This document shows positions 1 to 64,000 of a DNA stretch of 64,000 nt, piece by piece. Each line of letters opens with the position of its first letter. Within the stretch, counting starts at the first letter, position 1. The stretch is from the NCBI GenBank assembly GCA_965248265.1, contig CBDFJF010000002.1:4077829-4141828 (forward strand). Direction: 5' to 3'. Made by a program: the position numbers and the translations under genes. The notes under the pieces are model-generated. The model had not been told where the DNA came from, made no database searches, and worked only from the letters and a program-made list of their open reading frames with translations. Source of the stretch: Candidatus Latescibacterota bacterium (GTDB lineage: Bacteria > Latescibacterota > UBA2968 > UBA8231).

Positions 1-405
1 ACCGGCGGCTCTTTCCAGGTCGGTCCGGATGACGGCATCAACAACCGTATCGAAGTCACCATCGACGACATGAGGGCGAGCGGCGCGAGGCTCAACTTGA
101 ACACGACCTCGGTCTCCAGCCTGGACTCGTCCCGCAATTCGATCAGCGGTCTTGACCAGGCGATCGACAAGGTGTCACGTCAGCGAGGTGACCTTGGCGC
201 GTTTATGAACCGACTCGCTTTCACCATCTCCTTCACGGAGAACTCGATCGAGAACATCCAGAACTCGGAATCCTCGATCAGCGACGCCGACATCGCCACC
301 GAGATCTCGCAGTTCACACGGTCCCAGGTCCTGTCCCAAGCCGCCACGGCCATGCTCGCCCAGGCGAATGTGATCCCGCAAACGGCGCTTTCACTCCTGC
401 AGTAA
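1..405 (+). CDS. fliC: Flagellin, C-terminal part (5' end outside window)
   Basis: Frame open from base 1 (FQVG...). C-terminal flagellin signature RGDLGAFMNRL...ENIQNSESSISDADIATEISQFTRSQVLSQAATAMLAQAN..PQTALSLLQ. Confidence 0.95.
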   Translation, partial: TGGSFQVGPDDGINNRIEVTIDDMRASGARLNLNTTSVSSLDSSRNSISGLDQAIDKVSRQRGDLGAFMNRLAFTISFTENSIENIQNSESSISDADIATEISQFTRSQVLSQAATAMLAQANVIPQTALSLLQ

Positions 406-498
406 ACCACTACCCTATACCGCTCGGGGCTCCTCCGGTTACGGAGTCCGAGCGGCCCTATACCTACACTACACGACACTATACCTACACTACAACAG

Positions 499-531
499 AA
501 AGGCAGGGCCCGATCGGGCGCCTGCCTTTTT
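499..531 (+). terminator. Rho-independent terminator after flagellin, possibly bidirectional
   Basis: AAAGGCAGG-GCCCGATCGGGC-GCCTGCCTTTTT: GC-rich stem with a T run 3' and an A run 5'. A second hairpin lies at 420-455. Confidence 0.75.
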
Positions 532-578
532 GCGTTGGTGATTGCAGGCGTGCCATTGTGTTGTTGGAAACACTACGG

Positions 579-648
579 GCGTTCGAAAGCGCTGCGCGCT
601 CGAAAACGCTGCTGCGCTCGAAAACGCTGCTGCGCTCGAAAACGCTGC
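579..648. repeat. 18-bp tandem repeat (GCGCTCGAAAACGCTGCT), about 3 copies plus a degenerate copy
   Basis: Copies at 596-613, 614-631 and 632-648, degenerate copy at 579-595; no spacers. Confidence 0.9.
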
Positions 649-653
649 GCGTT

Positions 654-1097
654 TTACGTCCACTTCTTACCGCTGGCGTCCCCCTTCGAGACCGGCCCGG
701 AGCCGCGCTGCTTTTCTGGCTTGGCCTCGCCGTCGACGAGGAAGCCGACAAAGCGTTTCTGACCCAGCGTCTTCAAGTACGACAGCAGAGAGACTTCCGC
801 CTCCTTGCGGTCCAGGGTGTAGGTCTTGCCCAGCGACTCGATCATCTGCGCCACCGTGGTTCGACCGTCGCACATCTGCCACACCTGAGTCCCTACCTCA
901 TCCAGGGTGATCTTGCGCTCCTGGGGAACGTAGAACACCTTCGACAACAACCGCACCTTCCAGGTGTCCTGGCGAGTAACGGTAATCTGCGTTTCTCCGC
1001 GATCGCTCTTAGCCCAACTGAGAAGCTCATTCCTCGCTGGTCGCGAGTTCAACATCGCTTCGCGAGTCAGCTTGGGCGTTTTCCTGGTGGCAAACAT
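654..1097 (-). CDS. Stand-alone PqqD-family / RiPP recognition element (RRE)-like protein
   Basis: ITLDEVGTQVWQMCDGRTTVAQMIESL...EAEVSLLSYLKTLGQKRFV matches the PqqD pattern L(D/N)xxGxxIWxxxDGxxTVxxI...FLxxL. Confidence 0.85.
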   Translation of the reverse strand: MFATRKTPKLTREAMLNSRPARNELLSWAKSDRGETQITVTRQDTWKVRLLSKVFYVPQERKITLDEVGTQVWQMCDGRTTVAQMIESLGKTYTLDRKEAEVSLLSYLKTLGQKRFVGFLVDGEAKPEKQRGSGPVSKGDASGKKWT

Positions 1098-2040
1098 ATC
1101 CCCGGGTCAGGACGTCGCACAGATCGTCCCGCTCGTCCTTTTTTTTGTAGAGGTGATCGACGACGCAGATCTTGTTCGTTGTCTCACAGTGCCAGACGCG
1201 GCCGTCGAGGTACTGACGTGGACGTGGATTGAGAAAAGGTAGGGGCCGCAGGAACTGTCGCCACCGACTGCGCGGCCGTCCTTCGACAGCAAGGCCCGCG
1301 TGATCCTGCACCCTGGTTTCGGTCGTTTCGTAGTTCAAGTCCCGCATTTGCTTCTTGAAAAAACTCCCATGCCAGGAGGTCAGGTCCGTGCCTTTGAGCA
1401 GCTGATTGGCCAGGCTCAGCCGCTGAACCCGGCAAACATGATGCGTCTTTTCGAAGGTCAACTGGATGTTACCGGATCTGAGCTGGTGCTCGGACAGAGA
1501 GAACTCCTCGGGCACGATGACTTCGAGCCCGTAGACGCACCAGAAAACGGATCCATCGACGGGGTGGTCCTGCATCGAGCGGAAGATCTCCTCGGCCACG
1601 CCCTCCATGTCGTCCTCTTCGGGTTTGCACAACACCCGTAGGAGAACAATTCGGCCGCATTGCTTGCACACCCGAGCCAGGTTGTAGGCGCGGTAGTCGG
1701 CTTCCCACGTGAAGGTCTCGTACTCCTCGCCCTCGAGCCAGCGCTTGTCTTTCAGGAACCGGGCCTGCCGTTGCACGGAGAATTCGAGCCCGGTCTTCTC
1801 AGCCTTCTTTTCCAGGTTGGAGAGGTACTTGGTCACGAGATCTTCGATCGGCAGACGCCGGCGCCGGGCGGGAGGTGATTCGCGCCATTCGACCTCCAGT
1901 CGCACTACAGAAGTGTCGTCCAGACGGACGTAGCCATTCTTATGGTTGCCGTCCACCTTGCCCAAACTCCACTCTGCCGGAACGCGCAGGCGGACCCCCT
2001 GCCAACCGAAATCTACCCAATCAGTGGATTTGACCTTCAT
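1027..2040 (-). CDS. Hypothetical soluble protein (~337 aa) with two internal repeats, possibly PsbP/Mog1-like
   Basis: ATG at 2040 lies 8 nt after the OPT stop. Similar half-starts FGWQGVRLRVPAEWSL and WCVYGLEVIVPEEFSL; similar half-ends VCKQCGRIVLL and HCETTNKICVV. The longer 2562 start overlaps the OPT gene. Confidence 0.75.
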   Translation of the reverse strand: MKVKSTDWVDFGWQGVRLRVPAEWSLGKVDGNHKNGYVRLDDTSVVRLEVEWRESPPARRRRLPIEDLVTKYLSNLEKKAEKTGLEFSVQRQARFLKDKRWLEGEEYETFTWEADYRAYNLARVCKQCGRIVLLRVLCKPEEDDMEGVAEEIFRSMQDHPVDGSVFWCVYGLEVIVPEEFSLSEHQLRSGNIQLTFEKTHHVCRVQRLSLANQLLKGTDLTSWHGSFFKKQMRDLNYETTETRVQDHAGLAVEGRPRSRWRQFLRPLPFLNPRPRQYLDGRVWHCETTNKICVVDHLYKKKDERDDLCDVLTRGYVCHQENAQADSRSDVELATSEE

Positions 2041-2048
2041 GGAGGTGT

Positions 2049-4457
2049 TCAGAATACCAGTACGGAGACGGATTTCTGTATGATGGCGATGGCGACCGCG
2101 GCCATCCCCATCAGGGCCATGCCGCAGGCAAAGCCGACGGCCAGGATCGGCGCGTATTGCCGCCATTCCTGCTTGCCGTATTTCTTCCAGAAATAGTATC
2201 GCGCCAGCAACGCCCCGATGAACTCCGTGATCATGAAATGCGGTATCGTCGTCAGGGCCCTCACCATTCCGAACACGAACAGCAAGGGGAAACCGAGCAT
2301 GGAGAGGACGATGTAGAGGAGCAATACAACCCCACCTCCGGCGGCCACGGCTTTGGGTTTCCAGGCGCGCATCAACCAGGACTCGTCCGTTGACCGCTGG
2401 ATCCAGGGACTGGTGAAGTTGGGATCGGTGTCCACGGCAAAGTAGTAATGCCAACCGGCCGGCAATGGCGTTGCGGCATCTGCCCGCAACTGTGGCCTGG
2501 CCGTGCGCACAATGCCGACATCGGCGGCTGGCGCCACGGCAACCACCGCTGGACCAGACCACTCCTCATCATCTACCGTGCGATTGCTGAGGGCTCCCGG
2601 GGGGAGCTCGGGCAGAACCCCAGGATCGCCCTCCCGGGTAAAAGCATAGAACGCCCGCTTTTCCGACCACGGGCCGGCGTCGCCGCGCTCGCCTTTGGAA
2701 TCGATCCACTCCTGACTGGCAGAGCGAACCTTCCAGTACCACCAGCTGTCACCCACCAGGTTGGCGGGGGTGTAGACGACTCCGGCGTCGGTCGTCTCCA
2801 TCGTGCTCCTGAGCGTCCCTGTAAACCAGATGCAGGTCTGCATCGCCCGCAGCCTCCACATCTGCTGGGCGTACGGGTACGAAGCGGAGGGAATCGGCGC
2901 CAGCTTCCACAGGTAGGAGGAGTACAGGAACGTGGAAAGGAGCACGATCGGCACCATCATGACCTCAGCCTTGATGATGCTGGTAAAGCTGGTACCGGTC
3001 AGCTCGATCTCGCGAAATTTCTGCGTTTGAGCGCCGTAGTTGTCGATTGGAAATGGCACGAACCAGATATCGACGCCCGGGTACCCCGACAGTAAAATGG
3101 TCGCTTCCCGCACGTAGGGGATCGCAACGGTCTGTCCGACCATACCCACCAGGCGGGCGGAAACGAAGGACTGTAACGGGGTAAAAATGAACGCGAAGAA
3201 CAGGAAGAAATACATAAAGCGACTGATTCCCGGCATCAGCAGCCATGCCATCAGTACCAACCCGCCCATGGCCACCATGTAGAGGCCGATGGCGATCCAT
3301 ATGGGAAAATCACCGCGCCCCGGCGGCGGCTCCATGCGTGAGCGGCCCTCCCCACCTGCTACCCGTTTTTCCGCTCTCGCTGTCCGAATGCCCTTGGTCA
3401 GCTGATAGATGCCGATGAGGGCGATGGCGAAGGTGGAGCCGATCCCGAAGCTCATCCAGAAATCGACACTGTTCATGAAAAAGGTGTCGATGGCTCCCAT
3501 ACCTGGCTGCCAGGTCGACAGGATGCCCATCTCGTGCAGGATGGGGTTGGCGATAGTGGCTGCCAGAATGCCGAAGAAGCCCCCCATAACGCCCCAGAAA
3601 GGCATCACCATGCCCGAAAAAATAGGACCCAGGTGGACGGTGAAACCCAGCGGTGTGGCCGGAATGAAGTTGCCGCTGATCTGCGTGAAATCGACAAACG
3701 GGATCGGCAACAGCTGCACCGGTTCGGTCAGAATGGCGCCGGTGATGGCCGGAATTGCAACGTAGAGGGCGCCGAAAACGAGTCCGATCATGGCGCCGGC
3801 CGAAAACACCCTCCAGCGCCAAGACTCCACTCCCTGCGTCGACTCGGCAAGCGCCGTGGCGCCCTGTGCCGCTACGGGGGCGAATGGAAACGGCAGACGC
3901 TCGTAGTCCGAATTGATCCGGAACAGGGTGTAGGCGGCCGAAAACCAGGACATCCGCGAGATCACCATGCTGGCGACGAGTACGAGGATCGGCACGAACC
4001 AGTCGGCGTGCAGGAAGGTCCGGTTGAGCAGGGCCGGAGAGCCCAGCGGCGGCGCCCACCAATCGGGAAAAAGATTGGCGATTCCGAACTGCGTGGCGGC
4101 TGGAGACTGGCGCAGGTACTGATTCCACAGCAGCCCCTCGAAGGCACCGGTTTCGGCGGCGATCAGGCCGGAAGCGACGTAGAACAACACGTAGACTTCC
4201 TGGCGCGACAGGGTCGTGAACGAGCGCTTGGTGATCTCGGCGAAGAGGATGATGGTCACCCACTCGGCCGCGGCTCCGAGAGAGCCGCCGACCATCAGGC
4301 TCAGGTACATGTTGCCGGGAATCATGATGAAGGCGACGAACAACACTCCGACGATCGAGCGGCTGGTGAAGCCGTCCTCGAAGCGGTCGGGAACCTCCAT
4401 CAAGCTGCGGTATTCCTCAATCTCCTGATTGGGATTGGATCCTTTACGCCAGAACAA
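2049..4457 (-). CDS. OPT (oligopeptide transporter)-like polytopic membrane protein with an inserted soluble domain
   Basis: Many hydrophobic helices; N-terminal GFTSRSIVGVLF...YLSLMVG and ERLPFPFAPVAAQGA resemble OPT/YSL-like transporters; hydrophilic insert at ~2390-2810. Confidence 0.7.
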   Translation of the reverse strand: MFWRKGSNPNQEIEEYRSLMEVPDRFEDGFTSRSIVGVLFVAFIMIPGNMYLSLMVGGSLGAAAEWVTIILFAEITKRSFTTLSRQEVYVLFYVASGLIAAETGAFEGLLWNQYLRQSPAATQFGIANLFPDWWAPPLGSPALLNRTFLHADWFVPILVLVASMVISRMSWFSAAYTLFRINSDYERLPFPFAPVAAQGATALAESTQGVESWRWRVFSAGAMIGLVFGALYVAIPAITGAILTEPVQLLPIPFVDFTQISGNFIPATPLGFTVHLGPIFSGMVMPFWGVMGGFFGILAATIANPILHEMGILSTWQPGMGAIDTFFMNSVDFWMSFGIGSTFAIALIGIYQLTKGIRTARAEKRVAGGEGRSRMEPPPGRGDFPIWIAIGLYMVAMGGLVLMAWLLMPGISRFMYFFLFFAFIFTPLQSFVSARLVGMVGQTVAIPYVREATILLSGYPGVDIWFVPFPIDNYGAQTQKFREIELTGTSFTSIIKAEVMMVPIVLLSTFLYSSYLWKLAPIPSASYPYAQQMWRLRAMQTCIWFTGTLRSTMETTDAGVVYTPANLVGDSWWYWKVRSASQEWIDSKGERGDAGPWSEKRAFYAFTREGDPGVLPELPPGALSNRTVDDEEWSGPAVVAVAPAADVGIVRTARPQLRADAATPLPAGWHYYFAVDTDPNFTSPWIQRSTDESWLMRAWKPKAVAAGGGVVLLLYIVLSMLGFPLLFVFGMVRALTTIPHFMITEFIGALLARYYFWKKYGKQEWRQYAPILAVGFACGMALMGMAAVAIAIIQKSVSVLVF

Positions 4458-4514
4458 CGGTCTCGTTCCCTCCCTCCGCGATCAGATCACGGAAAACAAT
4501 CCTCGGCCGGGTGC

Positions 4515-7500
4515 TCATGCGGAAACTTCCGTCCGCTGGCCGGTCAGGATCTCTTCGCCCTGCTGCCGGTAGGACTCCTTGGCGTCGCTCTCGACTGTGC
4601 GCCAGATCAGAAACTGCTTCCGAATGACGTTCATGAAGCGCTGATTGACTCGTCTCCAGGAAGCATCTTCTCCACTGAGCCTGCGGATGTCCAGTGTTAT
4701 CTGATAGATCTGTTGCTGTTCGGGTTCTGGTACGGCACTGATGACGACGTGCTGGCTTACTCCCAGATCGAAGGGCGCCAACCAGATGTTCATGTCGATG
4801 TTGTACCCGGAGGCGACTCCCGCATCGAAACGAGAAAGGCGAGCGCCGTCTGTGTAAAAGGTTCCGATCGACTCCTCACTGTAGGAGTCGAAGTAGCCGA
4901 TGAGGAACACGCTGAGCCCGAGGACATCGTGGCCGCTTACCGTAAACGGAAACTCGAAGTGCCACTCATCTCCCTCGGGCGAAGGCAGGCGCCACTTCCG
5001 CGTGACGTCCGGCACGGCCATCTGCGACGCCTTGCGAGCCGGATAGAGGGTCGACAGGATGACGACGGCCATTACCAGCAGACAGGAGAGCACCGCTGAC
5101 AATGAAGAGTAGTTGAGCGTGAAACCCGTTATCACCTGCAGCTTCATCATTGCGGTGGCCACAATCTGTCCACTGAGATAGCCGGCGACGACCCCAAGAA
5201 CCGCGTAGACACAGGATTCGGCCACGAACAACCACGCAATGTGACCGGGGGCCAGGCCGACTGAAGAATAAATTCCGATCTCGCGCAGACGCTCGTAGAC
5301 GCTGCCCATCATCGTGTTGAGGACGATCAGTGCGGCGATGAGGATGGGAACGAAGAGATTCGCTATTCCGGAAAGCGAAGTCATGCCGAGAGAGCTGTAG
5401 ATGGAGACCTTGATGTAGTCGTCGTCTGGATCCTGGGCGCCGGCGAACAAAGTTACCGCGAGGCGGGAAAGAAAAGTCTCAATTTCAGCGCGCACGTCAA
5501 TACCGGGTTCGAAGCGCACCGCCACAGACTGCAGCGGATTGCCGCTGCCGACGTTGCGCAGCGTCTGGTAGGGTATGATCAGGGTGTTCGCCGGTTCCAG
5601 ATGGACGAAGGGCTTGATGACCACCTTCGAGTCCTCCAGTCCCTGCTTCTCTCGCTCTTCCTCCTTGGCCATGTCCTGTACCGCCTGACCACCCGTCACC
5701 GCGAAGTCGGCGGGAGTTATGACTTCGTCATCGAGATCCTTGAGCGCCTTCATGCGTTTCGAGTCGATGATGCCGACGACGGTGAACATCTCTCCGAACA
5801 CCCGGATCTGGACGCTGCCAACCTCATCGGTATCGAAATTGAGGTTGTCGACTCCGATCATCTCGCTGGGCAGTATGCAGACTTTCTCCTCTCCCGGGAG
5901 AAACCACCGTCCAGCGATCAGACCCGTGTCGAGTCCGGTGACCAGCTTTTCCTGCGGTGTCAATCCGAGCACGCCCAGTGCATCGTGGGCGTTGCCATCG
6001 TGCATCAACTTGACGTGGACCTTCTTCTTGTTGTCGTACCAGCTGCGCGGGGCGACGGTGCCGATGCGGCCGAAATTACTCTCGGCGTACTCCAGCACGG
6101 ATGTCTCGAGAGGAATCCATGCCTTGCTGCGGATGAGGATGCCCTCGTAGAGCCCCTCGTTGTCTCGCTGGATTTGATTGAAGCGCAGAGAGGTCTGAAT
6201 CGAAGTAAAAGACAGTACCGTAAACGTCAGCAGCAGCAAGGTGAAGAAGGTCAACACGGTCCGCAGTTTGCGCCGCTTCATATTCGAGATGCCGAGCATG
6301 AAGGCAGTCAGGGATGCGCTCGAACGGCTGACGTCGGTATCGTGCACGACGGCCACTTCCGTGCGCAGCTTCTTCATCTGCTCGTTGAAGCGACCGCCGA
6401 TGATCCACATCACCAGCGAGGCCAGCGTCAAAATCACGAAACCGAGTAGAATGACGAACGGGTTTGACAGCTCAAAAGCCGGATGCACGGCGGACAATAC
6501 CAGCCAGATCGCGGCGAAGACGAAGACGAACCCGAAGATCTGGTTCTTGATCGTGGCCGCGGTGATCAACAGGCGCTCAGTGAAGTAGGCGCAGGGGAGC
6601 ACGAGTGCCATGAAGAAGATGATGCCGCGGATGACGTCGTTCTGCGTCGATTTGACGTCCGGATAGGCCCTCGACTCGAGACCGATCCCCGCGCGGGTGT
6701 GCTTGGTGAAGGCACTCCAGTCCCTTTCCGCTAGCGCCGCCTCGGCCAGGTCGATCTCTTTCTTGGCCCGGCCGTGCAAGTCGTTCAGACGCTCGTTTTG
6801 TATGGCGAAGCTCTTGAGCTCCTGCATGCGGGCCTCGTCGAGCATCCACATGTCCTTCGCCGCTCTGAACGAGGTGCGGCTGAAGGAGGATCCAGGTCCG
6901 ATGTCGAACCCGTCACCCAGGGCGCGCTCCTTGTTTTCGGCGGACTGGGAGTTGAGCAACAGATAGCGAAAACCCAGGATATCAGCTCCGAAGCCCATTT
7001 TTACTACTGTGCCGGGACGGGCGAAGAGGACACCGACGGGCTCTTCGAGCGCCGAAGGCCCCTCGCCGATGGAATATCCGTACTCCACCGGGGCCGTGTT
7101 GGTGTCATCGAAGACCTGGACCTGAGCCAGCTTGGTCAGGTAGCGGGGATCGACGATATCGAAGTAATTGTAGGCCTGGCAAGGGAAGAGGATGACCATC
7201 CAATCCTTGTCCCGCCAGTCCATCTTGATGAGCATTCCGTAAGATCCGCCCTCGGTGTTTCCACGGTCCGGAGCGTAGGTCACTTCCCCGGTGGCGGGAT
7301 CCAGGTAATATCCCTCGACTTGCAGCTGGTTGACGCGAATGCGGTTGACGTGAAACGCGCCGCGATCGTCGACCACCTCGAAGTATTCCCCGCGGACTCC
7401 CTTGTAGGATTTCTTCTTACCGTTGCGCAGCACGGCGACGGCGCCCTTGCGGGGAAGATCGGGGACGATGCTGCGGCGAGGGAAAATCATCGTGCGCCCA

Positions 7501-9299
7501 TTCAGGGTGCGCAACGTATCCTTCAAGCGCATCTTGAAATCGGGGAACAGCTCCGCGTCCTGGAAGGCCAGATGGAACATGCCGGCGAGTACCCGTATCT
7601 GTTTTTGCAGATTCAGGTAGTTCACCTTGTCAGCCTTGTCCAGGGGGGTATCGACTAGGAAACGAGCGTCGTTCACGGTCACGAACGCCAGCGCTGGGGT
7701 GCCGGTGTCGAGGACGAGTTCGCTGTTGACGGATATCTCCCCCGGCACGAACGATTCCCAGTTCTTGCCTCCCTCGGGACTGATGCCATTGACGAGAACG
7801 TCTCGGAACAAGTATCCCAACTCCCGGCTTATCTCGCGGGAGTAGTTCATGAAGTTCTTGCCGAACGGTGCGAAGTAGCGCTTGTAATAGAAGCTGGTGT
7901 TGCTGTTCCAGACCCCTAGTTCGTCGGTTTGCGTCGACAGATCGAGGCTGATGAACAGTTTGACACTCAACGTATCAACCTTCGGCGTGGCCCACTCGTG
8001 CAGGAACTGCAACCGCAGGTCCTCGTCCCGCATCAGATTCTGCACCAGGACCTGACGGTTCTCGAAGGACCTGTCCCCTATCACGAGGGAAGCGCTGGCG
8101 CCTTTTTCCTCCCCCATGGCACCGAGGTCGCCACGTTGCAGTATGCTCTGAACCAGCGCCGTATCGACGTCGGCCACGTGTTGGATGAGAGATTCCTTGC
8201 CCAGGAAATTCTCTTCCCCGAGGTGATAGCGCACCCCCTCGCGCTCGATGATGCCCTGTTCGAGGGCCACCTCGACGGCCCTCCGGAACACCATGCGGTC
8301 GACGAAGGGATCCTCTCTGCGCAGATACCGCTGGATGAAATCGTCGATGCCGCGCAGACCCAGGTGATGGGCTGATGTGGCTAGCAACACGATCGTACGG
8401 GGGGCGGGATGCTCTCTGAAATAAGCAGCCAACTCCAGCAAGGCCGCGATTCCGGCCGCTTGCTCAGCGCCGGGTGCCAGACCTGGAACGACGGACATGG
8501 CGTCGTAGTAAGCCTCGAGAACGATGACGTCGTCCTTGAGAAGTGGATCGTAACCGGGGACCTGACCCACTATGTTCCAGGCCTCACGGCGCTCCCAGTC
8601 CATGCGGTATTCGAAGTGCGCCTGGAGTTGGCGATCCTCCTGGGAAGCGCCTGTCTGCCCGATCTTCGATCGCAACCACGCCCCATCCTCCTTCGACACC
8701 CAGAAACGGGGTACATCGAGAGGCATGGTAAGGAATTTTCTCTCACCTTCCAGGTACACGGTAGAGTCGGGTTCGATGAAAACGACACCCGCTGCACCGA
8801 GATAGGCAGGGTTCAGCCAGTTATCACCCGTGTTGAAATCCATCAACACGTAGGCCCCCTCCAGATCCTGACCATTCATCGCTGAAAACTCACCGGATCC
8901 GGCGTCTATCAGGCGTGCATCAACCCCACCGTCGGGAAGCGTCGATGTCCGCACCAGATTGGGCCATAGTCCATGCAAAGCGATCGCGCGGTCATCACCG
9001 CCAATGTGCAGAAACCCACCTTTTTCAACTGGAATGGAGATGTCATAGGTGTGTGCGGCGACCTTGTGGAGGCCAAGGTCTTCAAAGGCGGCCTGGATGA
9101 AGGAGGCAGCCTGATCCGCTCCGGGGTATCCGACTACGCGAGATCCCAGACCGGCAAGATACCCGATCGACTGCTCGAGCTGCTCTTTCTTGGCCAGCCC
9201 TCGCAACGCATCGTAGTCCAACTCGGTCGCCGCCGCTGGCAACTGACTGGCAATGGCAACGGCAACAGCCACCAGACCTTTTCGCGCGAAATCAGTCAA
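4515..9299 (-). CDS. Large fusion: signal peptide + PA/M28-peptidase-like ectodomain + MacB/FtsX-like ABC permease
   Basis: Likely TTG start at 9299 after GGGGAG. SRVVGYPGADQAA, NIVGQVPG, VIVLEAYYD, APGAEQAAGIAALLELA indicate the M28 fold. SNMKRRKLRTVLT and VLNTMMGSVYERLREIGIYSSVGLAPGHI..LFVAES are FtsX/MacB signatures. Confidence 0.85.
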   Translation of the reverse strand: MTDFARKGLVAVAVAIASQLPAAATELDYDALRGLAKKEQLEQSIGYLAGLGSRVVGYPGADQAASFIQAAFEDLGLHKVAAHTYDISIPVEKGGFLHIGGDDRAIALHGLWPNLVRTSTLPDGGVDARLIDAGSGEFSAMNGQDLEGAYVLMDFNTGDNWLNPAYLGAAGVVFIEPDSTVYLEGERKFLTMPLDVPRFWVSKEDGAWLRSKIGQTGASQEDRQLQAHFEYRMDWERREAWNIVGQVPGYDPLLKDDVIVLEAYYDAMSVVPGLAPGAEQAAGIAALLELAAYFREHPAPRTIVLLATSAHHLGLRGIDDFIQRYLRREDPFVDRMVFRRAVEVALEQGIIEREGVRYHLGEENFLGKESLIQHVADVDTALVQSILQRGDLGAMGEEKGASASLVIGDRSFENRQVLVQNLMRDEDLRLQFLHEWATPKVDTLSVKLFISLDLSTQTDELGVWNSNTSFYYKRYFAPFGKNFMNYSREISRELGYLFRDVLVNGISPEGGKNWESFVPGEISVNSELVLDTGTPALAFVTVNDARFLVDTPLDKADKVNYLNLQKQIRVLAGMFHLAFQDAELFPDFKMRLKDTLRTLNGRTMIFPRRSIVPDLPRKGAVAVLRNGKKKSYKGVRGEYFEVVDDRGAFHVNRIRVNQLQVEGYYLDPATGEVTYAPDRGNTEGGSYGMLIKMDWRDKDWMVILFPCQAYNYFDIVDPRYLTKLAQVQVFDDTNTAPVEYGYSIGEGPSALEEPVGVLFARPGTVVKMGFGADILGFRYLLLNSQSAENKERALGDGFDIGPGSSFSRTSFRAAKDMWMLDEARMQELKSFAIQNERLNDLHGRAKKEIDLAEAALAERDWSAFTKHTRAGIGLESRAYPDVKSTQNDVIRGIIFFMALVLPCAYFTERLLITAATIKNQIFGFVFVFAAIWLVLSAVHPAFELSNPFVILLGFVILTLASLVMWIIGGRFNEQMKKLRTEVAVVHDTDVSRSSASLTAFMLGISNMKRRKLRTVLTFFTLLLLTFTVLSFTSIQTSLRFNQIQRDNEGLYEGILIRSKAWIPLETSVLEYAESNFGRIGTVAPRSWYDNKKKVHVKLMHDGNAHDALGVLGLTPQEKLVTGLDTGLIAGRWFLPGEEKVCILPSEMIGVDNLNFDTDEVGSVQIRVFGEMFTVVGIIDSKRMKALKDLDDEVITPADFAVTGGQAVQDMAKEEEREKQGLEDSKVVIKPFVHLEPANTLIIPYQTLRNVGSGNPLQSVAVRFEPGIDVRAEIETFLSRLAVTLFAGAQDPDDDYIKVSIYSSLGMTSLSGIANLFVPILIAALIVLNTMMGSVYERLREIGIYSSVGLAPGHIAWLFVAESCVYAVLGVVAGYLSGQIVATAMMKLQVITGFTLNYSSLSAVLSCLLVMAVVILSTLYPARKASQMAVPDVTRKWRLPSPEGDEWHFEFPFTVSGHDVLGLSVFLIGYFDSYSEESIGTFYTDGARLSRFDAGVASGYNIDMNIWLAPFDLGVSQHVVISAVPEPEQQQIYQITLDIRRLSGEDASWRRVNQRFMNVIRKQFLIWRTVESDAKESYRQQGEEILTGQRTEVSA

Positions 9300-9433
9300 T
9301 CTCCCCCTTCTCTTGATACGGTAATTTTGAATGGTCCGAGATTCTGATTCAGTCGAATACATCGGGCCAAATTCGACAATAATACCGCCTTACGCAACAA
9401 TCGAGGACCACGGAGGTCTGCCTGTTGGCCCGG

Positions 9434-9955
9434 TCAGCCCGAGCGTGAATCCATGCGTGTCAGTCCCTGGAGAATCCAATACACGACCAGACCGATCAAA
9501 GCGCCACTGAGCAATCCCCCCACGAGGAACAGTGGCAGCAGCGAAAACAGACCTGGCTGATCGATGTAGACGTAAGCCAACAACAGCTGAACGCCCTGAT
9601 GCGTCACAGCTCCCATGATACTGATGCCGATCGGACTGAACAGCCACCCCGGGGCGTGTCGGGCGAGGCCCATAATGCTCAGACTGGCCATGCCTGCGCC
9701 AGCACTGATCACGAAGGCAGGGCCGGCCAAGCTTCCAGTGAGCAGACCTCCGACCACGATCTTGATGCTGGCAACCACGAAAGCCTGGCGAACACCAAAC
9801 AGCATCAGGGCCAACAACACCGCCCCGTTACCTAGACCCAACTTCATCCACGGCAGAGGTCGAGGTACGGCCGCCTCGATCACGAACAGGACAAGGGCTG
9901 TTCCCGCCACCAACGCCAGTCTGGCCAGACCAGATGTGCTGCTGGGACCGGTCAC
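9434..9955 (-). CDS. Gx transporter family / 'heptaprenyl diphosphate synthase component I'-like membrane protein
   Basis: IEAAVPRPLPWMKLGLGN...GSLAGPAFVISAGAG...FSPIGISIMGAVTHQGVQL are characteristic motifs. Confidence 0.85.
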   Translation of the reverse strand: MTGPSSTSGLARLALVAGTALVLFVIEAAVPRPLPWMKLGLGNGAVLLALMLFGVRQAFVVASIKIVVGGLLTGSLAGPAFVISAGAGMASLSIMGLARHAPGWLFSPIGISIMGAVTHQGVQLLLAYVYIDQPGLFSLLPLFLVGGLLSGALIGLVVYWILQGLTRMDSRSG

Positions 9956-10344
9956 TGAGTGACCGCATCCAGGTCAGGATTGGAACCGTCCACCCCCACA
10001 AGGCGTAGGATCACGCGATTGGGAAGACAGACGGCAAGCTCGCCCGCGTCGTGCATCCATCCTGTGTTCACGCAGATCTGGTGGCGGCAAGGCGACGACA
10101 CGATCCTGGCCGCCGACGGTCCGATCTCGACTACCGTTACACCCAGTGGGCCGGCGTACTCAATTTTCTGTGGGCTAGTGAGTGTGTAGGGTCCGTCTGA
10201 TCCCGCGGTGCTTTCGATGAGTGCTGCCCCCGCGGAGACGGAACCACCATCCGGAATGGCCAGTATCAACGTCGTCAAACCGACAGCGCCGATGACGATC
10301 CCGTCGCCTATTTTCAGTATGCCCATGGCCTGTCGGTGCCGCAT
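9952..10344 (-). CDS. NusG domain II-containing (Lin0431/DUF1312-like) membrane-anchored protein
   Basis: GPLGVTVVEI...RIVSSPCRHQICVNTGW...LAVCLPNRVIL Cys pattern; N-terminal TM; AAGGAGG RBS before the ATG at 10344; 4-nt overlap with the next gene. Confidence 0.85.
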   Translation of the reverse strand: MRHRQAMGILKIGDGIVIGAVGLTTLILAIPDGGSVSAGAALIESTAGSDGPYTLTSPQKIEYAGPLGVTVVEIGPSAARIVSSPCRHQICVNTGWMHDAGELAVCLPNRVILRLVGVDGSNPDLDAVTQ

Positions 10345-10464
10345 CTGTCCCTCCTTGACATGCGCTTGAGGGATGGCTAAGATTCGAACCTGCTGCAAAC
10401 GCTACAATTTAGCAGTAGAAGCGGATCGGCACTATCACCGACAGGTCCCCACGCGGGAACGCAC

Positions 10465-10803
10465 ATGTACTGGTGGATAATAACCGTCGTCTGTATTTGC
10501 GGCGCCTTGCTGATACAGTACTTGTGTTCGAGTAAAATCCTGCGCATGAAGCAGGCCATCTCGATCAAGAGCATGGCTCTGCGCGATGTGCGCGCGGAAG
10601 GTTCCCGCCTCGAGGAACAGGAACAGGAACTGAAGAATCAGCAGACCAGCCTGACGCATGGCATCAACCGGCTCCGAGGCGATCTCAAGTCGTTGATGCC
10701 CAGGTTGAAGGAGATGGAAATAGACATTCCCGACCCTGATTTTCCATTGAGTGAACTCGAAGACGACGCTCAGCCTGAGGCTGAGGCTGAGGCTGAAAGC
10801 TAA
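10465..10803 (+). CDS. Hypothetical membrane-anchored coiled-coil protein
   Basis: N-terminal hydrophobic helix, heptad-like middle, acidic tail; sits in a gene-sized gap. Confidence 0.65.
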   Translation: MYWWIITVVCICGALLIQYLCSSKILRMKQAISIKSMALRDVRAEGSRLEEQEQELKNQQTSLTHGINRLRGDLKSLMPRLKEMEIDIPDPDFPLSELEDDAQPEAEAEAES

Positions 10804-10973
10804 ACCTGCCTACGCCTGTCCCTGACCCATTCCACAGCTGTTCGTATCGCTCACCGCCGTACCTGCATATCCTATTGACCTACACAGCCCCGTAAATCGA
10901 CTCATCCCAGCCTGTTGAGTATATTGGTTGAGAAGCAAGCGTCATGTTCTTCTCGTGAAAGGACTTATTCCGC

Positions 10974-13235
10974 TTGACCGATCCGGCAGCCCTGCCTTTC
11001 CCGCCCCCCTCTGGTGAGGAGCCACCCGCGGATCCAGATCAAACCCCTGTCCGGGGGGTCTCCGACACGTCCGGCAGTCTCGACGAACTGCTGGAGCAAG
11101 CCTCGAACCATCTACAACTGCAGATGCTCCTCATCGAGGTCGCCTCCAGCAACGAGCAGGCTGACTTCGATCTCATCGCCCGAGCCTATTACTTCGCCCA
11201 CGCGCATCATGATGGGCAAACGCGCAAGTCTGGCCAACCCTTCATGCAGCACTGCGTCGAGGTGGCGCGGATTCTTGCCCAACTGAGGCTGGATTCCACT
11301 ACCGTAGCGGCCGGCCTGCTCCACGACGTCCTCGAGGACACGCCAGTGAGCCTCGAGGAAGTCGCCGCCGAATTCGGTCCAAAGATCGCTGCTCTCACCG
11401 ATGGCGTGACCAAAATAGAGCGATTCCGCTACGAGAGCCGTGAAGCTCGTCAGGCTGAGACCTACCGCAAAATGCTGCTGTCAATGGTCGAGGATATTCG
11501 CGTGATCCTGGTGAAGTTCGCCGACCGCCTGCACAACATGCGAACCCTCGAACACATGGACTCAGAGCAGCAAAAACGCACGGCTCTCGAGACCGCCGAA
11601 GTGTACGCCCCCCTCGCTCACCGGTTAGGCCTGGCGCGCATCCGTTGGGAGCTGGAGGACCGCAGCCTGAAGTACATGGATCCCGATATGTATCGAGAGA
11701 TTCGCGACAAGGTCTCGATGAAGCGAGAACAGAGAGAGGCCTATATCCATGACTTCAAAGCGCCGATCGAGGCGGAGCTGGCACGCAGTTCGATTGAAGC
11801 CGAGATCATGGGGCGCCCGAAGAATTTTTTCAGCATTTACAACAAGATGAAGTCGAGGGGAAAACCGTTCGATGAGATCTATGACCTGTTGGCGGTGCGA
11901 GTCATCGTCGATTCGGCCAGAGAGTGCTATCACACTCTGGGTTTGATCCACACGATCTATCACCCGATCCCCGACCGCTTCAAAGACTATCTGGCAACAC
12001 CGAAGACGAACATGTATCAGTCGCTGCACACTGCCGTCATCGGACCGCGGGGGTTACCGGTGGAAGTCCAGATTCGCACCCGCGAAATGCACCACACAGC
12101 CGAATTCGGCATTGCCGCCCACTGGCGGTACAAGAGCGGCCTTTCGAAGAAGGGTCTCGACTTCGAAAACCAGATCAACTGGCTGCGACAGGTCCTCGAC
12201 TGGCAGCGGGACGCCACCGACCCCGTCGAGTTCATGGAGAATCTGAAGATCGAGTTATTTCAGGACGAGATCTTCATCTTTACGCCCAAAGGGGATCTGC
12301 ACCAGCTGCCCGGTGGTGCCACGCCGATCGATTTTGCCTTCGCCATCCATACCGATATCGGCCTCCACTGCTTGACGGCGAAGGTCAACGGACAAGTCGT
12401 ACCGTTGAGTACGGAACTCAGCAGCGGAGACAATGTGCAGATCATCACCTCGCCCCACCAAAAGCCCAGTCAATCCTGGCTCGAAATGGTGAAGACGGGC
12501 AAGGCCCGGCAGGCAATTCATCGTTGGTTGCGAGAGGAGCAATACGCCCATAGCGTTCGCCTGGGACAGGAAATCCTGGAGCGTGAACTCAGAAAATACA
12601 GGCACCGGATAAAGAGCGATGCCCTGGAGGGGTTGGCGGAGGAGTTCGGCCTTACCGACAGCGAGCATCTTTACGCCCGTATCGGCAGTGGTGATCTGTC
12701 CGTCGGCCGCGTGGTCAGTCAGCTGTTTCCGGAGAAGCCGAAACGACGGCTGCGGTTTCCGCTGTTGCGCGATCGTCGTGGGATCCGTATTCAGGGCATT
12801 GACCACCTGATGATACACTTCGGCAAGTGTTGCACGCCCATCCCAGGTGATCCGGTCATCGGACTGATTACCCGAGGTCGGGGCATTTCAGTACACCGGA
12901 CCGATTGCCCCAACATCGGCGACATCGCCGAGGATCCGGATCGCATCGCATCGGTGGAATGGGATATCGAAGAAGAGCAGGCGTTCACCGTTCAGCTACA
13001 GGTCAAGGGAACGGATCGCAAATACCTGCTTTCGGACGTGGCCCGGGCCATTTCAGACGCGGGAGCTAATATCCAGAGCTCTGCTGCCCGCACGACGCAG
13101 AACACGGCAGAGGAAACCTTCTGGGTCGACATCAAAGACACCCGTCAGCTACAGACCTTGATGCGCGGCCTCTCGAATGTCGAAGGTGTAACCGATGTCC
13201 GGCGCGTGGACGACCCACAACCCGTCTCCAGCTGA
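10974..13235 (+). CDS. relA: Bifunctional (p)ppGpp synthetase/hydrolase (long RSH)
   Basis: HDGQTRKSG, LLHDVLEDT (intact HD), KFADRLHNMRTL, RFKDY, YQSLHT, EVQIRT; TGS (FTPKG...TPIDFAFAIHT); CCTPIPGD; ACT domain. Confidence 0.95.
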   Translation: MTDPAALPFPPPSGEEPPADPDQTPVRGVSDTSGSLDELLEQASNHLQLQMLLIEVASSNEQADFDLIARAYYFAHAHHDGQTRKSGQPFMQHCVEVARILAQLRLDSTTVAAGLLHDVLEDTPVSLEEVAAEFGPKIAALTDGVTKIERFRYESREARQAETYRKMLLSMVEDIRVILVKFADRLHNMRTLEHMDSEQQKRTALETAEVYAPLAHRLGLARIRWELEDRSLKYMDPDMYREIRDKVSMKREQREAYIHDFKAPIEAELARSSIEAEIMGRPKNFFSIYNKMKSRGKPFDEIYDLLAVRVIVDSARECYHTLGLIHTIYHPIPDRFKDYLATPKTNMYQSLHTAVIGPRGLPVEVQIRTREMHHTAEFGIAAHWRYKSGLSKKGLDFENQINWLRQVLDWQRDATDPVEFMENLKIELFQDEIFIFTPKGDLHQLPGGATPIDFAFAIHTDIGLHCLTAKVNGQVVPLSTELSSGDNVQIITSPHQKPSQSWLEMVKTGKARQAIHRWLREEQYAHSVRLGQEILERELRKYRHRIKSDALEGLAEEFGLTDSEHLYARIGSGDLSVGRVVSQLFPEKPKRRLRFPLLRDRRGIRIQGIDHLMIHFGKCCTPIPGDPVIGLITRGRGISVHRTDCPNIGDIAEDPDRIASVEWDIEEEQAFTVQLQVKGTDRKYLLSDVARAISDAGANIQSSAARTTQNTAEETFWVDIKDTRQLQTLMRGLSNVEGVTDVRRVDDPQPVSS

Positions 13236-13239
13236 TCAC

Positions 13240-13509
13240 CTATCGTTCACCTGCAGCCGCGCGGCGAAGAGTTGCGAGAATCGCCTCTTCCTCAGGGGTC
13301 ATGATGTCACCTCCGCCATAGTGGCCACCGACCTGCTCTTCGACCCATCCCAGGACGATCCTGATCTGCAGAACGCTTAGTTCCAGTGGCTGATTGGCGC
13401 TCAGGGCGTTCTGGAGTTTCCTCTGGACCCTTTTCTCGTCGGGCCAGAAGAACTCCTCCTTCCATTGGAGAATGAGCTCGATCTGTCTCGAAGTGAGCGA
13501 CACCTTCAC
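13240..13509 (-). CDS. Small hypothetical protein with an internal repeat
   Basis: Fills the gap between rel and hisC; repeat LTSRQIELILQWKEE / LSVLQIRIVLGWVEE; start uncertain (GTG 13509 chosen). Confidence 0.55.
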   Translation of the reverse strand: MKVSLTSRQIELILQWKEEFFWPDEKRVQRKLQNALSANQPLELSVLQIRIVLGWVEEQVGGHYGGGDIMTPEEEAILATLRRAAAGER

Positions 13510-13611
13510 TTTATAGTCCGTTCGCTGAATTGACACAGTGTGGGTGTGATCAGATTGTTTGAACCACGATCTGATCGTTAGTGCTATTCCCACTCAACTT
13601 CAAGGTAGTCC

Positions 13612-14679
13612 ATGCAGGAAACTGAACAACCACTCTTCCTTCTGCCCCACATCGCGCGCATGACGGGGTACGTTCCTGGTGAACAGCCAAAAGACCGAAC
13701 CTTCGTCAAGCTCAATACGAACGAGAACCCGTACCCGCCTTCCGCGCTGGTACTGCAGCGGTTGAGAGAGGCCTGTGATGACAACTTGAGACGATACCCC
13801 GACGCCGATGCCTCTGATGTAACTCGAAGATTGGGTGAGTTGTTCTCCCTGCCGGTAGATCAGATTCTGATTGGCAACGGCTCGGACGAGCTGCTCAATA
13901 CGGCGATGCGATGCTTCATCGGCCCCGGAGACACAGTCGTCTACCCGACGCCGACCTACCCGTACTACGCCAAACTCGTCGAACTCCAGAATGCGACGTC
14001 CGCCACCATCGACTTCGATGATTCGTTCGACCTTCCCGAAGGGCTGGCTGCCGCAGCCGGCAAGCTGACCCTGGTAGCCAACCCGAATTCACCCTCAGGA
14101 ACCCTGGTCCCAACTGAAAAGTTGGCGGACCTGGCCGCGGCCGTTCAGGGTATGCTGCTGATCGACGAGGCCTACGTGGACTTCAGTGACGGAGGATGTC
14201 TCCAGCTGGTCGAACACTGCCCCAACGTCATCGTCGTGCGCACGATGTCCAAATCCTTCTCGCTCGCCGGAATGCGCATCGGCTTTTGTTTCGCCTCACC
14301 TGAGGTAACCGCCGGAATGCGCAAAGTAAAGGAGCATTACAACGTCGGCTCCCTGGCCCAGGTAGCTGCCGCGGCGGCCCTGGACGACGTGCAGACGATG
14401 CATGCCAATGCCGATCGCATTCGCAGAACTCGGTCACGTCTGACTGAAGCGTTGGGCGAACTCGGCTTTCACGTGTGGAGGTCTGCCGCGAATTTCGTCC
14501 TGGCCCGCTTGCCGGGTGCGGCAGCCGCTGAGCTGTACGCCCAATTGAGAGACCGAGGCGTGCTCGTGCGTTTCTTCGGGGAACCGAGGTTGCGAGACTG
14601 TCTGCGAATTTCGGTGGGCACGGACGAGGAGACGGACCTACTGCTTACTGAACTAAGCGATGCGTTGCGGACCGACTGA
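13612..14679 (+). CDS. hisC: Histidinol-phosphate aminotransferase
   Basis: YVPGEQP, KLNTNENPYPP, GNGSDE, NPNSPSG, DEAYVDF, RTMSKSFSLAGMRIG, LRISVGT. Confidence 0.95.
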   Translation: MQETEQPLFLLPHIARMTGYVPGEQPKDRTFVKLNTNENPYPPSALVLQRLREACDDNLRRYPDADASDVTRRLGELFSLPVDQILIGNGSDELLNTAMRCFIGPGDTVVYPTPTYPYYAKLVELQNATSATIDFDDSFDLPEGLAAAAGKLTLVANPNSPSGTLVPTEKLADLAAAVQGMLLIDEAYVDFSDGGCLQLVEHCPNVIVVRTMSKSFSLAGMRIGFCFASPEVTAGMRKVKEHYNVGSLAQVAAAAALDDVQTMHANADRIRRTRSRLTEALGELGFHVWRSAANFVLARLPGAAAAELYAQLRDRGVLVRFFGEPRLRDCLRISVGTDEETDLLLTELSDALRTD

Positions 14680-14720
14680 CGCCATCGCTCGGTCGCTCGA
14701 TCGCTCGATCGCCCTTCACT

Positions 14721-15263
14721 TCAACGCGAGCTACTGCGAGTTAACTCCCCCATCCTCTTGAGCACCTCAACTTCGGCGACCCCAAGATCAACCATGCGGG
14801 CCACCTCATCCGTCGAAATCCCCTTGCTCAACAGCTGCCGCGCGTGCTCGTAGATCTCGTGCTGGCGAGCGCCGCTGGCTGGGTCCCTGCCGGGTTTGGC
14901 TGCAATCCCCCCACCCCCTCCGCGGGACGTGGCCGAACCGTCAGAGGTTCGAGAGCCTTCATCGGACATGGCACTGCCCGTGATCCCGGATGAGGCCGCA
15001 TCATCCATGAGCGGGGAGAGGAACGATCGCGACCCACGACTTCGCGGGTCTGCTGCGGTCAGGGTGCGGCAGGCTCCCTGTAAACGCTCCTGGATCTGTG
15101 TCAGCTGTTTCAGATTCGCGTCCAGCGTATCGAATCGGCGGTCCATTCTGTGAGTCTGGACCCGCAACCATGACCGAAACCACATCAGGATGGCCAGGGC
15201 GACCGCCAGGAAAAGGATGTCGACGATGACGAGCTGTACGTGTTGTGATGATAGGTCAATCAT
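14721..15263 (-). CDS. Membrane-anchored protein with C-terminal HTH-like domain (DUF2802-like, flagellar-cluster associated)
   Basis: N-terminal TM, coiled coil, C-terminal IYEHARQLLSKGISTDEVARMVDLGVAEVEVL. Confidence 0.6.
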   Translation of the reverse strand: MIDLSSQHVQLVIVDILFLAVALAILMWFRSWLRVQTHRMDRRFDTLDANLKQLTQIQERLQGACRTLTAADPRSRGSRSFLSPLMDDAASSGITGSAMSDEGSRTSDGSATSRGGGGGIAAKPGRDPASGARQHEIYEHARQLLSKGISTDEVARMVDLGVAEVEVLKRMGELTRSSSR

Positions 15264-15469
15264 GAGAATAAGAGATGTGTCCTTGGAATGGTATGAGGTC
15301 TAGTGCCCTGTTACGGAAGTAGGCTTGTGAAATGAGGGCGCCGAGTCGCCCGGCCTGCAAGGCGCGCGAGTGAGGTATATCAGTGGGATATGCCGATTGA
15401 GCGAAACGCAGCAGGTCGGGATGAATCGGCGGTCGAATACAAGAGTACTTTCGTGACAGGGCACTTAGG

Positions 15470-17047
15470 TTAACCATCGACATGCAGGGGCTCATCGCGG
15501 TTGCTCTCTTGTTCGACATCGATTAGGTCGCCTTCCGAGGCGGACACGTTTGCTGACTCGGGTGCACTCTCGGACGTGGGCGGAGGAACAGGTAGACGAA
15601 TGACAAACGTAGCCCCCTGTTCAGACTCGCTACTGACACTCAAGCTCCCCTTGTGCATCTCCACTATACTGTAGCTGACCGCCAGTCCGAGTCCTGTGCC
15701 TCCTTGATCAGCCCGGGTCGTAAAAAAGGGTTCGAAGAGCCGGTCCTCGTGTTCGGGCGGAATGCCTTGCCCCGAATCGGCGAAACGCAATTCGACCTGC
15801 TCACCGTCCACCCGTGCCGTGATCGTCAGATTTCCACCTTTGGGCATCGCGTTTTGGGCGTTGAGCATCAGATTGATGAATACCTGCTCCAGCTCACCGA
15901 CGTTACCCAGCAGCGCCGGCATATCTTCTGGAATCTGAATTTCGACCTCGATGGACTGGGCGTCGAGCTGGTGCTTGACGAGAGCAATGGCCTGTTGAAT
16001 GGCTTGGTTCAGATCGAATCGGGACCACTCGGCGTCGGCCTTGTTGTGGCCCGCGAATCCGAGCAACGCCCGGATGATCTTGGAAATCCGTCGCACGTTG
16101 CTCTCGATCAATCTCAACCCCTTGATGACCGGTTCGGCGTCCGCGTTTTGGGCGATCATCAGTTGTACCCGGCTGAGAATGATCTGCAGCGGATTGTTGA
16201 CTTCGTGCGCAACTCCACCTGCCAACTCACCGATCGCCGCCTGTTTGGCAGAAATCAGCACTTGCTGCTGAGATTCGACGAGTTGGTCGTGCGTTGATTC
16301 AAGATCGGAGTAGTGGCGCGAGTTGGATACGGCGGCGGCTGTCTGGTTGGCCAAAACATCGAGCAGTTGCACCTGGCCCAGCGTGAAATCGTCCTTTTCA
16401 CGAGCACAGTGCAAAATGAAGATTCCGACCTCCTTGCCACCGACGATGAGCGGGATCATGACGAAACAATGGGGATCTGACGATTCTCGTGAGAGCGCAT
16501 CGATGTCATCGATAACCACCGGCCGGCGCTCCCGCATCACCCAATCGATGATGCCGTCTTCCCAATGGGACTGTACGCGCGCCTGTAGCGCGGGAACATC
16601 CATGCCACGGCTTGCCACGACCTCGAGTTTATTGCCCTCCTCCTCCAGAACGAAGACTCCGCAGGTCTCGTATGGCACGAAACGATTGGAGAGGTCCATC
16701 AGGGCGTCGAGTATATCCTCGATCCTGAAACTCGTGCTGATGGTCTCCGACAACTGGTGCAAATTGAGCAACTCGTTCATCGACTCACGCAGCTGCTCGT
16801 ACTGCTCGTGCCCCCGAGTCAGGCGGTCCTGAAGTTGACGATTCTCCTGCTCCAGGGCCTTCACGCGGATGGAATGCTCTTTCGCCGCTTCTTCCACCCC
16901 TTCGAGATGAACGCCCAGCTCCCAACCCACATCCTCGGGGCCGCTTTCTTTGACCAGGTCTGCGAGCTCACGCAGCCGGTCCAGGGACAGCGATCCTGCA
17001 TCTTGAGGCTCTGGTGACGTGCCTTGATCGCCAGCCTCTTTCGTCAC
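15470..17047 (-). CDS. Cytoplasmic GAF-domain sensor histidine kinase
   Basis: Coiled coil then GAF; H-box GELAGGVAHEVNNPL, N-box EQVFINLMLNA, G1 DSGQGI, F-box FEPFFTT, G2 GTGLGL; no TM seen. Confidence 0.92.
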   Translation of the reverse strand: MTKEAGDQGTSPEPQDAGSLSLDRLRELADLVKESGPEDVGWELGVHLEGVEEAAKEHSIRVKALEQENRQLQDRLTRGHEQYEQLRESMNELLNLHQLSETISTSFRIEDILDALMDLSNRFVPYETCGVFVLEEEGNKLEVVASRGMDVPALQARVQSHWEDGIIDWVMRERRPVVIDDIDALSRESSDPHCFVMIPLIVGGKEVGIFILHCAREKDDFTLGQVQLLDVLANQTAAAVSNSRHYSDLESTHDQLVESQQQVLISAKQAAIGELAGGVAHEVNNPLQIILSRVQLMIAQNADAEPVIKGLRLIESNVRRISKIIRALLGFAGHNKADAEWSRFDLNQAIQQAIALVKHQLDAQSIEVEIQIPEDMPALLGNVGELEQVFINLMLNAQNAMPKGGNLTITARVDGEQVELRFADSGQGIPPEHEDRLFEPFFTTRADQGGTGLGLAVSYSIVEMHKGSLSVSSESEQGATFVIRLPVPPPTSESAPESANVSASEGDLIDVEQESNRDEPLHVDG

Positions 17048-17066
17048 TCTGCCTTCCCTTCCCCTG

Positions 17067-18131
17067 TCACGGATGGGGCTCCGCGGGTGCCGTTAATTCG
17101 CCGTCGCTATCCGTCGCTTCGATCTCCACTTCGTCGACGCGATCAGGACCATCGGCTGAAAGCGCCTCCAGTGGCTGACCCGCCGGTGTCTGAGAGTCGG
17201 TCTTCCCGTCGGCATCGGCCTCCGTTTCTTCCTCACCGCCTCGAGCGATAGAAGAGAAGGCCTCAGCACTTTCCATGGCCGCACGCAACTCGTCTCCGTA
17301 CCCGAATATTCGCTTGATCGCTATTTTCGGATCCTCGTGAATACCGAAGGTGCGCAGAGCAGCCGGATCCAGACTCGGAAAGCGCTCACCCCCGGCGTCG
17401 CCGATCCGCTCTCTGCGACACAGAAAATCAGCGAGGTGAATCAGTGACGGCAGCTCGTTGCGCCCCGGAGCCGCGCGACCAGGGGCGTGGTGAAATTTGA
17501 TGGCATCTTCAAGCTGGTCGGGTAGATTCCAGCGCTGGGCCAACCACCCCCCGACGTCGGCGTGAGTGACTCCGAGGACTTCCTCTTCCGCCTTGCCAAT
17601 GTAGAGATCCTTTTCTTCGACCAGTTCGATGATTTGCTTGAAATCGACCGGGAAATACTGGCTCAAGATCAACTTGCCGATGTCGTGCAGTATTCCCGCC
17701 GCGAAGGCCTCGCCTCGCCCGGAAACGCGGTACCGCAGTTTTTCGGCGAGCAGTTTGGCGGCCACACCGCAGGCGATGGAGTGCTCCCAGAACTTCTGTC
17801 GATCGAAGTGACTGCTGTCTCCGCCGCTTGAAAAACGCTCGAGCACGGATACGCTGAGCCCGAGATTCTTGACTGTTTCGAAGCCGAGAACGACGACGGC
17901 GAGGTCGACGGTGGCGATCTCGCGCGGAAAACCGTAGAAGGCGGAGTTCGCCAGCTTGAGGATCTTGGCGGTGAGTGCCTGATCGGCGGAGATCAGCTGG
18001 GCGACATTGCGAGCGGAGGTTTTCGGGTTGTCAATCAGGCCGATCAACTGGGTGACGACGGCAGGCAGCGTCGGCAGTCCGATGATACTCTGAGTGACCT
18101 TCTTGAGGCGTTGTTGCTTGTCCTCATCCAC
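17067..18131 (-). CDS. HDOD domain protein
   Basis: LPTLPAVV, DQALTAKILKLANSAFYG, FWEHSIACG, AGILHDIGKL, THADVGGWLAQRWNLP...HH. Confidence 0.93.
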   Translation of the reverse strand: MDEDKQQRLKKVTQSIIGLPTLPAVVTQLIGLIDNPKTSARNVAQLISADQALTAKILKLANSAFYGFPREIATVDLAVVVLGFETVKNLGLSVSVLERFSSGGDSSHFDRQKFWEHSIACGVAAKLLAEKLRYRVSGRGEAFAAGILHDIGKLILSQYFPVDFKQIIELVEEKDLYIGKAEEEVLGVTHADVGGWLAQRWNLPDQLEDAIKFHHAPGRAAPGRNELPSLIHLADFLCRRERIGDAGGERFPSLDPAALRTFGIHEDPKIAIKRIFGYGDELRAAMESAEAFSSIARGGEEETEADADGKTDSQTPAGQPLEALSADGPDRVDEVEIEATDSDGELTAPAEPHP

Positions 18132-18218
18132 GTCGATGGCGACTCCCGCGTACTGGCGGCAGATAGATGGAGGCTTGCCCTGAATCTGTGTAGACGGCGG
18201 GAGGAGCGGGACCCAGCC

Positions 18219-18995
18219 TCAAGCCATGAAGCGCTTCCTCAACTTCACTCGCAGGCTCAATACCGCCTTGGTGTGAAGTTGGGAAACTCTGGATTCGGAA
18301 AGCTCGAGGACCTGGCCGATCTCTTTCAGGGTCAGCTCTTCGTAGTAGTAGAGCGCCACCACGAGGCGTTCCTGTTCGGTCAACTCACCCAGGGAATCGG
18401 CGAGAAGATTGCGCAGTTCCTCACCCTCCAGCTTGCTCAGGGCCGTCGACGGATCAGGAGACCGCAGGGTATCGACTAAGGGAACGGGTTTGTCGTCGTC
18501 ATCACCGTGAGTGATCTCGTCGAGCGAAAGCAGCGAAGTTGAACGGACGTCTTCGATCATCGTGTAATAGTCATCCATGCCCACACCCAACCCCTCTGCC
18601 AACTCGACTTCGGTCGGACTCCGGCCCAAAGCGTTTTCCAGGCGTGAAATCACCCTCTCGATCTCACGTGAGCGAGCACGCGTGGAACGCGGTACCCAAT
18701 CCATGCCGCGCAACTCATCGAGGATGGAACCACGAACGCGCAGGGAGGCATAGGTCTCGAACTTCACCCCTTTGCCTGTATCAAAGTTGTGATAGGCCTC
18801 GATAAGTCCGACCACGCCCGCGTTGATGAGATCATCCATCTCGACTGAACGAGGAAGCCCGATGGCCAGCCGCCCAGCAATGTACTTGACCAGCGGCAGG
18901 TAATCCTCGAGAGGGCCTCGCTCATTCTTGGCTGACCCCAGCTCCTGTTTGCCGTACTCGCGGCTCGCTTTTTGTGGTGTGCTCTTGGCGCTCAC
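18219..18995 (-). CDS. fliA: Flagellar sigma factor sigma-28 (FliA/WhiG)
   Basis: DDLINAGVVGLIEA, FETYASLRVRGSILDELRGMDWVPRS, LYYYEELTLKEIGQVLELSESRVSQLH. Confidence 0.96.
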   Translation of the reverse strand: MSAKSTPQKASREYGKQELGSAKNERGPLEDYLPLVKYIAGRLAIGLPRSVEMDDLINAGVVGLIEAYHNFDTGKGVKFETYASLRVRGSILDELRGMDWVPRSTRARSREIERVISRLENALGRSPTEVELAEGLGVGMDDYYTMIEDVRSTSLLSLDEITHGDDDDKPVPLVDTLRSPDPSTALSKLEGEELRNLLADSLGELTEQERLVVALYYYEELTLKEIGQVLELSESRVSQLHTKAVLSLRVKLRKRFMA

Positions 18996-19139
18996 GTGTG
19001 TGGGACCTGAATTTTGGGTTACGCAGACGAATGCTGGGACGGGTAATACCGCCCGAGATTACCACTGACGGCAGGGATATCCGAATATAACTCACATCGC
19101 TGTTTTTCGCTCTGAAACTCGCCAGCTCCTCCGGTCACG

Positions 19140-20660
19140 CTAAGCTCCCTTTTTTTTATCTGGGGTTTGGATGGTAACTCCCAGAAGCTCACGCACAAGC
19201 CGTGAGAGGTTGCCGGGTCTCAAATCACCGGGAAAGGCCGGGCCGACGGAGAAATACGAGGTCGGGATTCCGCTGTGGGCGGCCGCGCTCACAGCGGCAC
19301 CGCGACGCACCGCCTCGTCCATTTTCGTGAACAGCAGTCGGCGTGGCGTCGAAAAGACACTCGTCGATTGGATCACATCGAGCATATGCTCATAGGCGGT
19401 CAGTCCATCGATGACCACCTGGATCTCGTCGGCTTGGGCAGCTTCCAACAGGCACCGTTGGGATTCACGCTCCTCCTGTTCGTTAGGTCCACATCCAGCC
19501 GTATCGATGAGAACCAGTCGGGCTGAGATATGGCGCTTCAGTGCGGCACGCATCTCCTCCTCCGTGAGGGCGACTTCGTGCGATATGCCGGTGATCTGCG
19601 CCAAGCTGCGCATCTGATCCACTGCGCCCAGTCTGCGCTTGTCCGTCGTGACCATGAGTATGCGACGGGGATCATCGCCGATTGCCCTGGTTTTTCGGGT
19701 CGCGAAACCGGCGGCGATCTTGGCAGCCGCCGTGGTCTTTCCGGACCCCGACAGACCTACGAAGCCGATGACATTACGGCGCTTCGAAGCCACTCGAATA
19801 TCGCAGCGCTCAGGAAGGAGCTCACCCATTTTCTGAGCCGCCAGGGAGTGCACCTTGTCGCGGTCGTCCAGTGCGGCGCCTTCCAGCTCGGAATAGACCA
19901 TGTGGATGCACTGACATACCAGGGTCTCGCTCACTCCCCCGGCGCGCAGTCGATCCGCCATGTGGCTGACTTCACCTGGCAATACGAATTGTGCCGGGGC
20001 CTGACGTTCGATTTTGGAGATCGTCTCCTGCAGTTTTTGCAGCTGGTGTGCGACCGAACCGCTGGCCTGGCGCAACTCCAAACCCGCCAGATCGGCGGTG
20101 GCATTCGCTGTCGATGCCTCAATGTTCTGGATGGAAACCTCGAGGTCCGATGCGGTATCGGTGGTGGCCTCCGCAACATCAAGGTGTACACGCGACTCTT
20201 GGGGTGCCCCGCTTTCTGGTTCCAGCTCTGGCGCGAACTCACGGGCAACCCTTCTGGCGCTCTCCAATGCCGACTCCAGGGGGTTGCCTGATGATGCTGG
20301 AACATTACCCGCAATCACCGGCGAAGGTGCCAGGCTGGACAATCCCCCTCCTCCTCCCGCGAACAGGGCAGGCGTGTGAATACTCCCCCTAACCCCGGGA
20401 GTCTCCGTACGCTGATCTCGGACTGAGCGCCGAGCCGGTGCTGACGCGGACCGCACGACTGGTGACGTCAAAACACCGGGCACTGCGCCCTGCTCCAGGC
20501 CGGCGGTAACTTCAACGTTGGCGGGTGTGCGGGCGTGACCGCGATCACCTCTGCCGCCGATCTTTCTCGAATCGAGTATTACCGCTTCGGGCCCCAGGTC
20601 TTCACGCACCTGCTGCAGGGCTTGCGGCATGCTCCTCGCTGTGTATTTCTTGATTCTCAT
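19140..20660 (-). CDS. flhF: Flagellar SRP-type GTPase FlhF
   Basis: MRIKKYTARSMPQALQQVREDLGPEAVIL N-terminus; GSGKTT, DTAG, TKMDE; follows flhA. Confidence 0.9.
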   Translation of the reverse strand: MRIKKYTARSMPQALQQVREDLGPEAVILDSRKIGGRGDRGHARTPANVEVTAGLEQGAVPGVLTSPVVRSASAPARRSVRDQRTETPGVRGSIHTPALFAGGGGGLSSLAPSPVIAGNVPASSGNPLESALESARRVAREFAPELEPESGAPQESRVHLDVAEATTDTASDLEVSIQNIEASTANATADLAGLELRQASGSVAHQLQKLQETISKIERQAPAQFVLPGEVSHMADRLRAGGVSETLVCQCIHMVYSELEGAALDDRDKVHSLAAQKMGELLPERCDIRVASKRRNVIGFVGLSGSGKTTAAAKIAAGFATRKTRAIGDDPRRILMVTTDKRRLGAVDQMRSLAQITGISHEVALTEEEMRAALKRHISARLVLIDTAGCGPNEQEERESQRCLLEAAQADEIQVVIDGLTAYEHMLDVIQSTSVFSTPRRLLFTKMDEAVRRGAAVSAAAHSGIPTSYFSVGPAFPGDLRPGNLSRLVRELLGVTIQTPDKKKGA

Positions 20661-22713
20661 CGTCGAATCGAATTACCCCGACGGCCGAGACTTCCACCTC
20701 TGGCGCAATCTCGTTGTACGAGAGCACGTACAGACTCGGAAAACTCGACGCCGTTAGTTTGCGGAAGGCCAGCCTCACGTGTGGCGCCGCGAGCACCACC
20801 GGTTGCTGACCGTTGGCTATCATCTGATCTATCAGGCTGTTCATCTGCTGGTAAATCAGGCCTGCCGCTTCTGGCGGCAGGGCCACCGTCACGCCAATGG
20901 GCGTGGAGTGGATGGATTCCTTGATCATCTCCTCAACCGCGTTGGAAACGGTCAGCACGTGAATGACCTCCTCAGGGGACTCCTTCAACAGCAGGTTACA
21001 GATGGATCTCCTGAGAGCCGTGCGCACATATTCCGTTAACACCTCTACGTCTTTGACTTCAGCATAGTCACCCAGCGTCTCGAGCACGGAGCGCAGATCC
21101 CTTACCGGTACGCGCTCAGTCAACAGGTTCTGCAGGACCCGCTGGAGTGACCCCAGCGTCACTGTCTGACTGTCAATCAGCTCTTCGACGATGGCGGGAT
21201 AGCTATTCTTGAACTCCTCGATCAAATGCTGCGTCTCCTGACGCCCCATCAGTTCGCCGGCGTTGCTGGCGATGACCTCGGTCAAATGAGTGGCGAGCAC
21301 GGCGCCGGGTTCGACGACGTTGTAGCCGAGCAACTCGGCGCGCTCGCGCAGATTCGGCGCGATCCAGATCGCCGGCAATCCAAAGGCAGGGTCCGTCGTC
21401 TTCGTGCCTTCGATCGGTCCCTCAGCCACACCCGGATCGATGGCCAACAGATTCTTGGCATGCAACTCACCCTTGGCGACTGGATCACCCTTGATCTTGA
21501 TCAGGTACTCACTTGGTTGCAGCTGGATGTTATCCCGTACCCGGACCGGCGGTACGATGAAGCCCATCTCCATGGCCGCGACCTTGCGGATCTGAACGAT
21601 GCGCTCTATCAAGTCACCACCCTGCTTGACGTCGACGAGTGGGACCAGCTGGTAGCCGATTTCCGCCTCCAGCAGATCGACCTTTAGATAGTCTTCCGGA
21701 CGCTCCTCCGGACGGGACTCCTCGTGTTGCAGCTGCAGTTCCTCGGCCTTGCGACGCTGAGCGAACACGCGCACGAGGAAGGCGATCCCGGCCAGAACCG
21801 TGCCGATGACCAGGAAGGGCCACGTCGGCAACCCGGGAATGAGCCCGAGAGCGATCAGCATCGGCCCGGCAATCAACCCGGCCTGCGGCCGGCGTGTCAG
21901 CTGCTCGTTGATATCACGCCCGAAATTCTCATCGGATGCCTGACGCGTGATGATGATGCCGGCGGCCGTGGAGGTGATCAGGGCTGGAATCTGAGTCACC
22001 AGCCCATCACCGACCGTCAGCAGTGTGTAGGTTTGGGCCGCTTCAGCAAGGGTCAACGAATGCTGCATTACGCCGATGGCGAAACCGCCAATGATGTTTA
22101 TCAGCGTTATCAGAATTCCGGCGACGGCGTCGCCACGGACGAACTTGCTGGCACCGTCCATGGCCCCATAGAAGTCCGCTTCTTTGGCAATTTCCTCACG
22201 GCGCTTGCGAGCCTGATCTTCGTCGACCAGACCGGCGTTCAGATCGGCGTCGATGGCCATCTGCTTGCCGGGCATGGCATCAAGGGTGAATCGCGCCGCC
22301 ACCTCTGCGATACGGCCGGCGCCCTTCGTGATCACGACAAACTGGATGATGATAACGATGACGAAGATGATGAAACCGATGATGTAATTGCCCTGAACGA
22401 CGACGTCGCCGAAAGCGGCGATCAGGTCACCGGCATTCGCCTGGCTGAGAATCAGACGCGTGGACGCCACATTCAACGACAAGCGAAACAGGGTCAGCAC
22501 GAGCAGCAACCCTGGGAACACGGACAGTTCGAGCGGTGCCGTCACATAGATCGTCAACATCAGCACCAAGAGGGCGAGACTGATATTCAGCGTCAGCAGG
22601 AAGTCCATTATGTAGGTCGGCAACGGTACGATCATCACCCCGAGGATGACGACGACACCGACCGCCAGCAGAGCATCCGACTGCTTGGCTAACTTTCTCA
22701 GGAAAGCGCCCAT
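20602..22713 (-). CDS. flhA: Flagellar export gate FlhA
   Basis: LFRLSLNVASTRLIL; RIAEVAARFTLDAMPGKQMAIDADLNAG; FYGAMDGASKFVRGDAVAG. Confidence 0.97.
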   Translation of the reverse strand: MGAFLRKLAKQSDALLAVGVVVILGVMIVPLPTYIMDFLLTLNISLALLVLMLTIYVTAPLELSVFPGLLLVLTLFRLSLNVASTRLILSQANAGDLIAAFGDVVVQGNYIIGFIIFVIVIIIQFVVITKGAGRIAEVAARFTLDAMPGKQMAIDADLNAGLVDEDQARKRREEIAKEADFYGAMDGASKFVRGDAVAGILITLINIIGGFAIGVMQHSLTLAEAAQTYTLLTVGDGLVTQIPALITSTAAGIIITRQASDENFGRDINEQLTRRPQAGLIAGPMLIALGLIPGLPTWPFLVIGTVLAGIAFLVRVFAQRRKAEELQLQHEESRPEERPEDYLKVDLLEAEIGYQLVPLVDVKQGGDLIERIVQIRKVAAMEMGFIVPPVRVRDNIQLQPSEYLIKIKGDPVAKGELHAKNLLAIDPGVAEGPIEGTKTTDPAFGLPAIWIAPNLRERAELLGYNVVEPGAVLATHLTEVIASNAGELMGRQETQHLIEEFKNSYPAIVEELIDSQTVTLGSLQRVLQNLLTERVPVRDLRSVLETLGDYAEVKDVEVLTEYVRTALRRSICNLLLKESPEEVIHVLTVSNAVEEMIKESIHSTPIGVTVALPPEAAGLIYQQMNSLIDQMIANGQQPVVLAAPHVRLAFRKLTASSFPSLYVLSYNEIAPEVEVSAVGVIRFDDENQEIHSEEHAASPAAGA

Positions 22714-23801
22714 CAGACACCCACCTCTGTGGCGACCTGCTTGCCCCGTCGCATCTGGAAGACGAACGCCAATACCTCAGCCGTTGCACGAAAGAGGTCT
22801 TCGGGGATTTCCTGCCCTACCTGTACGGCCTTGAACAGGGCCCGCGCCAGGGGTTTGTTCTCCACGATGGGCACGCCCGCCTCACGCGCTAATTCCTTGA
22901 TTTTTTGAGCAACCAGGCGCTGGCCTTTGGCCATGACGATCGGAGCTACCATGTTCGCGGGATCGTATTTCAGAGCTACCGCAACATGCGTCGGGTTGGC
23001 CACCACTACGTCGGATTCACCCACGTCAGACATCATGCGCTTGCGCGACATGTCGCGCTGCAGCGAGCGCACCCGCGAGCGCAGGACGGGATCACCTTCC
23101 TGCTGTTTCTGCTCTTCCTTCAGTTCCTGCTTGGTCATCTTCAGGTTGTTCTCGTAGTCCCACCGCTGGAAGGCGTAATCGAGCACCGCCAACAACAGCA
23201 GGACCAAGGCTATCCGGAACCCGAGATCCAGCACGATATCAGCACCGAGTCCGAAGATCTGCCCGATGGACATGTCGATGAGGGCCAGAAGGGTGTCGGC
23301 CTCGGACTCCAGGGTCATGTAGGTGATGACGGCGACGATGCCGATCTTGAAAAGCCCCTTGGCGAGTTCGACAAGCCCTTTTTTCGAGAATATTCGTTTC
23401 ACTCCCGCCAGCGGACTGATACGCTCAGCCTTGGGTTGCAGTGGCTGTCCGGTGAACAGCACCCCTACCTGCGAGACGTTGATGCCGACGGCGGCGATCA
23501 CCAGCATCATGACCAATGGTGCCACGATGGCAACAAACCCGGTCACCCAGCGCTCGACATGCGGCTGTATCGTGAGCGGGTCGATGTTGATCGTCATTCC
23601 GTTCGTAAACATCTCGATCATTAGCCCACTCATGCGATCGTACATGTAGCCGCCCAGCCCCCACAGAGCTAGCAGCCCCATCATCAGAATCGCGACCGAA
23701 CTGAGTTCGGCGCTGCGGGCCACCTGCCCCTTCTTGCGGGCATCATCGCGCCGTTTCGGCGTTGCCTGCTCGGTTTTTTCCTGGAATGACTCTTCAGCCA
23801 T
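22713..23801 (-). CDS. flhB: Flagellar export switch FlhB
   Basis: EKTEQATPKR; KMTKQELKEE..EGDP; NPTH autocleavage motif. Confidence 0.97.
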   Translation of the reverse strand: MAEESFQEKTEQATPKRRDDARKKGQVARSAELSSVAILMMGLLALWGLGGYMYDRMSGLMIEMFTNGMTINIDPLTIQPHVERWVTGFVAIVAPLVMMLVIAAVGINVSQVGVLFTGQPLQPKAERISPLAGVKRIFSKKGLVELAKGLFKIGIVAVITYMTLESEADTLLALIDMSIGQIFGLGADIVLDLGFRIALVLLLLAVLDYAFQRWDYENNLKMTKQELKEEQKQQEGDPVLRSRVRSLQRDMSRKRMMSDVGESDVVVANPTHVAVALKYDPANMVAPIVMAKGQRLVAQKIKELAREAGVPIVENKPLARALFKAVQVGQEIPEDLFRATAEVLAFVFQMRRGKQVATEVGV

Positions 23802-23819
23802 GACTAGCTCACATCTCCC

Positions 23820-24593
23820 TCATCCACCGAGCAACCGGACTACCGTGACGAGATCGCGTTCCAGCACATGAACTACGCGCTCCATCACCAGGTAGAAGAG
23901 AGGTAACGACAGGGACAACGCGGTCATGCCAACGCCGATCTGAACAGGAAAGCCGACGATGAAGACGTTCATCTGGGGCACTGTTCGCGCCAGAATGCCC
24001 ATGGCGACCGACACCAGGAACAGAGCCACGAGGATCGGGGCGCTGATCTTCACCGCGACCACGAAGACTTCCGCGCATAGCGCCATCAGTTTCTCCATCA
24101 CCGCCACGGGTAGCGTCACTCCGCCTAGAGGCACGACGTCGAAGCTGTGAAGCAGACCGTTCAGGATTACGTGATGGCCATTCATTGACAGCAGAATCAG
24201 GATTGCCAGAATGTTCAGAAACTGACCCAGGATAGAGATCTGGTTGCTCGATTGCGGATCGATGACGTTGACGATGCCGAATCCCATCTGCAACCCGGCG
24301 AGCTGTCCGGCGAACTGAATCCCAACGAAGACCAGCAGTACGATGAATCCGAGGATCAGTCCCATGATCACTTCGCTCATCATCATGAAGACATACGCGA
24401 AGATCCCCTCTGGCACCTCGAAGCCGCGATCGGCCACGATCGGGAACACGATCAACGACACCATGAACGCCAGTCCTACTTTCCCTCGTGACAGGTAGCT
24501 GCGATGCCCGAAAATGGGTGCCGCGATCAATACCGCGCTCACGCGCAGCAGAATCAGCAGCAGGATATGAAATTGACTGAGCCAGTATTCCAT
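23820..24593 (-). CDS. fliR: Flagellar export protein FliR
   Basis: LRVSAVLIAAPIFG; AGQLAGLQMGFG; GILARTVPQMNVF. Confidence 0.95.
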   Translation of the reverse strand: MEYWLSQFHILLLILLRVSAVLIAAPIFGHRSYLSRGKVGLAFMVSLIVFPIVADRGFEVPEGIFAYVFMMMSEVIMGLILGFIVLLVFVGIQFAGQLAGLQMGFGIVNVIDPQSSNQISILGQFLNILAILILLSMNGHHVILNGLLHSFDVVPLGGVTLPVAVMEKLMALCAEVFVVAVKISAPILVALFLVSVAMGILARTVPQMNVFIVGFPVQIGVGMTALSLSLPLFYLVMERVVHVLERDLVTVVRLLGG

Positions 24594-24596
24594 TCA

Positions 24597-24866
24597 TCAG
24601 CCGATCACGACGGGGATGCTGGAGATGAGCCGGTGGGTGAAATCGACGACCTGTTGCATCATCCACGGCAGAATCAGGAGAATGGTCACTCCAACTGCCA
24701 CGATTTTCGGGATGAACGTCAGGGTCATTTCGTGAACTTGGGTCACGGCCTGGAAGATGCTGACCGCGAGACCGACGACGAGGGCGACTATCAGTATCGG
24801 TCCCCCGATCATCAGCACCAGCAGCATGGCCTCCTGTCCCAGTTTGACGACGTATTCAGGAGTCAT
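24597..24866 (-). CDS. fliQ: Flagellar export protein FliQ
   Basis: VGLAVSIFQAVTQVHEMTLTFIPK. Confidence 0.96.
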   Translation of the reverse strand: MTPEYVVKLGQEAMLLVLMIGGPILIVALVVGLAVSIFQAVTQVHEMTLTFIPKIVAVGVTILLILPWMMQQVVDFTHRLISSIPVVIG

Positions 24867-24918
24867 CGGATCTTAAATTCCTCGACGAATCGTGGCCCGC
24901 CCGGAGGCTTGACCACGG

Positions 24919-25704
24919 TCAGTTAAAGCTCCGAACGAGCGAATGCACCACCAGATTCCACCCGTCAACGAGGACGAACAGGAGAATCTTGAAAGGCAGA
25001 GAAACGACGATCGGAGGCAGCATCATCATACCCATGGACAGCAGAACACTGGAGACGACCAGATCGATCACCAGGAAGGGTATGAAGAGGACGAACCCTA
25101 TCTGAAAGGCGGTGCGCAGCTCACTGATGATGAAACTCGGAATCAACACAGTATTCGGAACCTCAGCCCTGTTCTGCGGTTTATCGACACGGGCAAGGCG
25201 CACGAACAGGGCCATGTCCTTGGGCCGTGTCTGCTTCAACATGAACTCCCGCATCGGCTCCATGCCGCGATCCAGCGCTTCCTTGTAGGGAATCTCGTCT
25301 TCCATCAATGGCTGTAAGGCCTCGTCGTTGACGCGCTCGAGGGCCGGCCCCATCACGAAGAAAGTCAGGAACAGGGACAAGCCGACGATCAACTGATTCG
25401 GCGGCATCTGCCCGTGGGTTCCGATCGCGGTGCGGAGGAACGACAACACGACGACGATTCGAGTAAACGATGTCATCATGATCAGTATGGACGGAGCCAG
25501 AGACAGAATCGTCAGCAGAAAAATGATCTGCAGAGACACGGCAGCATCCCCACCTTCCACGGCATCCTCTACCTGCAGACTGAGTTTTGGTATGGTCTGG
25601 GCTTCAGCGAAGTCCATCCCGGTAACCGGGATCAGGGCGATGAAGGCGAGGACGAGGAAGACGGTGTTCCGTACGGCGAGCCGGCGGCCCTGCATGTCAC
25701 TCAT
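24919..25704 (-). CDS. fliP: Flagellar export protein FliP
   Basis: LSLAPSILIMMTSFTRI; PPNQ; SMGMMMLPP..SLPFKILLFVLVDGW. Confidence 0.97.
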   Translation of the reverse strand: MSDMQGRRLAVRNTVFLVLAFIALIPVTGMDFAEAQTIPKLSLQVEDAVEGGDAAVSLQIIFLLTILSLAPSILIMMTSFTRIVVVLSFLRTAIGTHGQMPPNQLIVGLSLFLTFFVMGPALERVNDEALQPLMEDEIPYKEALDRGMEPMREFMLKQTRPKDMALFVRLARVDKPQNRAEVPNTVLIPSFIISELRTAFQIGFVLFIPFLVIDLVVSSVLLSMGMMMLPPIVVSLPFKILLFVLVDGWNLVVHSLVRSFN

Positions 25705-26330
25705 GGTGCACTGACCTCCCCACGCAGGTGCCGAGACGGCTCTTTGTTGGAAAGGATCGAGCGAAACTGAGCGACGAAGGAGTTGCCATCACTGTCTGCA
25801 GGATCAGTGACCACCGGCAAATCCTCATCATCGAGTTGTGCCAGGGTGGTGATGCTGCCTTCGGTCACACCCAGAGCCAGAGCGCGCTGCCCGATCCTGA
25901 CCAGGCAGATCGACTTCTTGGGACCCAGGTAACTGCGCTCGAGTACTCGAATCCTGCCTGTATTGGCCGAAAACTGCTTGCCCAGGGAGCTCTTTCGCAG
26001 TACCGCGACCGAACCCCATACCAGCAGGATCACGACCCCCAGACCCAGACCAAGCTTGAGGATGACGGAAAACATGGAAACCCCGGAAGCATCCCCTGTG
26101 ACCACTGAATCGTCGTAGGGGGCACTGACGTACGGCTCGACGATCTGCGTTGGCACCAGTTCGTCGGTCGTGGCCTCAACCGGGGAAGACTCAACGGCCG
26201 CCGCGGGAGCAGACGGTTGGCTGCCTTTATCCGCAGCTTCCAGCCCGGTTGACGGGGAGGAAAGCAGTAAGAAGAAAAAAGCAACTGTGGATTGGCCGGC
26301 GCCGGAGAGGTGCCGGATAGCTCTGCTCAT
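25701..26330 (-). CDS. fliO: FliO/FliZ-like export chaperone
   Basis: TM followed by IRVLERSYLGPKKSICLVRIGQRALALGVTEGSITTL; directly upstream of fliP; ATG 26330 chosen because it lies downstream of the sigma54 site. Confidence 0.85.
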   Translation of the reverse strand: MSRAIRHLSGAGQSTVAFFFLLLSSPSTGLEAADKGSQPSAPAAAVESSPVEATTDELVPTQIVEPYVSAPYDDSVVTGDASGVSMFSVILKLGLGLGVVILLVWGSVAVLRKSSLGKQFSANTGRIRVLERSYLGPKKSICLVRIGQRALALGVTEGSITTLAQLDDEDLPVVTDPADSDGNSFVAQFRSILSNKEPSRHLRGEVSAP

Positions 26331-26498
26331 GTGGTGACTCCGCTGATGACTGTTCGCTACGAACTGCCCAATTCGCTTCAAACAAACACATCCACGGGGT
26401 CTCGGCGCAGCCGAAAAACTCAGCGGCTGCTGTGAGACAAAAAGGCGCCGCGACTCCTCAGCCGCCAGCGGCTCTCCAGTGGTACCCGAGGTCCATTG

Positions 26499-26514
26499 AG
26501 CAAGTTGCATGCCT
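26499..26514 (-). promoter_or_regulatory. Candidate sigma54 (-24/-12) promoter for fliO-fliP-...
   Basis: Minus strand AGGCATGCAACTTGCT = GG-N10-GC with TTGC; intergenic, with AT-rich IHF-like tracts upstream (26596-26625, 26768-26797). Confidence 0.65.
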
Positions 26515-26834
26515 TGCCTGCCGGTGCTGGCAGAACAGGGTCCGGTCGGAGCCGAACCTCCACGCATGCGCGACGTCGATGACCGTCACCTTATTTATGT
26601 AACGTGTTGTAAAAACAGCGGATAGAAACTATGGAAGGAAGGATTTCGAATGGCGGCCAGATCCATATATCGTTATGGGGCCAAGCGACCTGTCGCCGGG
26701 ATATGCAGGAAAATGCTGCTGCTACGGGGGAAACATGTGCTGCCCCCCATCAATCAGGAATTTCTTACTTCAATTCATTTATTTACAATAGGTTATGTTC
26801 AATATGCTCTCCGCGTCCGCGTGGCAATTCGGGA

Positions 26835-27413
26835 TTAAACTCCGGACAACGGATTCACCAGTTCAGTCACCCTGACTCCGAAGTTCTCCGAGACCGTCAC
26901 TACTTCCCCTCTGGCGAACAACTCGCCATTCACCAGGACATCGACTGGCTCACCGACCGTTTTTTCGAGTTCGATCAATGACTGGTCTCCTAGTTCCATC
27001 ACTTCCTGGATGATCTTCTTTGTGCGCCCAAGCTCAATCGTGACCGTCAACCGCACATCCATGAGCCGCTCGATGTTCGGCGGCAGGCCAGCTGCCCCTC
27101 CTCCTATAGCGAGGCCGGCGGGAGCGCCCGGTGTGGCGCCACCTTCCTCCTCCATGGCCTTGAGCATCTCCGCTTCCATCATCTGGTCGACGTCCTCGGC
27201 TCCGCCGGCATCGTCGCCCTCTTCCTCCATCATGCGGAGCATCTCTTCGGCCAGGGGATCCATGTCTCCGGCGTCGTCCCCCTCACCGCCGTCGTCGGCG
27301 CTCATGGCTTCCTCCAGCGCCATGGCGTCATCCTCACCGACAGCATCACCGTCGTCGCCCACAGCGTCAGCCAGGGCCTCGTCCAGACCGTCCAGTTCCT
27401 CTTCTTCGGCCAT
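26835..27413 (-). CDS. fliN: Flagellar motor switch protein FliN with acidic N-terminal extension
   Basis: NIERLMDVRLTVTIELGRT...LEKTVGEPVDVLVNGELFARGEVVTVSENFGVRV. Confidence 0.93.
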   Translation of the reverse strand: MAEEEELDGLDEALADAVGDDGDAVGEDDAMALEEAMSADDGGEGDDAGDMDPLAEEMLRMMEEEGDDAGGAEDVDQMMEAEMLKAMEEEGGATPGAPAGLAIGGGAAGLPPNIERLMDVRLTVTIELGRTKKIIQEVMELGDQSLIELEKTVGEPVDVLVNGELFARGEVVTVSENFGVRVTELVNPLSGV

Positions 27414-27450
27414 CAGTCCATATCTCCCTGTATCATTCCCACGTTACGGC

Positions 27451-28524
27451 TTACTTGGTATCGATGTAGGGCACAGGGCGACTGCGATTCTTGAAGATCT
27501 CCTCGCTCTGTACCTCAATCGGTTGCAAGATCTGAACGGCGTTCTTGCGGCCAACCCGACCAGGACGCCCCAGAAACTTGGGCTCGTCTTGGACGTAGAC
27601 GATGGTGGGATCGTCGATTTCCGTATCCATCTTTAGCACATCACCCACCCGCAAGTCCTGCAGCTCCTGGAAGGACGCTGTCCCACGGCCGAGCTCGGCC
27701 CGCATCGGCATGTAGGTTTTCTGCAGCCGGTCTCTATTCTGGCGAATGGTCTCTTCCCGGTTCTGGCGCCCTTGTCTGACGTAGGTTTGTTGCCCGAGCC
27801 GCGGCAGAATCGATTCAAGCGTAAAGAAGGGATAACAGAGACTCACCAATCCAGAGGCATTGGTCGAATTCACCTCAAAAGCCAGCAGAATCACGATCTC
27901 ACTCGCTGCCGTTATCTGCATGAACTCAGGATTGGTCTCCAGCTCGATATCGGAGATTTCAACGCGCAGGATCGGTTCCCAAGTTGCTTCCAGGTCCTCC
28001 ACCACGCGCTTGACGATCTTGGCGATCACTCCCATCTCGATCTGTGATAGCTGACGGGCGTCCACTCCCTGAGACGAGCCCTTGCCTCCGAAAATGCGAT
28101 CGACGAAGGCGAAAACGACGGGCATGGCGAAATCGATGATGGCCTGACCGTTCGTCGGCCCCAGGGTGAACTGGTAGGAGCAGGAAGGATTGGACAACGA
28201 CATGATGAATTCAGCGTAGGTCGTCTGATCCACGAACGCCGTGTCGACATCGACCACGGCCCTCATCGCTCCGGAAAAGGTCGAGCTGAGCAGGCGCGCA
28301 AAGTTGTCATGCAGATTTTCCAGCGTGCGCAACTGATCCTTGTTGACTCGCGCCGGATGCTTGAAGTCATAGCTGGTGATGATGCGCTGCGCCGTCGCAT
28401 CCTCCATGCCACCACCACCGCCCCCCATGTCACCGAGGTCGGCGCCTCCGCCACCACCAGGATCGTCCGCTTCCGTCGCCGAAAGCAGTGCGTCTATTTC
28501 ATCTTGTGAAAGTATGTCACCCAT
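27451..28524 (-). CDS. fliM: Flagellar motor switch protein FliM
   Basis: MGDILSQDEIDALL CheY-binding peptide; YDFKHP; DRIFGGKG; C-terminal SpoA domain. Confidence 0.96.
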   Translation of the reverse strand: MGDILSQDEIDALLSATEADDPGGGGGADLGDMGGGGGGMEDATAQRIITSYDFKHPARVNKDQLRTLENLHDNFARLLSSTFSGAMRAVVDVDTAFVDQTTYAEFIMSLSNPSCSYQFTLGPTNGQAIIDFAMPVVFAFVDRIFGGKGSSQGVDARQLSQIEMGVIAKIVKRVVEDLEATWEPILRVEISDIELETNPEFMQITAASEIVILLAFEVNSTNASGLVSLCYPFFTLESILPRLGQQTYVRQGRQNREETIRQNRDRLQKTYMPMRAELGRGTASFQELQDLRVGDVLKMDTEIDDPTIVYVQDEPKFLGRPGRVGRKNAVQILQPIEVQSEEIFKNRSRPVPYIDTK

Positions 28525-28643
28525 CAGTCACTCTCCGTAACCATGTAATTCAAAACCAGTATGTATCGTCAACTTGTCAGTAAGACCTTGCCGCAACTTC
28601 GCTTTCTTCCCCCAAATCCCACCCGGTACGTGGTGATTGCCTG

Positions 28644-28695
28644 TGCAGAATCGGCCCGCCGATTCTGCAAAAGACTCGGCCAACGGCCGAGTCTT
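28644..28695 (-). terminator. Two adjacent perfect hairpins after fliL; one is a terminator
   Basis: AAGACTCGGCC-aac-GGCCGAGTCTT (28671-28695, ending in TTTT on minus) and TGCAGAATCGGC-cc-GCCGATTCTGCA (28644-28669). Confidence 0.75.
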
Positions 28696-28703
28696 CCTCT
28701 TCA

Positions 28704-29327
28704 TCATTGGATGATGATCGCCGTCGCGATGATCTCCTGGATACTGACCCTCTTCTTGCTGTCTGAATCCGGCTCTACCCAGGCGATCTTCGAGAAGACC
28801 TCCTCGTTCAGAGCCGATTTCACGTCCTTCCACACCTCTTGGACATTCATGGACTCCAGGTCGTCGATCGTCTTCTCCCGCAGCACGCGCAATATGGTGC
28901 GTCTGATCAGCTTCATATTGGCGTCAACCAAGGCCAGTGAACCAGCATCCGCACCGATCTCGGCCGGCGTCATCGGCGTACCTTCTTCGTTCGTCGCCAT
29001 CAGTCCGAGCACAATTTCCAGCACCGCAAAGCGTTCAGAATTCGTTTCGGCCGGATTGAACGTAATCTTGATGCCCTCAGCCGGGTGCTGGTATGGAAGT
29101 CCCGTGCCCTCCTCCTCGCTCTCCGCCAACTGCACCTGCTGCTGCGGGATCAGCGGATCGCCTGGATCCCTGTCATCCGGCGAGCCCGAATCCATTAAGG
29201 TCTTGATCACAACCCAGGCTACGACGACCTGCACCAGTAGCACGATAGCCGCAAGAGGCCCGTACTTCTTGAGTACGCTTCCGCCTGCCGGGGCAGGCCC
29301 GCCTGCTGCTTCATCTTCTTCGGCCAT
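28704..29327 (-). CDS. fliL: Flagellar basal-body protein FliL
   Basis: Single N-terminal TM, ITFNPA...IRRTILRVLREKT...IIIQ C-terminus; sits between motB and fliM. Confidence 0.8.
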   Translation of the reverse strand: MAEEDEAAGGPAPAGGSVLKKYGPLAAIVLLVQVVVAWVVIKTLMDSGSPDDRDPGDPLIPQQQVQLAESEEEGTGLPYQHPAEGIKITFNPAETNSERFAVLEIVLGLMATNEEGTPMTPAEIGADAGSLALVDANMKLIRRTILRVLREKTIDDLESMNVQEVWKDVKSALNEEVFSKIAWVEPDSDSKKRVSIQEIIATAIIIQ

Positions 29328-29377
29328 CAGTCTTTCCTTTGTTTACCTATTCCCTACGCGCGCTTATCGCGCGTCAG

Positions 29378-30163
29378 TCACTTGTCCTGCAAGCCCAACC
29401 CCGCGTCGTCCATCAAAACCCGCACACTGTCGGGATTGGTCGTCTCCGTTCCCTCGTACTTGACGCGGATGACGACCCGGCGGTTGAGACTGCGATTTTC
29501 GTATGAGTCGTTGTCAACATCTTCCTTGAGGGGCTTGAATTCACCGTACCCCATCGCCGCCAACCGCTTGCGCTCGATACCGATGTCGTCGGCGAAAATG
29601 TCCAACACCTGTAAAGCTCTCGCGCTGGATAACCAATGGTTGTTCGCGAAGTCATCATTTTCGATCGGCACGTTATCCGTGTGACCCTCAATCTCGATGC
29701 TGTTTTCCGGCAATCGATTCAACACCGAGCCGATACGAAAGATCAGCGATCTGGATTCGTCCTTGATATCGGCCTTGCCCACGTCGAAGAGCATATGATC
29801 CTTCATACGGATGACGATTCCTTCGGGACCCTGCGTGACTTCCACGTTTTCCTGCTGTCCCTGGGCCTCGATCTCCTTCTCGATTTCCGCCTTGGCGTCC
29901 TTCATCGTGGGACGCGCCTCGGTGATATCGCCCTTGACGATCGGCATGAACATCTTGATCGGTGCCGACAAAATTGGATCGCCGTCGAGTACCCCGAGCG
30001 CACCCTGCAGCGAGCCGATCGCGTTCTCGAAGTCCTCCTGACTCGTGGTCGAGAACGACAGCAACAGCACGAAGAAGGTCAGCAGCAGTGCCATCAGATC
30101 TCCGAATGTCGTCAACCACGACGGTAACTCTGGACAATCGGGACATTTTTTTTCCTTTGCCAT
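29378..30163 (-). CDS. motB: Flagellar stator MotB
   Basis: WLTTFGDLMALLLTFFVLL TM with the conserved Asp; OmpA-like IEGHTDN..N..LSSARA..NRRV. Confidence 0.95.
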   Translation of the reverse strand: MAKEKKCPDCPELPSWLTTFGDLMALLLTFFVLLLSFSTTSQEDFENAIGSLQGALGVLDGDPILSAPIKMFMPIVKGDITEARPTMKDAKAEIEKEIEAQGQQENVEVTQGPEGIVIRMKDHMLFDVGKADIKDESRSLIFRIGSVLNRLPENSIEIEGHTDNVPIENDDFANNHWLSSARALQVLDIFADDIGIERKRLAAMGYGEFKPLKEDVDNDSYENRSLNRRVVIRVKYEGTETTNPDSVRVLMDDAGLGLQDK

Positions 30164-30197
30164 GGCTCGTCAATCAACCCGCGTCTATGACAACGAC

Positions 30198-30971
30198 CTA
30201 GGCCGCCTCACGGCTCTCATCGCCGCTTGGACGCATTTTCGGCGACAGGAAGACCGACAATTTGTGCTCCACGATTCTGGGATTGTCGCCTGACTGGATC
30301 GACATGATGCCTTCGATAATCATGCGCTTCGAGAGAACTTCCTTCTGCGAATAGGTCTTCAGCTTCGCGGCGACCGGGCCGAAGGCGATGTTGGCAATGA
30401 TGGCTCCGTACATCGTCGTCAGCAGGGCGATCGCCATACCGGGACCGATCGCCGCCGGATCGTCCATGTTCTTGAGCATGATGACGAGTCCGATAAGCGT
30501 TCCGATCATGCCGAAGGCGGGGGCCGCGTTTCCCATGTTGGCGATGATTTCCTGACCCATCTTGTGGCGCTCCTCGATGAACTGCAGTTCCGTTTCCAGG
30601 ATGTCCATGATTAGGTCGGGCTCGGTGCCATCGACGGCGAGGCGCACGCCCTGACTGAGAAAGGTGTCATCGCCGTCTTCGATTGCCTGCTCGAGAGCCA
30701 GGATGCCTTCCCGGCGGGCGGTTTCGGCGAACCCCACGATGCGCTCGATCAGCTCAGTCGGCACCGGAACGCTGGTGATAATCGCATTCTTGTAGACCCC
30801 GACCAGGTTGACGACCTCCTGCAATGGATTGGCGATCAGGGCCGTAGCCAGCGTACCCCCAACGACGATGATCATCGAGGGTGGATCGATCATCGAGGGC
30901 AGATTGCTGCCAATGCCTACCATCAAGCAGGTAGCCGCCGCGATGAATCCGACGATTGTTGCGATATCCAT
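30198..30971 (-). CDS. motA: Flagellar stator MotA/PomA
   Basis: ARREGILALE; APAFGMIGTLIGLV; ALLTTMYG; GDNPR. Confidence 0.96.
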   Translation of the reverse strand: MDIATIVGFIAAATCLMVGIGSNLPSMIDPPSMIIVVGGTLATALIANPLQEVVNLVGVYKNAIITSVPVPTELIERIVGFAETARREGILALEQAIEDGDDTFLSQGVRLAVDGTEPDLIMDILETELQFIEERHKMGQEIIANMGNAAPAFGMIGTLIGLVIMLKNMDDPAAIGPGMAIALLTTMYGAIIANIAFGPVAAKLKTYSQKEVLSKRMIIEGIMSIQSGDNPRIVEHKLSVFLSPKMRPSGDESREAA

Positions 30972-30992
30972 ATCCGTTTACTCCTGTATCCT

Positions 30993-31202
30993 CTACCGAA
31001 CGCCGCTGAAAATCGTCTGGGCGCAGCTTCTCTTGTACTCGACAACGAGCTCGATAACCTCGTCCACGGGCTCCATGACCATGATTTTCTTCCCCGACTG
31101 CAGACTGATCAAGGTATCCGGTGTCGCCTCGACGAACTCAATCATCTCGGCATTAATGACCATGTCCTTATCATTCAACCGAGTCAGCTTTATCATGTCC
31201 AA
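30993..31202 (-). CDS. flbD: Flagellar FlbD family protein
   Basis: MIKLTRLND..VINAEMIEFVEATPDTLISL.SGKKIMV.E; lies between flgE and motA. Confidence 0.92.
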   Translation of the reverse strand: MDMIKLTRLNDKDMVINAEMIEFVEATPDTLISLQSGKKIMVMEPVDEVIELVVEYKRSCAQTIFSGVR

Positions 31203-31303
31203 TCCCTTCAGGCGTCAAGATCGACGTATCTAACCTACCAGACTTATCTGACCTACCAAAAGTACCCCGTACCACCGCGTAGGAGTTGCGTAAGCAACTC
31301 CGA

Positions 31304-31327
31304 AAGAGTCGCCCAAAGCGACTCTTC
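31304..31327 (-). terminator. Hairpin downstream of flgE
   Basis: AAGAGTCGC-ccaaa-GCGACTCTT inverted repeat, ending in a short T run on the minus strand. Confidence 0.5.
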
Positions 31328-31381
31328 AATATACCTTTATACGTTCAGCTTGCCTATCAGTGCCTCAAGTCGACCGACCTA

Positions 31382-33346
31382 CTACCGTTTCAAGTTCACC
31401 AGTTCACTCATCAGCTCATCCGAGGTGGTGATACTGCGCGCGCTGGCTTGAAAACCTCGCTGGCTGACGATCATGTTCGTGAACTCTTCGGCCAGATCGA
31501 CGTTTGACAGTTCGATGGCCCCCGACCGGATGCTTCCCTGCACCGTCGTCTCGGCAGCCCCTACCACGGGCTGTCCCGAGGATTCGGTCTGCAGAAACAG
31601 GTTTTGAGCCCCGCGCTTGAGCCCTCCACTATTGCTGAAAGCTGCCAGCGAAACACGTCCGAGGACCTGAGAGTCACCGTTCGTGAAGGTGCCGCGAATG
31701 CCACCGTCACCCTCCACGTTGATCGACACCAGACTGCCTGCGGCTCGACCATCCTGCTCTCGCACGGCCATCGATGACGGTGCCACGAATTGTGTCAATC
31801 CACCGAGCCTACCTGTACCGGTGGCCCCGATGTCGATGGTGATGTTGGGCGTACCGTCCCCCGGCGTGAACTGCAGGGCTGCCTGGTCAGAGGAATCGAA
31901 CGACTTCAGGGTGCCATCCTCGTTGAAAACCGCTTTGCCCTCGTTGCCTGCCTGGGGCGTGACGCCATTCACCGAAGCCACCCAGGACCACTCGTTGGCG
32001 ACAACGCTCTTGGTAAAGGTGAGGGTGAGCGAGTGCGTATCGCCCTTCTGGTCGAAGACCTGGGTGTTGGTGCTGAATTCGGCCAGAGGATTGCTGCCGA
32101 ACAACCCCGAGCCTACGGCGTCGGCGTCGAGGAGCGAAAAGTTGATGTCGAATCCGACAACGCTGTCCTGGGTCTCTGCATCCGTCAGGCTAAGGCGTCC
32201 CGTTTGCGGATCGATGCCCGCGTTAACACCGCCGTACGCAGACTGAACCACATCCAGCAAATCTCTGACGGTATCGGCGCTGTTGGCCTGGAACTCGAAG
32301 TTCCCGTCAAAACGCTCTCCGGTCGGCTTGGTGCCGGAGAAGCGAACGATGTCGCCGGGCGTCAGATCAGCTCCTACGTTGGCCAGGTCATTGAGCAGGA
32401 TGCTGTCAGCGGCATCAGCGCCGGTATTCTGACCCTGCCCGAATCCCAGCCGCGAAACCACATCGATGGTTGGGTCGGCATTGTCGATGGACAGGCTGAC
32501 GTTGGCGCCTCCCTCCTTGGTGCGCAACTGCAGCTGTCCGAGATCGTTGAACTTGAACAGCACGTTACCCTTGAGCGAGTCGTTCAGGTTGACTTGCGAA
32601 TTGAGCTTGCTGGTGAGCTGCTCCAGATCGGCAAACGGTGTGGTTGTCGGAATCGTCAGGGTGCTGGCGATGTCCTGGCCGCCCTCTGACACCGTCACCG
32701 AGAGACCCACCGAGTCCCCGAGGTCGGAAAGATCCAGCGGCAACGCGGGATTGCTCGCGACGATGGCCGGCAAGCCAAACTGAGTCGTCGCCGTCCACAC
32801 CTGTGCCGAGCCTCCAACATCCAGGTTCCCCGACAGCTCGATGGACGTCGTCGCCAGGGCTTTCGATTCGCGATCGAGCGGAACGATCAGGTTCTCGACT
32901 TCAGACTTGAAGCTGCCATCTTCGTTGGCCAGGTTGCCCTGCACCACCAACCCAGAGCCCGGATCGGTCAACTGACCGGTTGAATCGAAAGCGAAGGTGC
33001 CATCGCGGGTGTAGAAATCGGTGATGCCGTCGCTGAGAACGAACATGCCGTCCCCTTCGATGGCCAGGTCCGTGTCGATGCCGGTCGTCTGCAGTGTTCC
33101 CTGACGCTGGACGGTGTCGATGCTGGCCACCTGAACGCCCAGCCCGGTCTGCTTGGGATTGGTGGCGGCGATCTGCCCGCGTGCCGCCGTGCCTTCGCTG
33201 AGGGTCTGTGACATCACGTCGGAAAACGCGACCCGGCCCGATTTGTAACCCGTGGTGTTGATGTTGGCCACGTTGTTGGCAATCACGTCTATCCGCGTCT
33301 GATGGCTCTTGACGCCTGTGATGCCGGTGTAGATTGAATCAATCAT
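31382..33346 (-). CDS. flgE: Flagellar hook protein FlgE (long form, 654 aa)
   Basis: IDVIANNVANINTTGYK, DLAIEGDGMF, YTRDG; C-terminal IELSNVDLAEEFTNMIVSQRGFQASARSITTSDE. Confidence 0.95.
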   Translation of the reverse strand: MIDSIYTGITGVKSHQTRIDVIANNVANINTTGYKSGRVAFSDVMSQTLSEGTAARGQIAATNPKQTGLGVQVASIDTVQRQGTLQTTGIDTDLAIEGDGMFVLSDGITDFYTRDGTFAFDSTGQLTDPGSGLVVQGNLANEDGSFKSEVENLIVPLDRESKALATTSIELSGNLDVGGSAQVWTATTQFGLPAIVASNPALPLDLSDLGDSVGLSVTVSEGGQDIASTLTIPTTTPFADLEQLTSKLNSQVNLNDSLKGNVLFKFNDLGQLQLRTKEGGANVSLSIDNADPTIDVVSRLGFGQGQNTGADAADSILLNDLANVGADLTPGDIVRFSGTKPTGERFDGNFEFQANSADTVRDLLDVVQSAYGGVNAGIDPQTGRLSLTDAETQDSVVGFDINFSLLDADAVGSGLFGSNPLAEFSTNTQVFDQKGDTHSLTLTFTKSVVANEWSWVASVNGVTPQAGNEGKAVFNEDGTLKSFDSSDQAALQFTPGDGTPNITIDIGATGTGRLGGLTQFVAPSSMAVREQDGRAAGSLVSINVEGDGGIRGTFTNGDSQVLGRVSLAAFSNSGGLKRGAQNLFLQTESSGQPVVGAAETTVQGSIRSGAIELSNVDLAEEFTNMIVSQRGFQASARSITTSDELMSELVNLKR

Positions 33347-33470
33347 CGGATAATACTCCCCTTAACAAACTCAATTCCCGTCCCGTTGGGTACGTTGCCC
33401 GCTACCCCCTCCCCTGGGGGTTTCCATGGCGATGAATACCGTCCCTGACCCTGCGTCAAAAAGTTAAGAC

Positions 33471-34151
33471 CTAGTCTGTTGCCAGGACTCCTGCGAGATC
33501 CTGAATCGTGAGCTCTCTGCCGTCTGCCCAGAGTCGGGCGGACTCTCCGTCGTAGCGAACCGCGTCAACGCGCACACCCTTCAGTGCGTCACCTTTTACC
33601 GGTTGACCGGATGCATCTTCGGCCAGCACGAGCACCCGGTAAGCCCCTTCTGGAACCTCGGTGTCGAAACGGCTACGGCCGTCCCACTCGATGAAACCGT
33701 GTTTGCTGCCTCCGCTCGAAATGTCGAGCGCGAATTCCTTCACCAGCTGGTTGCGCCCGTCGAGGATCTGCATGCGCGCCGAACGCGCAGCATCTCCAAC
33801 TTTGTAGTTGACGGTCGTGATCTTATCACCATCGTAATCCACCTCGACCGTCGGAACCTCAACCGTTTTGCCGACCAGGGAGGTGATCAGGTTGCTCTGG
33901 AAAGCAGCGCTCAATTGATCATCGGAACCCAAGTTTCTGTCGAGTGACCGGTTCATGTTCTGGAGCTGCTCCAGCGAACTGAACTGGGCCAACTGGGCGA
34001 TGAAATCTGTGTCCTGCATCGGATTCAACGGATCCTGGAACTTGAGCTGAACCGTCAACAGCTGCAGAAAATCCTCCTTACCCAGCTCCGTGTTCTTTTT
34101 CGCTTCGGGAGCGCGTCCCGTCAGCGGGCTGTCGATATTGTTTATCAGCAT
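33471..34151 (-). CDS. flgD: Hook capping protein FlgD
   Basis: LGKEDFLQLLTVQLKFQDPLNPM..FIAQLAQFSSLEQ; Ig domain WDGR...GAY. Confidence 0.95.
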   Translation of the reverse strand: MLINNIDSPLTGRAPEAKKNTELGKEDFLQLLTVQLKFQDPLNPMQDTDFIAQLAQFSSLEQLQNMNRSLDRNLGSDDQLSAAFQSNLITSLVGKTVEVPTVEVDYDGDKITTVNYKVGDAARSARMQILDGRNQLVKEFALDISSGGSKHGFIEWDGRSRFDTEVPEGAYRVLVLAEDASGQPVKGDALKGVRVDAVRYDGESARLWADGRELTIQDLAGVLATD

Positions 34152-34170
34152 GGGTTCCTGAGCTCCTTGA

Positions 34171-35373
34171 TCAGGCGACGAGGTTGACTTCGTGGTCGCC
34201 AGTCAGCGTCAGGTCAGATGCCATGACGCCATCATCGTTGTTGGCTACCGCTGCTGGAGTGTTGGCGGTCTCCCGTCCTGTTCGGGAATCACCACGGTCC
34301 TGACTGTCCTGGCCCCAACCATCGCCAGCGTGTTCGAACGGCGGACGGTCGGCCACCTCGATATCAAAGCCCTCGAGTTCAAACCCCTGCTGCGCTAACG
34401 CCACGCGCAGGCGGTCGATCTGAGATTCTAGCAGTTGCTTGACCTCCGTGCTCTGCACGGTGATCTCGCCGCGAACGATGCCTTCCAGCGCTCTCACCCT
34501 CAGTTCGATCTCGCCCAGATCCTTGGGCTGCAGCTGCAGGCGCATTTCAGAAACACCGTTGCCTCGCATCAACGCGACGAGCCCGCGCACCACCTGCGGC
34601 GCGACGATCTCCCCAGCATCATCCAGGGCGGCGGTATTGCCGGTACTCAGAGCCTGCTGCAAGCGCTCCATGAGATCGTCACCGGCCTCGATCTGAATCT
34701 CGGGATCCATCAACTCCTGGAAATTGAGTAGCTCCAGCCCGTTCTTTCCGCCCTCAACACTCTGGGCGGGATCGAGCTGTAACCCGTCGGCGCGTCCCTG
34801 CAGGAACTGGAGAGAGACATCCTCGAGACGTTGGCCTTCGCCTGCCGGCTTGGAGCCGCCGGTTGCCGAATCCCTGGAGGTTGCCAGCAGGCGATCGAAC
34901 GCTGAGAGCTCGCTCGTCTCGTCCACGTCAGCATGCTCTTCCGTGAATTCCTCCTGGATCAGTCCACTCAGATTGGCCAGCAGACCGAAATCCGTGGCCT
35001 GATCATCGTTCTGGCCAGCAGCAATGGCATCCGCTCGAACGGCATCCTCGAGGTAACGGTTTTCCTCAGAAGCCTCAGCCGTCTCGTCCGAGCGCGCGCC
35101 ACGGTTAGACCTCAAAGGCTGGAATACCGGTTTGTCTTTCTGCGGTCCTTCGGATTCTTCTGCTTCCTTGCGCTGCAGCAATTCCGTTCGCTCCAGGCTG
35201 CTCTGACGCAGGATCAAATCGAAAGATCCCCCGCTTTTGCGCGAACCTGGTCCGTCATTACGTCCCTGTGCCCGGTAAATATTGCCTCCCCCTCCACGCC
35301 CCAGACCCGGCTTGTTCAGCTCGTTGTGTGTACCCGATGATGTGGAGAAAATGAGCTGTCCTTGTCCTGACAT
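34171..35373 (-). CDS. fliK: Hook-length control protein FliK
   Basis: Low-complexity N-terminus; C-terminal MRLQLQPKDLGEIELRV...LLESQIDRLRVALAQQG; ATG 35373 directly after fliJ. Confidence 0.88.
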   Translation of the reverse strand: MSGQGQLIFSTSSGTHNELNKPGLGRGGGGNIYRAQGRNDGPGSRKSGGSFDLILRQSSLERTELLQRKEAEESEGPQKDKPVFQPLRSNRGARSDETAEASEENRYLEDAVRADAIAAGQNDDQATDFGLLANLSGLIQEEFTEEHADVDETSELSAFDRLLATSRDSATGGSKPAGEGQRLEDVSLQFLQGRADGLQLDPAQSVEGGKNGLELLNFQELMDPEIQIEAGDDLMERLQQALSTGNTAALDDAGEIVAPQVVRGLVALMRGNGVSEMRLQLQPKDLGEIELRVRALEGIVRGEITVQSTEVKQLLESQIDRLRVALAQQGFELEGFDIEVADRPPFEHAGDGWGQDSQDRGDSRTGRETANTPAAVANNDDGVMASDLTLTGDHEVNLVA

Positions 35374-35374
35374 G

Positions 35375-35845
35375 CTAGGTTCCTCTCGCCTCCATCGGTT
35401 GATCATCCTTGCGTAAGTGAATCTGCTTGCCCGCTTCGTCAAGCAAAATGCGCTCCTGCCGGCGCTGTTCGCGCCGATATTCTGTCGCAACCCGGTCTTT
35501 CAAGACCTCAAAAACCCGTCTTTCTTTGGTTGATTCGATCAATTCACACCGCCGTTCATCGACCACGACCTCTGCCTGGTTCACTCGCTGTTGCTGCTCC
35601 AGCATCTCGCGCTCGAGCCGTTGTCCGTACTCGAAGCCCAGCAGCATCATGGACGTGCCACCCGGCATCTGCGCTCGCTGGTCGGATGCAGTGCCACTGG
35701 CAACCCTGAGCTGGCCGATGCCGGCCAGTTGCTGTTTTTCATGCTCCAACGCGGCCACCGATTGACCCAGGGCGGCCTTCCGCGCTTCCTCCACGCGCTC
35801 CTTCAACTCGAGAATTCGCTGGAAGCGAAAGTGCATCCGTCGCAT
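35375..35845 (-). CDS. fliJ: Flagellar export chaperone FliJ
   Basis: FRFQRILELKERVEE...KERRVFEVLK...EQ...LDE; follows fliI. Confidence 0.88.
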   Translation of the reverse strand: MRRMHFRFQRILELKERVEEARKAALGQSVAALEHEKQQLAGIGQLRVASGTASDQRAQMPGGTSMMLLGFEYGQRLEREMLEQQQRVNQAEVVVDERRCELIESTKERRVFEVLKDRVATEYRREQRRQERILLDEAGKQIHLRKDDQPMEARGT

Positions 35846-35858
35846 GGAGTGAGCCTAC

Positions 35859-37196
35859 CTACACTTCCTCGTCGGTAGCGACGGGTGCCTGGTCGTTCAC
35901 TATGGCCATCAATCCTTCTACGTTCTCCTGCAATGCCCCGGTCTCGGTCGTACTCTGCCGCAGGAACTCGTTGATCGGCTCGATGAACTGTATCGCGCGG
36001 TCGATGCGCGGATTGCTGCCCGCGGCATAGGCGCCAATACTTATGAGATCTTCTGCTTCGTTGTAAGCTGCCAGGAGAGACTTGATATCCATCGCCAGCT
36101 CCCAGTGCGATTCCTCGATGACATCCTTCATGGAGCGGCTTATGCTCTCGTTGACGTCGATCGGCGGGTAATGGCCCCGGGCGGCCAACCTGCGTTCCAG
36201 CACCAGGTGGCCGTCGAGGATAGCCCGTGAGGAGTCGGCGATCGGATCGTCCATGTCGTCTCCTTCAACGAGAACGGTGTAAAGTCCCGTGATGGAACCG
36301 GTTTCAGTGCTGCCGACGCGTTCCAGGAGTCGTGGCATCAGCGCGAACACAGACGGCGTGTAACCTTTGGTCGTGGGAGGCTCACCGGCTGCCAGGCCTA
36401 TCTCCCGCTGAGCCATGGCCACGCGCGTGAGCGAATCCATCATCAACATCACGTCCTTGCCCTGATCACGGAAATACTCCGCCACGGTTGTGGCCACGAA
36501 TGCTGCCTTCAATCTGACCAGAGCGGGCTGTTCGGAGGTCGACACGATCACGACGGAGCGGCGCAGACCATCCTCGCCCAGATTCTCCTCGATGAAGTCC
36601 AGCACCTCCTTGCCGCGCTCGCCTACCAGAGCGATGACGTTGACGTCTGCCTCGGAATGCTTGGCGATCATGCCCAACAGGGTACTCTTGCCGACACCGC
36701 TGCCCGCATAGATGCCCATGCGCTGCCCCCTGCCGCAGGTGACCATACCGTCGATGGCACGGACGCCGGTGCCGATACCCTCCATGACCCGTCGCCGTTG
36801 AAGCGGATGAGGAGCCTCGTTGTTTAACGCTCGTTCTTCCGGAGCATGGATGTCACCCCCACCATCGATGGGCTCGCCCAACCCGTTCAGTACGCGCCCG
36901 CGCAACGCCTCTCCGACCGGAATCCGCAATGGAGATCGCGTGGGAAATACGGTCGTACCCGGGGTAATGCCTTCGATCGGCCCCAGCGGCATCAGCAGCA
37001 CTCGGTTGTCTCTGAACCCGACCACCTCGGCACGGATGTGCTCTTCCGTGGGATCGCCCAGAACGCACAGTTCGCCCAGCGCCACTTCCGACGGCCCGGA
37101 CGACTCAACGATCAAACCGACGATGCGAACCACTTTGCCATAGCGAGTGATTGGATCGACTTGACGGACCAGTTCTTTTAATGCCGCCGCGTTCAC
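35859..37196 (-). CDS. fliI: Flagellar export ATPase FliI
   Basis: GQRMGIYAGSGVGKSTLL, ALVGERGKEV, MDSLTRVAMAQREIGLAAGEPP. Confidence 0.97.
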   Translation of the reverse strand: MNAAALKELVRQVDPITRYGKVVRIVGLIVESSGPSEVALGELCVLGDPTEEHIRAEVVGFRDNRVLLMPLGPIEGITPGTTVFPTRSPLRIPVGEALRGRVLNGLGEPIDGGGDIHAPEERALNNEAPHPLQRRRVMEGIGTGVRAIDGMVTCGRGQRMGIYAGSGVGKSTLLGMIAKHSEADVNVIALVGERGKEVLDFIEENLGEDGLRRSVVIVSTSEQPALVRLKAAFVATTVAEYFRDQGKDVMLMMDSLTRVAMAQREIGLAAGEPPTTKGYTPSVFALMPRLLERVGSTETGSITGLYTVLVEGDDMDDPIADSSRAILDGHLVLERRLAARGHYPPIDVNESISRSMKDVIEESHWELAMDIKSLLAAYNEAEDLISIGAYAAGSNPRIDRAIQFIEPINEFLRQSTTETGALQENVEGLMAIVNDQAPVATDEEV

Positions 37197-38125
37197 GATT
37201 CGTTTTCCGTCGAGTCGTCAACGTCGGTATCCGTATTCACATTCACATCCTCATCCTCTGGTGCAGCGGCCATGTCATCCGCTGTGTCTGCGATTCCGGT
37301 CAACTCGCCGCCGCTTGCATCCTCAGTCGAGGGTGGTTCGTCCGGCGACGGTTCAAGATTTTCCTCGAATACTTCCGCCCTTAACGCTTGGCGCAGAATA
37401 TCGAATTGCTCCTCGAGTCGGGCGTCAACACTCTCTTCCGAGCCCTCGATCATGCAACCGCCGCGCTCTACATGATCGCTGACTTCAACCTTGAAGATGG
37501 CGCCGGTGGAAACCTTTTCGACCCACTTGGCTGAAAACTTGCGCGCCACCTGGAGATCGTCCTCGTGGACTTTGATGACCAGGTCACTGCGCGCGCTCAG
37601 ATGCTCCAGCGCGGAACGTATGACCCGGGCGACGATCGTCGGCTCCAATTCCGCCTGCACGCCGGTAACCTTGTGTGCCATGGATGCGGACAGATCGACA
37701 ACCAGCGCTTCCGATTCGATCATCACCTGCCGGCGCAGTTGTACCAGCGATTCGTGCAGCACATCGAGGCGTGTTACAGCATCGCGGGCTTCGTCCTCCT
37801 TGGATTTGACACCATCCTGGTGTCCCTCCTCATACCGTTGCTGATGGATCTGCTCAACCTCAGCACGATGCTTCTCTTCGGCTTCCGCCATCTGCCGTTG
37901 CGCCGCGGCCTTCATGGTCTCGTGCTCGTCGCGCAGGCGCCCTTCCCACTCCTTGATGAGCTCGTCACGCACCTGTTGTAGGCGCGCTTCGAACAGCGAG
38001 GAAAAGTCCGCTACGGCGACATCCTCGTCACCCTCCGGCTGATTGGCCAGATAGAGATTGGACTCATCCTTACCCAGGATGACTGCTTGGCCTCCAACCC
38101 GGGCGGTGCGAATCACCTTGGACAC
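37193..38125 (-). CDS. fliH: Flagellar export protein FliH
   Basis: MSKVIR N-terminus, YEEGHQDG, C-terminal VERGGCMIE...VDARLEEQF; overlaps the fliI start. Confidence 0.88.
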   Translation of the reverse strand: MSKVIRTARVGGQAVILGKDESNLYLANQPEGDEDVAVADFSSLFEARLQQVRDELIKEWEGRLRDEHETMKAAAQRQMAEAEEKHRAEVEQIHQQRYEEGHQDGVKSKEDEARDAVTRLDVLHESLVQLRRQVMIESEALVVDLSASMAHKVTGVQAELEPTIVARVIRSALEHLSARSDLVIKVHEDDLQVARKFSAKWVEKVSTGAIFKVEVSDHVERGGCMIEGSEESVDARLEEQFDILRQALRAEVFEENLEPSPDEPPSTEDASGGELTGIADTADDMAAAPEDEDVNVNTDTDVDDSTENES

Positions 38126-38279
38126 AAGTGACTACCTCCTATCACCGAGATCGCCATGGACCCGGTGCTGTATGAGTGTGGTTCCATCCACTGATCCCTT
38201 CCATTGGAATGTACTCATCCAAAGCAGTCAGTCGCCCGCGCGCTTACTCGATTCGGCAGCGGGCAATCGTCAGCCCCCG

Positions 38280-39797
38280 TCAAGCGGTGTCCTCGACCAG
38301 CATGGTACGGATGAGCTTGGCCGCATCTTCGGGCCGTTCACGCACCATCTGCTGAACCCGGCTGAGAATGATGTCGTGCGGCGTTTCCGGCCGCTCAAAC
38401 TCCTCTTCCTCGATGTCGGATACTTCGCCCAGGACCTCGATCTCCTCCTCCACACCGACCCCGCGTCCGATGGCCTGTATGATAAAGCGCAACGTGATCA
38501 AAGCGGCCAGGATGCCGAGAACCTTGGCTACATTGATGGCAACGCCGGTCCAGAATTCGCGACGCTCCTCTGTCACCGCCGTTTCCTTGGCTTGAATCTC
38601 CTGAGACTTGTCGAAGCGCAGAGCGAAGATGGTGACCTCGTCACCACGCGTTTCGTCGAAGCCGATGGACTGCTTCGCGAGCTGCTCCAACCGCTTGATT
38701 TCCTCGTCAGCACGGTCGACTTCGCGGAACTCATTGGTCTCGACGTCATGGATGACCTTGGTCTTGTCGACGGTCAATGCCATACTGAGCTTGCTGACCA
38801 TGCCGACTGACCCGATCGTGCTTTCGATCAGGCGGTTGACTTCATAGTTGCGCACGGCGTTCTCTTCGGTGCCCTGCTCGGCCGAGTTCTTCTCATTGGT
38901 CTCTTCGCTGAGCACCACCTGGGTGGCGCCGGGCTCGACCGTGCTCGTCTCCGTCGTGCGGCGGCTGAAATCCAAGGCGACGTTGATCCGCACTTTGGAG
39001 CGGTTCTTGCCGATGACCTCATCCAGCAGCGTCTGCACCTTGGTCTGCAGCACCTGCTCCACTTTCTGCTGCTGCTCGAACTGACGGCTGGCCGCCTGTG
39101 CCAGCGGATCGACTTCCTCCGAGAGTAGATTGCCCTCGGAATCAATGATGACGACGTCTTCGAAATGCAGGCCCTCGACGCTGGCCGAAACCAGGAAGCC
39201 GATCGACTCCACCTGCCGCTTGCGCAGCTGAGAGCCGGAAGCCAGCGTCAGCGTCACTGAAGCCGTCACCGGATCCTGCTCGTCAGCGAACAGACTCTTC
39301 TCCGGCATGACCAAGTGCACGCGCGCAGCTCGCACGTCTTCGATTCTGCTTAACGTTTTTTCCAGCTCTCCCTGCAAGGCACGCCGATGGTTGACCTGCT
39401 GCAGGAAATCGGTCATCGCCAGTTGGGCCTCGTCGAAAATCTCATAGCCGATGGTTCCGGATTTCGGGTACCCGTCACCGGCCAGGGTCAGGCGCAGGTC
39501 TCGCACGTCGTCATCCGGGACCGTGATGGCCGTGGCATCCTGCGTCAACTTGTAGGGGATGCCGAGTGCCGTCAGCCTGTTGGTGATTTCAGCGGCTTCC
39601 CAGTAGTCGAGGTCGGTGTAGAGGATGGCGGCGTTCCAATCTTCGTCACCACCCGACATCGACATTACTCCGACGATGATGGCGATGACGACGGCAACCA
39701 CTCCACCGGCTGCTCCCATCTTTTGCCCTTGGGGAGCCTCCGTCCACCATTCCTTCGGTCGCTCAGTTATGCCTGTTATTTGATCTGGAATATTCAT
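38280..39797 (-). CDS. fliF: MS-ring protein FliF
   Basis: GYEIFD..LAMTDFLQQVNHRRALQGELEKT, ARVHLVMPEKSLF, ASVTL; two TMs. Confidence 0.95.
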   Translation of the reverse strand: MNIPDQITGITERPKEWWTEAPQGQKMGAAGGVVAVVIAIIVGVMSMSGGDEDWNAAILYTDLDYWEAAEITNRLTALGIPYKLTQDATAITVPDDDVRDLRLTLAGDGYPKSGTIGYEIFDEAQLAMTDFLQQVNHRRALQGELEKTLSRIEDVRAARVHLVMPEKSLFADEQDPVTASVTLTLASGSQLRKRQVESIGFLVSASVEGLHFEDVVIIDSEGNLLSEEVDPLAQAASRQFEQQQKVEQVLQTKVQTLLDEVIGKNRSKVRINVALDFSRRTTETSTVEPGATQVVLSEETNEKNSAEQGTEENAVRNYEVNRLIESTIGSVGMVSKLSMALTVDKTKVIHDVETNEFREVDRADEEIKRLEQLAKQSIGFDETRGDEVTIFALRFDKSQEIQAKETAVTEERREFWTGVAINVAKVLGILAALITLRFIIQAIGRGVGVEEEIEVLGEVSDIEEEEFERPETPHDIILSRVQQMVRERPEDAAKLIRTMLVEDTA

Positions 39798-39879
39798 GTT
39801 CGTTCCGTTCGACTCTGAGTGTTATCGACTGGTGTTTCGCCTAGTATTTCCGCCCTTGTGCTTGCCTTCTAACTACCAC

Positions 39880-40230
39880 CTACACCTGCATTCTGATCAA
39901 TTCTTGATACCCTTCCATTACTCGGTTACGGACCTCCAACATGAGGTCGAGGGCAATACCTGCCTGCGAAACGGCGACCATCACCTGGTGCACGTCGGCT
40001 GCTTCGCCCGTTACCATCTTGTCGATGGCATGTCCCGCCTCAAACTGCAGATTGTTTACATCCGCCGTGAACTCCTTGACCAGATCGCCAAAGCTCCCCC
40101 GCACCCCCTGTCCCCCCTCACGTAATCTTCCCGGAGCCCCCGCTGGAGCTGTGCCGCTGCCGGGAATGTTGAGGGATCGTGATCCGCTTTCGCCACGACC
40201 GGTGAAATCCTGAATGCTTTCGAGTGCCAT
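39880..40230 (-). CDS. fliE: Hook-basal body protein FliE
   Basis: DVHQVMVAVSQAGIALDLMLEVRNRVMEGYQELIRMQV. Confidence 0.95.
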   Translation of the reverse strand: MALESIQDFTGRGESGSRSLNIPGSGTAPAGAPGRLREGGQGVRGSFGDLVKEFTADVNNLQFEAGHAIDKMVTGEAADVHQVMVAVSQAGIALDLMLEVRNRVMEGYQELIRMQV

Positions 40231-40243
40231 GATATCTAACGGC

Positions 40244-40867
40244 TCACTTTGAAAGGCCTTTGAAGACCCTGGCCAGGCGCATGACTTTAGGTACGTAGTC
40301 CTCGGTTTCGGCAGGCATGCGACCGGCCTTCACCGCGGCCGGACCGGCATTATATGCCCACAGGGCCAGCTCCGTGGACCCGAAACGGTCGACCAGACCG
40401 CTCAGGTATCTGGTTCCCGATGCGATGTTTTGCTCGGCGTTATGGCGATCTTCGACACCGAGCGAACGTGCCGTTTTGGGCATCAATTGCATCAACCCTG
40501 CCGCACCCTGCCTGGACACGGCCTTCGGGTCGCCGCCGGATTCAGCGTAAATGACGGCAGAAACGAGTTCCGGCTCGATCTGATTGAGCTTGCTGTAATA
40601 GTCGATGAGAGGCCGATACCGCTGGGTACGCTCGAGACGCGCCAACTCCAGTTGATGAATTGTCTTCTTCGCGACCGCGGGACGCTGACGCTGCTGCGTG
40701 GTGCTTCGGCCGATGATGCTCTGCCTGGCCTCTTGCTGATAGCTGCGCTTGGCGATGGCCTCCCCGTCTTCCTCGCCGGCCCCACCGACGCCCTGTGTCG
40801 CGCCAGCGGCAACGTGCGCTTGTAGTGCAAAACACGAAAAAAGGATGGTTGGAATGATCGTTTTCAT
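40244..40867 (-). CDS. Secreted lytic transglycosylase (SLT/GH23)
   Basis: Signal peptide; AVIYAESGG.P.AVS..GAAGLMQLMPKTA; ALWAYNAGP; ETEDYV. Confidence 0.93.
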   Translation of the reverse strand: MKTIIPTILFSCFALQAHVAAGATQGVGGAGEEDGEAIAKRSYQQEARQSIIGRSTTQQRQRPAVAKKTIHQLELARLERTQRYRPLIDYYSKLNQIEPELVSAVIYAESGGDPKAVSRQGAAGLMQLMPKTARSLGVEDRHNAEQNIASGTRYLSGLVDRFGSTELALWAYNAGPAAVKAGRMPAETEDYVPKVMRLARVFKGLSK

Positions 40868-40880
40868 GTTGTCCGTTTCC

Positions 40881-41246
40881 TCAGCCGATGATATCCAGCA
40901 ACCGACTCCTCGGCGCCTCTTGTGTAGTTGACGCCAGGCGTCCTCGGGCGTTGTAGGTCCCGGCCGCTTCCGTCAGGCTGCCAGCTTCGGTCGATTGTCC
41001 CGGCACCGATGAAATCGATGTACCGTTGACGGGAGCAGTAGCCTGGGACGGCACCGGATTTGACGTAGGGACGGTTTCGACGGCGGGCGAAGACTCGATG
41101 TGGGCTCTGGTTGTTGCCGCGGCCACGTCGACACCGCGATCTGAGATGACCGCCTCGAAGCCGCTGTGAGCGGCGGAAGACGGCGCAGCACGGCTGACCA
41201 GATCGGCTGCCGTTGTGTTTCTCACACCGTTTACAGGATTAGTCAC
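40881..41246 (-). CDS. Small low-complexity protein inside the flagellar operon
   Basis: Ala/Ser/Thr/Pro-rich; ends YNARGRL...RLLDIIG; fills the flgC-SLT gap in operon orientation. Confidence 0.6.
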   Translation of the reverse strand: MTNPVNGVRNTTAADLVSRAAPSSAAHSGFEAVISDRGVDVAAATTRAHIESSPAVETVPTSNPVPSQATAPVNGTSISSVPGQSTEAGSLTEAAGTYNARGRLASTTQEAPRSRLLDIIG

Positions 41247-41273
41247 AATGGGCCCCCGGATTCCCAGGGCTTC

Positions 41274-41765
41274 CTATATATCCAGAGAGCGATTGACCAT
41301 GTCTTTGGCCGCGCTCATGACGGTGGCGTTGGCCTCGTAAGCTCGCGAAGCCGAAATCATGTCCACCATCTCGGTGACGACGTTGATGTCCGGGAAGACG
41401 ACATAGCCATCTTCACGGGCGTCGGGATGGTTTGGGTCTAGAACCAGGCGCGGTTTCAACGGCTCTTCCCTGATCGCCTGCGTCATGACCCCGGAGCCGA
41501 CGAAGATCTCGTCGGGGCGAGGCGGGGACTCCAACATGTGTTTGAAGTCCGTGCGCTTCAGACGACTCTTCTGCTCCTCCAGCATGCTGGAGAACTTGGT
41601 CATCTTGGGTGCCTCGAGCATGACAACGCGGCGGCGCTTGTAGGGACCGCCTTCGTCAGTGCGCGTCGTGTCTACGTTGGCGATGTTGCCTGCGATGGCG
41701 GTGAGCTTGCGTCGCTGCGCGCTCAATCCCGTGGCGCTGATGTCAATCGTGTCGAAGATCTGCAT
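41274..41765 (-). CDS. flgC: Basal-body rod protein FlgC
   Basis: ISATGLSAQR...NIANVDTT..GGPYKRR; DPNHPDA..GYV.FPDINVVTEMVDMISASRAYEAN. Confidence 0.96.
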   Translation of the reverse strand: MQIFDTIDISATGLSAQRRKLTAIAGNIANVDTTRTDEGGPYKRRRVVMLEAPKMTKFSSMLEEQKSRLKRTDFKHMLESPPRPDEIFVGSGVMTQAIREEPLKPRLVLDPNHPDAREDGYVVFPDINVVTEMVDMISASRAYEANATVMSAAKDMVNRSLDI

Positions 41766-41804
41766 GTATTACCTATTTCCTTTGTGATCTCTCCCACATG
41801 ATCA

Positions 41805-42221
41805 TCAACCGTGTGGCCGACCAGCTATGCTCTTCCTGAGCCCGTCGAAGGTACCGGCCAACAGCCGCGCGCCGACGTTGAAGAACAGATGATTCTCTGC
41901 CAAATCGGCCATCTCGATGTCTATGTCGACGTTGTTCAAGCCAGTGTCGTTCACACCGGTCGGTACCTCGAACACCGTTGGATTCTCCGTGGGTTTCGGT
42001 ACGGTTATGTGCCTCGGATCCGTCGTCTGACCCTCGACTGGAGGTTTGCGGACGAACGAGTCGAGGTATTCCTTGAAACGGACACTCTGCTTGCGGTACC
42101 CCTTTGTCGAAACATTGGCGATGTTGTTGGCGGTCACCCTCTGACGCAGCTGAGTAACATCCAACACCGCCGTGAGCACAGGTGCCTTGGTCTTGTTGAA
42201 CAGGACTTTGTCCAGAAACAT
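41805..42221 (-). CDS. flgB: Basal-body rod protein FlgB
   Basis: RQRVTANNIANVSTKGY; NNVDIDIEMADLAEN; ATG 42221 after GAGG. Confidence 0.94.
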   Translation of the reverse strand: MFLDKVLFNKTKAPVLTAVLDVTQLRQRVTANNIANVSTKGYRKQSVRFKEYLDSFVRKPPVEGQTTDPRHITVPKPTENPTVFEVPTGVNDTGLNNVDIDIEMADLAENHLFFNVGARLLAGTFDGLRKSIAGRPHG

Positions 42222-42321
42222 CGCTACCTCAACTTGTCTCACTCGGCCTGCCACCCGGTCCATTCCGGGGGCTCATCGTCACGGATACAGCCCGGACGTG
42301 CCGGGGCTTTGGAGCCGAAGG

Positions 42322-42337
42322 AGCAATTACTATGCCC
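42322..42337 (-). promoter_or_regulatory. Candidate sigma54 (-24/-12) promoter for the flgB operon
   Basis: Minus strand GGGCATAGTAATTGCT = GG-N10-GC with TTGC, ~100 nt upstream of flgB; TGTAAC...GTTACA element at 42355-42383. Confidence 0.7.
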
Positions 42338-42499
42338 TGTTGTGGTTTTTCCCGTGTAACAGGTTGGGCTGCAGCAGGTTACATATTAGACGGCAAGTTG
42401 ATGGGGGGCTGATGAGGTGGCTTTGCGGGAAGAACCGGCGGGATGCCTGAAGCGCTGCAGGAAACTATTGCCGGGGCCGAGCGAGCCCCAAGACTGCTG

Positions 42500-43486
42500 C
42501 TATGGAGAGCCTGCGCGGCGACTGATGCTTGGGCTGCGCCCGCCACGTTGATTCATGCTGGCCAGCATATCACCCAACAAACCAGTGGAAAATAGCTGGA
42601 TGCCGACGATGATGAGGAGCATCCCCAACATCAACAGAGGCTGGCGGTGCTGGATCGTTCCCGTCTGCAACCACAGGTAGGTTATGTAGCCGCCGATGCC
42701 GCCACCGGCGATCCCGCACAGCAGGCCTAGGGTACCGAAGACATGCATGGGCGTCGTCATGAAGCGGACGACGAACGTGATTGACATCAGGTCGAGAAGA
42801 CCGTGCAGCAGTCGCTTGGAACCGAACTTGGAGCGGCCGAATTGCCGCGGATGGTGGTGCACGGGAAGTTCGCTCACCCGGTAACCGGACCAGTGAGCGA
42901 TGGCGGGCAGATAGCGATACAGTTCGCCGTACAGGTACGGCAACGCATCTTCGGCAACCTCCCTGCGGTAGGCCTTCAGGCCGCAGTTGAAGTCGTGCAG
43001 GCGCACGCCGGAGACGATCGAGGTCACCATGTTGAAAAGCTTCGATGGCAGGCGTTTGCTGAGTGGATCCCTGCGTTCCTTTTTCCATCCGGAGACCAGG
43101 TCCACTTCCTCGAGCGCCTTCAGAAGATTCGGAATCTCATCGGGATCGTCCTGCAGATCACCGTCCATGGTCACGATCACCTCACCGCGGGCTTCCTGAA
43201 ATCCCGCAGCCAGGGCGGCCGCTTTGCGGTAGTTTCGTCGGAAACGGATGGCCCGCACCCGGGGGCTGTATTGGCGTGCCAAATCGGCGATTACGTCGAA
43301 CGTGCCATCCGTGCTGCCGTCGTCGACGAATACTATTTCCGAAACAAGCGTGAGCTGCGACAACACCCCATCCAGCTTTTGACACAGTGTGGGCAGGCTC
43401 TCCACTTCATTGAAGACAGGCACCACAATGGTCAAATCGACCTGACCTGGCGCTTCGCCCACCACCACCTGACTCACCTCACTCAT
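42500..43486 (-). CDS. GT2 polyprenyl-phosphate glycosyltransferase (ArnC/GtrB-like)
   Basis: VVPVFNE, VDDGSTD, TMDGDLQDDP, HDFNCGLKAY; two C-terminal TMs. Confidence 0.92.
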   Translation of the reverse strand: MSEVSQVVVGEAPGQVDLTIVVPVFNEVESLPTLCQKLDGVLSQLTLVSEIVFVDDGSTDGTFDVIADLARQYSPRVRAIRFRRNYRKAAALAAGFQEARGEVIVTMDGDLQDDPDEIPNLLKALEEVDLVSGWKKERRDPLSKRLPSKLFNMVTSIVSGVRLHDFNCGLKAYRREVAEDALPYLYGELYRYLPAIAHWSGYRVSELPVHHHPRQFGRSKFGSKRLLHGLLDLMSITFVVRFMTTPMHVFGTLGLLCGIAGGGIGGYITYLWLQTGTIQHRQPLLMLGMLLIIVGIQLFSTGLLGDMLASMNQRGGRSPSISRRAGSP

Positions 43487-43594
43487 TCTCGGACCTTATC
43501 GTCGTATCCTTCAGCTTTCCGCCCACTGTCGGGTTCATACGTTGGCCAATAATAAGCATGCTGTGACCAACCCGCCCAACGAGTGATGGCCTGC

Positions 43595-46204
43595 CTACGT
43601 CGGCGAACCGACTCGAGCCCTGGGCCGGTTCTCACCTCCGTAGTCGATGGCGAAGCGAATGACCAGAAGCGCCAGGCCAGCCGAGACCATGTTCAGGACA
43701 ACATCCTTGACCTCGAAATAGCGCTGCGGCAACACCCACTGTATCACCTCGTCGCCAAGGCCGATGACGGTCGTTGACACCAGACTCCATGGATAGGCGT
43801 GACGATCGGCGAGGTCGAGTTGCAAGGCTCGTAGGATCAGATAGGCCATCAGTCCGTACTCGAGCAGATGCAGTCTCTCAGCAGGAAAGCGACTCAAGGC
43901 AAAAAGCAGATAAACATAGGCTGGAGTTATCAAGGCGATGGCGACATAGGGAATCCAGCTCTGCCGTCCTACCCGGCGCCTCGCCGTCCACAGCAGGGAT
44001 GTGACGGCGATCACAGCGACCGCTGTGCCCAGATGCTTGATGGAGCCCTCGGTCAAGTCGCTCAGCCGACGCCAGACAACCGGAAAAACGCCCAGCGTGC
44101 TGTAGACGATACCAATGTAGGCCAGCGTGATCCCCCAAACCCGGCAGCGATCCACGCCAAGCGCCGCTCTCAGCCGCGGCCACGCTGCAGCCACGATGAT
44201 CGCGCATATCAGCAACCAAGCGCTTACATCCGCGGCTGGCAGATGCGTGGCCCACACGGCGAGCTCGAACAGGCCTGCGGCCAGCCCCAAGACCATATGA
44301 GCCACTTCGGAAGCGCCCTGGCCTGCTAGAATGCCCGCTTGCATCAGCAGTGTGGCGGCGTCCGGGCTGCCATCGACGACTCGCGAAGCAGCGAGGTTGA
44401 AGGTGACCCACGAACTCGCCGACGCGCTCGAGGCATCAGCGCGGCGCACACGGAAATGCCAGGGATTGTACAGTACGAGAGAGTTCCAGAAGGTCGAGTG
44501 AAACGGCCCATAAGCGGGCGCACTGCCCACAACCGACAGCTCGCCAGTCAAGTGGTAGTTGCCCTCCCCCACCGAGTATTCGATGACATACGGTGCCTCA
44601 CGGTCACCAGTCCAGTGTAGTTGTATGGTCTGTCCGGCTCCGGCGTATTCCAGGGTATCTCCTGACAGCGGATAGATGATGCGGAGCGAATCGCTTGGCG
44701 AATCGCTTGGCGGATCGCTGCGCGGGCCATCGTCGAGCCCGTCCGTCTGTGATTCCTGCATGCCCGCCGGCTGAACCAGCTGACCGCCGAGCGCCTTGCG
44801 CGCCTGACTCTCCATTGCCCAGGATTGCAAAACCACTCGGAGGCTGTCAGCGATGTCGGGGAATTGGGCCACAACATTGCTGCGCTCCCGCGGATCGACG
44901 TCCACGGCATACAGTTCCTCAGTTGAGGCCGCCCCGTCACCTGGCACAAACCGAATCAACTTCCATCGCCGGGTCCGTACCGCGCGTGTGCGGTCGGCGT
45001 ATTGCCTGGCGTCCGCAGTGTATCCACCGCCAGAGGTCTCGCAGAAGACAGCCCGCTGCTCCCATCCTGGGGACTCGGCTATCAGCGGTAGCAGCGAGCG
45101 CCCCTGAACCTGCTCTGGCACCGGGACACCGGCCATCTCCAGCACCGTCGGCATGACATCGATGCACTGCACCGGATCGTCGATGACGCGGCCTGACGGC
45201 AGCCGCCCAGGCGACCAGGCGATCAGCGGAATCCGGATCAGCTCGTCATACAGACGACCTTCCTTGAAGGTCGACACGTGCCCGATCAGGCCGTGATCGA
45301 GCAGCTCTTCCCCATGGTCAGCGGAAATCAACAGCAAGGTGTTGTTTGCCAGCCCTGTCGTGACCAGGGTCGATCGAAGTCGCCGAAAAAATTGCTCGTC
45401 CATGCGCCGAATTTGAGCATCGTACAGAGCTCGTACCCAATCACTGTCGGAGGAATCGAATTCGATGAGCTCGCGTACCAACATGATTTCTCGTTGCACC
45501 AACTCCATCTTTCTCGCGTCGGCCATTCGGGCCAACCTGCCGAAGGGATTGTAGGGAGAGCCGAATACCTCCTGCAGGTAGGGTTCCTCGAATTCCGGCC
45601 CTGGCGCGTACGGCTGATGCAAATCTCGGTAGTGGTAGTAGGCGAAAAACGGCCGCTCATCCGTGACGCTCTCATTCTCGAGCCAGTGAAACAGAACCTC
45701 GTCGCCATCCCGCATATAGCGGTTTTGGCCTGGGAACGTCTCATCCATCCCCAGATGGCTGAAGTTGGGCATGTCATTCAGAAAGAACAGACCTGGAGCA
45801 CGATAGCCGGCGGCTTTCAGAGCCTCGGCGAGAGTCGTCACCGATGAATCGAGCCGACGGCCGCGCACATCAACTCCGTGGACGGGAGCGTGCAGGGAGG
45901 TGTGGATGGAAATCAGACCGGGAGTCGTCCAGGCCGAAGTCGTGAAGGCCTGGCGAAAGAACACGCCCTCACTGCTGAGCGTGTCGAGATGCGGGCTGAC
46001 GCTCCTCTCACCTCCGAGAGCACCGTTGTCGTAGAACCCCAGGCGATCAGGGCGGAACGTGTCCGCCGTTATCAGGATGATATTCGGAGCGGACGGTGGC
46101 GCTACTGGTACGGGTTCAGAAGCCGCCGCGAAAGCCGCAGAACATGCGATAATGGCCGTGCAAAGGAGGATCCACCCAGGCCGCTTATTCCTCTCGTCGG
46201 TCAC
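43595..46204 (-). CDS. Sulfatase-like (alkaline phosphatase superfamily) domain fused to an Fn3-like domain and a VanZ-like membrane domain
   Basis: PNIILITADTFRPDRLG, HYRDLHQPY, ISADHGE, RIPLI, DVMPTVL; C-terminal ERLHLLEYG...GLGDEVIQWVLPQRYFEVKDVVLN (VanZ-like). Confidence 0.85.
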   Translation of the reverse strand: MTDERNKRPGWILLCTAIIACSAAFAAASEPVPVAPPSAPNIILITADTFRPDRLGFYDNGALGGERSVSPHLDTLSSEGVFFRQAFTTSAWTTPGLISIHTSLHAPVHGVDVRGRRLDSSVTTLAEALKAAGYRAPGLFFLNDMPNFSHLGMDETFPGQNRYMRDGDEVLFHWLENESVTDERPFFAYYHYRDLHQPYAPGPEFEEPYLQEVFGSPYNPFGRLARMADARKMELVQREIMLVRELIEFDSSDSDWVRALYDAQIRRMDEQFFRRLRSTLVTTGLANNTLLLISADHGEELLDHGLIGHVSTFKEGRLYDELIRIPLIAWSPGRLPSGRVIDDPVQCIDVMPTVLEMAGVPVPEQVQGRSLLPLIAESPGWEQRAVFCETSGGGYTADARQYADRTRAVRTRRWKLIRFVPGDGAASTEELYAVDVDPRERSNVVAQFPDIADSLRVVLQSWAMESQARKALGGQLVQPAGMQESQTDGLDDGPRSDPPSDSPSDSLRIIYPLSGDTLEYAGAGQTIQLHWTGDREAPYVIEYSVGEGNYHLTGELSVVGSAPAYGPFHSTFWNSLVLYNPWHFRVRRADASSASASSWVTFNLAASRVVDGSPDAATLLMQAGILAGQGASEVAHMVLGLAAGLFELAVWATHLPAADVSAWLLICAIIVAAAWPRLRAALGVDRCRVWGITLAYIGIVYSTLGVFPVVWRRLSDLTEGSIKHLGTAVAVIAVTSLLWTARRRVGRQSWIPYVAIALITPAYVYLLFALSRFPAERLHLLEYGLMAYLILRALQLDLADRHAYPWSLVSTTVIGLGDEVIQWVLPQRYFEVKDVVLNMVSAGLALLVIRFAIDYGGENRPRARVGSPT

Positions 46205-47270
46205 CGGATTCGACCCTGATTACGGCTGCCAGCAATATCGCCGATGCTGTGGCAACGAGGACGATACCCACCGGCTTGGCAGGAAGGATGCTCTCGACGA
46301 ACGCATCCCCCAGGCCGCTAAGGAGAAAGACACCCGCTCCCAGGATGAGATTGAGCAAGGCGACGCCGACGTCGACGCGGCGATGGCTCCAACCACGCTG
46401 CACAAACCTCTGGTAGAGGTGCTGCCGATGCGCGGCGAGCAGATTTTCGCCGCGCAGACCGCGACGGAAAAGGGTGTAGAACACATCGAACAGGTAGTAT
46501 CCGAAGACCCCGGCGAACACCCATATGGGCAGTCCCGCCTCGGCACCCAGCACTGACAACACACCAAACTGAAGGCCCAAAAACATCGCGCCCACATCGC
46601 CCATGAATATGCGTGCAGGCGGAAGGTTGAAAGGCATAAAGGCAGATGTGGCGACAACGACTATGAGAACGCCAGGCCAAAGCGCGGATCCGCTCGCCCA
46701 CAGACAAACAGCGAACCAGGACCCGGCGGTGAGCGTTTGAACCCCACCGATGCCGTCTATGCCGTCCATGAAATTGTAGACGTTCATCAGGCCGACAAGC
46801 CATAATGCGGTAGCCAACCACGCCCATGGGCCCACAAGCGTAATGTGAAGGAGCGCCGGCAGGTTGATGCCAGCTAGCAGAGCGCCACTCGCGCACACTG
46901 CCAGGGCGGATGCAACTTGCAGTCCCAATTTTTCCCTAACCGTGAGCGGCCGGCGGACGTCATCGACGACGAAGAGGAGCAGGATCAGGTTGGCGGCGAT
47001 TAACCCATAGCTGTCGATGGGAATGCCTGCGTGCATGAGCCACGAGTAGTACCCGGCCCATGTGCCGGCGACGATGCCCAATCCACCCAATGTGGGTATT
47101 GGCCGCTGATGAGAACTTCGGGCCACTGGCTCGTCGTGAATCTTCCAGCGCCACGCCACGCGCAGTGTCATCCAGGTCACCCCGAATCCCACAGCCGCCG
47201 TGAGAATCAGCGGTGATACTACGCCCATGGTACTCATACAGCGGGGCCGCCCAGGATGGGCAACTCGCAT
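46185..47270 (-). CDS. Glycosyltransferase family 4 (WecA/MraY-like polyprenyl-P sugar-1-P transferase)
   Basis: RSSHQRPIPTLGG, VDD, NVYNFMDGIDG, FNLPPARIFMGDVG, AHRQHLYQ; exact start uncertain. Confidence 0.93.
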   Translation of the reverse strand: MRVAHPGRPRCMSTMGVVSPLILTAAVGFGVTWMTLRVAWRWKIHDEPVARSSHQRPIPTLGGLGIVAGTWAGYYSWLMHAGIPIDSYGLIAANLILLLFVVDDVRRPLTVREKLGLQVASALAVCASGALLAGINLPALLHITLVGPWAWLATALWLVGLMNVYNFMDGIDGIGGVQTLTAGSWFAVCLWASGSALWPGVLIVVVATSAFMPFNLPPARIFMGDVGAMFLGLQFGVLSVLGAEAGLPIWVFAGVFGYYLFDVFYTLFRRGLRGENLLAAHRQHLYQRFVQRGWSHRRVDVGVALLNLILGAGVFLLSGLGDAFVESILPAKPVGIVLVATASAILLAAVIRVESGDRREE

Positions 47271-47283
47271 GTATCAAGCTCAT

Positions 47284-48126
47284 TCACGATGGGTATATCC
47301 GCGCCAGTGCCTCGTCGAAATCGATTGGGTCGAACCCGAAATCAGAGCGCGCCGCCTCGATCGAAGACACCTTGTCCTCTTGAGACCGCAACACTTGCTC
47401 CGTGGTCACAGGAGCATTTACCCCCAGCAAGCTCAGGCATCGCAGTCCTGCCATCGCCACCCCCACCGGAATCCTGACTTTCCTCGGGCGCACCTCGAGG
47501 GCTCTCCCCAGGGCTGCGACGATGTCGTTGAGAGACAGTGCATTAGGTCCCGCCAGGGCGTAGGTTTTACCAGCGGTGCTCGGCCGCACCAGGCAGGCCA
47601 ACGCCGCGGTGACGACATCGTCGACGTAGACGGGTTGCGACAGAGCCCGGCCGTTGCCGAACACGGGCACCCAACCGAATCGTCTGAGCTGAATCGCGAT
47701 GTGATTGATATTGCGATCGTCCCGACCGAAAATCATTGAAGGGCGCAGAATCGTGCACGGTGTTTCGAAGTTCCGCACTTCTTGCTCTGCCCTAGCCACC
47801 TCGTCGACGGAAGGCGAGGGTACGGTCGATAGCAGGCGCAGCGAACTGAGAGCCACCATGTGCTCCAGCGCCGGCGGTGCCTCTTCAAGCAATTGCGGAG
47901 TGTAGCGAATGTGCGCCAGGTGCAGTACGCGCTGCACCCCGGTCAAGGCCGCACGCACGGCATTCCGATCGGTGAGATCCCCGACAATAACATCCAGATC
48001 CCGTAGATCCACCGTTGATAGATCACTCGTCGGCCGCACGAAGACACGAACAGACTCTGTCTTCTCTCTAAGTCGGGGAAGCAGCCGCTGGCCAGTGAAA
48101 CCGGTCGCTCCGGTCAGGAGAACCAT
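47284..48126 (-). CDS. NAD-dependent epimerase/dehydratase (atypical SDR)
   Basis: LTGATGFTG, TILRPSMIFG, QPVYVDDV. Confidence 0.88.
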   Translation of the reverse strand: MVLLTGATGFTGQRLLPRLREKTESVRVFVRPTSDLSTVDLRDLDVIVGDLTDRNAVRAALTGVQRVLHLAHIRYTPQLLEEAPPALEHMVALSSLRLLSTVPSPSVDEVARAEQEVRNFETPCTILRPSMIFGRDDRNINHIAIQLRRFGWVPVFGNGRALSQPVYVDDVVTAALACLVRPSTAGKTYALAGPNALSLNDIVAALGRALEVRPRKVRIPVGVAMAGLRCLSLLGVNAPVTTEQVLRSQEDKVSSIEAARSDFGFDPIDFDEALARIYPS

Positions 48127-48145
48127 GCGGAGGAGCCTGCCTGTC

Positions 48146-49411
48146 TCAACCGGAGGATTTGCCGTCGACGGGAGTTGAGTCCGCCTTCGCGCTCTCGACG
48201 GTAGACCGCGCCGCCTGCTTCCAGGCGTTGATTTCTTTCTGAAGAGTCACAAAGTCGTCGAAGAGCTTGCGCTTCTTGCTGGACTCAACTCGGGACAACG
48301 ATTGCAGGTAGCGGCGCTTGGCTTGCAGGTACTGCTCGTGAGCCAGCGCCGAATCCCCGGAGGTGGCGGCGTGGGTGGCTCGCCGCCAGTGCGCCTTTCC
48401 CATGCGCCACAGTTGATTGCGCTGAATGACGTTGGCCTTGGTCAGGATATCCAGAGCCTCACCAGAGGGCTTTCTCTGGTAGACCATGGCCAGCAGCATA
48501 AACCCACGTTCGTTGTACTCCCGCTGCTTGCCAAGATAGGTCGTCTCTGCCATGGCAGCATCGATGTAGAACCTTCCCAGCTTGATCAGGTGTTCGTTCA
48601 TCGTCGTCTGTTGCTGCTTGGAGTCGAAGGAGGCGGCCCTTCCACTCGAACCGGTGCCCTTGAGCTTTTTCATCGCCCGCTCCCGGTTCTGCCGCATGAG
48701 GATATGACGGTGAAACACAGTGGCCTCGTGAAGAGTGGCGATTTCCTCCCACCAGGCCGTGCGCTCGCCACCGCCCTTGATGGCGATCTCTCGCAGTTCC
48801 TCGTAGAGCTTGAGTCTCGTCTTGAAATAGGATTTTAAGAAATCAGGGCGAACCCCCTCCCAGCCATCCTCGTGCGCCAGAAACTCACGGTTGAGAGCCA
48901 TGTCCAGCAGGCCTGGAGCCACGCTATTCAAGTGCCTCTCCGGCGGGCTCGCGGCGTAAATGATCTCTCTCGCTTTCTCCACGTAGTATCCGGCCCCCGG
49001 TGGTTGCGCCTTGCGTGGATTGCGCTCACGATAGTCGGCCGAGAACATCTCGTCGTACGTCCGGCCCTTGGCTAAAGCCTCTTCCAGGAACGTCCAGAAC
49101 GTCTCCTCGGATGGGAGGTACTGAAACGCTTCGTTGAACCACTCCTCGCTGACATCCTCAGGCGTTGCCCGGATCTGGGTCAGAATGATTTGTTTGATCT
49201 CGTCCTTGTCTATCTTCGCCTGTTCCGCTGCGAGACGCTTTTTTTCTTCTCGCTTCTCCCTTCGGTCCTCCGCTGCACGCTCCAGAAGCTCAACTGCAGT
49301 GGGAGGAGGTTCTTTCTTCGGGGCAGCGGGTTGCATCGATGTCAGCACTGCGCCGACGATGCCGGCGATGAGCAATACGGCGCCTGCGATTAGCGGTGCA
49401 AAGGCTTTCAT
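48146..49411 (-). CDS. Hypothetical membrane-anchored helical (TPR-like) protein
   Basis: N-terminal TM, charged helical content; no family recognised. Confidence 0.65.
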   Translation of the reverse strand: MKAFAPLIAGAVLLIAGIVGAVLTSMQPAAPKKEPPPTAVELLERAAEDRREKREEKKRLAAEQAKIDKDEIKQIILTQIRATPEDVSEEWFNEAFQYLPSEETFWTFLEEALAKGRTYDEMFSADYRERNPRKAQPPGAGYYVEKAREIIYAASPPERHLNSVAPGLLDMALNREFLAHEDGWEGVRPDFLKSYFKTRLKLYEELREIAIKGGGERTAWWEEIATLHEATVFHRHILMRQNRERAMKKLKGTGSSGRAASFDSKQQQTTMNEHLIKLGRFYIDAAMAETTYLGKQREYNERGFMLLAMVYQRKPSGEALDILTKANVIQRNQLWRMGKAHWRRATHAATSGDSALAHEQYLQAKRRYLQSLSRVESSKKRKLFDDFVTLQKEINAWKQAARSTVESAKADSTPVDGKSSG

Positions 49412-49546
49412 TCCCTTGGCCAAAGCTCTCAATCCCGGTTGGTCAGATAACTGGTCAAAACTTTCGTATCTTTATGCTGCAATGTAAGTTACATGACTTC
49501 CTTTAGCAATCTCCTAGCACGCGGACAGGCAGGGACGACGGTCGTA

Positions 49547-50992
49547 ATGATAGTGATTCCAAGAGGTGCCCACATCCACCTTATCGCTGTCTGCGGCACC
49601 GCGATGGGGTCCCTGGCCGGAATGTTGCGGGAGTCGGGGTACCGAGTCACGGGATCTGATGCCCGGGTCTACCCACCCATGAGTGATTTCCTGCGCTCGG
49701 CCGGCATCGAGGTGATGGAGGGCTTTGATACGGCCCATCTGCGCCCCAAGCCAGACCTCGTCGTCGTCGGTAACGCCGTGTCACGGGGCAATGTCGAGGT
49801 CGAGGGCACGCTCGATCAGCGCCTCCCTTTCGCCTCTCTGCCGGAGATCCTCAGGGATTTCTACCTGCGGCCAACGACCCCCATTGTCGTTACCGGTACC
49901 CATGGCAAGACCACGACTACTGCCATGATCGCCCACCTGTTGAGCCAGGGAGACCTGGATCCGTCCTACCTGATCGCTGGGATCACACTTGACTTTCCGA
50001 AGCCGTATCACCTGGGCAATGGAGCCCATTTCGTCATCGAGGGAGATGAGTACGACAGCGCCTTCTTTGCCAAACAAGCGAAATTCCTCTCCTATCTCCC
50101 CCAGCTGCTCGTTATCAACAACATTGAATTCGATCACGCCGACATCTACCCTGATTTGGAACATATCGAAACATCCTTCCGTCAACTCATCAACACTGTC
50201 CCTGGATCTGGCCTGCTTGTCGCCAACCATGATGACCCGGTAATCGGGAATCTCCTGTCCCGAAGCCTGACCCCTGTGCAGACCTTTGGCCTGTCCCCCT
50301 CAGCCGAGTGGTCGGCCTCGGATATTGAGACCCGGGGACGCCATGTCAGTTTTACGGTCAGCCGGCATGGAAACGAACTTGAGGGTGGACGCTTCGAGCT
50401 GGCGTTGTCCGGCCGGCACAATGTCCGCAACGCCCTGGGCGCGATCGCCATCGCCACCCATGTCGGACTGGAGCCGACGACCCTCGTAGACGCGCTCAGC
50501 ACCTTCAAAGGAGTAGAGCGTCGTCAGCAGGTAATCGCCGAAACGGCCGGCATTACCCTGATCGATGACTTTGCCCATCACCCCACCGCCGTCGATGAAA
50601 CCCTGGCTGGACTCCGCCTGGCCTATCCCGGCGCTCGCATGTGGGCCGTGTTCGAACCTGCCAGCGCCTCAAACGCCAGGCGGATATTCGAGGAACGGTA
50701 CGTCTCCGCGCTTGGTAGGGCTGACCGTGTTACGCTGGCTGCCGTTCCCCGACCAGAACGCAGCGGCGATGAGGAACCGTTTTCGTCGGAACGAGTGGCA
50801 ACGGCCTTGAGGGCCAATGGCACGATGGCGGCCTTCGTTCCGGGTATCGACGACCTTGCGCGCCTGCTGGAGCAGGACATGGAGGAAGGCGACCTCCTCG
50901 TGTTTATGAGCAATGGTGGGTTTGGCGGGATCCAGCGCACGGCCTGCGAGATCCTCGAGGCCAGGGTAGCGGCGGGAGGATCGCGGCGTTGA
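49547..50992 (+). CDS. mpl: UDP-MurNAc:L-Ala-gamma-D-Glu-meso-DAP ligase (murein peptide ligase)
   Basis: HIHLIAVCGTAMGSLA, YPPMS, GTHGKTTT, EGDEYDSAFF, EFDHADIY, DDFAHHPT, MSNGGFGG. Confidence 0.93.
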   Translation: MIVIPRGAHIHLIAVCGTAMGSLAGMLRESGYRVTGSDARVYPPMSDFLRSAGIEVMEGFDTAHLRPKPDLVVVGNAVSRGNVEVEGTLDQRLPFASLPEILRDFYLRPTTPIVVTGTHGKTTTTAMIAHLLSQGDLDPSYLIAGITLDFPKPYHLGNGAHFVIEGDEYDSAFFAKQAKFLSYLPQLLVINNIEFDHADIYPDLEHIETSFRQLINTVPGSGLLVANHDDPVIGNLLSRSLTPVQTFGLSPSAEWSASDIETRGRHVSFTVSRHGNELEGGRFELALSGRHNVRNALGAIAIATHVGLEPTTLVDALSTFKGVERRQQVIAETAGITLIDDFAHHPTAVDETLAGLRLAYPGARMWAVFEPASASNARRIFEERYVSALGRADRVTLAAVPRPERSGDEEPFSSERVATALRANGTMAAFVPGIDDLARLLEQDMEEGDLLVFMSNGGFGGIQRTACEILEARVAAGGSRR

Positions 50993-51930
50993 ACCTCCAA
51001 CCGGTCAAACCACCAGCCCTCAAGAATGGTGGCCAAATCGCCATTGTGGCGCCCGCGCGTCCGTCTTCTACCGACCTGCTTCCTGCCGCGCTCACGTACC
51101 TGGAAGGACGTGGGTATCGCGTCGCCGAGGGCAGGCACCTGTTCGATCGCCACCACTACCTTGCAGGCACCGACGTCGACCGTGCTCAAGATCTGATGAC
51201 AGCGTTCGACGACACTCAGGTAGAGGCGATCATCTGTGCCCGCGGCGGGTACGGCAGCGGCCGCTTGTTGTCGTTGCTGGACTACGACCGCATCGCCAGC
51301 AATCCCAAAATCCTCGTCGGCTTCAGTGACACCACCGCTCTACAGCTTGCACTCTACCGTCGCTCGGGGCTGGTCAGCTTTTCCGGGGCGCTGGCCGACA
51401 TCGACTTGGCCCGTCCCACGCCAGACCCGCTGGTGGAAAGATCATTGTGGTTGGCATTGACGAGCCTTGAGCCTCTGGGCAACCTGGGTGTCACCACTCC
51501 CCTGCGGGTGCTTCATGAAGGGAGTCGGACCGCTGTCGGACCGTTGATCCCGGCCAACCTCGCCGTGCTCTGCAGCTTGATCGGCACACCCTACATGCCC
51601 GATCTCAGCGGTACGATCCTGTTGCTGGAGGACGTGGATGAACATCCCTATCGCCTCGATCGAATGTTGAATCAATTGCGTCTGGCCGGCATCCTTCCCC
51701 GGCTGAATGGACTGGTTTTCGGCGAGTTCAAGGACTGCTTTGTGGAGGAGGATGCCGACCCCGACCTAGAGCAACTCGCCTTGGAAGCCACCCGCGGCCT
51801 GGACTTGACCGTGGTGGGGGGATTCCCCTACGGCCACCATGTGCGCCGTCTGGTCGTTCCAGTCGGGATCACGGCGACAATCAGCATTCAGGATCGTGCA
51901 CTGCAAGTGACCGAGACTGCTCTGGCGTAA
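50989..51930 (+). CDS. ldcA: LD-carboxypeptidase (peptidase S66)
   Basis: IAIVAPA, YLAGTD..RA.DL, ARGGYG, GFSDTT, LLEDVDE; overlaps the mpl stop. Confidence 0.9.
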   Translation: MNLQPVKPPALKNGGQIAIVAPARPSSTDLLPAALTYLEGRGYRVAEGRHLFDRHHYLAGTDVDRAQDLMTAFDDTQVEAIICARGGYGSGRLLSLLDYDRIASNPKILVGFSDTTALQLALYRRSGLVSFSGALADIDLARPTPDPLVERSLWLALTSLEPLGNLGVTTPLRVLHEGSRTAVGPLIPANLAVLCSLIGTPYMPDLSGTILLLEDVDEHPYRLDRMLNQLRLAGILPRLNGLVFGEFKDCFVEEDADPDLEQLALEATRGLDLTVVGGFPYGHHVRRLVVPVGITATISIQDRALQVTETALA

Positions 51931-51946
51931 CCTCCGAACATGATGA

Positions 51947-52972
51947 ATGCCCAAACTCCCCTGCAGAAAATCGCCCGCATTGCCGACCTATATAAGTGGA
52001 ACATCCAGACCGGCTAAGTGTGTGATGTGGGCCCTGCAAGGTTGTTGGATTATGAGACCAAAATCGAGAGCATCGTCGATGACCTCTGCCTTGGTTGTCG
52101 TGTTGACGCTTCTTGGATTCGCGCTGGAAGCCGATGCACAAAATCCGGGCATCCAGCGTCTCGCGCTGGAATTGACGGACAGTCCGGAGGTGGCCATTCG
52201 CCTACGGGCCGCCCAGGGATTGGGTCGTACGGGGACGCCTCAGGGCGTTCAGCTGCTGGGCCGCGCGCTGACTGGGGAAGCCAACCGCTCGGTGCGTCTG
52301 GAAATCGTTCGTGCCTTGCGCACGATCGCGTTTCAGAGAAATCCGGGATACCGAAGTGCGTTAGCCGCCATCGGACGTGCCGCGAACGACAACTTCGAAA
52401 GCGATGACTTGGTGCGCCTGCGAGCGACCGAGGCCCTGTGGGAAGCCGGCCGCAAGGATCTTCTTGATCCAGTTCCACTGTTGGAAGCACAGATGGACGA
52501 TCGCAGTCAGCGCCTGCGCCTGGCTGCCCTGGCCATGCTCAGGAGACACAGCGACACAGCAGCAGCCGATGCCCTCGGACGCATTGCCCTGGACAAGACA
52601 CAATCCCGTACTATCCGTCTCGCGGCGGTCGAGGCGCTCGGAGCCGTACCGCTGTCAGAGGGCGGTGTGGTCGGTCGGTCGGTGGCCTCTGCCAACATCA
52701 CTATTACCACCCTGCTGAACATTCCACCGGTGGCTTCACCGGCGGCCCTCGACCTGCGGCATGAGAGACAGATCAGCTATCTCACCGGGGTAGCCCTCGA
52801 CCCGGAAAGCAGCACCACCCTGGTGCTACGGGCGGTCAAATCGATGGGGCAGGTGAAGGACAAGTCGTCGATACCGACGTTGCGAGAGTTGATCCTCAAT
52901 TCTCCCCACGACGGCATCCGCAAGCAGGCAATCGAGGTGCTCAGTCACGTGATGGCGAGACAGTACGAGTAA
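51947..52972 (+). CDS. Exported HEAT-repeat protein
   Basis: Signal-like segment then repeats IRLRAAQGLG, VRLEIVRAL, VRLRATEAL, IRLAAVEALG; true start probably ~52052. Confidence 0.8.
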   Translation: MPKLPCRKSPALPTYISGTSRPAKCVMWALQGCWIMRPKSRASSMTSALVVVLTLLGFALEADAQNPGIQRLALELTDSPEVAIRLRAAQGLGRTGTPQGVQLLGRALTGEANRSVRLEIVRALRTIAFQRNPGYRSALAAIGRAANDNFESDDLVRLRATEALWEAGRKDLLDPVPLLEAQMDDRSQRLRLAALAMLRRHSDTAAADALGRIALDKTQSRTIRLAAVEALGAVPLSEGGVVGRSVASANITITTLLNIPPVASPAALDLRHERQISYLTGVALDPESSTTLVLRAVKSMGQVKDKSSIPTLRELILNSPHDGIRKQAIEVLSHVMARQYE

Positions 52973-53024
52973 CCCTCGTACCCACCCAGCACGGTCGCAC
53001 TGCCGTTTCGCAACGGGTGGGTAA

Positions 53025-53981
53025 TCAGTTCTTGGAGGTCTCTGGAAGAGCAGCACTCTTCTCGTCAGCCGCTTTTCTCAGCTTGCTTATCGTGCCCAGC
53101 AGGTCCGCGAACACGAACGGCTTTATCAGGAAAGCGTCGAATCCAAGCGATTTGGCTCGCTCGGCGTCGACGAACCCCGATATACCGACTACGGGAATCA
53201 CCGAACCCTCGTTGCGCAACGCCTCGAGAAGTTGAAAACCGTCGAAATCCGGCATATAGAGATCGGAGATCACGAGATCGACGTCGTACTCCTGGATCTT
53301 CAGCATTCCCTCCTCGCCGTTGGCGGCCTCGATGACATTGTAGTCTCGAAGCGCCTTGCTGATGGTCATCCGTATCGATTCCTCGTCGTCGACGATGAGA
53401 ATGGTCGGTAACCGCTCTCGCAGGCGGGCCGCCACCTGAGGCGCCGCCTCTGCAATCGGGACCCCGTTTTCTGCGAGAAGTTCGAGTGACACCCGTTGCT
53501 GGATCTCGAGCCGCTTGATCTTCAGCTTCATCTCCTCCATATCCGACAACCTGATGTTCTCGTTGACGAATCTGGAGGACATGATGGCGATGATGTTCTT
53601 GTACACCCGGACCGCCAGGTGCGGATCGCTCTTGAAGAGTGCCTTCAGGTCTCTGTGTTTGAGCACCAGCACGGAGCTTTCCTGGGCCGCGACGATTCGA
53701 ACCTTTCGTTCAGCCTCTACCTCCAGACCGAACTCGCCGAGGGAGACGATCGGATCCAGAACGATGATGACTTTGCCATCTCCTTGAGTAACGGCAAGTT
53801 TCCCGTCCAGCAGAATGTGCATCTCATCGTTCGAGGATCCGATTTCACAGATTGTTTCATCCTTGGCGAAAACGGACGAACGGCAGACGCTCAGGATCTT
53901 ACGGATCTGCGGAACCGACAATCTGTCGAAGACAGGAACCTTCTTCATCCCATCGATAAATTCTCTATCAGCCGACTCCAT
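53025..53981 (-). CDS. cNMP-binding domain + response-regulator receiver protein
   Basis: AGGAG RBS before ATG 53981; VPVFDRLS...EMHILLDG...GEFGL (cNMP-like); ILIVDDE, ISDLYMPDFDG, IKP (REC). Confidence 0.88.
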   Translation of the reverse strand: MESADREFIDGMKKVPVFDRLSVPQIRKILSVCRSSVFAKDETICEIGSSNDEMHILLDGKLAVTQGDGKVIIVLDPIVSLGEFGLEVEAERKVRIVAAQESSVLVLKHRDLKALFKSDPHLAVRVYKNIIAIMSSRFVNENIRLSDMEEMKLKIKRLEIQQRVSLELLAENGVPIAEAAPQVAARLRERLPTILIVDDEESIRMTISKALRDYNVIEAANGEEGMLKIQEYDVDLVISDLYMPDFDGFQLLEALRNEGSVIPVVGISGFVDAERAKSLGFDAFLIKPFVFADLLGTISKLRKAADEKSAALPETSKN

Positions 53982-54096
53982 TTTTGCTCCTGTCTGGTAC
54001 TCGTGTGTTCGTTCAGAAACTTCGATTAGAACTCGGGGCAGCACGGTGCGTTTCGCTGTGCTTTATAAGTATGTAAGTGGAAGCAGCGAAATCAAT

Positions 54097-54134
54097 CCGT
54101 ACTACTACGGAAATTTCCATCCGTAGTAGTACGG
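54097..54134. repeat. Perfect 15-bp inverted repeat with 8-bp spacer
   Basis: CCGTACTACTACGGA-aatttcca-TCCGTAGTAGTACGG. Confidence 0.9.
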
Positions 54135-54186
54135 TGGATAAATATTGCCGCTTGCGATAATTTTTCGCCAAAATCGCGATAATGGA

Positions 54187-54221
54187 TAAAAAAACTGCGT
54201 TCGGCACAGCCGAACGCAGTT
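54187..54221 (-). terminator. Rho-independent terminator ending the phage tail operon
   Basis: Minus strand AACTGCGTTCGGC-tgt-GCCGAACGCAG-TTTTTTT, 25 nt after the last phage gene. Confidence 0.85.
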
Positions 54222-54246
54222 GATGCAATTATTGCACGCCTTCAGA

Positions 54247-54588
54247 CTACGGCAGAAGCGCTGAAACCTGTGACAACGACGCCTTGGCAGTTCCTACATT
54301 GCACCGCAGCTGGTACGATCCCAGCACAGTGCCGCCAAACTGCTGCACCACACCCGCCCAAAACAGCGGCTGTCCTGGCGTATCGGCAGGGAAGCTCAGA
54401 ACAACCCACACCGGATCAATACTGTCCGCTGTCGCTGTGATCGCGGCCGCACTCAGCTTGGCATCAGCGTCAACGAAGGCTTGCACCGCGTCTGCTGTGA
54501 GCTGAGCTTCGGCCGCATTCGCAGACGCCGTGCGCATCGCCAGTTCGGCGTTAATCTCGTCAATCGTAGCCTCAGTCAGTAGCGTCAT
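54247..54588 (-). CDS. Phage hypothetical protein
   Basis: Start overlaps the upstream stop (TAATG); last gene before the terminator. Confidence 0.7.
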   Translation of the reverse strand: MTLLTEATIDEINAELAMRTASANAAEAQLTADAVQAFVDADAKLSAAAITATADSIDPVWVVLSFPADTPGQPLFWAGVVQQFGGTVLGSYQLRCNVGTAKASLSQVSALLP

Positions 54589-55415
54589 TAGAAGGTCTCG
54601 TTGTTAGCGATCGTGAAACTTGTGCCCGTTCCGTTCAGTGTGTCGCCGTGGAAAATATTGTTGGTGATAATGCCGTCCTCCGCGAGCGCCCCGACATCGA
54701 CGGCGTATCCGGTATTGTCCCTGAATACATTACCAACGATGCATGGGCCAAACACCGTCGCCGAGTTGCAGATGTTGATGGCCTTTGAAGAGCACAGGTA
54801 GAAGCCACATCCCTGAATAACCGTTCCCCAAGATGGCCCAACGTGAATCGCGTTCCCGGTGGTGACTGATGTAAACTGACAGAACAAAAGCTTCCCATGC
54901 TGTGTGTTATTGCCAAACGTGACACAACTGGAATCGAAGGTGCCGGTGAATGTGCAGCTTTGGATAACCGGCGCGTTCATAGCGACGGCGACGTCTATCC
55001 CGTTGTGATCCGAACCGGGGAAGTGGCACCGATCAACAAGGAAATAGTCCCCTGCCGCGTCGGAACAGTCGATGCCCGAGATCGTGTCGCCGCCGCCAGA
55101 CGTCGTCTTGAAGGTCAGGCCAATAAGCTTTACATGCGCCGCCGAGAGCGTACAGCCGTGCGCCGTCGTCAGGCTACCGTCAACAATCGCATCAATCGAC
55201 TCGCCCATGATTGTGAGGTTGGCGACGTCGGCAGTGAAGGACTTGTAGGTTCCGTCCCTGACGAAAATCGACTTGTGCCCGGCGTCGATGGCGTCGTCGA
55301 TCTGGTGGAAGCCGCCCGTCTTCGGGTTGTGAACGCCGTCGATGTCGACGATCGCCGAGAACGGCATCGCGCCGCGTATCTCGCGCGTCACTGCATGTGG
55401 CACGGCGATCGTCAC
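54588..55415 (-). CDS. Right-handed parallel beta-helix (pectin-lyase-like) protein, putative tailspike
   Basis: FHQIDDAIDAGHKSIFVRDGTY cap followed by repeated I.xCxF...G.AI.V rungs. Confidence 0.75.
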   Translation of the reverse strand: MTIAVPHAVTREIRGAMPFSAIVDIDGVHNPKTGGFHQIDDAIDAGHKSIFVRDGTYKSFTADVANLTIMGESIDAIVDGSLTTAHGCTLSAAHVKLIGLTFKTTSGGGDTISGIDCSDAAGDYFLVDRCHFPGSDHNGIDVAVAMNAPVIQSCTFTGTFDSSCVTFGNNTQHGKLLFCQFTSVTTGNAIHVGPSWGTVIQGCGFYLCSSKAINICNSATVFGPCIVGNVFRDNTGYAVDVGALAEDGIITNNIFHGDTLNGTGTSFTIANNETF

Positions 55416-57520
55416 CCGAGTAGTCTCCTGTCTGGTTGCACAAATTCAATTTGGTCCGAGCCCGCCATGATATACGAAGGTGTGTCCTGCCCTGGATACG
55501 ACTTCACCGCCACATCCCGCAACGTGGTCCCCGGATAGGTGTCGGAGATCACCGGCACCCCCAACTCGTTGAAAATGTGGACCGTCTTGTTGTCGTAGGC
55601 GACGATCACGTATCGCCCGCTCGGATCGGCGGCCGTCGCGGCAACGTCGAGGTCGGGGATTGAGTCTTGCGGGTCGATCGTCGAGGTCAGGCGTTGCTTC
55701 CCGCGCGCGAACTCGGCGTAGACTTCTGCCGCTGTAATGGCTGTAGCGCTAATGACAACACCGCCGATCTGGCCGTCGATAAAACTACTCGGAGTGCCCG
55801 CCCCGTCTGAGTCGAACGCTCCCAAAAATACAGCCGCCGTAGAGTTGTCCATCGTTCCCGAAAACGCGCCCGACCCGAAAGCTTGCCCGTTCAAGTAAGC
55901 CGTCATGGTCGTGCCGTCCCATGAAACCGCACAGTGATACCACTTCCCCGTAGAGAGCGCCACGGACGTCTGGGTTATTGTGGTTGACGAGCTATTTTCG
56001 AGCGAGATCGAAAGCGTTTCGTCCGAATTGAGTTTGAACTGCCAAGACTGATTAGAGCCGAGGCTTAGATCCCATTTGGTGGCGACTCCTCGAACGGCCC
56101 CCGATGCAATGTCCAGTTTAAACCAAAGCATCGCGGAAAAGGCCGTCACGCCGTCAAAGTCGGCATGGTCGGCCAATTGCAGCGACATACTCGAAGCTGA
56201 AACGAAGTCGGCGTAACTGCCGGTAGGTCCGCCGGACGCAAATGTCACGGTGTTGTTGTTGGTCAGGTTGTGCGAGGCTGGCGTCAGGTCGTTGACGTTC
56301 GCCAGTGGCCACGCGGCCCGCACGTCGCCTTTCATATACGGCGTTGCCTCTGAGTCTGTGAATCGAATCAGGCCACCCTTGGCGTCTTGGTCGGCGGCGT
56401 TTAGGTGTGCGATATACATCCCTTGGTCACTCGGTATGAAGATTTGCGAAGAGCCATCGCCGTTCCAAGAGCGCGACGGCAAAACTGCGGGGCGTTCAAA
56501 AACGGCAGCATTTGTCCAATCGATGTCGCTCCCATCGCTCGCGTTGTTGTCGATGGCTTCATCGCTCGCCCACGCGTCGGCAGTAATCGTGAAGACACTG
56601 CGGCGCAAAAACACAGAGTCACGCGTCCCGGTGCTTTGGATGAAAACCAATTCACCCCCAGGAGATAACACGAGGTCGGCAAAGTCGCTGACGCTCGAAG
56701 TGTCGTACCAGTCCTCGTCGGTGGGATTGTAAACTGAGGTTCCGGCGCTGTGACCGCACGCCCACCAATGGCGAGGGCGGCCTAAGGAGTCCGTTTTTTC
56801 GGGGTCGCGACAGGCCCCAACCGAATAAATGTTGTTATGCCCGACCGCGACGCTCGCCACGAGCGTGTAATATCCAGTCCCGGCGTTGCGGTCCGAAATG
56901 TCGCCAAAGTGCTCGCGAATTCCAACAGTTGTGTGGTCGTGTGCGCGGTCTAAAAGCAAATCTATTTCAATCGCGGCCCACCCGTCGTTAACCGTTCGGA
57001 TAACACCATCGAGAAAATGAACATCCTCGTGCCATCCGGTAGTTCCGGCGATGAAATTTGCGTCTGTCCCATCCGTCCCGCCAGTGTCAAATTGCATGTA
57101 AATTGACCCGGCTTCACGGTCCCACCAGATCAGACTTTGTTGGTCCTCTGTAATCCACATCGCGCCGTGAATCGGCGGTGCTCCAAGCTCGGCATACCAC
57201 GACGTCGCCTGAGCCAGTTGCATAAACTCGTCGAGGTCCCACATCTGGTCGGGGTCGTCGAGGTCAACGAAAATCACCCGCTGCGCGTTTTCGTCGGTGC
57301 CCGTCTCAATCGTATCTGGAAAGCGAACCAGACTCTTGCGCGAGAGCACCATCGCCGTGCTCACCGGGTTCGTCGTGCTCATGAACCCCGACGTGTTCAG
57401 CGCCTCATAGAGATGGTCGTTCTTGATGCGCGAGTTGTTCATGCGGTCGACGTCAGTTGGATCCTCGACCGCGAAGCGCTCACCCAGGGCGCTGTAGGCG
57501 TATTGATTGGGCTCGTTCAT
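55412..57520 (-). CDS. Phage tail/receptor-binding protein with LamG (concanavalin-like) domain
   Basis: FSAMLWFK...KWYHCAVSWDGTTMTAYLNG...FIDGQIGGV; flanked by propeller-like segments. Confidence 0.8.
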   Translation of the reverse strand: MNEPNQYAYSALGERFAVEDPTDVDRMNNSRIKNDHLYEALNTSGFMSTTNPVSTAMVLSRKSLVRFPDTIETGTDENAQRVIFVDLDDPDQMWDLDEFMQLAQATSWYAELGAPPIHGAMWITEDQQSLIWWDREAGSIYMQFDTGGTDGTDANFIAGTTGWHEDVHFLDGVIRTVNDGWAAIEIDLLLDRAHDHTTVGIREHFGDISDRNAGTGYYTLVASVAVGHNNIYSVGACRDPEKTDSLGRPRHWWACGHSAGTSVYNPTDEDWYDTSSVSDFADLVLSPGGELVFIQSTGTRDSVFLRRSVFTITADAWASDEAIDNNASDGSDIDWTNAAVFERPAVLPSRSWNGDGSSQIFIPSDQGMYIAHLNAADQDAKGGLIRFTDSEATPYMKGDVRAAWPLANVNDLTPASHNLTNNNTVTFASGGPTGSYADFVSASSMSLQLADHADFDGVTAFSAMLWFKLDIASGAVRGVATKWDLSLGSNQSWQFKLNSDETLSISLENSSSTTITQTSVALSTGKWYHCAVSWDGTTMTAYLNGQAFGSGAFSGTMDNSTAAVFLGAFDSDGAGTPSSFIDGQIGGVVISATAITAAEVYAEFARGKQRLTSTIDPQDSIPDLDVAATAADPSGRYVIVAYDNKTVHIFNELGVPVISDTYPGTTLRDVAVKSYPGQDTPSYIMAGSDQIEFVQPDRRLLG

Positions 57521-60180
57521 GAACTCGGCCCCACGTAGGAGATGTTCGAGTACTCGTCCTCTTCCTGAACCCGCTCGCTGGTCAACGTCACCCAGCCCGA
57601 CTGCGTGCGCTCATCAGCGTCCGCTACCCCATACACGTCGTACCCCGCAGCCGACACCCGGCCGATCGGCTTGTAGCTGGGCGGCATCTCCTGCGCCTCG
57701 ATGCGCAGCTGCGCCAGCTCCACGTCCGGCTGCAGGCCGGTGATCTCGAAAGCCGTGCGGTTGAGTCGGTAAAACGTCGTCCCTGATGCATGCTCGGCCG
57801 CACTCGTGTTCGCTTGCGCCCGCGTCGTCGTGAACGCATTGGTGGCGTAGGTGACCGCCGTGACCTTCTCCACCTCGCTGCCGATGAGGACGTAATCGTT
57901 GACTCGCAGCAGCCCGTTGTTCGTCGACTGCGCCGTGCCGGCCCCGGCCGTCTGCGTTGCGCTCAGCGTACCAATCGCTATGGGACGTTTGCTGGGTGGC
58001 AACCAGGGGTGATCGATCCAGGCCGCATCCCCCAGCTCCACATCCACCGCGTTGAAGAAGGTGGCGAACTCAGGCAGCAGCCGGCGCTGCGAACGCCACT
58101 CGGCGATGTGATCGACGAAATTCGTCGCCGTGGTGTCGTCCTGAATCAGGTCAGATGTGTAGCCACCGGCCACCGACACATCCTCCGTCTGCTCCCGGCC
58201 CAGGCTGTTCTCCGTCTTGTAGCGCAGCTGCGAGCGCTTCATGCGCCCGTCCAAATTCGGACCGACATAGTAGTTGGTGCCCGCAGAGGAGTCGTTGACC
58301 TGGCCGGCCGAGGCGTGCTTTATCAGCAGCTGCGTCTCGGAGTTGACGTTGTCGACCAGATAGTCCTGATCGCCCTCGACGTAGACGCCCTCGTCGTCCT
58401 TGATGCCGTCTGTAACGAAGGTCGCCGAAGCATCATCGAGCAGCTTCGTGGAGCCGGTCACCGTGCAGGTGCCCTTCACCCGGTGCCGGCCCGAGGCCAC
58501 CTTGATCTTCGTGTACTCGCCCGTGGCCCGGTCCAGTCCGTAGCGCAGGATGACCTCGTTGATCAGGTCGCGGTTGGGCGTGCGCGCCACCGTGAAGTCA
58601 TACTCCCACTTCGACGGCTTATCCAGCGGGTTGAGGACGGCCATGTTGACGTCACCCAGGAAGGTGTGCGCCGGCACCCGGCTCTTCTCCTGGGCCACCA
58701 CCTTCCACTTGCCCTCAAAACTTTTGAACACGTGCATGCCCGACTCAAAGCAAAACTCGTTGAGCCAGGCGATATGCACGGGTTGATCCAACGAGAACGC
58801 GAACTTCCACCCCGTACGGTCCGTGGCCGCCGTGTCCAGGGCCGTCAAATCCACCACGTCCGTGCTCAAGTTCATCAGCACCTTGGCCCGCATCACCGCC
58901 TCGATGACGTGAGCCGGATTCTCCAGCGGTGCGCCCGACGAGGTGATCACCGGATTCGACGCACCGTCGCTGTTGTAGTAGGCCGTCAGATCCTCAAACC
59001 CGGTGATCGCCTGGTAGATGGTCAGGCTCTGGCGATCCAGCGTCTGCTGGTCGTCATACGACAGCTTCAGGTAGATCTCGTTGATGGTGGCCGCGCCCGT
59101 GCCGTCGATCTCGACGTGATACAGCTCGAAGGCCCAATCGTCCGTGTGGTCGGCGGCGGTGAGGGTAATGCTCTTATCGTTTGTGGCCGAGCCAGAAGCC
59201 TTGGAGACGGCGTTGTAGAAGACCTCGTAGTCGTAGCTACCCGAAGCCTTGATCTCCAGCGTGATGGCCGTCAGCGTGCCCAGCTTGGGCACACCGCCCA
59301 TGTCCACGTCCAAATTGGAGTTGAGGACGATGGCGGAGCCGACCGTGTGGTCCCCATCGCCCGTATCGAACCAATCCGTCACGTCGTTGGTACCACGCGG
59401 CAGGATGGGGGCGACCCACATCTCGCGCGTCTGGTCGTTGATGGTAAAAAAGCCGCCCGTCTGCGTGTAGTTGAGGACCTCGCCGCGCCGCTTGGCCTGC
59501 GGGTAGTACTGGAAGGGCTTGCCGTTGACGTCGTTTTGCACGCAGCTGGTAAAGGTGTAGTTGGAGCGATCCACGCAGCGGCATGGGGCCAGCACGGAGA
59601 AGCCGCCCGCCCCGTCGAAGGGTCCCGTGTTGAGCACCCCAAAGGCCACGGGGATCACCTTGCCCACCGAATCCATCGGCGGCTGGACGTAGTCGATGAG
59701 GTTGACCCGCTCGGCCGGGATTTCACGGAAATCTTTGTCCGAGCCGTCGATGGCGTCGAACGTCATCTGGGTGGGCGAGTAGGGATAGTCCTCGATCACC
59801 AGCCGCATCATCTCGATGGGGTCCGAGGCCGTCTCCGCCCCGGTGACGAACAGCAGGTAGATGCGCATCTCGTCGTTCTCGAAAAAGAACGTGTCGACGT
59901 CGTTCGAAACCTTCTCCAGATTGACCAGCACCAGCCGGGCCTTGCCCACCGAGGCCAGGCCGCCCCCCACGCGAATGCGCGTCCACTCCATCTCCAGACC
60001 ACCCACAGCCAGATTGTCCCCATACGTGTTGGCGCCCACCGTGATCTTGCGCGAGCCGTGGCGCTTGGTCGTGACCGGAACGCCCGGCGCGTCCGCGTCG
60101 ATCTCGGCCAACCAGGCGATGCGGTACCAGGCGTTGTCCTTTTCAGTCAGGGCCGTCGTGCCCGTCAGGTCCTTAGCCAT
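57517..60180 (-). CDS. Phage tail tip / baseplate hub-like protein
   Basis: Position after the Dit-like gene; GKVIPVAFG, ENPAHVIE, NEVILRYG, SQLRYK, VELGD motifs typical of tail-tip proteins; likely start MAKDLTG. Confidence 0.7.
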   Translation of the reverse strand: MAKDLTGTTALTEKDNAWYRIAWLAEIDADAPGVPVTTKRHGSRKITVGANTYGDNLAVGGLEMEWTRIRVGGGLASVGKARLVLVNLEKVSNDVDTFFFENDEMRIYLLFVTGAETASDPIEMMRLVIEDYPYSPTQMTFDAIDGSDKDFREIPAERVNLIDYVQPPMDSVGKVIPVAFGVLNTGPFDGAGGFSVLAPCRCVDRSNYTFTSCVQNDVNGKPFQYYPQAKRRGEVLNYTQTGGFFTINDQTREMWVAPILPRGTNDVTDWFDTGDGDHTVGSAIVLNSNLDVDMGGVPKLGTLTAITLEIKASGSYDYEVFYNAVSKASGSATNDKSITLTAADHTDDWAFELYHVEIDGTGAATINEIYLKLSYDDQQTLDRQSLTIYQAITGFEDLTAYYNSDGASNPVITSSGAPLENPAHVIEAVMRAKVLMNLSTDVVDLTALDTAATDRTGWKFAFSLDQPVHIAWLNEFCFESGMHVFKSFEGKWKVVAQEKSRVPAHTFLGDVNMAVLNPLDKPSKWEYDFTVARTPNRDLINEVILRYGLDRATGEYTKIKVASGRHRVKGTCTVTGSTKLLDDASATFVTDGIKDDEGVYVEGDQDYLVDNVNSETQLLIKHASAGQVNDSSAGTNYYVGPNLDGRMKRSQLRYKTENSLGREQTEDVSVAGGYTSDLIQDDTTATNFVDHIAEWRSQRRLLPEFATFFNAVDVELGDAAWIDHPWLPPSKRPIAIGTLSATQTAGAGTAQSTNNGLLRVNDYVLIGSEVEKVTAVTYATNAFTTTRAQANTSAAEHASGTTFYRLNRTAFEITGLQPDVELAQLRIEAQEMPPSYKPIGRVSAAGYDVYGVADADERTQSGWVTLTSERVQEEDEYSNISYVGPSS

Positions 60181-60215
60181 TGAAAAACTCGCCAGAAAAA
60201 TTAGGGGCCATAACA

Positions 60216-60593
60216 TCACGCACTCACGTCCTTGAACAGCTGGATGATGCCGTTCCACTTGCCGTTGATCTGCTCGAACTCCCGCAGGCCATCCAGGTAG
60301 TGCATGTTGGTGTGGTTGGTCCCAAACGGATCCGTGTAGGTGAAGGCCGTCTTACTCATCGAAAGCGTGTCCTGGATGTAATCGCGCATGGCAACAAAGT
60401 CGGCGTCCGACTGCTGGCGAAAGTGTAGCTGGGGATCCTCGAAGTCGGTGCCGTCGCCCATGTCGGCGATCTTGGCGCCCCCGTTCATGGTGCGATTCAC
60501 GATCACGGGCTGATCCTCGCCAGGGATGTAGGGAAACTTGGGGGCCTGGATCGTGATCGAGGCCGCGCCCGTGTCCAATTTGATCGTCGCCAT
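60216..60593 (-). CDS. Distal tail (Dit / lambda gpM-like) protein
   Basis: 125 aa directly after the tape measure gene; AFTYTDPFG motif. Confidence 0.6.
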   Translation of the reverse strand: MATIKLDTGAASITIQAPKFPYIPGEDQPVIVNRTMNGGAKIADMGDGTDFEDPQLHFRQQSDADFVAMRDYIQDTLSMSKTAFTYTDPFGTNHTNMHYLDGLREFEQINGKWNGIIQLFKDVSA

Positions 60594-60599
60594 CGGCCA

Positions 60600-63335
60600 C
60601 TACAGCGGCTGGTAGCCTCGCGACACATGCTGTGCCTCCATCAGGCGCCGTCTCTCTGATGATGCGCTCTGACGGTCTCTCTGTGCCCGGGACACGATGC
60701 CGAGCACGGCCGACTGCAAGGAACCGAAGTCGATCAACGACGTGATCGGGAGGCGAGTGCGGTTCGCGGTAAGCCTGATCAGCTGCGACGGGTCCAACCA
60801 GATTGGGGTCAGATCCAACTCAATAACGTCACTCCAGTGCCTGCGGAACTTGGCCAGATCGTGCGGGATGTAGGCCAGATTGCCCCAGTGCCTGGGCTCG
60901 TGGCGGTTGGCGTCAAAGTACATGTCAACCGTGTCGCTCCAGTGCCTGCGGAACTTGGTCAGATCGTGCGGGATGTAGGCCAGATTGCTCCAGTGCGTGG
61001 GGCGGTGACGGTAGCGTAGATCCTCGACCATCTCCAGCGTCTGCCACCAACGACGCTCATACTCCTTAAGACCCACAGGGATATCCACCAGATTGCTCCA
61101 GTGCGTGGGCTCATGGCGACCCGCCTCGTCCACATACATCTCCACGGTCTCGTGCCAGGGCTTTTGCGTAGGGGTCAGATTCAACTGGAAGGGATCGGAT
61201 GTACCCGACGTGCCGCCACCCGTCGTGATCGCCGGTTTGGCTGCGCTTGTCGTCGCCGTGCCGGAGAGATGACGGCGTCGCACCTCTTCGGTGCGGCGGC
61301 TGTCTTCGATGCGCTTGGACAACTCCATAAAAATGCGACGTTGAGCGAGGGGGTCGGCGCCGGCCGCACGCGCCTGGATCGATGCCTGCTCCCTAAGCTG
61401 GGTCTCACGAACAAAGAACTCGGAGCGCAAGGCGCGCTCTAGCGGCAGCATGGCCTCAGCTGCTGTGTTCGCGGCATCAGCGACCTCGAACATGCGCTTG
61501 GCCGCGTCGACGATCGTACTGTCTTTACCAAAGGCAAGGTCGATCATGTCTCGGAATTGATCGATGTGCAACCCAGACTCGTCAAGTGCCTGCTGAAACT
61601 TTGGAATAATCTTTCCGCTCTGTGTTGCTGACCCCTCCGCAAGTCGAAGCATTTCGAAGAAGCTTAGAAGAAACTCCGTGTGACTCTGCTCCTTGGAGCC
61701 CTCTTGGAGTAGTTCCATTGATCGTCGTAGCGGCTCGAACGTGTTTTCCTGAAGAGCCTTGATTTCCGCTGAAGTGCCTGAGTACTCCTCCAACAAGCCG
61801 TGGACTGAGCGGTTGGTTTCGCGTGCTGCTTCAGCGACACTGCGAATTTGATCCGCAAAGCGATCGATGGGATCACGAGCCACACCAAAGACATCGAGAA
61901 CACCGTGCACAGCGCTCACACCTGCTCCAATCATGTCCCCACGGGCCAGGTTGGAGGCGGCCGAGAAGAACCCCTGCAGCTGCGGCTGCAATCGCGACAT
62001 CACCCCGACCAGCCCATCAACGACCTGAAGCTCTTGCTGACGTCGTTTGTTCACCTCGGCCTGGGCAATGATGATCTCCTGCTCAGTAGTCAGTCGCTGT
62101 CTTTCTTGCAGATGGAGTTTGCCCAGCGCCTTGAGCTGCAAATCGTTCGCGCCGTCCATCAGCAGCTGAGCGGACTCGGCTGCCTGTGCTCGCCGCAGCT
62201 CAGCTTGAGCACGAGCGTCCAGATCTTGGATCGCCTGGAGTTCCAACTCCCGCTTCTTGCGCCCGATCGTCACCTCGACATCAAGGTTGCGACTGGGCAT
62301 TCCGCCGCCCAGAGGAGTTCGCTCCTCCTCTTCGCGCCCAGGGTGAACCGTTATGCCTGGCAACATGCCAGTGCGGTAGCGTCGCTGCGTCTCATAGCGC
62401 CGAGGTCGCTCGGGGGTCAACCCCATCGGCTCGCTCATCTGAGGTGAGTGCTGCTCTTCGATGCGCCGCTGGCGCTCGTTCAGCTCGATGCCCAGGAAGT
62501 TTTTGGCGCTGATGTCCATCAGGTTCATCTGCCGGTTCAGTTCCCAGAACGCACGCACGTTGCCTTCGGCTGCGCTAAGAAGATCCGTCACCAGTCGGAG
62601 TCCACCCGCCGCACTGTCCTGATCACCCAGGGCGATCTTCAAATTCGTCCAGGCCACAGCGACGCGGTCGATTTCAAGACTGGCACTGTTGGCGGGAACC
62701 TCCAGGTTCTTCAGCTTCTCGCCCATCAACCGAACGGCTTCATTCACCAGCGCCGTTTTCTTCTCCAGGTCACCCAGCCCAGCGAACATCTTGTCCGTCG
62801 CAGAAAGGATGATGCCGGCGTCGTCCAAAAACAGCACCGAGCCGCGCTGCAGTCCGGTGAAGATCGTCTGCACGAGTTGGTTGAAATCCTTGCCAAAAGC
62901 CAACGAGTAGGCGCGCAGAAACTGCATGGCAGTACGGGCCTGCTCGAAGGTGAGACCCGCATCGACCGCCGCGCCCACGCGCTGCATCAACTCCAGATCC
63001 GAGATCGTGCCTTGCGTCGCTTTGCTCAGCTTGGCCAGCTCAGTCGTCGCGTCGGTACCCGCTTTGCGAGCCAGGCGCTCGAACGAGGACGAGGCGATGT
63101 TGACCTGATCGTTGAGCTTGACGATGTCCAACTCGAAGGCAGCCAGACGACGTGCGACTTCGATTGAGAACGCACCGATGACGACCCGCTTGAGGGAGAC
63201 GAACGACTTCTCCATGCGAGCAACCGTCTTTTCCGTCGAAGAGATGTCACCACGCATACCACGGAAACTGCGCTCGAAGTTGTCCGACGCATTGTCCTCG
63301 TATTCGGCCTCTAAGACGACTTTACTCGTCCTCAT
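60600..63335 (-). CDS. Phage tape measure protein
   Basis: Long Ala/Glu/Arg-rich helical protein; LSKATQGTISDLELMQ...IFTGLQRGSVLFLDDAGI TMP-like segment; follows the G/GT chaperones; GGAG RBS before ATG 63335. Confidence 0.85.
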   Translation of the reverse strand: MRTSKVVLEAEYEDNASDNFERSFRGMRGDISSTEKTVARMEKSFVSLKRVVIGAFSIEVARRLAAFELDIVKLNDQVNIASSSFERLARKAGTDATTELAKLSKATQGTISDLELMQRVGAAVDAGLTFEQARTAMQFLRAYSLAFGKDFNQLVQTIFTGLQRGSVLFLDDAGIILSATDKMFAGLGDLEKKTALVNEAVRLMGEKLKNLEVPANSASLEIDRVAVAWTNLKIALGDQDSAAGGLRLVTDLLSAAEGNVRAFWELNRQMNLMDISAKNFLGIELNERQRRIEEQHSPQMSEPMGLTPERPRRYETQRRYRTGMLPGITVHPGREEEERTPLGGGMPSRNLDVEVTIGRKKRELELQAIQDLDARAQAELRRAQAAESAQLLMDGANDLQLKALGKLHLQERQRLTTEQEIIIAQAEVNKRRQQELQVVDGLVGVMSRLQPQLQGFFSAASNLARGDMIGAGVSAVHGVLDVFGVARDPIDRFADQIRSVAEAARETNRSVHGLLEEYSGTSAEIKALQENTFEPLRRSMELLQEGSKEQSHTEFLLSFFEMLRLAEGSATQSGKIIPKFQQALDESGLHIDQFRDMIDLAFGKDSTIVDAAKRMFEVADAANTAAEAMLPLERALRSEFFVRETQLREQASIQARAAGADPLAQRRIFMELSKRIEDSRRTEEVRRRHLSGTATTSAAKPAITTGGGTSGTSDPFQLNLTPTQKPWHETVEMYVDEAGRHEPTHWSNLVDIPVGLKEYERRWWQTLEMVEDLRYRHRPTHWSNLAYIPHDLTKFRRHWSDTVDMYFDANRHEPRHWGNLAYIPHDLAKFRRHWSDVIELDLTPIWLDPSQLIRLTANRTRLPITSLIDFGSLQSAVLGIVSRAQRDRQSASSERRRLMEAQHVSRGYQPL
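60832..60996. repeat. Two 60-bp direct repeats (58/60 identical, 105-bp period) in the TMP 3' end
   Basis: Copies at 60832-60891 and 60937-60996; a more diverged unit extends to ~61140. Confidence 0.9.
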
Positions 63336-63684
63336 ACTCTCCACCATCGTCGTGGTCGTTGCGCGCCTGGGCTTCGGCCTGATCTTGGGCTATGCGCTTC
63401 ATCTCGGATTCCACTGTGTGAATGGCCAACACATCGTCCAGGGTCGTTGCCAGGTCCATCACCGGCACGCCTGCCACCTTGAGATGGGCCGCTTTCCAGA
63501 TGCGCCGGAAGTACGGGTCCTGAAAGGCGACGTCCTTGTTTTGGTCGCTGGCGCGGCAATCTCTACAGGTCTGTTCAATGGCTGCATGCTCTACTTGCTC
63601 GATCATGGGACAACTCGAGCACCATAAGGTGTCTTCATCCATCACCAGATGGACGCAGTCCCTCAGGTGCTCGATCAGTTTCCC
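63322..63684 (-). CDS. Tail assembly chaperone GT extension (-1 frame)
   Basis: The -1 frame is open from the slippery site: KLIEHLRDCVHLVMDEDTLWCSSC...; overlaps the TMP start. Confidence 0.75.
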   Translation of the reverse strand, partial: GKLIEHLRDCVHLVMDEDTLWCSSCPMIEQVEHAAIEQTCRDCRASDQNKDVAFQDPYFRRIWKAAHLKVAGVPVMDLATTLDDVLAIHTVESEMKRIAQDQAEAQARNDHDDGGEYEDE

Positions 63685-63998
63685 TCAGTCGCTCCCTTGC
63701 GTTGTGGCTGCCGGTACCGGGCCGCCCCTTCGAAGATGACATCGGCCATGCGATCGATGTGGCTGGGTGCTTTGGCCAACAGGAACAGCTTCCATAGTGG
63801 TAGCTTACCGATCCACTCACACCACGCTTGGCCGTACAGTTCCGTGTATTCCTTCACCACGTCCTTATGCCTGACCGGAATCTTCTCCACCTCACTCGTG
63901 AGCGGCACCCACTCGCCCTTCTCGTTGAAGAATCCGTATCCACTGTCTTCAGGCTTGGCCGCCGCTTGAGCCTCTTCCAGCACCGAGCACCCGAACTT
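63675..63998 (-). CDS. Tail assembly chaperone G (5' end outside window)
   Basis: Frame open to the window edge; ends ...GATEGN* with G GGA AAC immediately before the stop. Confidence 0.75.
   Translation of the reverse strand, partial: KFGCSVLEEAQAAAKPEDSGYGFFNEKGEWVPLTSEVEKIPVRHKDVVKEYTELYGQAWCEWIGKLPLWKLFLLAKAPSHIDRMADVIFEGAARYRQPQRKGATEGN
63678..63684 (-). other. Programmed -1 ribosomal frameshift slippery site GGGAAAC
   Basis: X XXY YYZ heptamer in the correct phase (GAG GGA AAC TGA), with an open -1 frame downstream. Confidence 0.85.
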
Positions 63999-64000
63999 GA

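Follow-up and report, generated by a model that had tools for sequence, protein, structure and literature searches.

The systems closest to the locus described here are the type VII ABC transporters (MacAB-TolC, LolCDE, FtsEX-EnvC, YbbAP and BceAB), the OPT/Yellow-Stripe-like transporters and the PqqD/RiPP recognition elements (RREs). Members of the Lol, MacB, DarD, YbbA and FtsE families work in the periplasm or in the outward direction. The known OPT carriers are driven by ions and function on their own, and none is known to cooperate with an ABC motor. The original prediction was that four genes from a Candidatus Latescibacterota genome form a system with no characterised counterpart, and no paper describing this composition was found in the literature that our searches could reach.

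The window, a 64,000-nt stretch of Candidatus Latescibacterota DNA, carries these genes as four co-directional minus-strand open reading frames (ORFs), g1 to g4. The ORF coordinates agree with the spacing first described, with 57 nt between g1 and g2, 8 nt between g2 and g3, and a 71-nt overlap of g3 and g4. The features of the block are as follows.

4515..9362, minus strand: g1, giant permease of 1615 aa (ORF, Pfam, NCBIfam, hydropathy scan)
8331..8576, minus strand: M28-like core of g1, residues 263-344, with a remodelled metal site (Pfam PF04389)
5700..6122, minus strand: weak MacB_PCD match in g1, residues 1081-1221 (Pfam PF12704)
5019..5354, minus strand: FtsX C-terminal domain of g1, residues 1337-1448 (Pfam PF02687)
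2049..4457, minus strand: g2, polytopic membrane protein of 802 aa with a predicted OPT/Yellow-Stripe fold (ORF, AF2 model)
2388..2810, minus strand: Ig-like beta-sandwich insert of g2, residues ~550-690 (secondary structure and Ig-like matches)
1027..2040, minus strand: g3, cytoplasmic protein of 337 aa, predicted to be tandem PsbP/Mog1-like (ORF, AF2 model)
654..1097, minus strand: g4, PqqD/RRE-like protein of 147 aa (ORF, Pfam PqqD)
747..914, minus strand: PqqD domain of g4, residues 62-117 (Pfam PF05402)
493..526, minus strand: terminator-like hairpin and U-tract after g4 (sequence read, fold energy)

The hairpin is placed between g4 and a convergent flagellin gene and has a fold energy of -27.9 kcal/mol (z -5.2; 0 of 200 shuffles were as stable). 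RNA-library contigs of a relative (90-99% likeness) span g1, g2 and g4, two of them bridging the g1/g2 junction, which hints that these three genes are expressed.

Hydropathy analysis of g1 predicts a signal-anchor transmembrane segment (TM) at about residues 30-48. The outer domain that follows measures about 860 aa and contains the M28-like core; three TMs (about 910-988) lead to a MacB/FtsX unit, which comprises a TM at about 1037-1055, a periplasmic domain and TMs at about 1330-1439, and the last ~165 aa form a cytoplasmic tail. Pfam recovers both halves of the pseudo-M28/FtsX fusion proposed earlier. FtsX matches at E 2.3e-14 (53.9 bits), and hydropathy agrees with a four-TM permease domain. 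Peptidase_M28 matches at E 1.8e-07 (31.5 bits) over model positions 1-78 of 193 only, so that the full M28 catalytic domain is absent from the match. The MacB_PCD match (E 2e-4, 22.1 bits) is under its cut-off of 27, and none of the NCBIfam models for MacB, ADOP, LolC and FtsX comes near its own cut-off (MacB 32.3 against 966).

We aligned the M28 core of g1 to YwaD (6hc6) and leucyl aminopeptidase (1amp) and compared 18 family members at the positions that, from the M28 literature, we take to be the zinc ligands and the catalytic Glu. These canonical residues are replaced in g1 and in nearly all of the 18 aligned members of its family: His is replaced by Tyr in 17 of the 18 and Asp by Glu in 17 of the 18, and Glu-Glu has become His-(Phe/His/Tyr), with the His present in all 18. 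g1 itself has Tyr, Glu and His-His. Because Glu and His are conserved at the old site family-wide, some metal or ligand binding may persist there, to judge from the alignment. The canonical positions are likewise replaced in the inactive M28-type ectodomains of nicastrin, nicalin (weakly matched by the g1 core, E 0.037) and transferrin receptor. By analogy, the outer domain of g1 is presumably comparable to these receptor-type dead peptidases, from which g1 differs in being bacterial and in its fusion to an ABC permease.

No Pfam family, OPT (PF03169) included, matched g2 at E <= 0.1, nor did any NCBIfam model, and a profile search against solved chains gave no sequence match. Its AF2 model (pLDDT 80.1) matched barley HvYS1 (7wst) in Foldseek at E 1e-8 and aligned to 7wsr_A in VIA-align with Z 19.8 (rmsd 4.7, 554 residues aligned), the next match being at Z 6.0. 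The predicted structure thus confirms the suggestion that g2 is OPT-like, by its OPT/Yellow-Stripe fold and not by its sequence. The likeness to HvYS1 (PDB 7WSR/7WST) takes in nearly the whole membrane domain, 554 of 600 residues, at 13% identity. Compared with OPT/Yellow-Stripe-like transporters, g2 is distinguished by its constant pairing with an FtsX-type giant protein and by the Ig-like insert (many Ig-like matches at Z ~5 for residues 550-690), which is absent from the Armatimonadota g2 orthologues of ~680 aa.

The third protein, g3, has no TM segment or signal peptide by hydropathy and belongs to no Pfam or NCBIfam family. In its AF2 model (pLDDT 86.5) a PsbP/Mog1-like alpha/beta sandwich fold is present twice, in keeping with the two-repeat protein that had been proposed. 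Foldseek matched the model to TplEi/Tli4 and PsbP at E 5e-5 to 1e-3, with probability 1.00 for PsbP chains and for two-domain TplEi. The match to two-domain TplEi (5h7y), like Tli4 a type VI secretion immunity protein, is at E 4.9e-5, and single PsbP domains match at a target-normalised TM of 0.5-0.6. These likenesses are of fold only, at 8-15% identity, and g3 is set apart from TplEi/Tli4 by conserved Cys/His residues (C125, C128, C285, C317 and H318) and by having no toxin partner. The g3 family, which carries no annotation, has 1609 cluster representatives at E <= 1e-3.

The PqqD domain of g4 scores 45.4 bits against a Pfam cut-off of 23.4 (E 1e-11), a feature that g4 shares with PqqD/RiPP recognition elements. 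It departs from them in a conserved N-terminal motif/extension and a basic tail, both visible in alignments, and in being encoded, in Armatimonadota clusters, between PsbP-like and FtsX genes.

We extended the analysis to other genomes. g3 is matched in 58 of 61 genomes of Latescibacterota relatives and, mostly as a single copy, in 168 of 201 Armatimonadota genomes. The order g1-g2-g3-g4 occurs in 33 of 80 loci fetched through g4 (one of the 33 from Armatimonadota). Among 20 Armatimonadota loci sampled from long contigs, 14 have the same order and also a short FtsX gene, which g4 abuts or overlaps; the Armatimonadota orthologues in this order are 28-47% identical. In a hand tabulation over the 201 Armatimonadota genomes, g2 occurs together with g3 in 167, the two are both missing from 29 and they are discordant in 5, and the corresponding figures for g3 and g4 are 167, 24 and 10; kin are not independent in these counts, clade structure may account for part of the agreement, and many of the genomes are incomplete MAGs. 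The conserved order in a second phylum and the matching presence and absence support the proposal that g1-g4 are one conserved set, not a lineage-specific one. The linkage of all four genes is seen in the 33 loci but not in 43 of the 80, where g3-g4 are detached and no g1 or g2 lies nearby; in such genomes the g1-g2 pairs are hundreds of kilobases away. When 31 narrow loci centred on the best g3 matches were searched by tblastn, 24 had neither g2 nor g4. Copy numbers differ too. The window's own genome has four copies of g1 (the one in the window and three paralogues) and three of g2, but a single g3 and a single g4; in five further Latescibacterota genomes we counted 2-4 copies of g1 and one of g3 in each. 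The g1-g2 unit has multiplied in Latescibacterota, giving a number of paralogous pairs whose outer domains diverge.

Beyond g4, the Armatimonadota clusters go on to encode the short FtsX permease, g5, and an ABC ATPase of the LolD/MacB type, g6, whose gene adjoins the short FtsX gene in all 15 complete clusters (the 14 above and locus L116). The original prediction saw no ATPase. That is correct for the window, where tblastn with the cognate ATPase and short FtsX gave no match at E <= 1e-5, but not for the genome, which carries g5 and g6 orthologues at a locus unlinked to g1-g4 (G000:C1:3118876-3120383; g6 at C1:3119586-3120383). The g6 ATPase there is 66.7-70.7% identical to the cluster-coded ATPases and the next paralogue 43%, and we therefore regard the ATPase as displaced, not absent. 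The g5 orthologue matches FtsX (PF02687) at E 1.4e-19 and is 37.5-37.9% identical, over its full length, to the cluster-coded short FtsX proteins. Because g5 and g6 extend the Armatimonadota block and have orthologues in the window's own genome, the conserved unit is, on these comparisons, one of six genes and not the four first delimited.

The best NCBIfam matches of g6 are LolD, MacB, DarD, YbbA and FtsE, g5 too is nearest to proteins of this Lol/MacB/FtsE kind, and g1 and g5 have the FtsX fold of type VII permeases. The large extracytoplasmic domain on g1, as in those permeases, suggests mechanotransmission. However, g5 and g6 are under every NCBIfam equivalog cut-off (g6 scores 228.8 for LolD against 307.75), and the six-part set reaches none that is named. 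It further differs from type VII transporters in the 1615-aa g1 fusion with its M28-like head and three extra TMs, in the mere ~55 residues between TM1 and TM2 of g5 (hydropathy), in the inclusion of an OPT-fold partner and of tandem PsbP-like and RRE-like proteins and, in the window's genome, in the separation of the motor genes from the remaining set.

We think it moderately likely that a single conserved envelope machine has six parts, four of them encoded in the window; its most likely role would be to take up oligomeric, peptide-like nutrients. From the observed gene content, folds, gene order, co-occurrence and ATPase orthology we infer how the machine is assembled, in which direction it transports, what its substrate is and what g3 and g4 do. 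The core would be a type VII (MacB/Lol/FtsEX-like) ABC motor in which the giant permease g1 pairs with the short four-TM permease g5, the pair being powered by the LolD/MacB-type ATPase g6. ATP-driven movements would be relayed by g1 to its outer domain, the large M28-like part with the remodelled catalytic site, which would capture a periplasmic ligand. The membrane conduit would be g2, the permease of OPT fold whose gene is always found beside that of g1. g3, with its tandem PsbP-like domains and probable Cys/His metal site, and the RRE-like g4 would be cytoplasmic accessory subunits. As there are four g1 copies to one g3, one g4 and one clear g5 and g6, these four proteins probably serve several g1/g2 modules. 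Peptide handling by the set, and a role for g4 as a 'cytoplasmic adaptor', both put forward in the original prediction, would be compatible with such a scheme. Against a six-part machine stand the missing OPT sequence match of g2 and the sub-threshold MacB periplasmic match of g1, as well as the loci in which g3-g4 are detached or g3 lacks the other genes and the want of known OPT carriers that cooperate with ABC motors. More tentatively, and with somewhat less confidence, the set may represent an unrecognised class of hybrid transporter, in which a g1-g5-g6 motor is joined to an OPT-fold g2 conduit and g3/g4 adaptors are shared among paralogous modules: it would then belong to the core envelope machinery of two or more phyla, with a RiPP recognition fold repurposed as a structural subunit.

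The same six parts could instead perform a housekeeping task in the envelope, extracting, exporting or remodelling, for instance, lipoproteins, surface polymers or peptides of the cell wall; mechanotransmission would then operate as in LolCDE, MacAB and FtsEX, with g2 as conduit or scaffold. The near-universal, single-copy presence in Armatimonadota agrees equally well with this role and with nutrient uptake, and the families nearest to g5 and g6 speak for it, as do a SPOR-domain gene after one cluster and an FtsW/RodA gene flanking one lone g3. These cell-wall neighbours are single cases, however, paralogous g1-g2 pairs with divergent outer domains are more typical of substrate diversification, and HvYS1, the only solved OPT-family structure that g2 matches, is an importer. 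We consider a housekeeping function unlikely.

Less probable still is that two unrelated modules, a membrane pair g1-g2 and a cytoplasmic pair g3-g4, are neighbours in this lineage only. In the 43 loci with detached g3-g4, an arrangement seen in other Latescibacterota families, lexA is divergent from the pair and dprA adjoins it, so that g3-g4 might perhaps be related to DNA damage; the detached genes stay together (median distance 85 nt), and g3 stands alone among varied neighbours in 6 of the 20 Armatimonadota loci. Yet a second phylum preserves the g1-g2-g3-g4-g5-g6 order at the identities given above, with g4 and the short FtsX gene abutting or overlapping there, g2 and g3 are rarely discordant, and lexA in the window's own genome is on another contig.

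A RiPP or other peptide natural product pathway, with g4 presenting a precursor peptide to its modifying enzyme and the membrane proteins acting as exporters of the product, is highly improbable: g4 matches PqqD and, weakly, the lasso, GeoRSP and SCM PqqD-type models, and a B12-binding radical SAM gene adjoins 3 of 15 Armatimonadota clusters, but all NCBIfam PqqD-type equivalog scores of g4 are under their cut-offs, the radical SAM gene is missing at the other 12 clusters and unmatched at E <= 1e-10 in the window's own genome, the Pfam-scanned ORFs around the block include no RiPP modifying enzyme and the ORF lists of the region no obvious precursor peptide, and a core, near-universal distribution is unlike that of secondary-metabolite clusters. 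The placing of an RRE-like protein outside a RiPP context, as originally proposed, is supported by these results.

If the six proteins cooperate, a MacB/Lol/FtsEX-type ABC motor would be wired to an OPT-fold transporter. This would provide the first functional context for a large OPT-fold family that the sequence models used here miss, for the g3 family and for RRE/PqqD domains outside peptide natural-product pathways. A lesson for annotation is that the ATPase of an 'orphan' FtsX permease can be encoded far away in the genome. Nearly all sampled members of Armatimonadota and Latescibacterota, phyla that are little studied and for the most part uncultured, have the set, which therefore likely matters for how their cells feed or build their envelope.

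The original prediction placed four tightly linked, co-directional genes here as a peptide-handling membrane system. We found all four as open reading frames in the window, with the predicted gaps of 57 nt and 8 nt and overlap of 71 nt:

4515-9362, reverse strand: g1, 1615 aa, a giant FtsX permease with an M28-like head
2049-4457, reverse strand: g2, 802 aa, an OPT-fold membrane protein
1027-2040, reverse strand: g3, 337 aa, a PsbP/Mog1-like protein
654-1097, reverse strand: g4, 147 aa, a PqqD/RRE-like protein

The g3/g4 overlap is real, because aligned g4 orthologues share a conserved N-terminus and an overlap of about 67 nt recurs at related loci. The block is flanked as follows:

1-405, forward strand: C-terminal part of a flagellin gene, convergent on g4
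9434-10398, reverse strand: Hpre_diP_synt_I-family membrane protein and NusG_II-domain protein, co-directional, 71 nt upstream of g1
10974-13235, forward strand: full-length RelA/SpoT homologue (HD_4, RelA_SpoT, TGS, ACT), divergent from the genes upstream of g1

A scan for promoter and terminator consensus sequences yielded no usable signal at either end of the operon. However, inspection by eye revealed a strong hairpin with a trailing U-tract about 130 nt past the g4 stop codon, which folds at -27.9 kcal/mol (z -5.2; 0 of 200 shuffles as stable). Given this hairpin and the convergent flagellin gene beyond it, the transcription unit probably ends after g4. Of 33 related loci with all four genes, 22 have the flagellin gene in this position. 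An 18-nt unit repeated 3.9 times (94% matches; 579-648) sits immediately past the g4 stop codon, ahead of the terminator-like hairpin. At the other end, the Hpre_diP_synt_I/NusG_II pair may share a transcript with g1; it also lies upstream of g1 in two genomes of the same family (L033 and L034), and none was seen at Armatimonadota clusters. Contigs 90-99% like the window, from three seawater metatranscriptome libraries, cover much of g1, g2 and g4. Two of them (library X20, record 4, 4417-4926; library X22, record 19, 4318-4693) extend across the g1/g2 junction, with the caveat that RNA libraries can contain DNA and that one contig may span both genes without their being cotranscribed. We draw no conclusion from the stretches they leave bare (1194-1787 in mid g3, and 9213-9500).

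The four genes recur in the same order in a second phylum. One of 80 loci fetched through g4, the Armatimonadota locus L116, holds all four in this order at 28-47% identity. Profile searches of 201 sampled Armatimonadota genomes matched g2 in 171 (E <= 1e-20), g3 in 168 and g4 in 176 (E <= 1e-5), with the following joint counts, tabulated by hand from the match lists:

Co-occurrence in 201 Armatimonadota genomes
g2 and g3: both 167; g2 only 4; g3 only 1; neither 29
g3 and g4: both 167; g3 only 1; g4 only 9; neither 24

Most of the nine g4-only matches are weak. By these profile matches, co-occurrence of g2, g3 and g4 is strong, though short of statistical proof because related genomes are not independent and many are incomplete. 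The near-universal, single-copy distribution in Armatimonadota makes a housekeeping role in the envelope a serious rival to the uptake role that we favour below.

We then examined 20 Armatimonadota loci chosen on long contigs, for only one of which the flanking genes were known beforehand. Fourteen have g1-g2-g3-g4 followed by a gene for a short FtsX permease (g5, 203-232 aa), and in all 14, as in L116, the next gene encodes a LolD/MacB-type ABC ATPase (g6). At the other six, g3 stands alone among varying neighbours (FtsW/RodA, TPR proteins, a Na/H exchanger, FecCD, an M20 peptidase). When narrow loci around the highest-scoring g3 matches were searched by tblastn, only 7 of 31 showed g2 or g4. 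The g3 family comprises 1609 representatives, and Atlas entries hint at relatives in Gemmatimonadota and Thermodesulfobacteriota.

Within Latescibacterota, 58 of 61 related genomes contain a match to g3, nearly always a single one. The three genomes that lack it also lack g4 and retain g2; because they are 81-91% complete and g3 and g4 are adjacent, an assembly gap would explain the joint absence equally well. Grouped by neighbouring genes, 33 of the 80 loci fetched through g4 have g1-g2-g3-g4, one is cut after g2, and three have just g3 and g4. At the remaining 43, g3-g4 is divergent from lexA, with dprA adjoining (Pfam), and g1 and g2 are absent. Five genomes of this lexA type encode g1-g2 pairs elsewhere, in one (G057) about 640 kb from g3. 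This split would fit two unrelated modules, g1-g2 and a g3-g4 pair belonging beside lexA. However, the recurrence of the full order in a second phylum counts against such a division, which we have downgraded to a rival of the single-system reading. The lexA-divergent arrangement is found in other Latescibacterota families (L029-L032, L035, L036 and 43 of L037-L116), where g3-g4 and lexA may share a LexA-controlled intergenic region. In L037, two tandem g2 copies (487-5504; 73% and 72% identity to g2) lie between g1 and g3.

The absence of a visible ATPase, part of the original prediction, holds for the window, where neither g6 nor the short FtsX protein has a match at E <= 1e-5. It does not hold for the genome (7.3 Mb, two contigs), which encodes orthologues of both at an unlinked locus:

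G000:C1:3118876-3119580: g5, 235-aa FtsX protein, adjoining g6
G000:C1:3119586-3120383: g6, 266-aa ABC ATPase, adjoining g5

This g6 shares 66.7-70.7% identity with the ATPases encoded in the Armatimonadota clusters, against 43% for the next best paralogue, and g5 shares 37.5-37.9% along its entire length with the Armatimonadota short FtsX proteins. The best NCBIfam matches of the pair are LolD, MacB, DarD, YbbA and FtsE, all under cut-off. Judged by orthology, the system therefore consists of six genes that are here divided between two loci.

The genome holds four copies of g1, three followed by a g2-family gene and the fourth by a UPF0182 membrane protein, and no ATPase lies near any of them. 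In contrast, g3 and g4 are single copy, and g5 and g6 have one clear orthologue each; these counts fit a putative motor and adaptor set common to several g1/g2 modules. The UPF0182 protein (948 aa; locus L016, G000:C2:1310000-1329000, at 4232-7078) follows the g1 paralogue closest to the window copy (65% identity). At another paralogous g1-g2 locus (L015, G000:C2:2058000-2077000), a membrane protein with DUF6785 and DUF6784 lies upstream (3305-5470). Downstream, beyond an enolase-like (MR_MLE_C) gene and a cupin gene, is a 924-aa protein in which an M28-like domain is joined to an aminoglycoside 3-N-acetyltransferase domain (15238-18012). Comparison of g2 with the DUF6785/DUF6784 protein by BLASTP gave nothing significant, nor did hhalign of the g2 alignment against this protein and the UPF0182 neighbour, both entered as single sequences. 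A full-text search found no literature on DUF6785.

In Pfam, g1 matches FtsX (E 2.3e-14) and part of Peptidase_M28 (model positions 1-78 of 193), with the MacB periplasmic domain sub-threshold; against named Lol, MacB and FtsX equivalogs, every score is far under cut-off. From N- to C-terminus, hydropathy indicates a signal anchor, then an outer domain some 860 residues long, three transmembrane segments, an FtsX unit with a periplasmic domain, and a cytoplasmic tail some 165 residues long. In alignments with two M28 aminopeptidases of solved structure, YwaD and leucyl aminopeptidase, g1 has Tyr where M28 enzymes have their first zinc-binding His, Glu in place of the bridging Asp, and His-His in place of the Glu-Glu pair. 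Among 18 family members, Tyr and Glu are each found in 17, and His at the first position of the Glu-Glu pair in all 18. Canonical site residues are thus replaced family-wide, which makes 'pseudo-M28' a fair label, and the alignments indicate a site that is remodelled and conserved, not decayed.

The g2 protein belongs to no family in Pfam or NCBIfam, and a profile built from 21 relatives had 0 matches at E <= 10 among all solved chains. Its AlphaFold model (pLDDT 80.1) nevertheless matches the OPT-family transporter Yellow Stripe 1 of barley by Foldseek (E 1e-8) and by VIA-align (Z 19.8 over 554 residues; next match Z 6.0). The 'OPT-like' assignment is therefore borne out by the fold of a predicted model, with sequence families silent. 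Residues ~550-690 form an Ig-like insert.

For g3, a hydropathy scan gave no transmembrane segment, and the model (pLDDT 86.5) comprises tandem PsbP/Mog1-like domains, so that the predicted 'two-repeat protein' has two domains in the model. The model comes closest to TplEi, a type VI immunity protein with two domains, and to PsbP. Conservation of C125, C128, C285, C317 and H318, each in 34-43 of 45 diverse relatives, suggests a putative metal site. The assignment of g4 to PqqD was confirmed by a Pfam match above cut-off; none of the PqqD-type equivalogs was reached. Complex prediction for g3 with g4 scored 0.02 against a mark of 0.32, which answers neither for nor against binding.

A RiPP cluster is ruled against by the lack, as originally noted, of any modifying enzyme among Pfam-scanned ORFs around the cluster or any obvious precursor in the ORF lists of the region, and by the restriction of a B12-binding radical SAM gene (Radical_SAM_N2 and Radical_SAM; no match in the window's own genome at E <= 1e-10) to 3 of 15 Armatimonadota six-gene clusters, which it adjoins on either side:

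L160, 857-2437: B12-binding radical SAM gene
L165, 12179-14026: B12-binding radical SAM gene
L166, 11955-13850: B12-binding radical SAM gene

Sequence comparison establishes the gene order, the co-occurrence and the orthology of the unlinked motor genes, and predicted structures establish the folds; a mechanism can be proposed by analogy. FtsX-type permeases of type VII ABC systems are dimers that bind two ATPase subunits and pass ATP-driven movement to periplasmic domains. Since g1 and g5 have one FtsX unit each, the simplest assembly would pair g1 with g5 as a heterodimer that binds two g6 subunits. The remodelled head of g1 would capture the ligand, g2 would provide its passage across the membrane, and g3 and g4 would work from the cytoplasmic side. 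Type VII ABC transporters are the closest known kind, to which the present set adds an OPT-fold partner, a fused dead-peptidase head, and PsbP-like and RRE-like subunits. A full-text search, judged on listings and abstracts and with subscription journals mostly outside it, found no published account of this composition, in agreement with the original prediction. We favour a role for the system in the uptake of peptide-like oligomers, because g1-g2 has given rise to several paralogous pairs and because the OPT structure that g2 matches is that of an importer.
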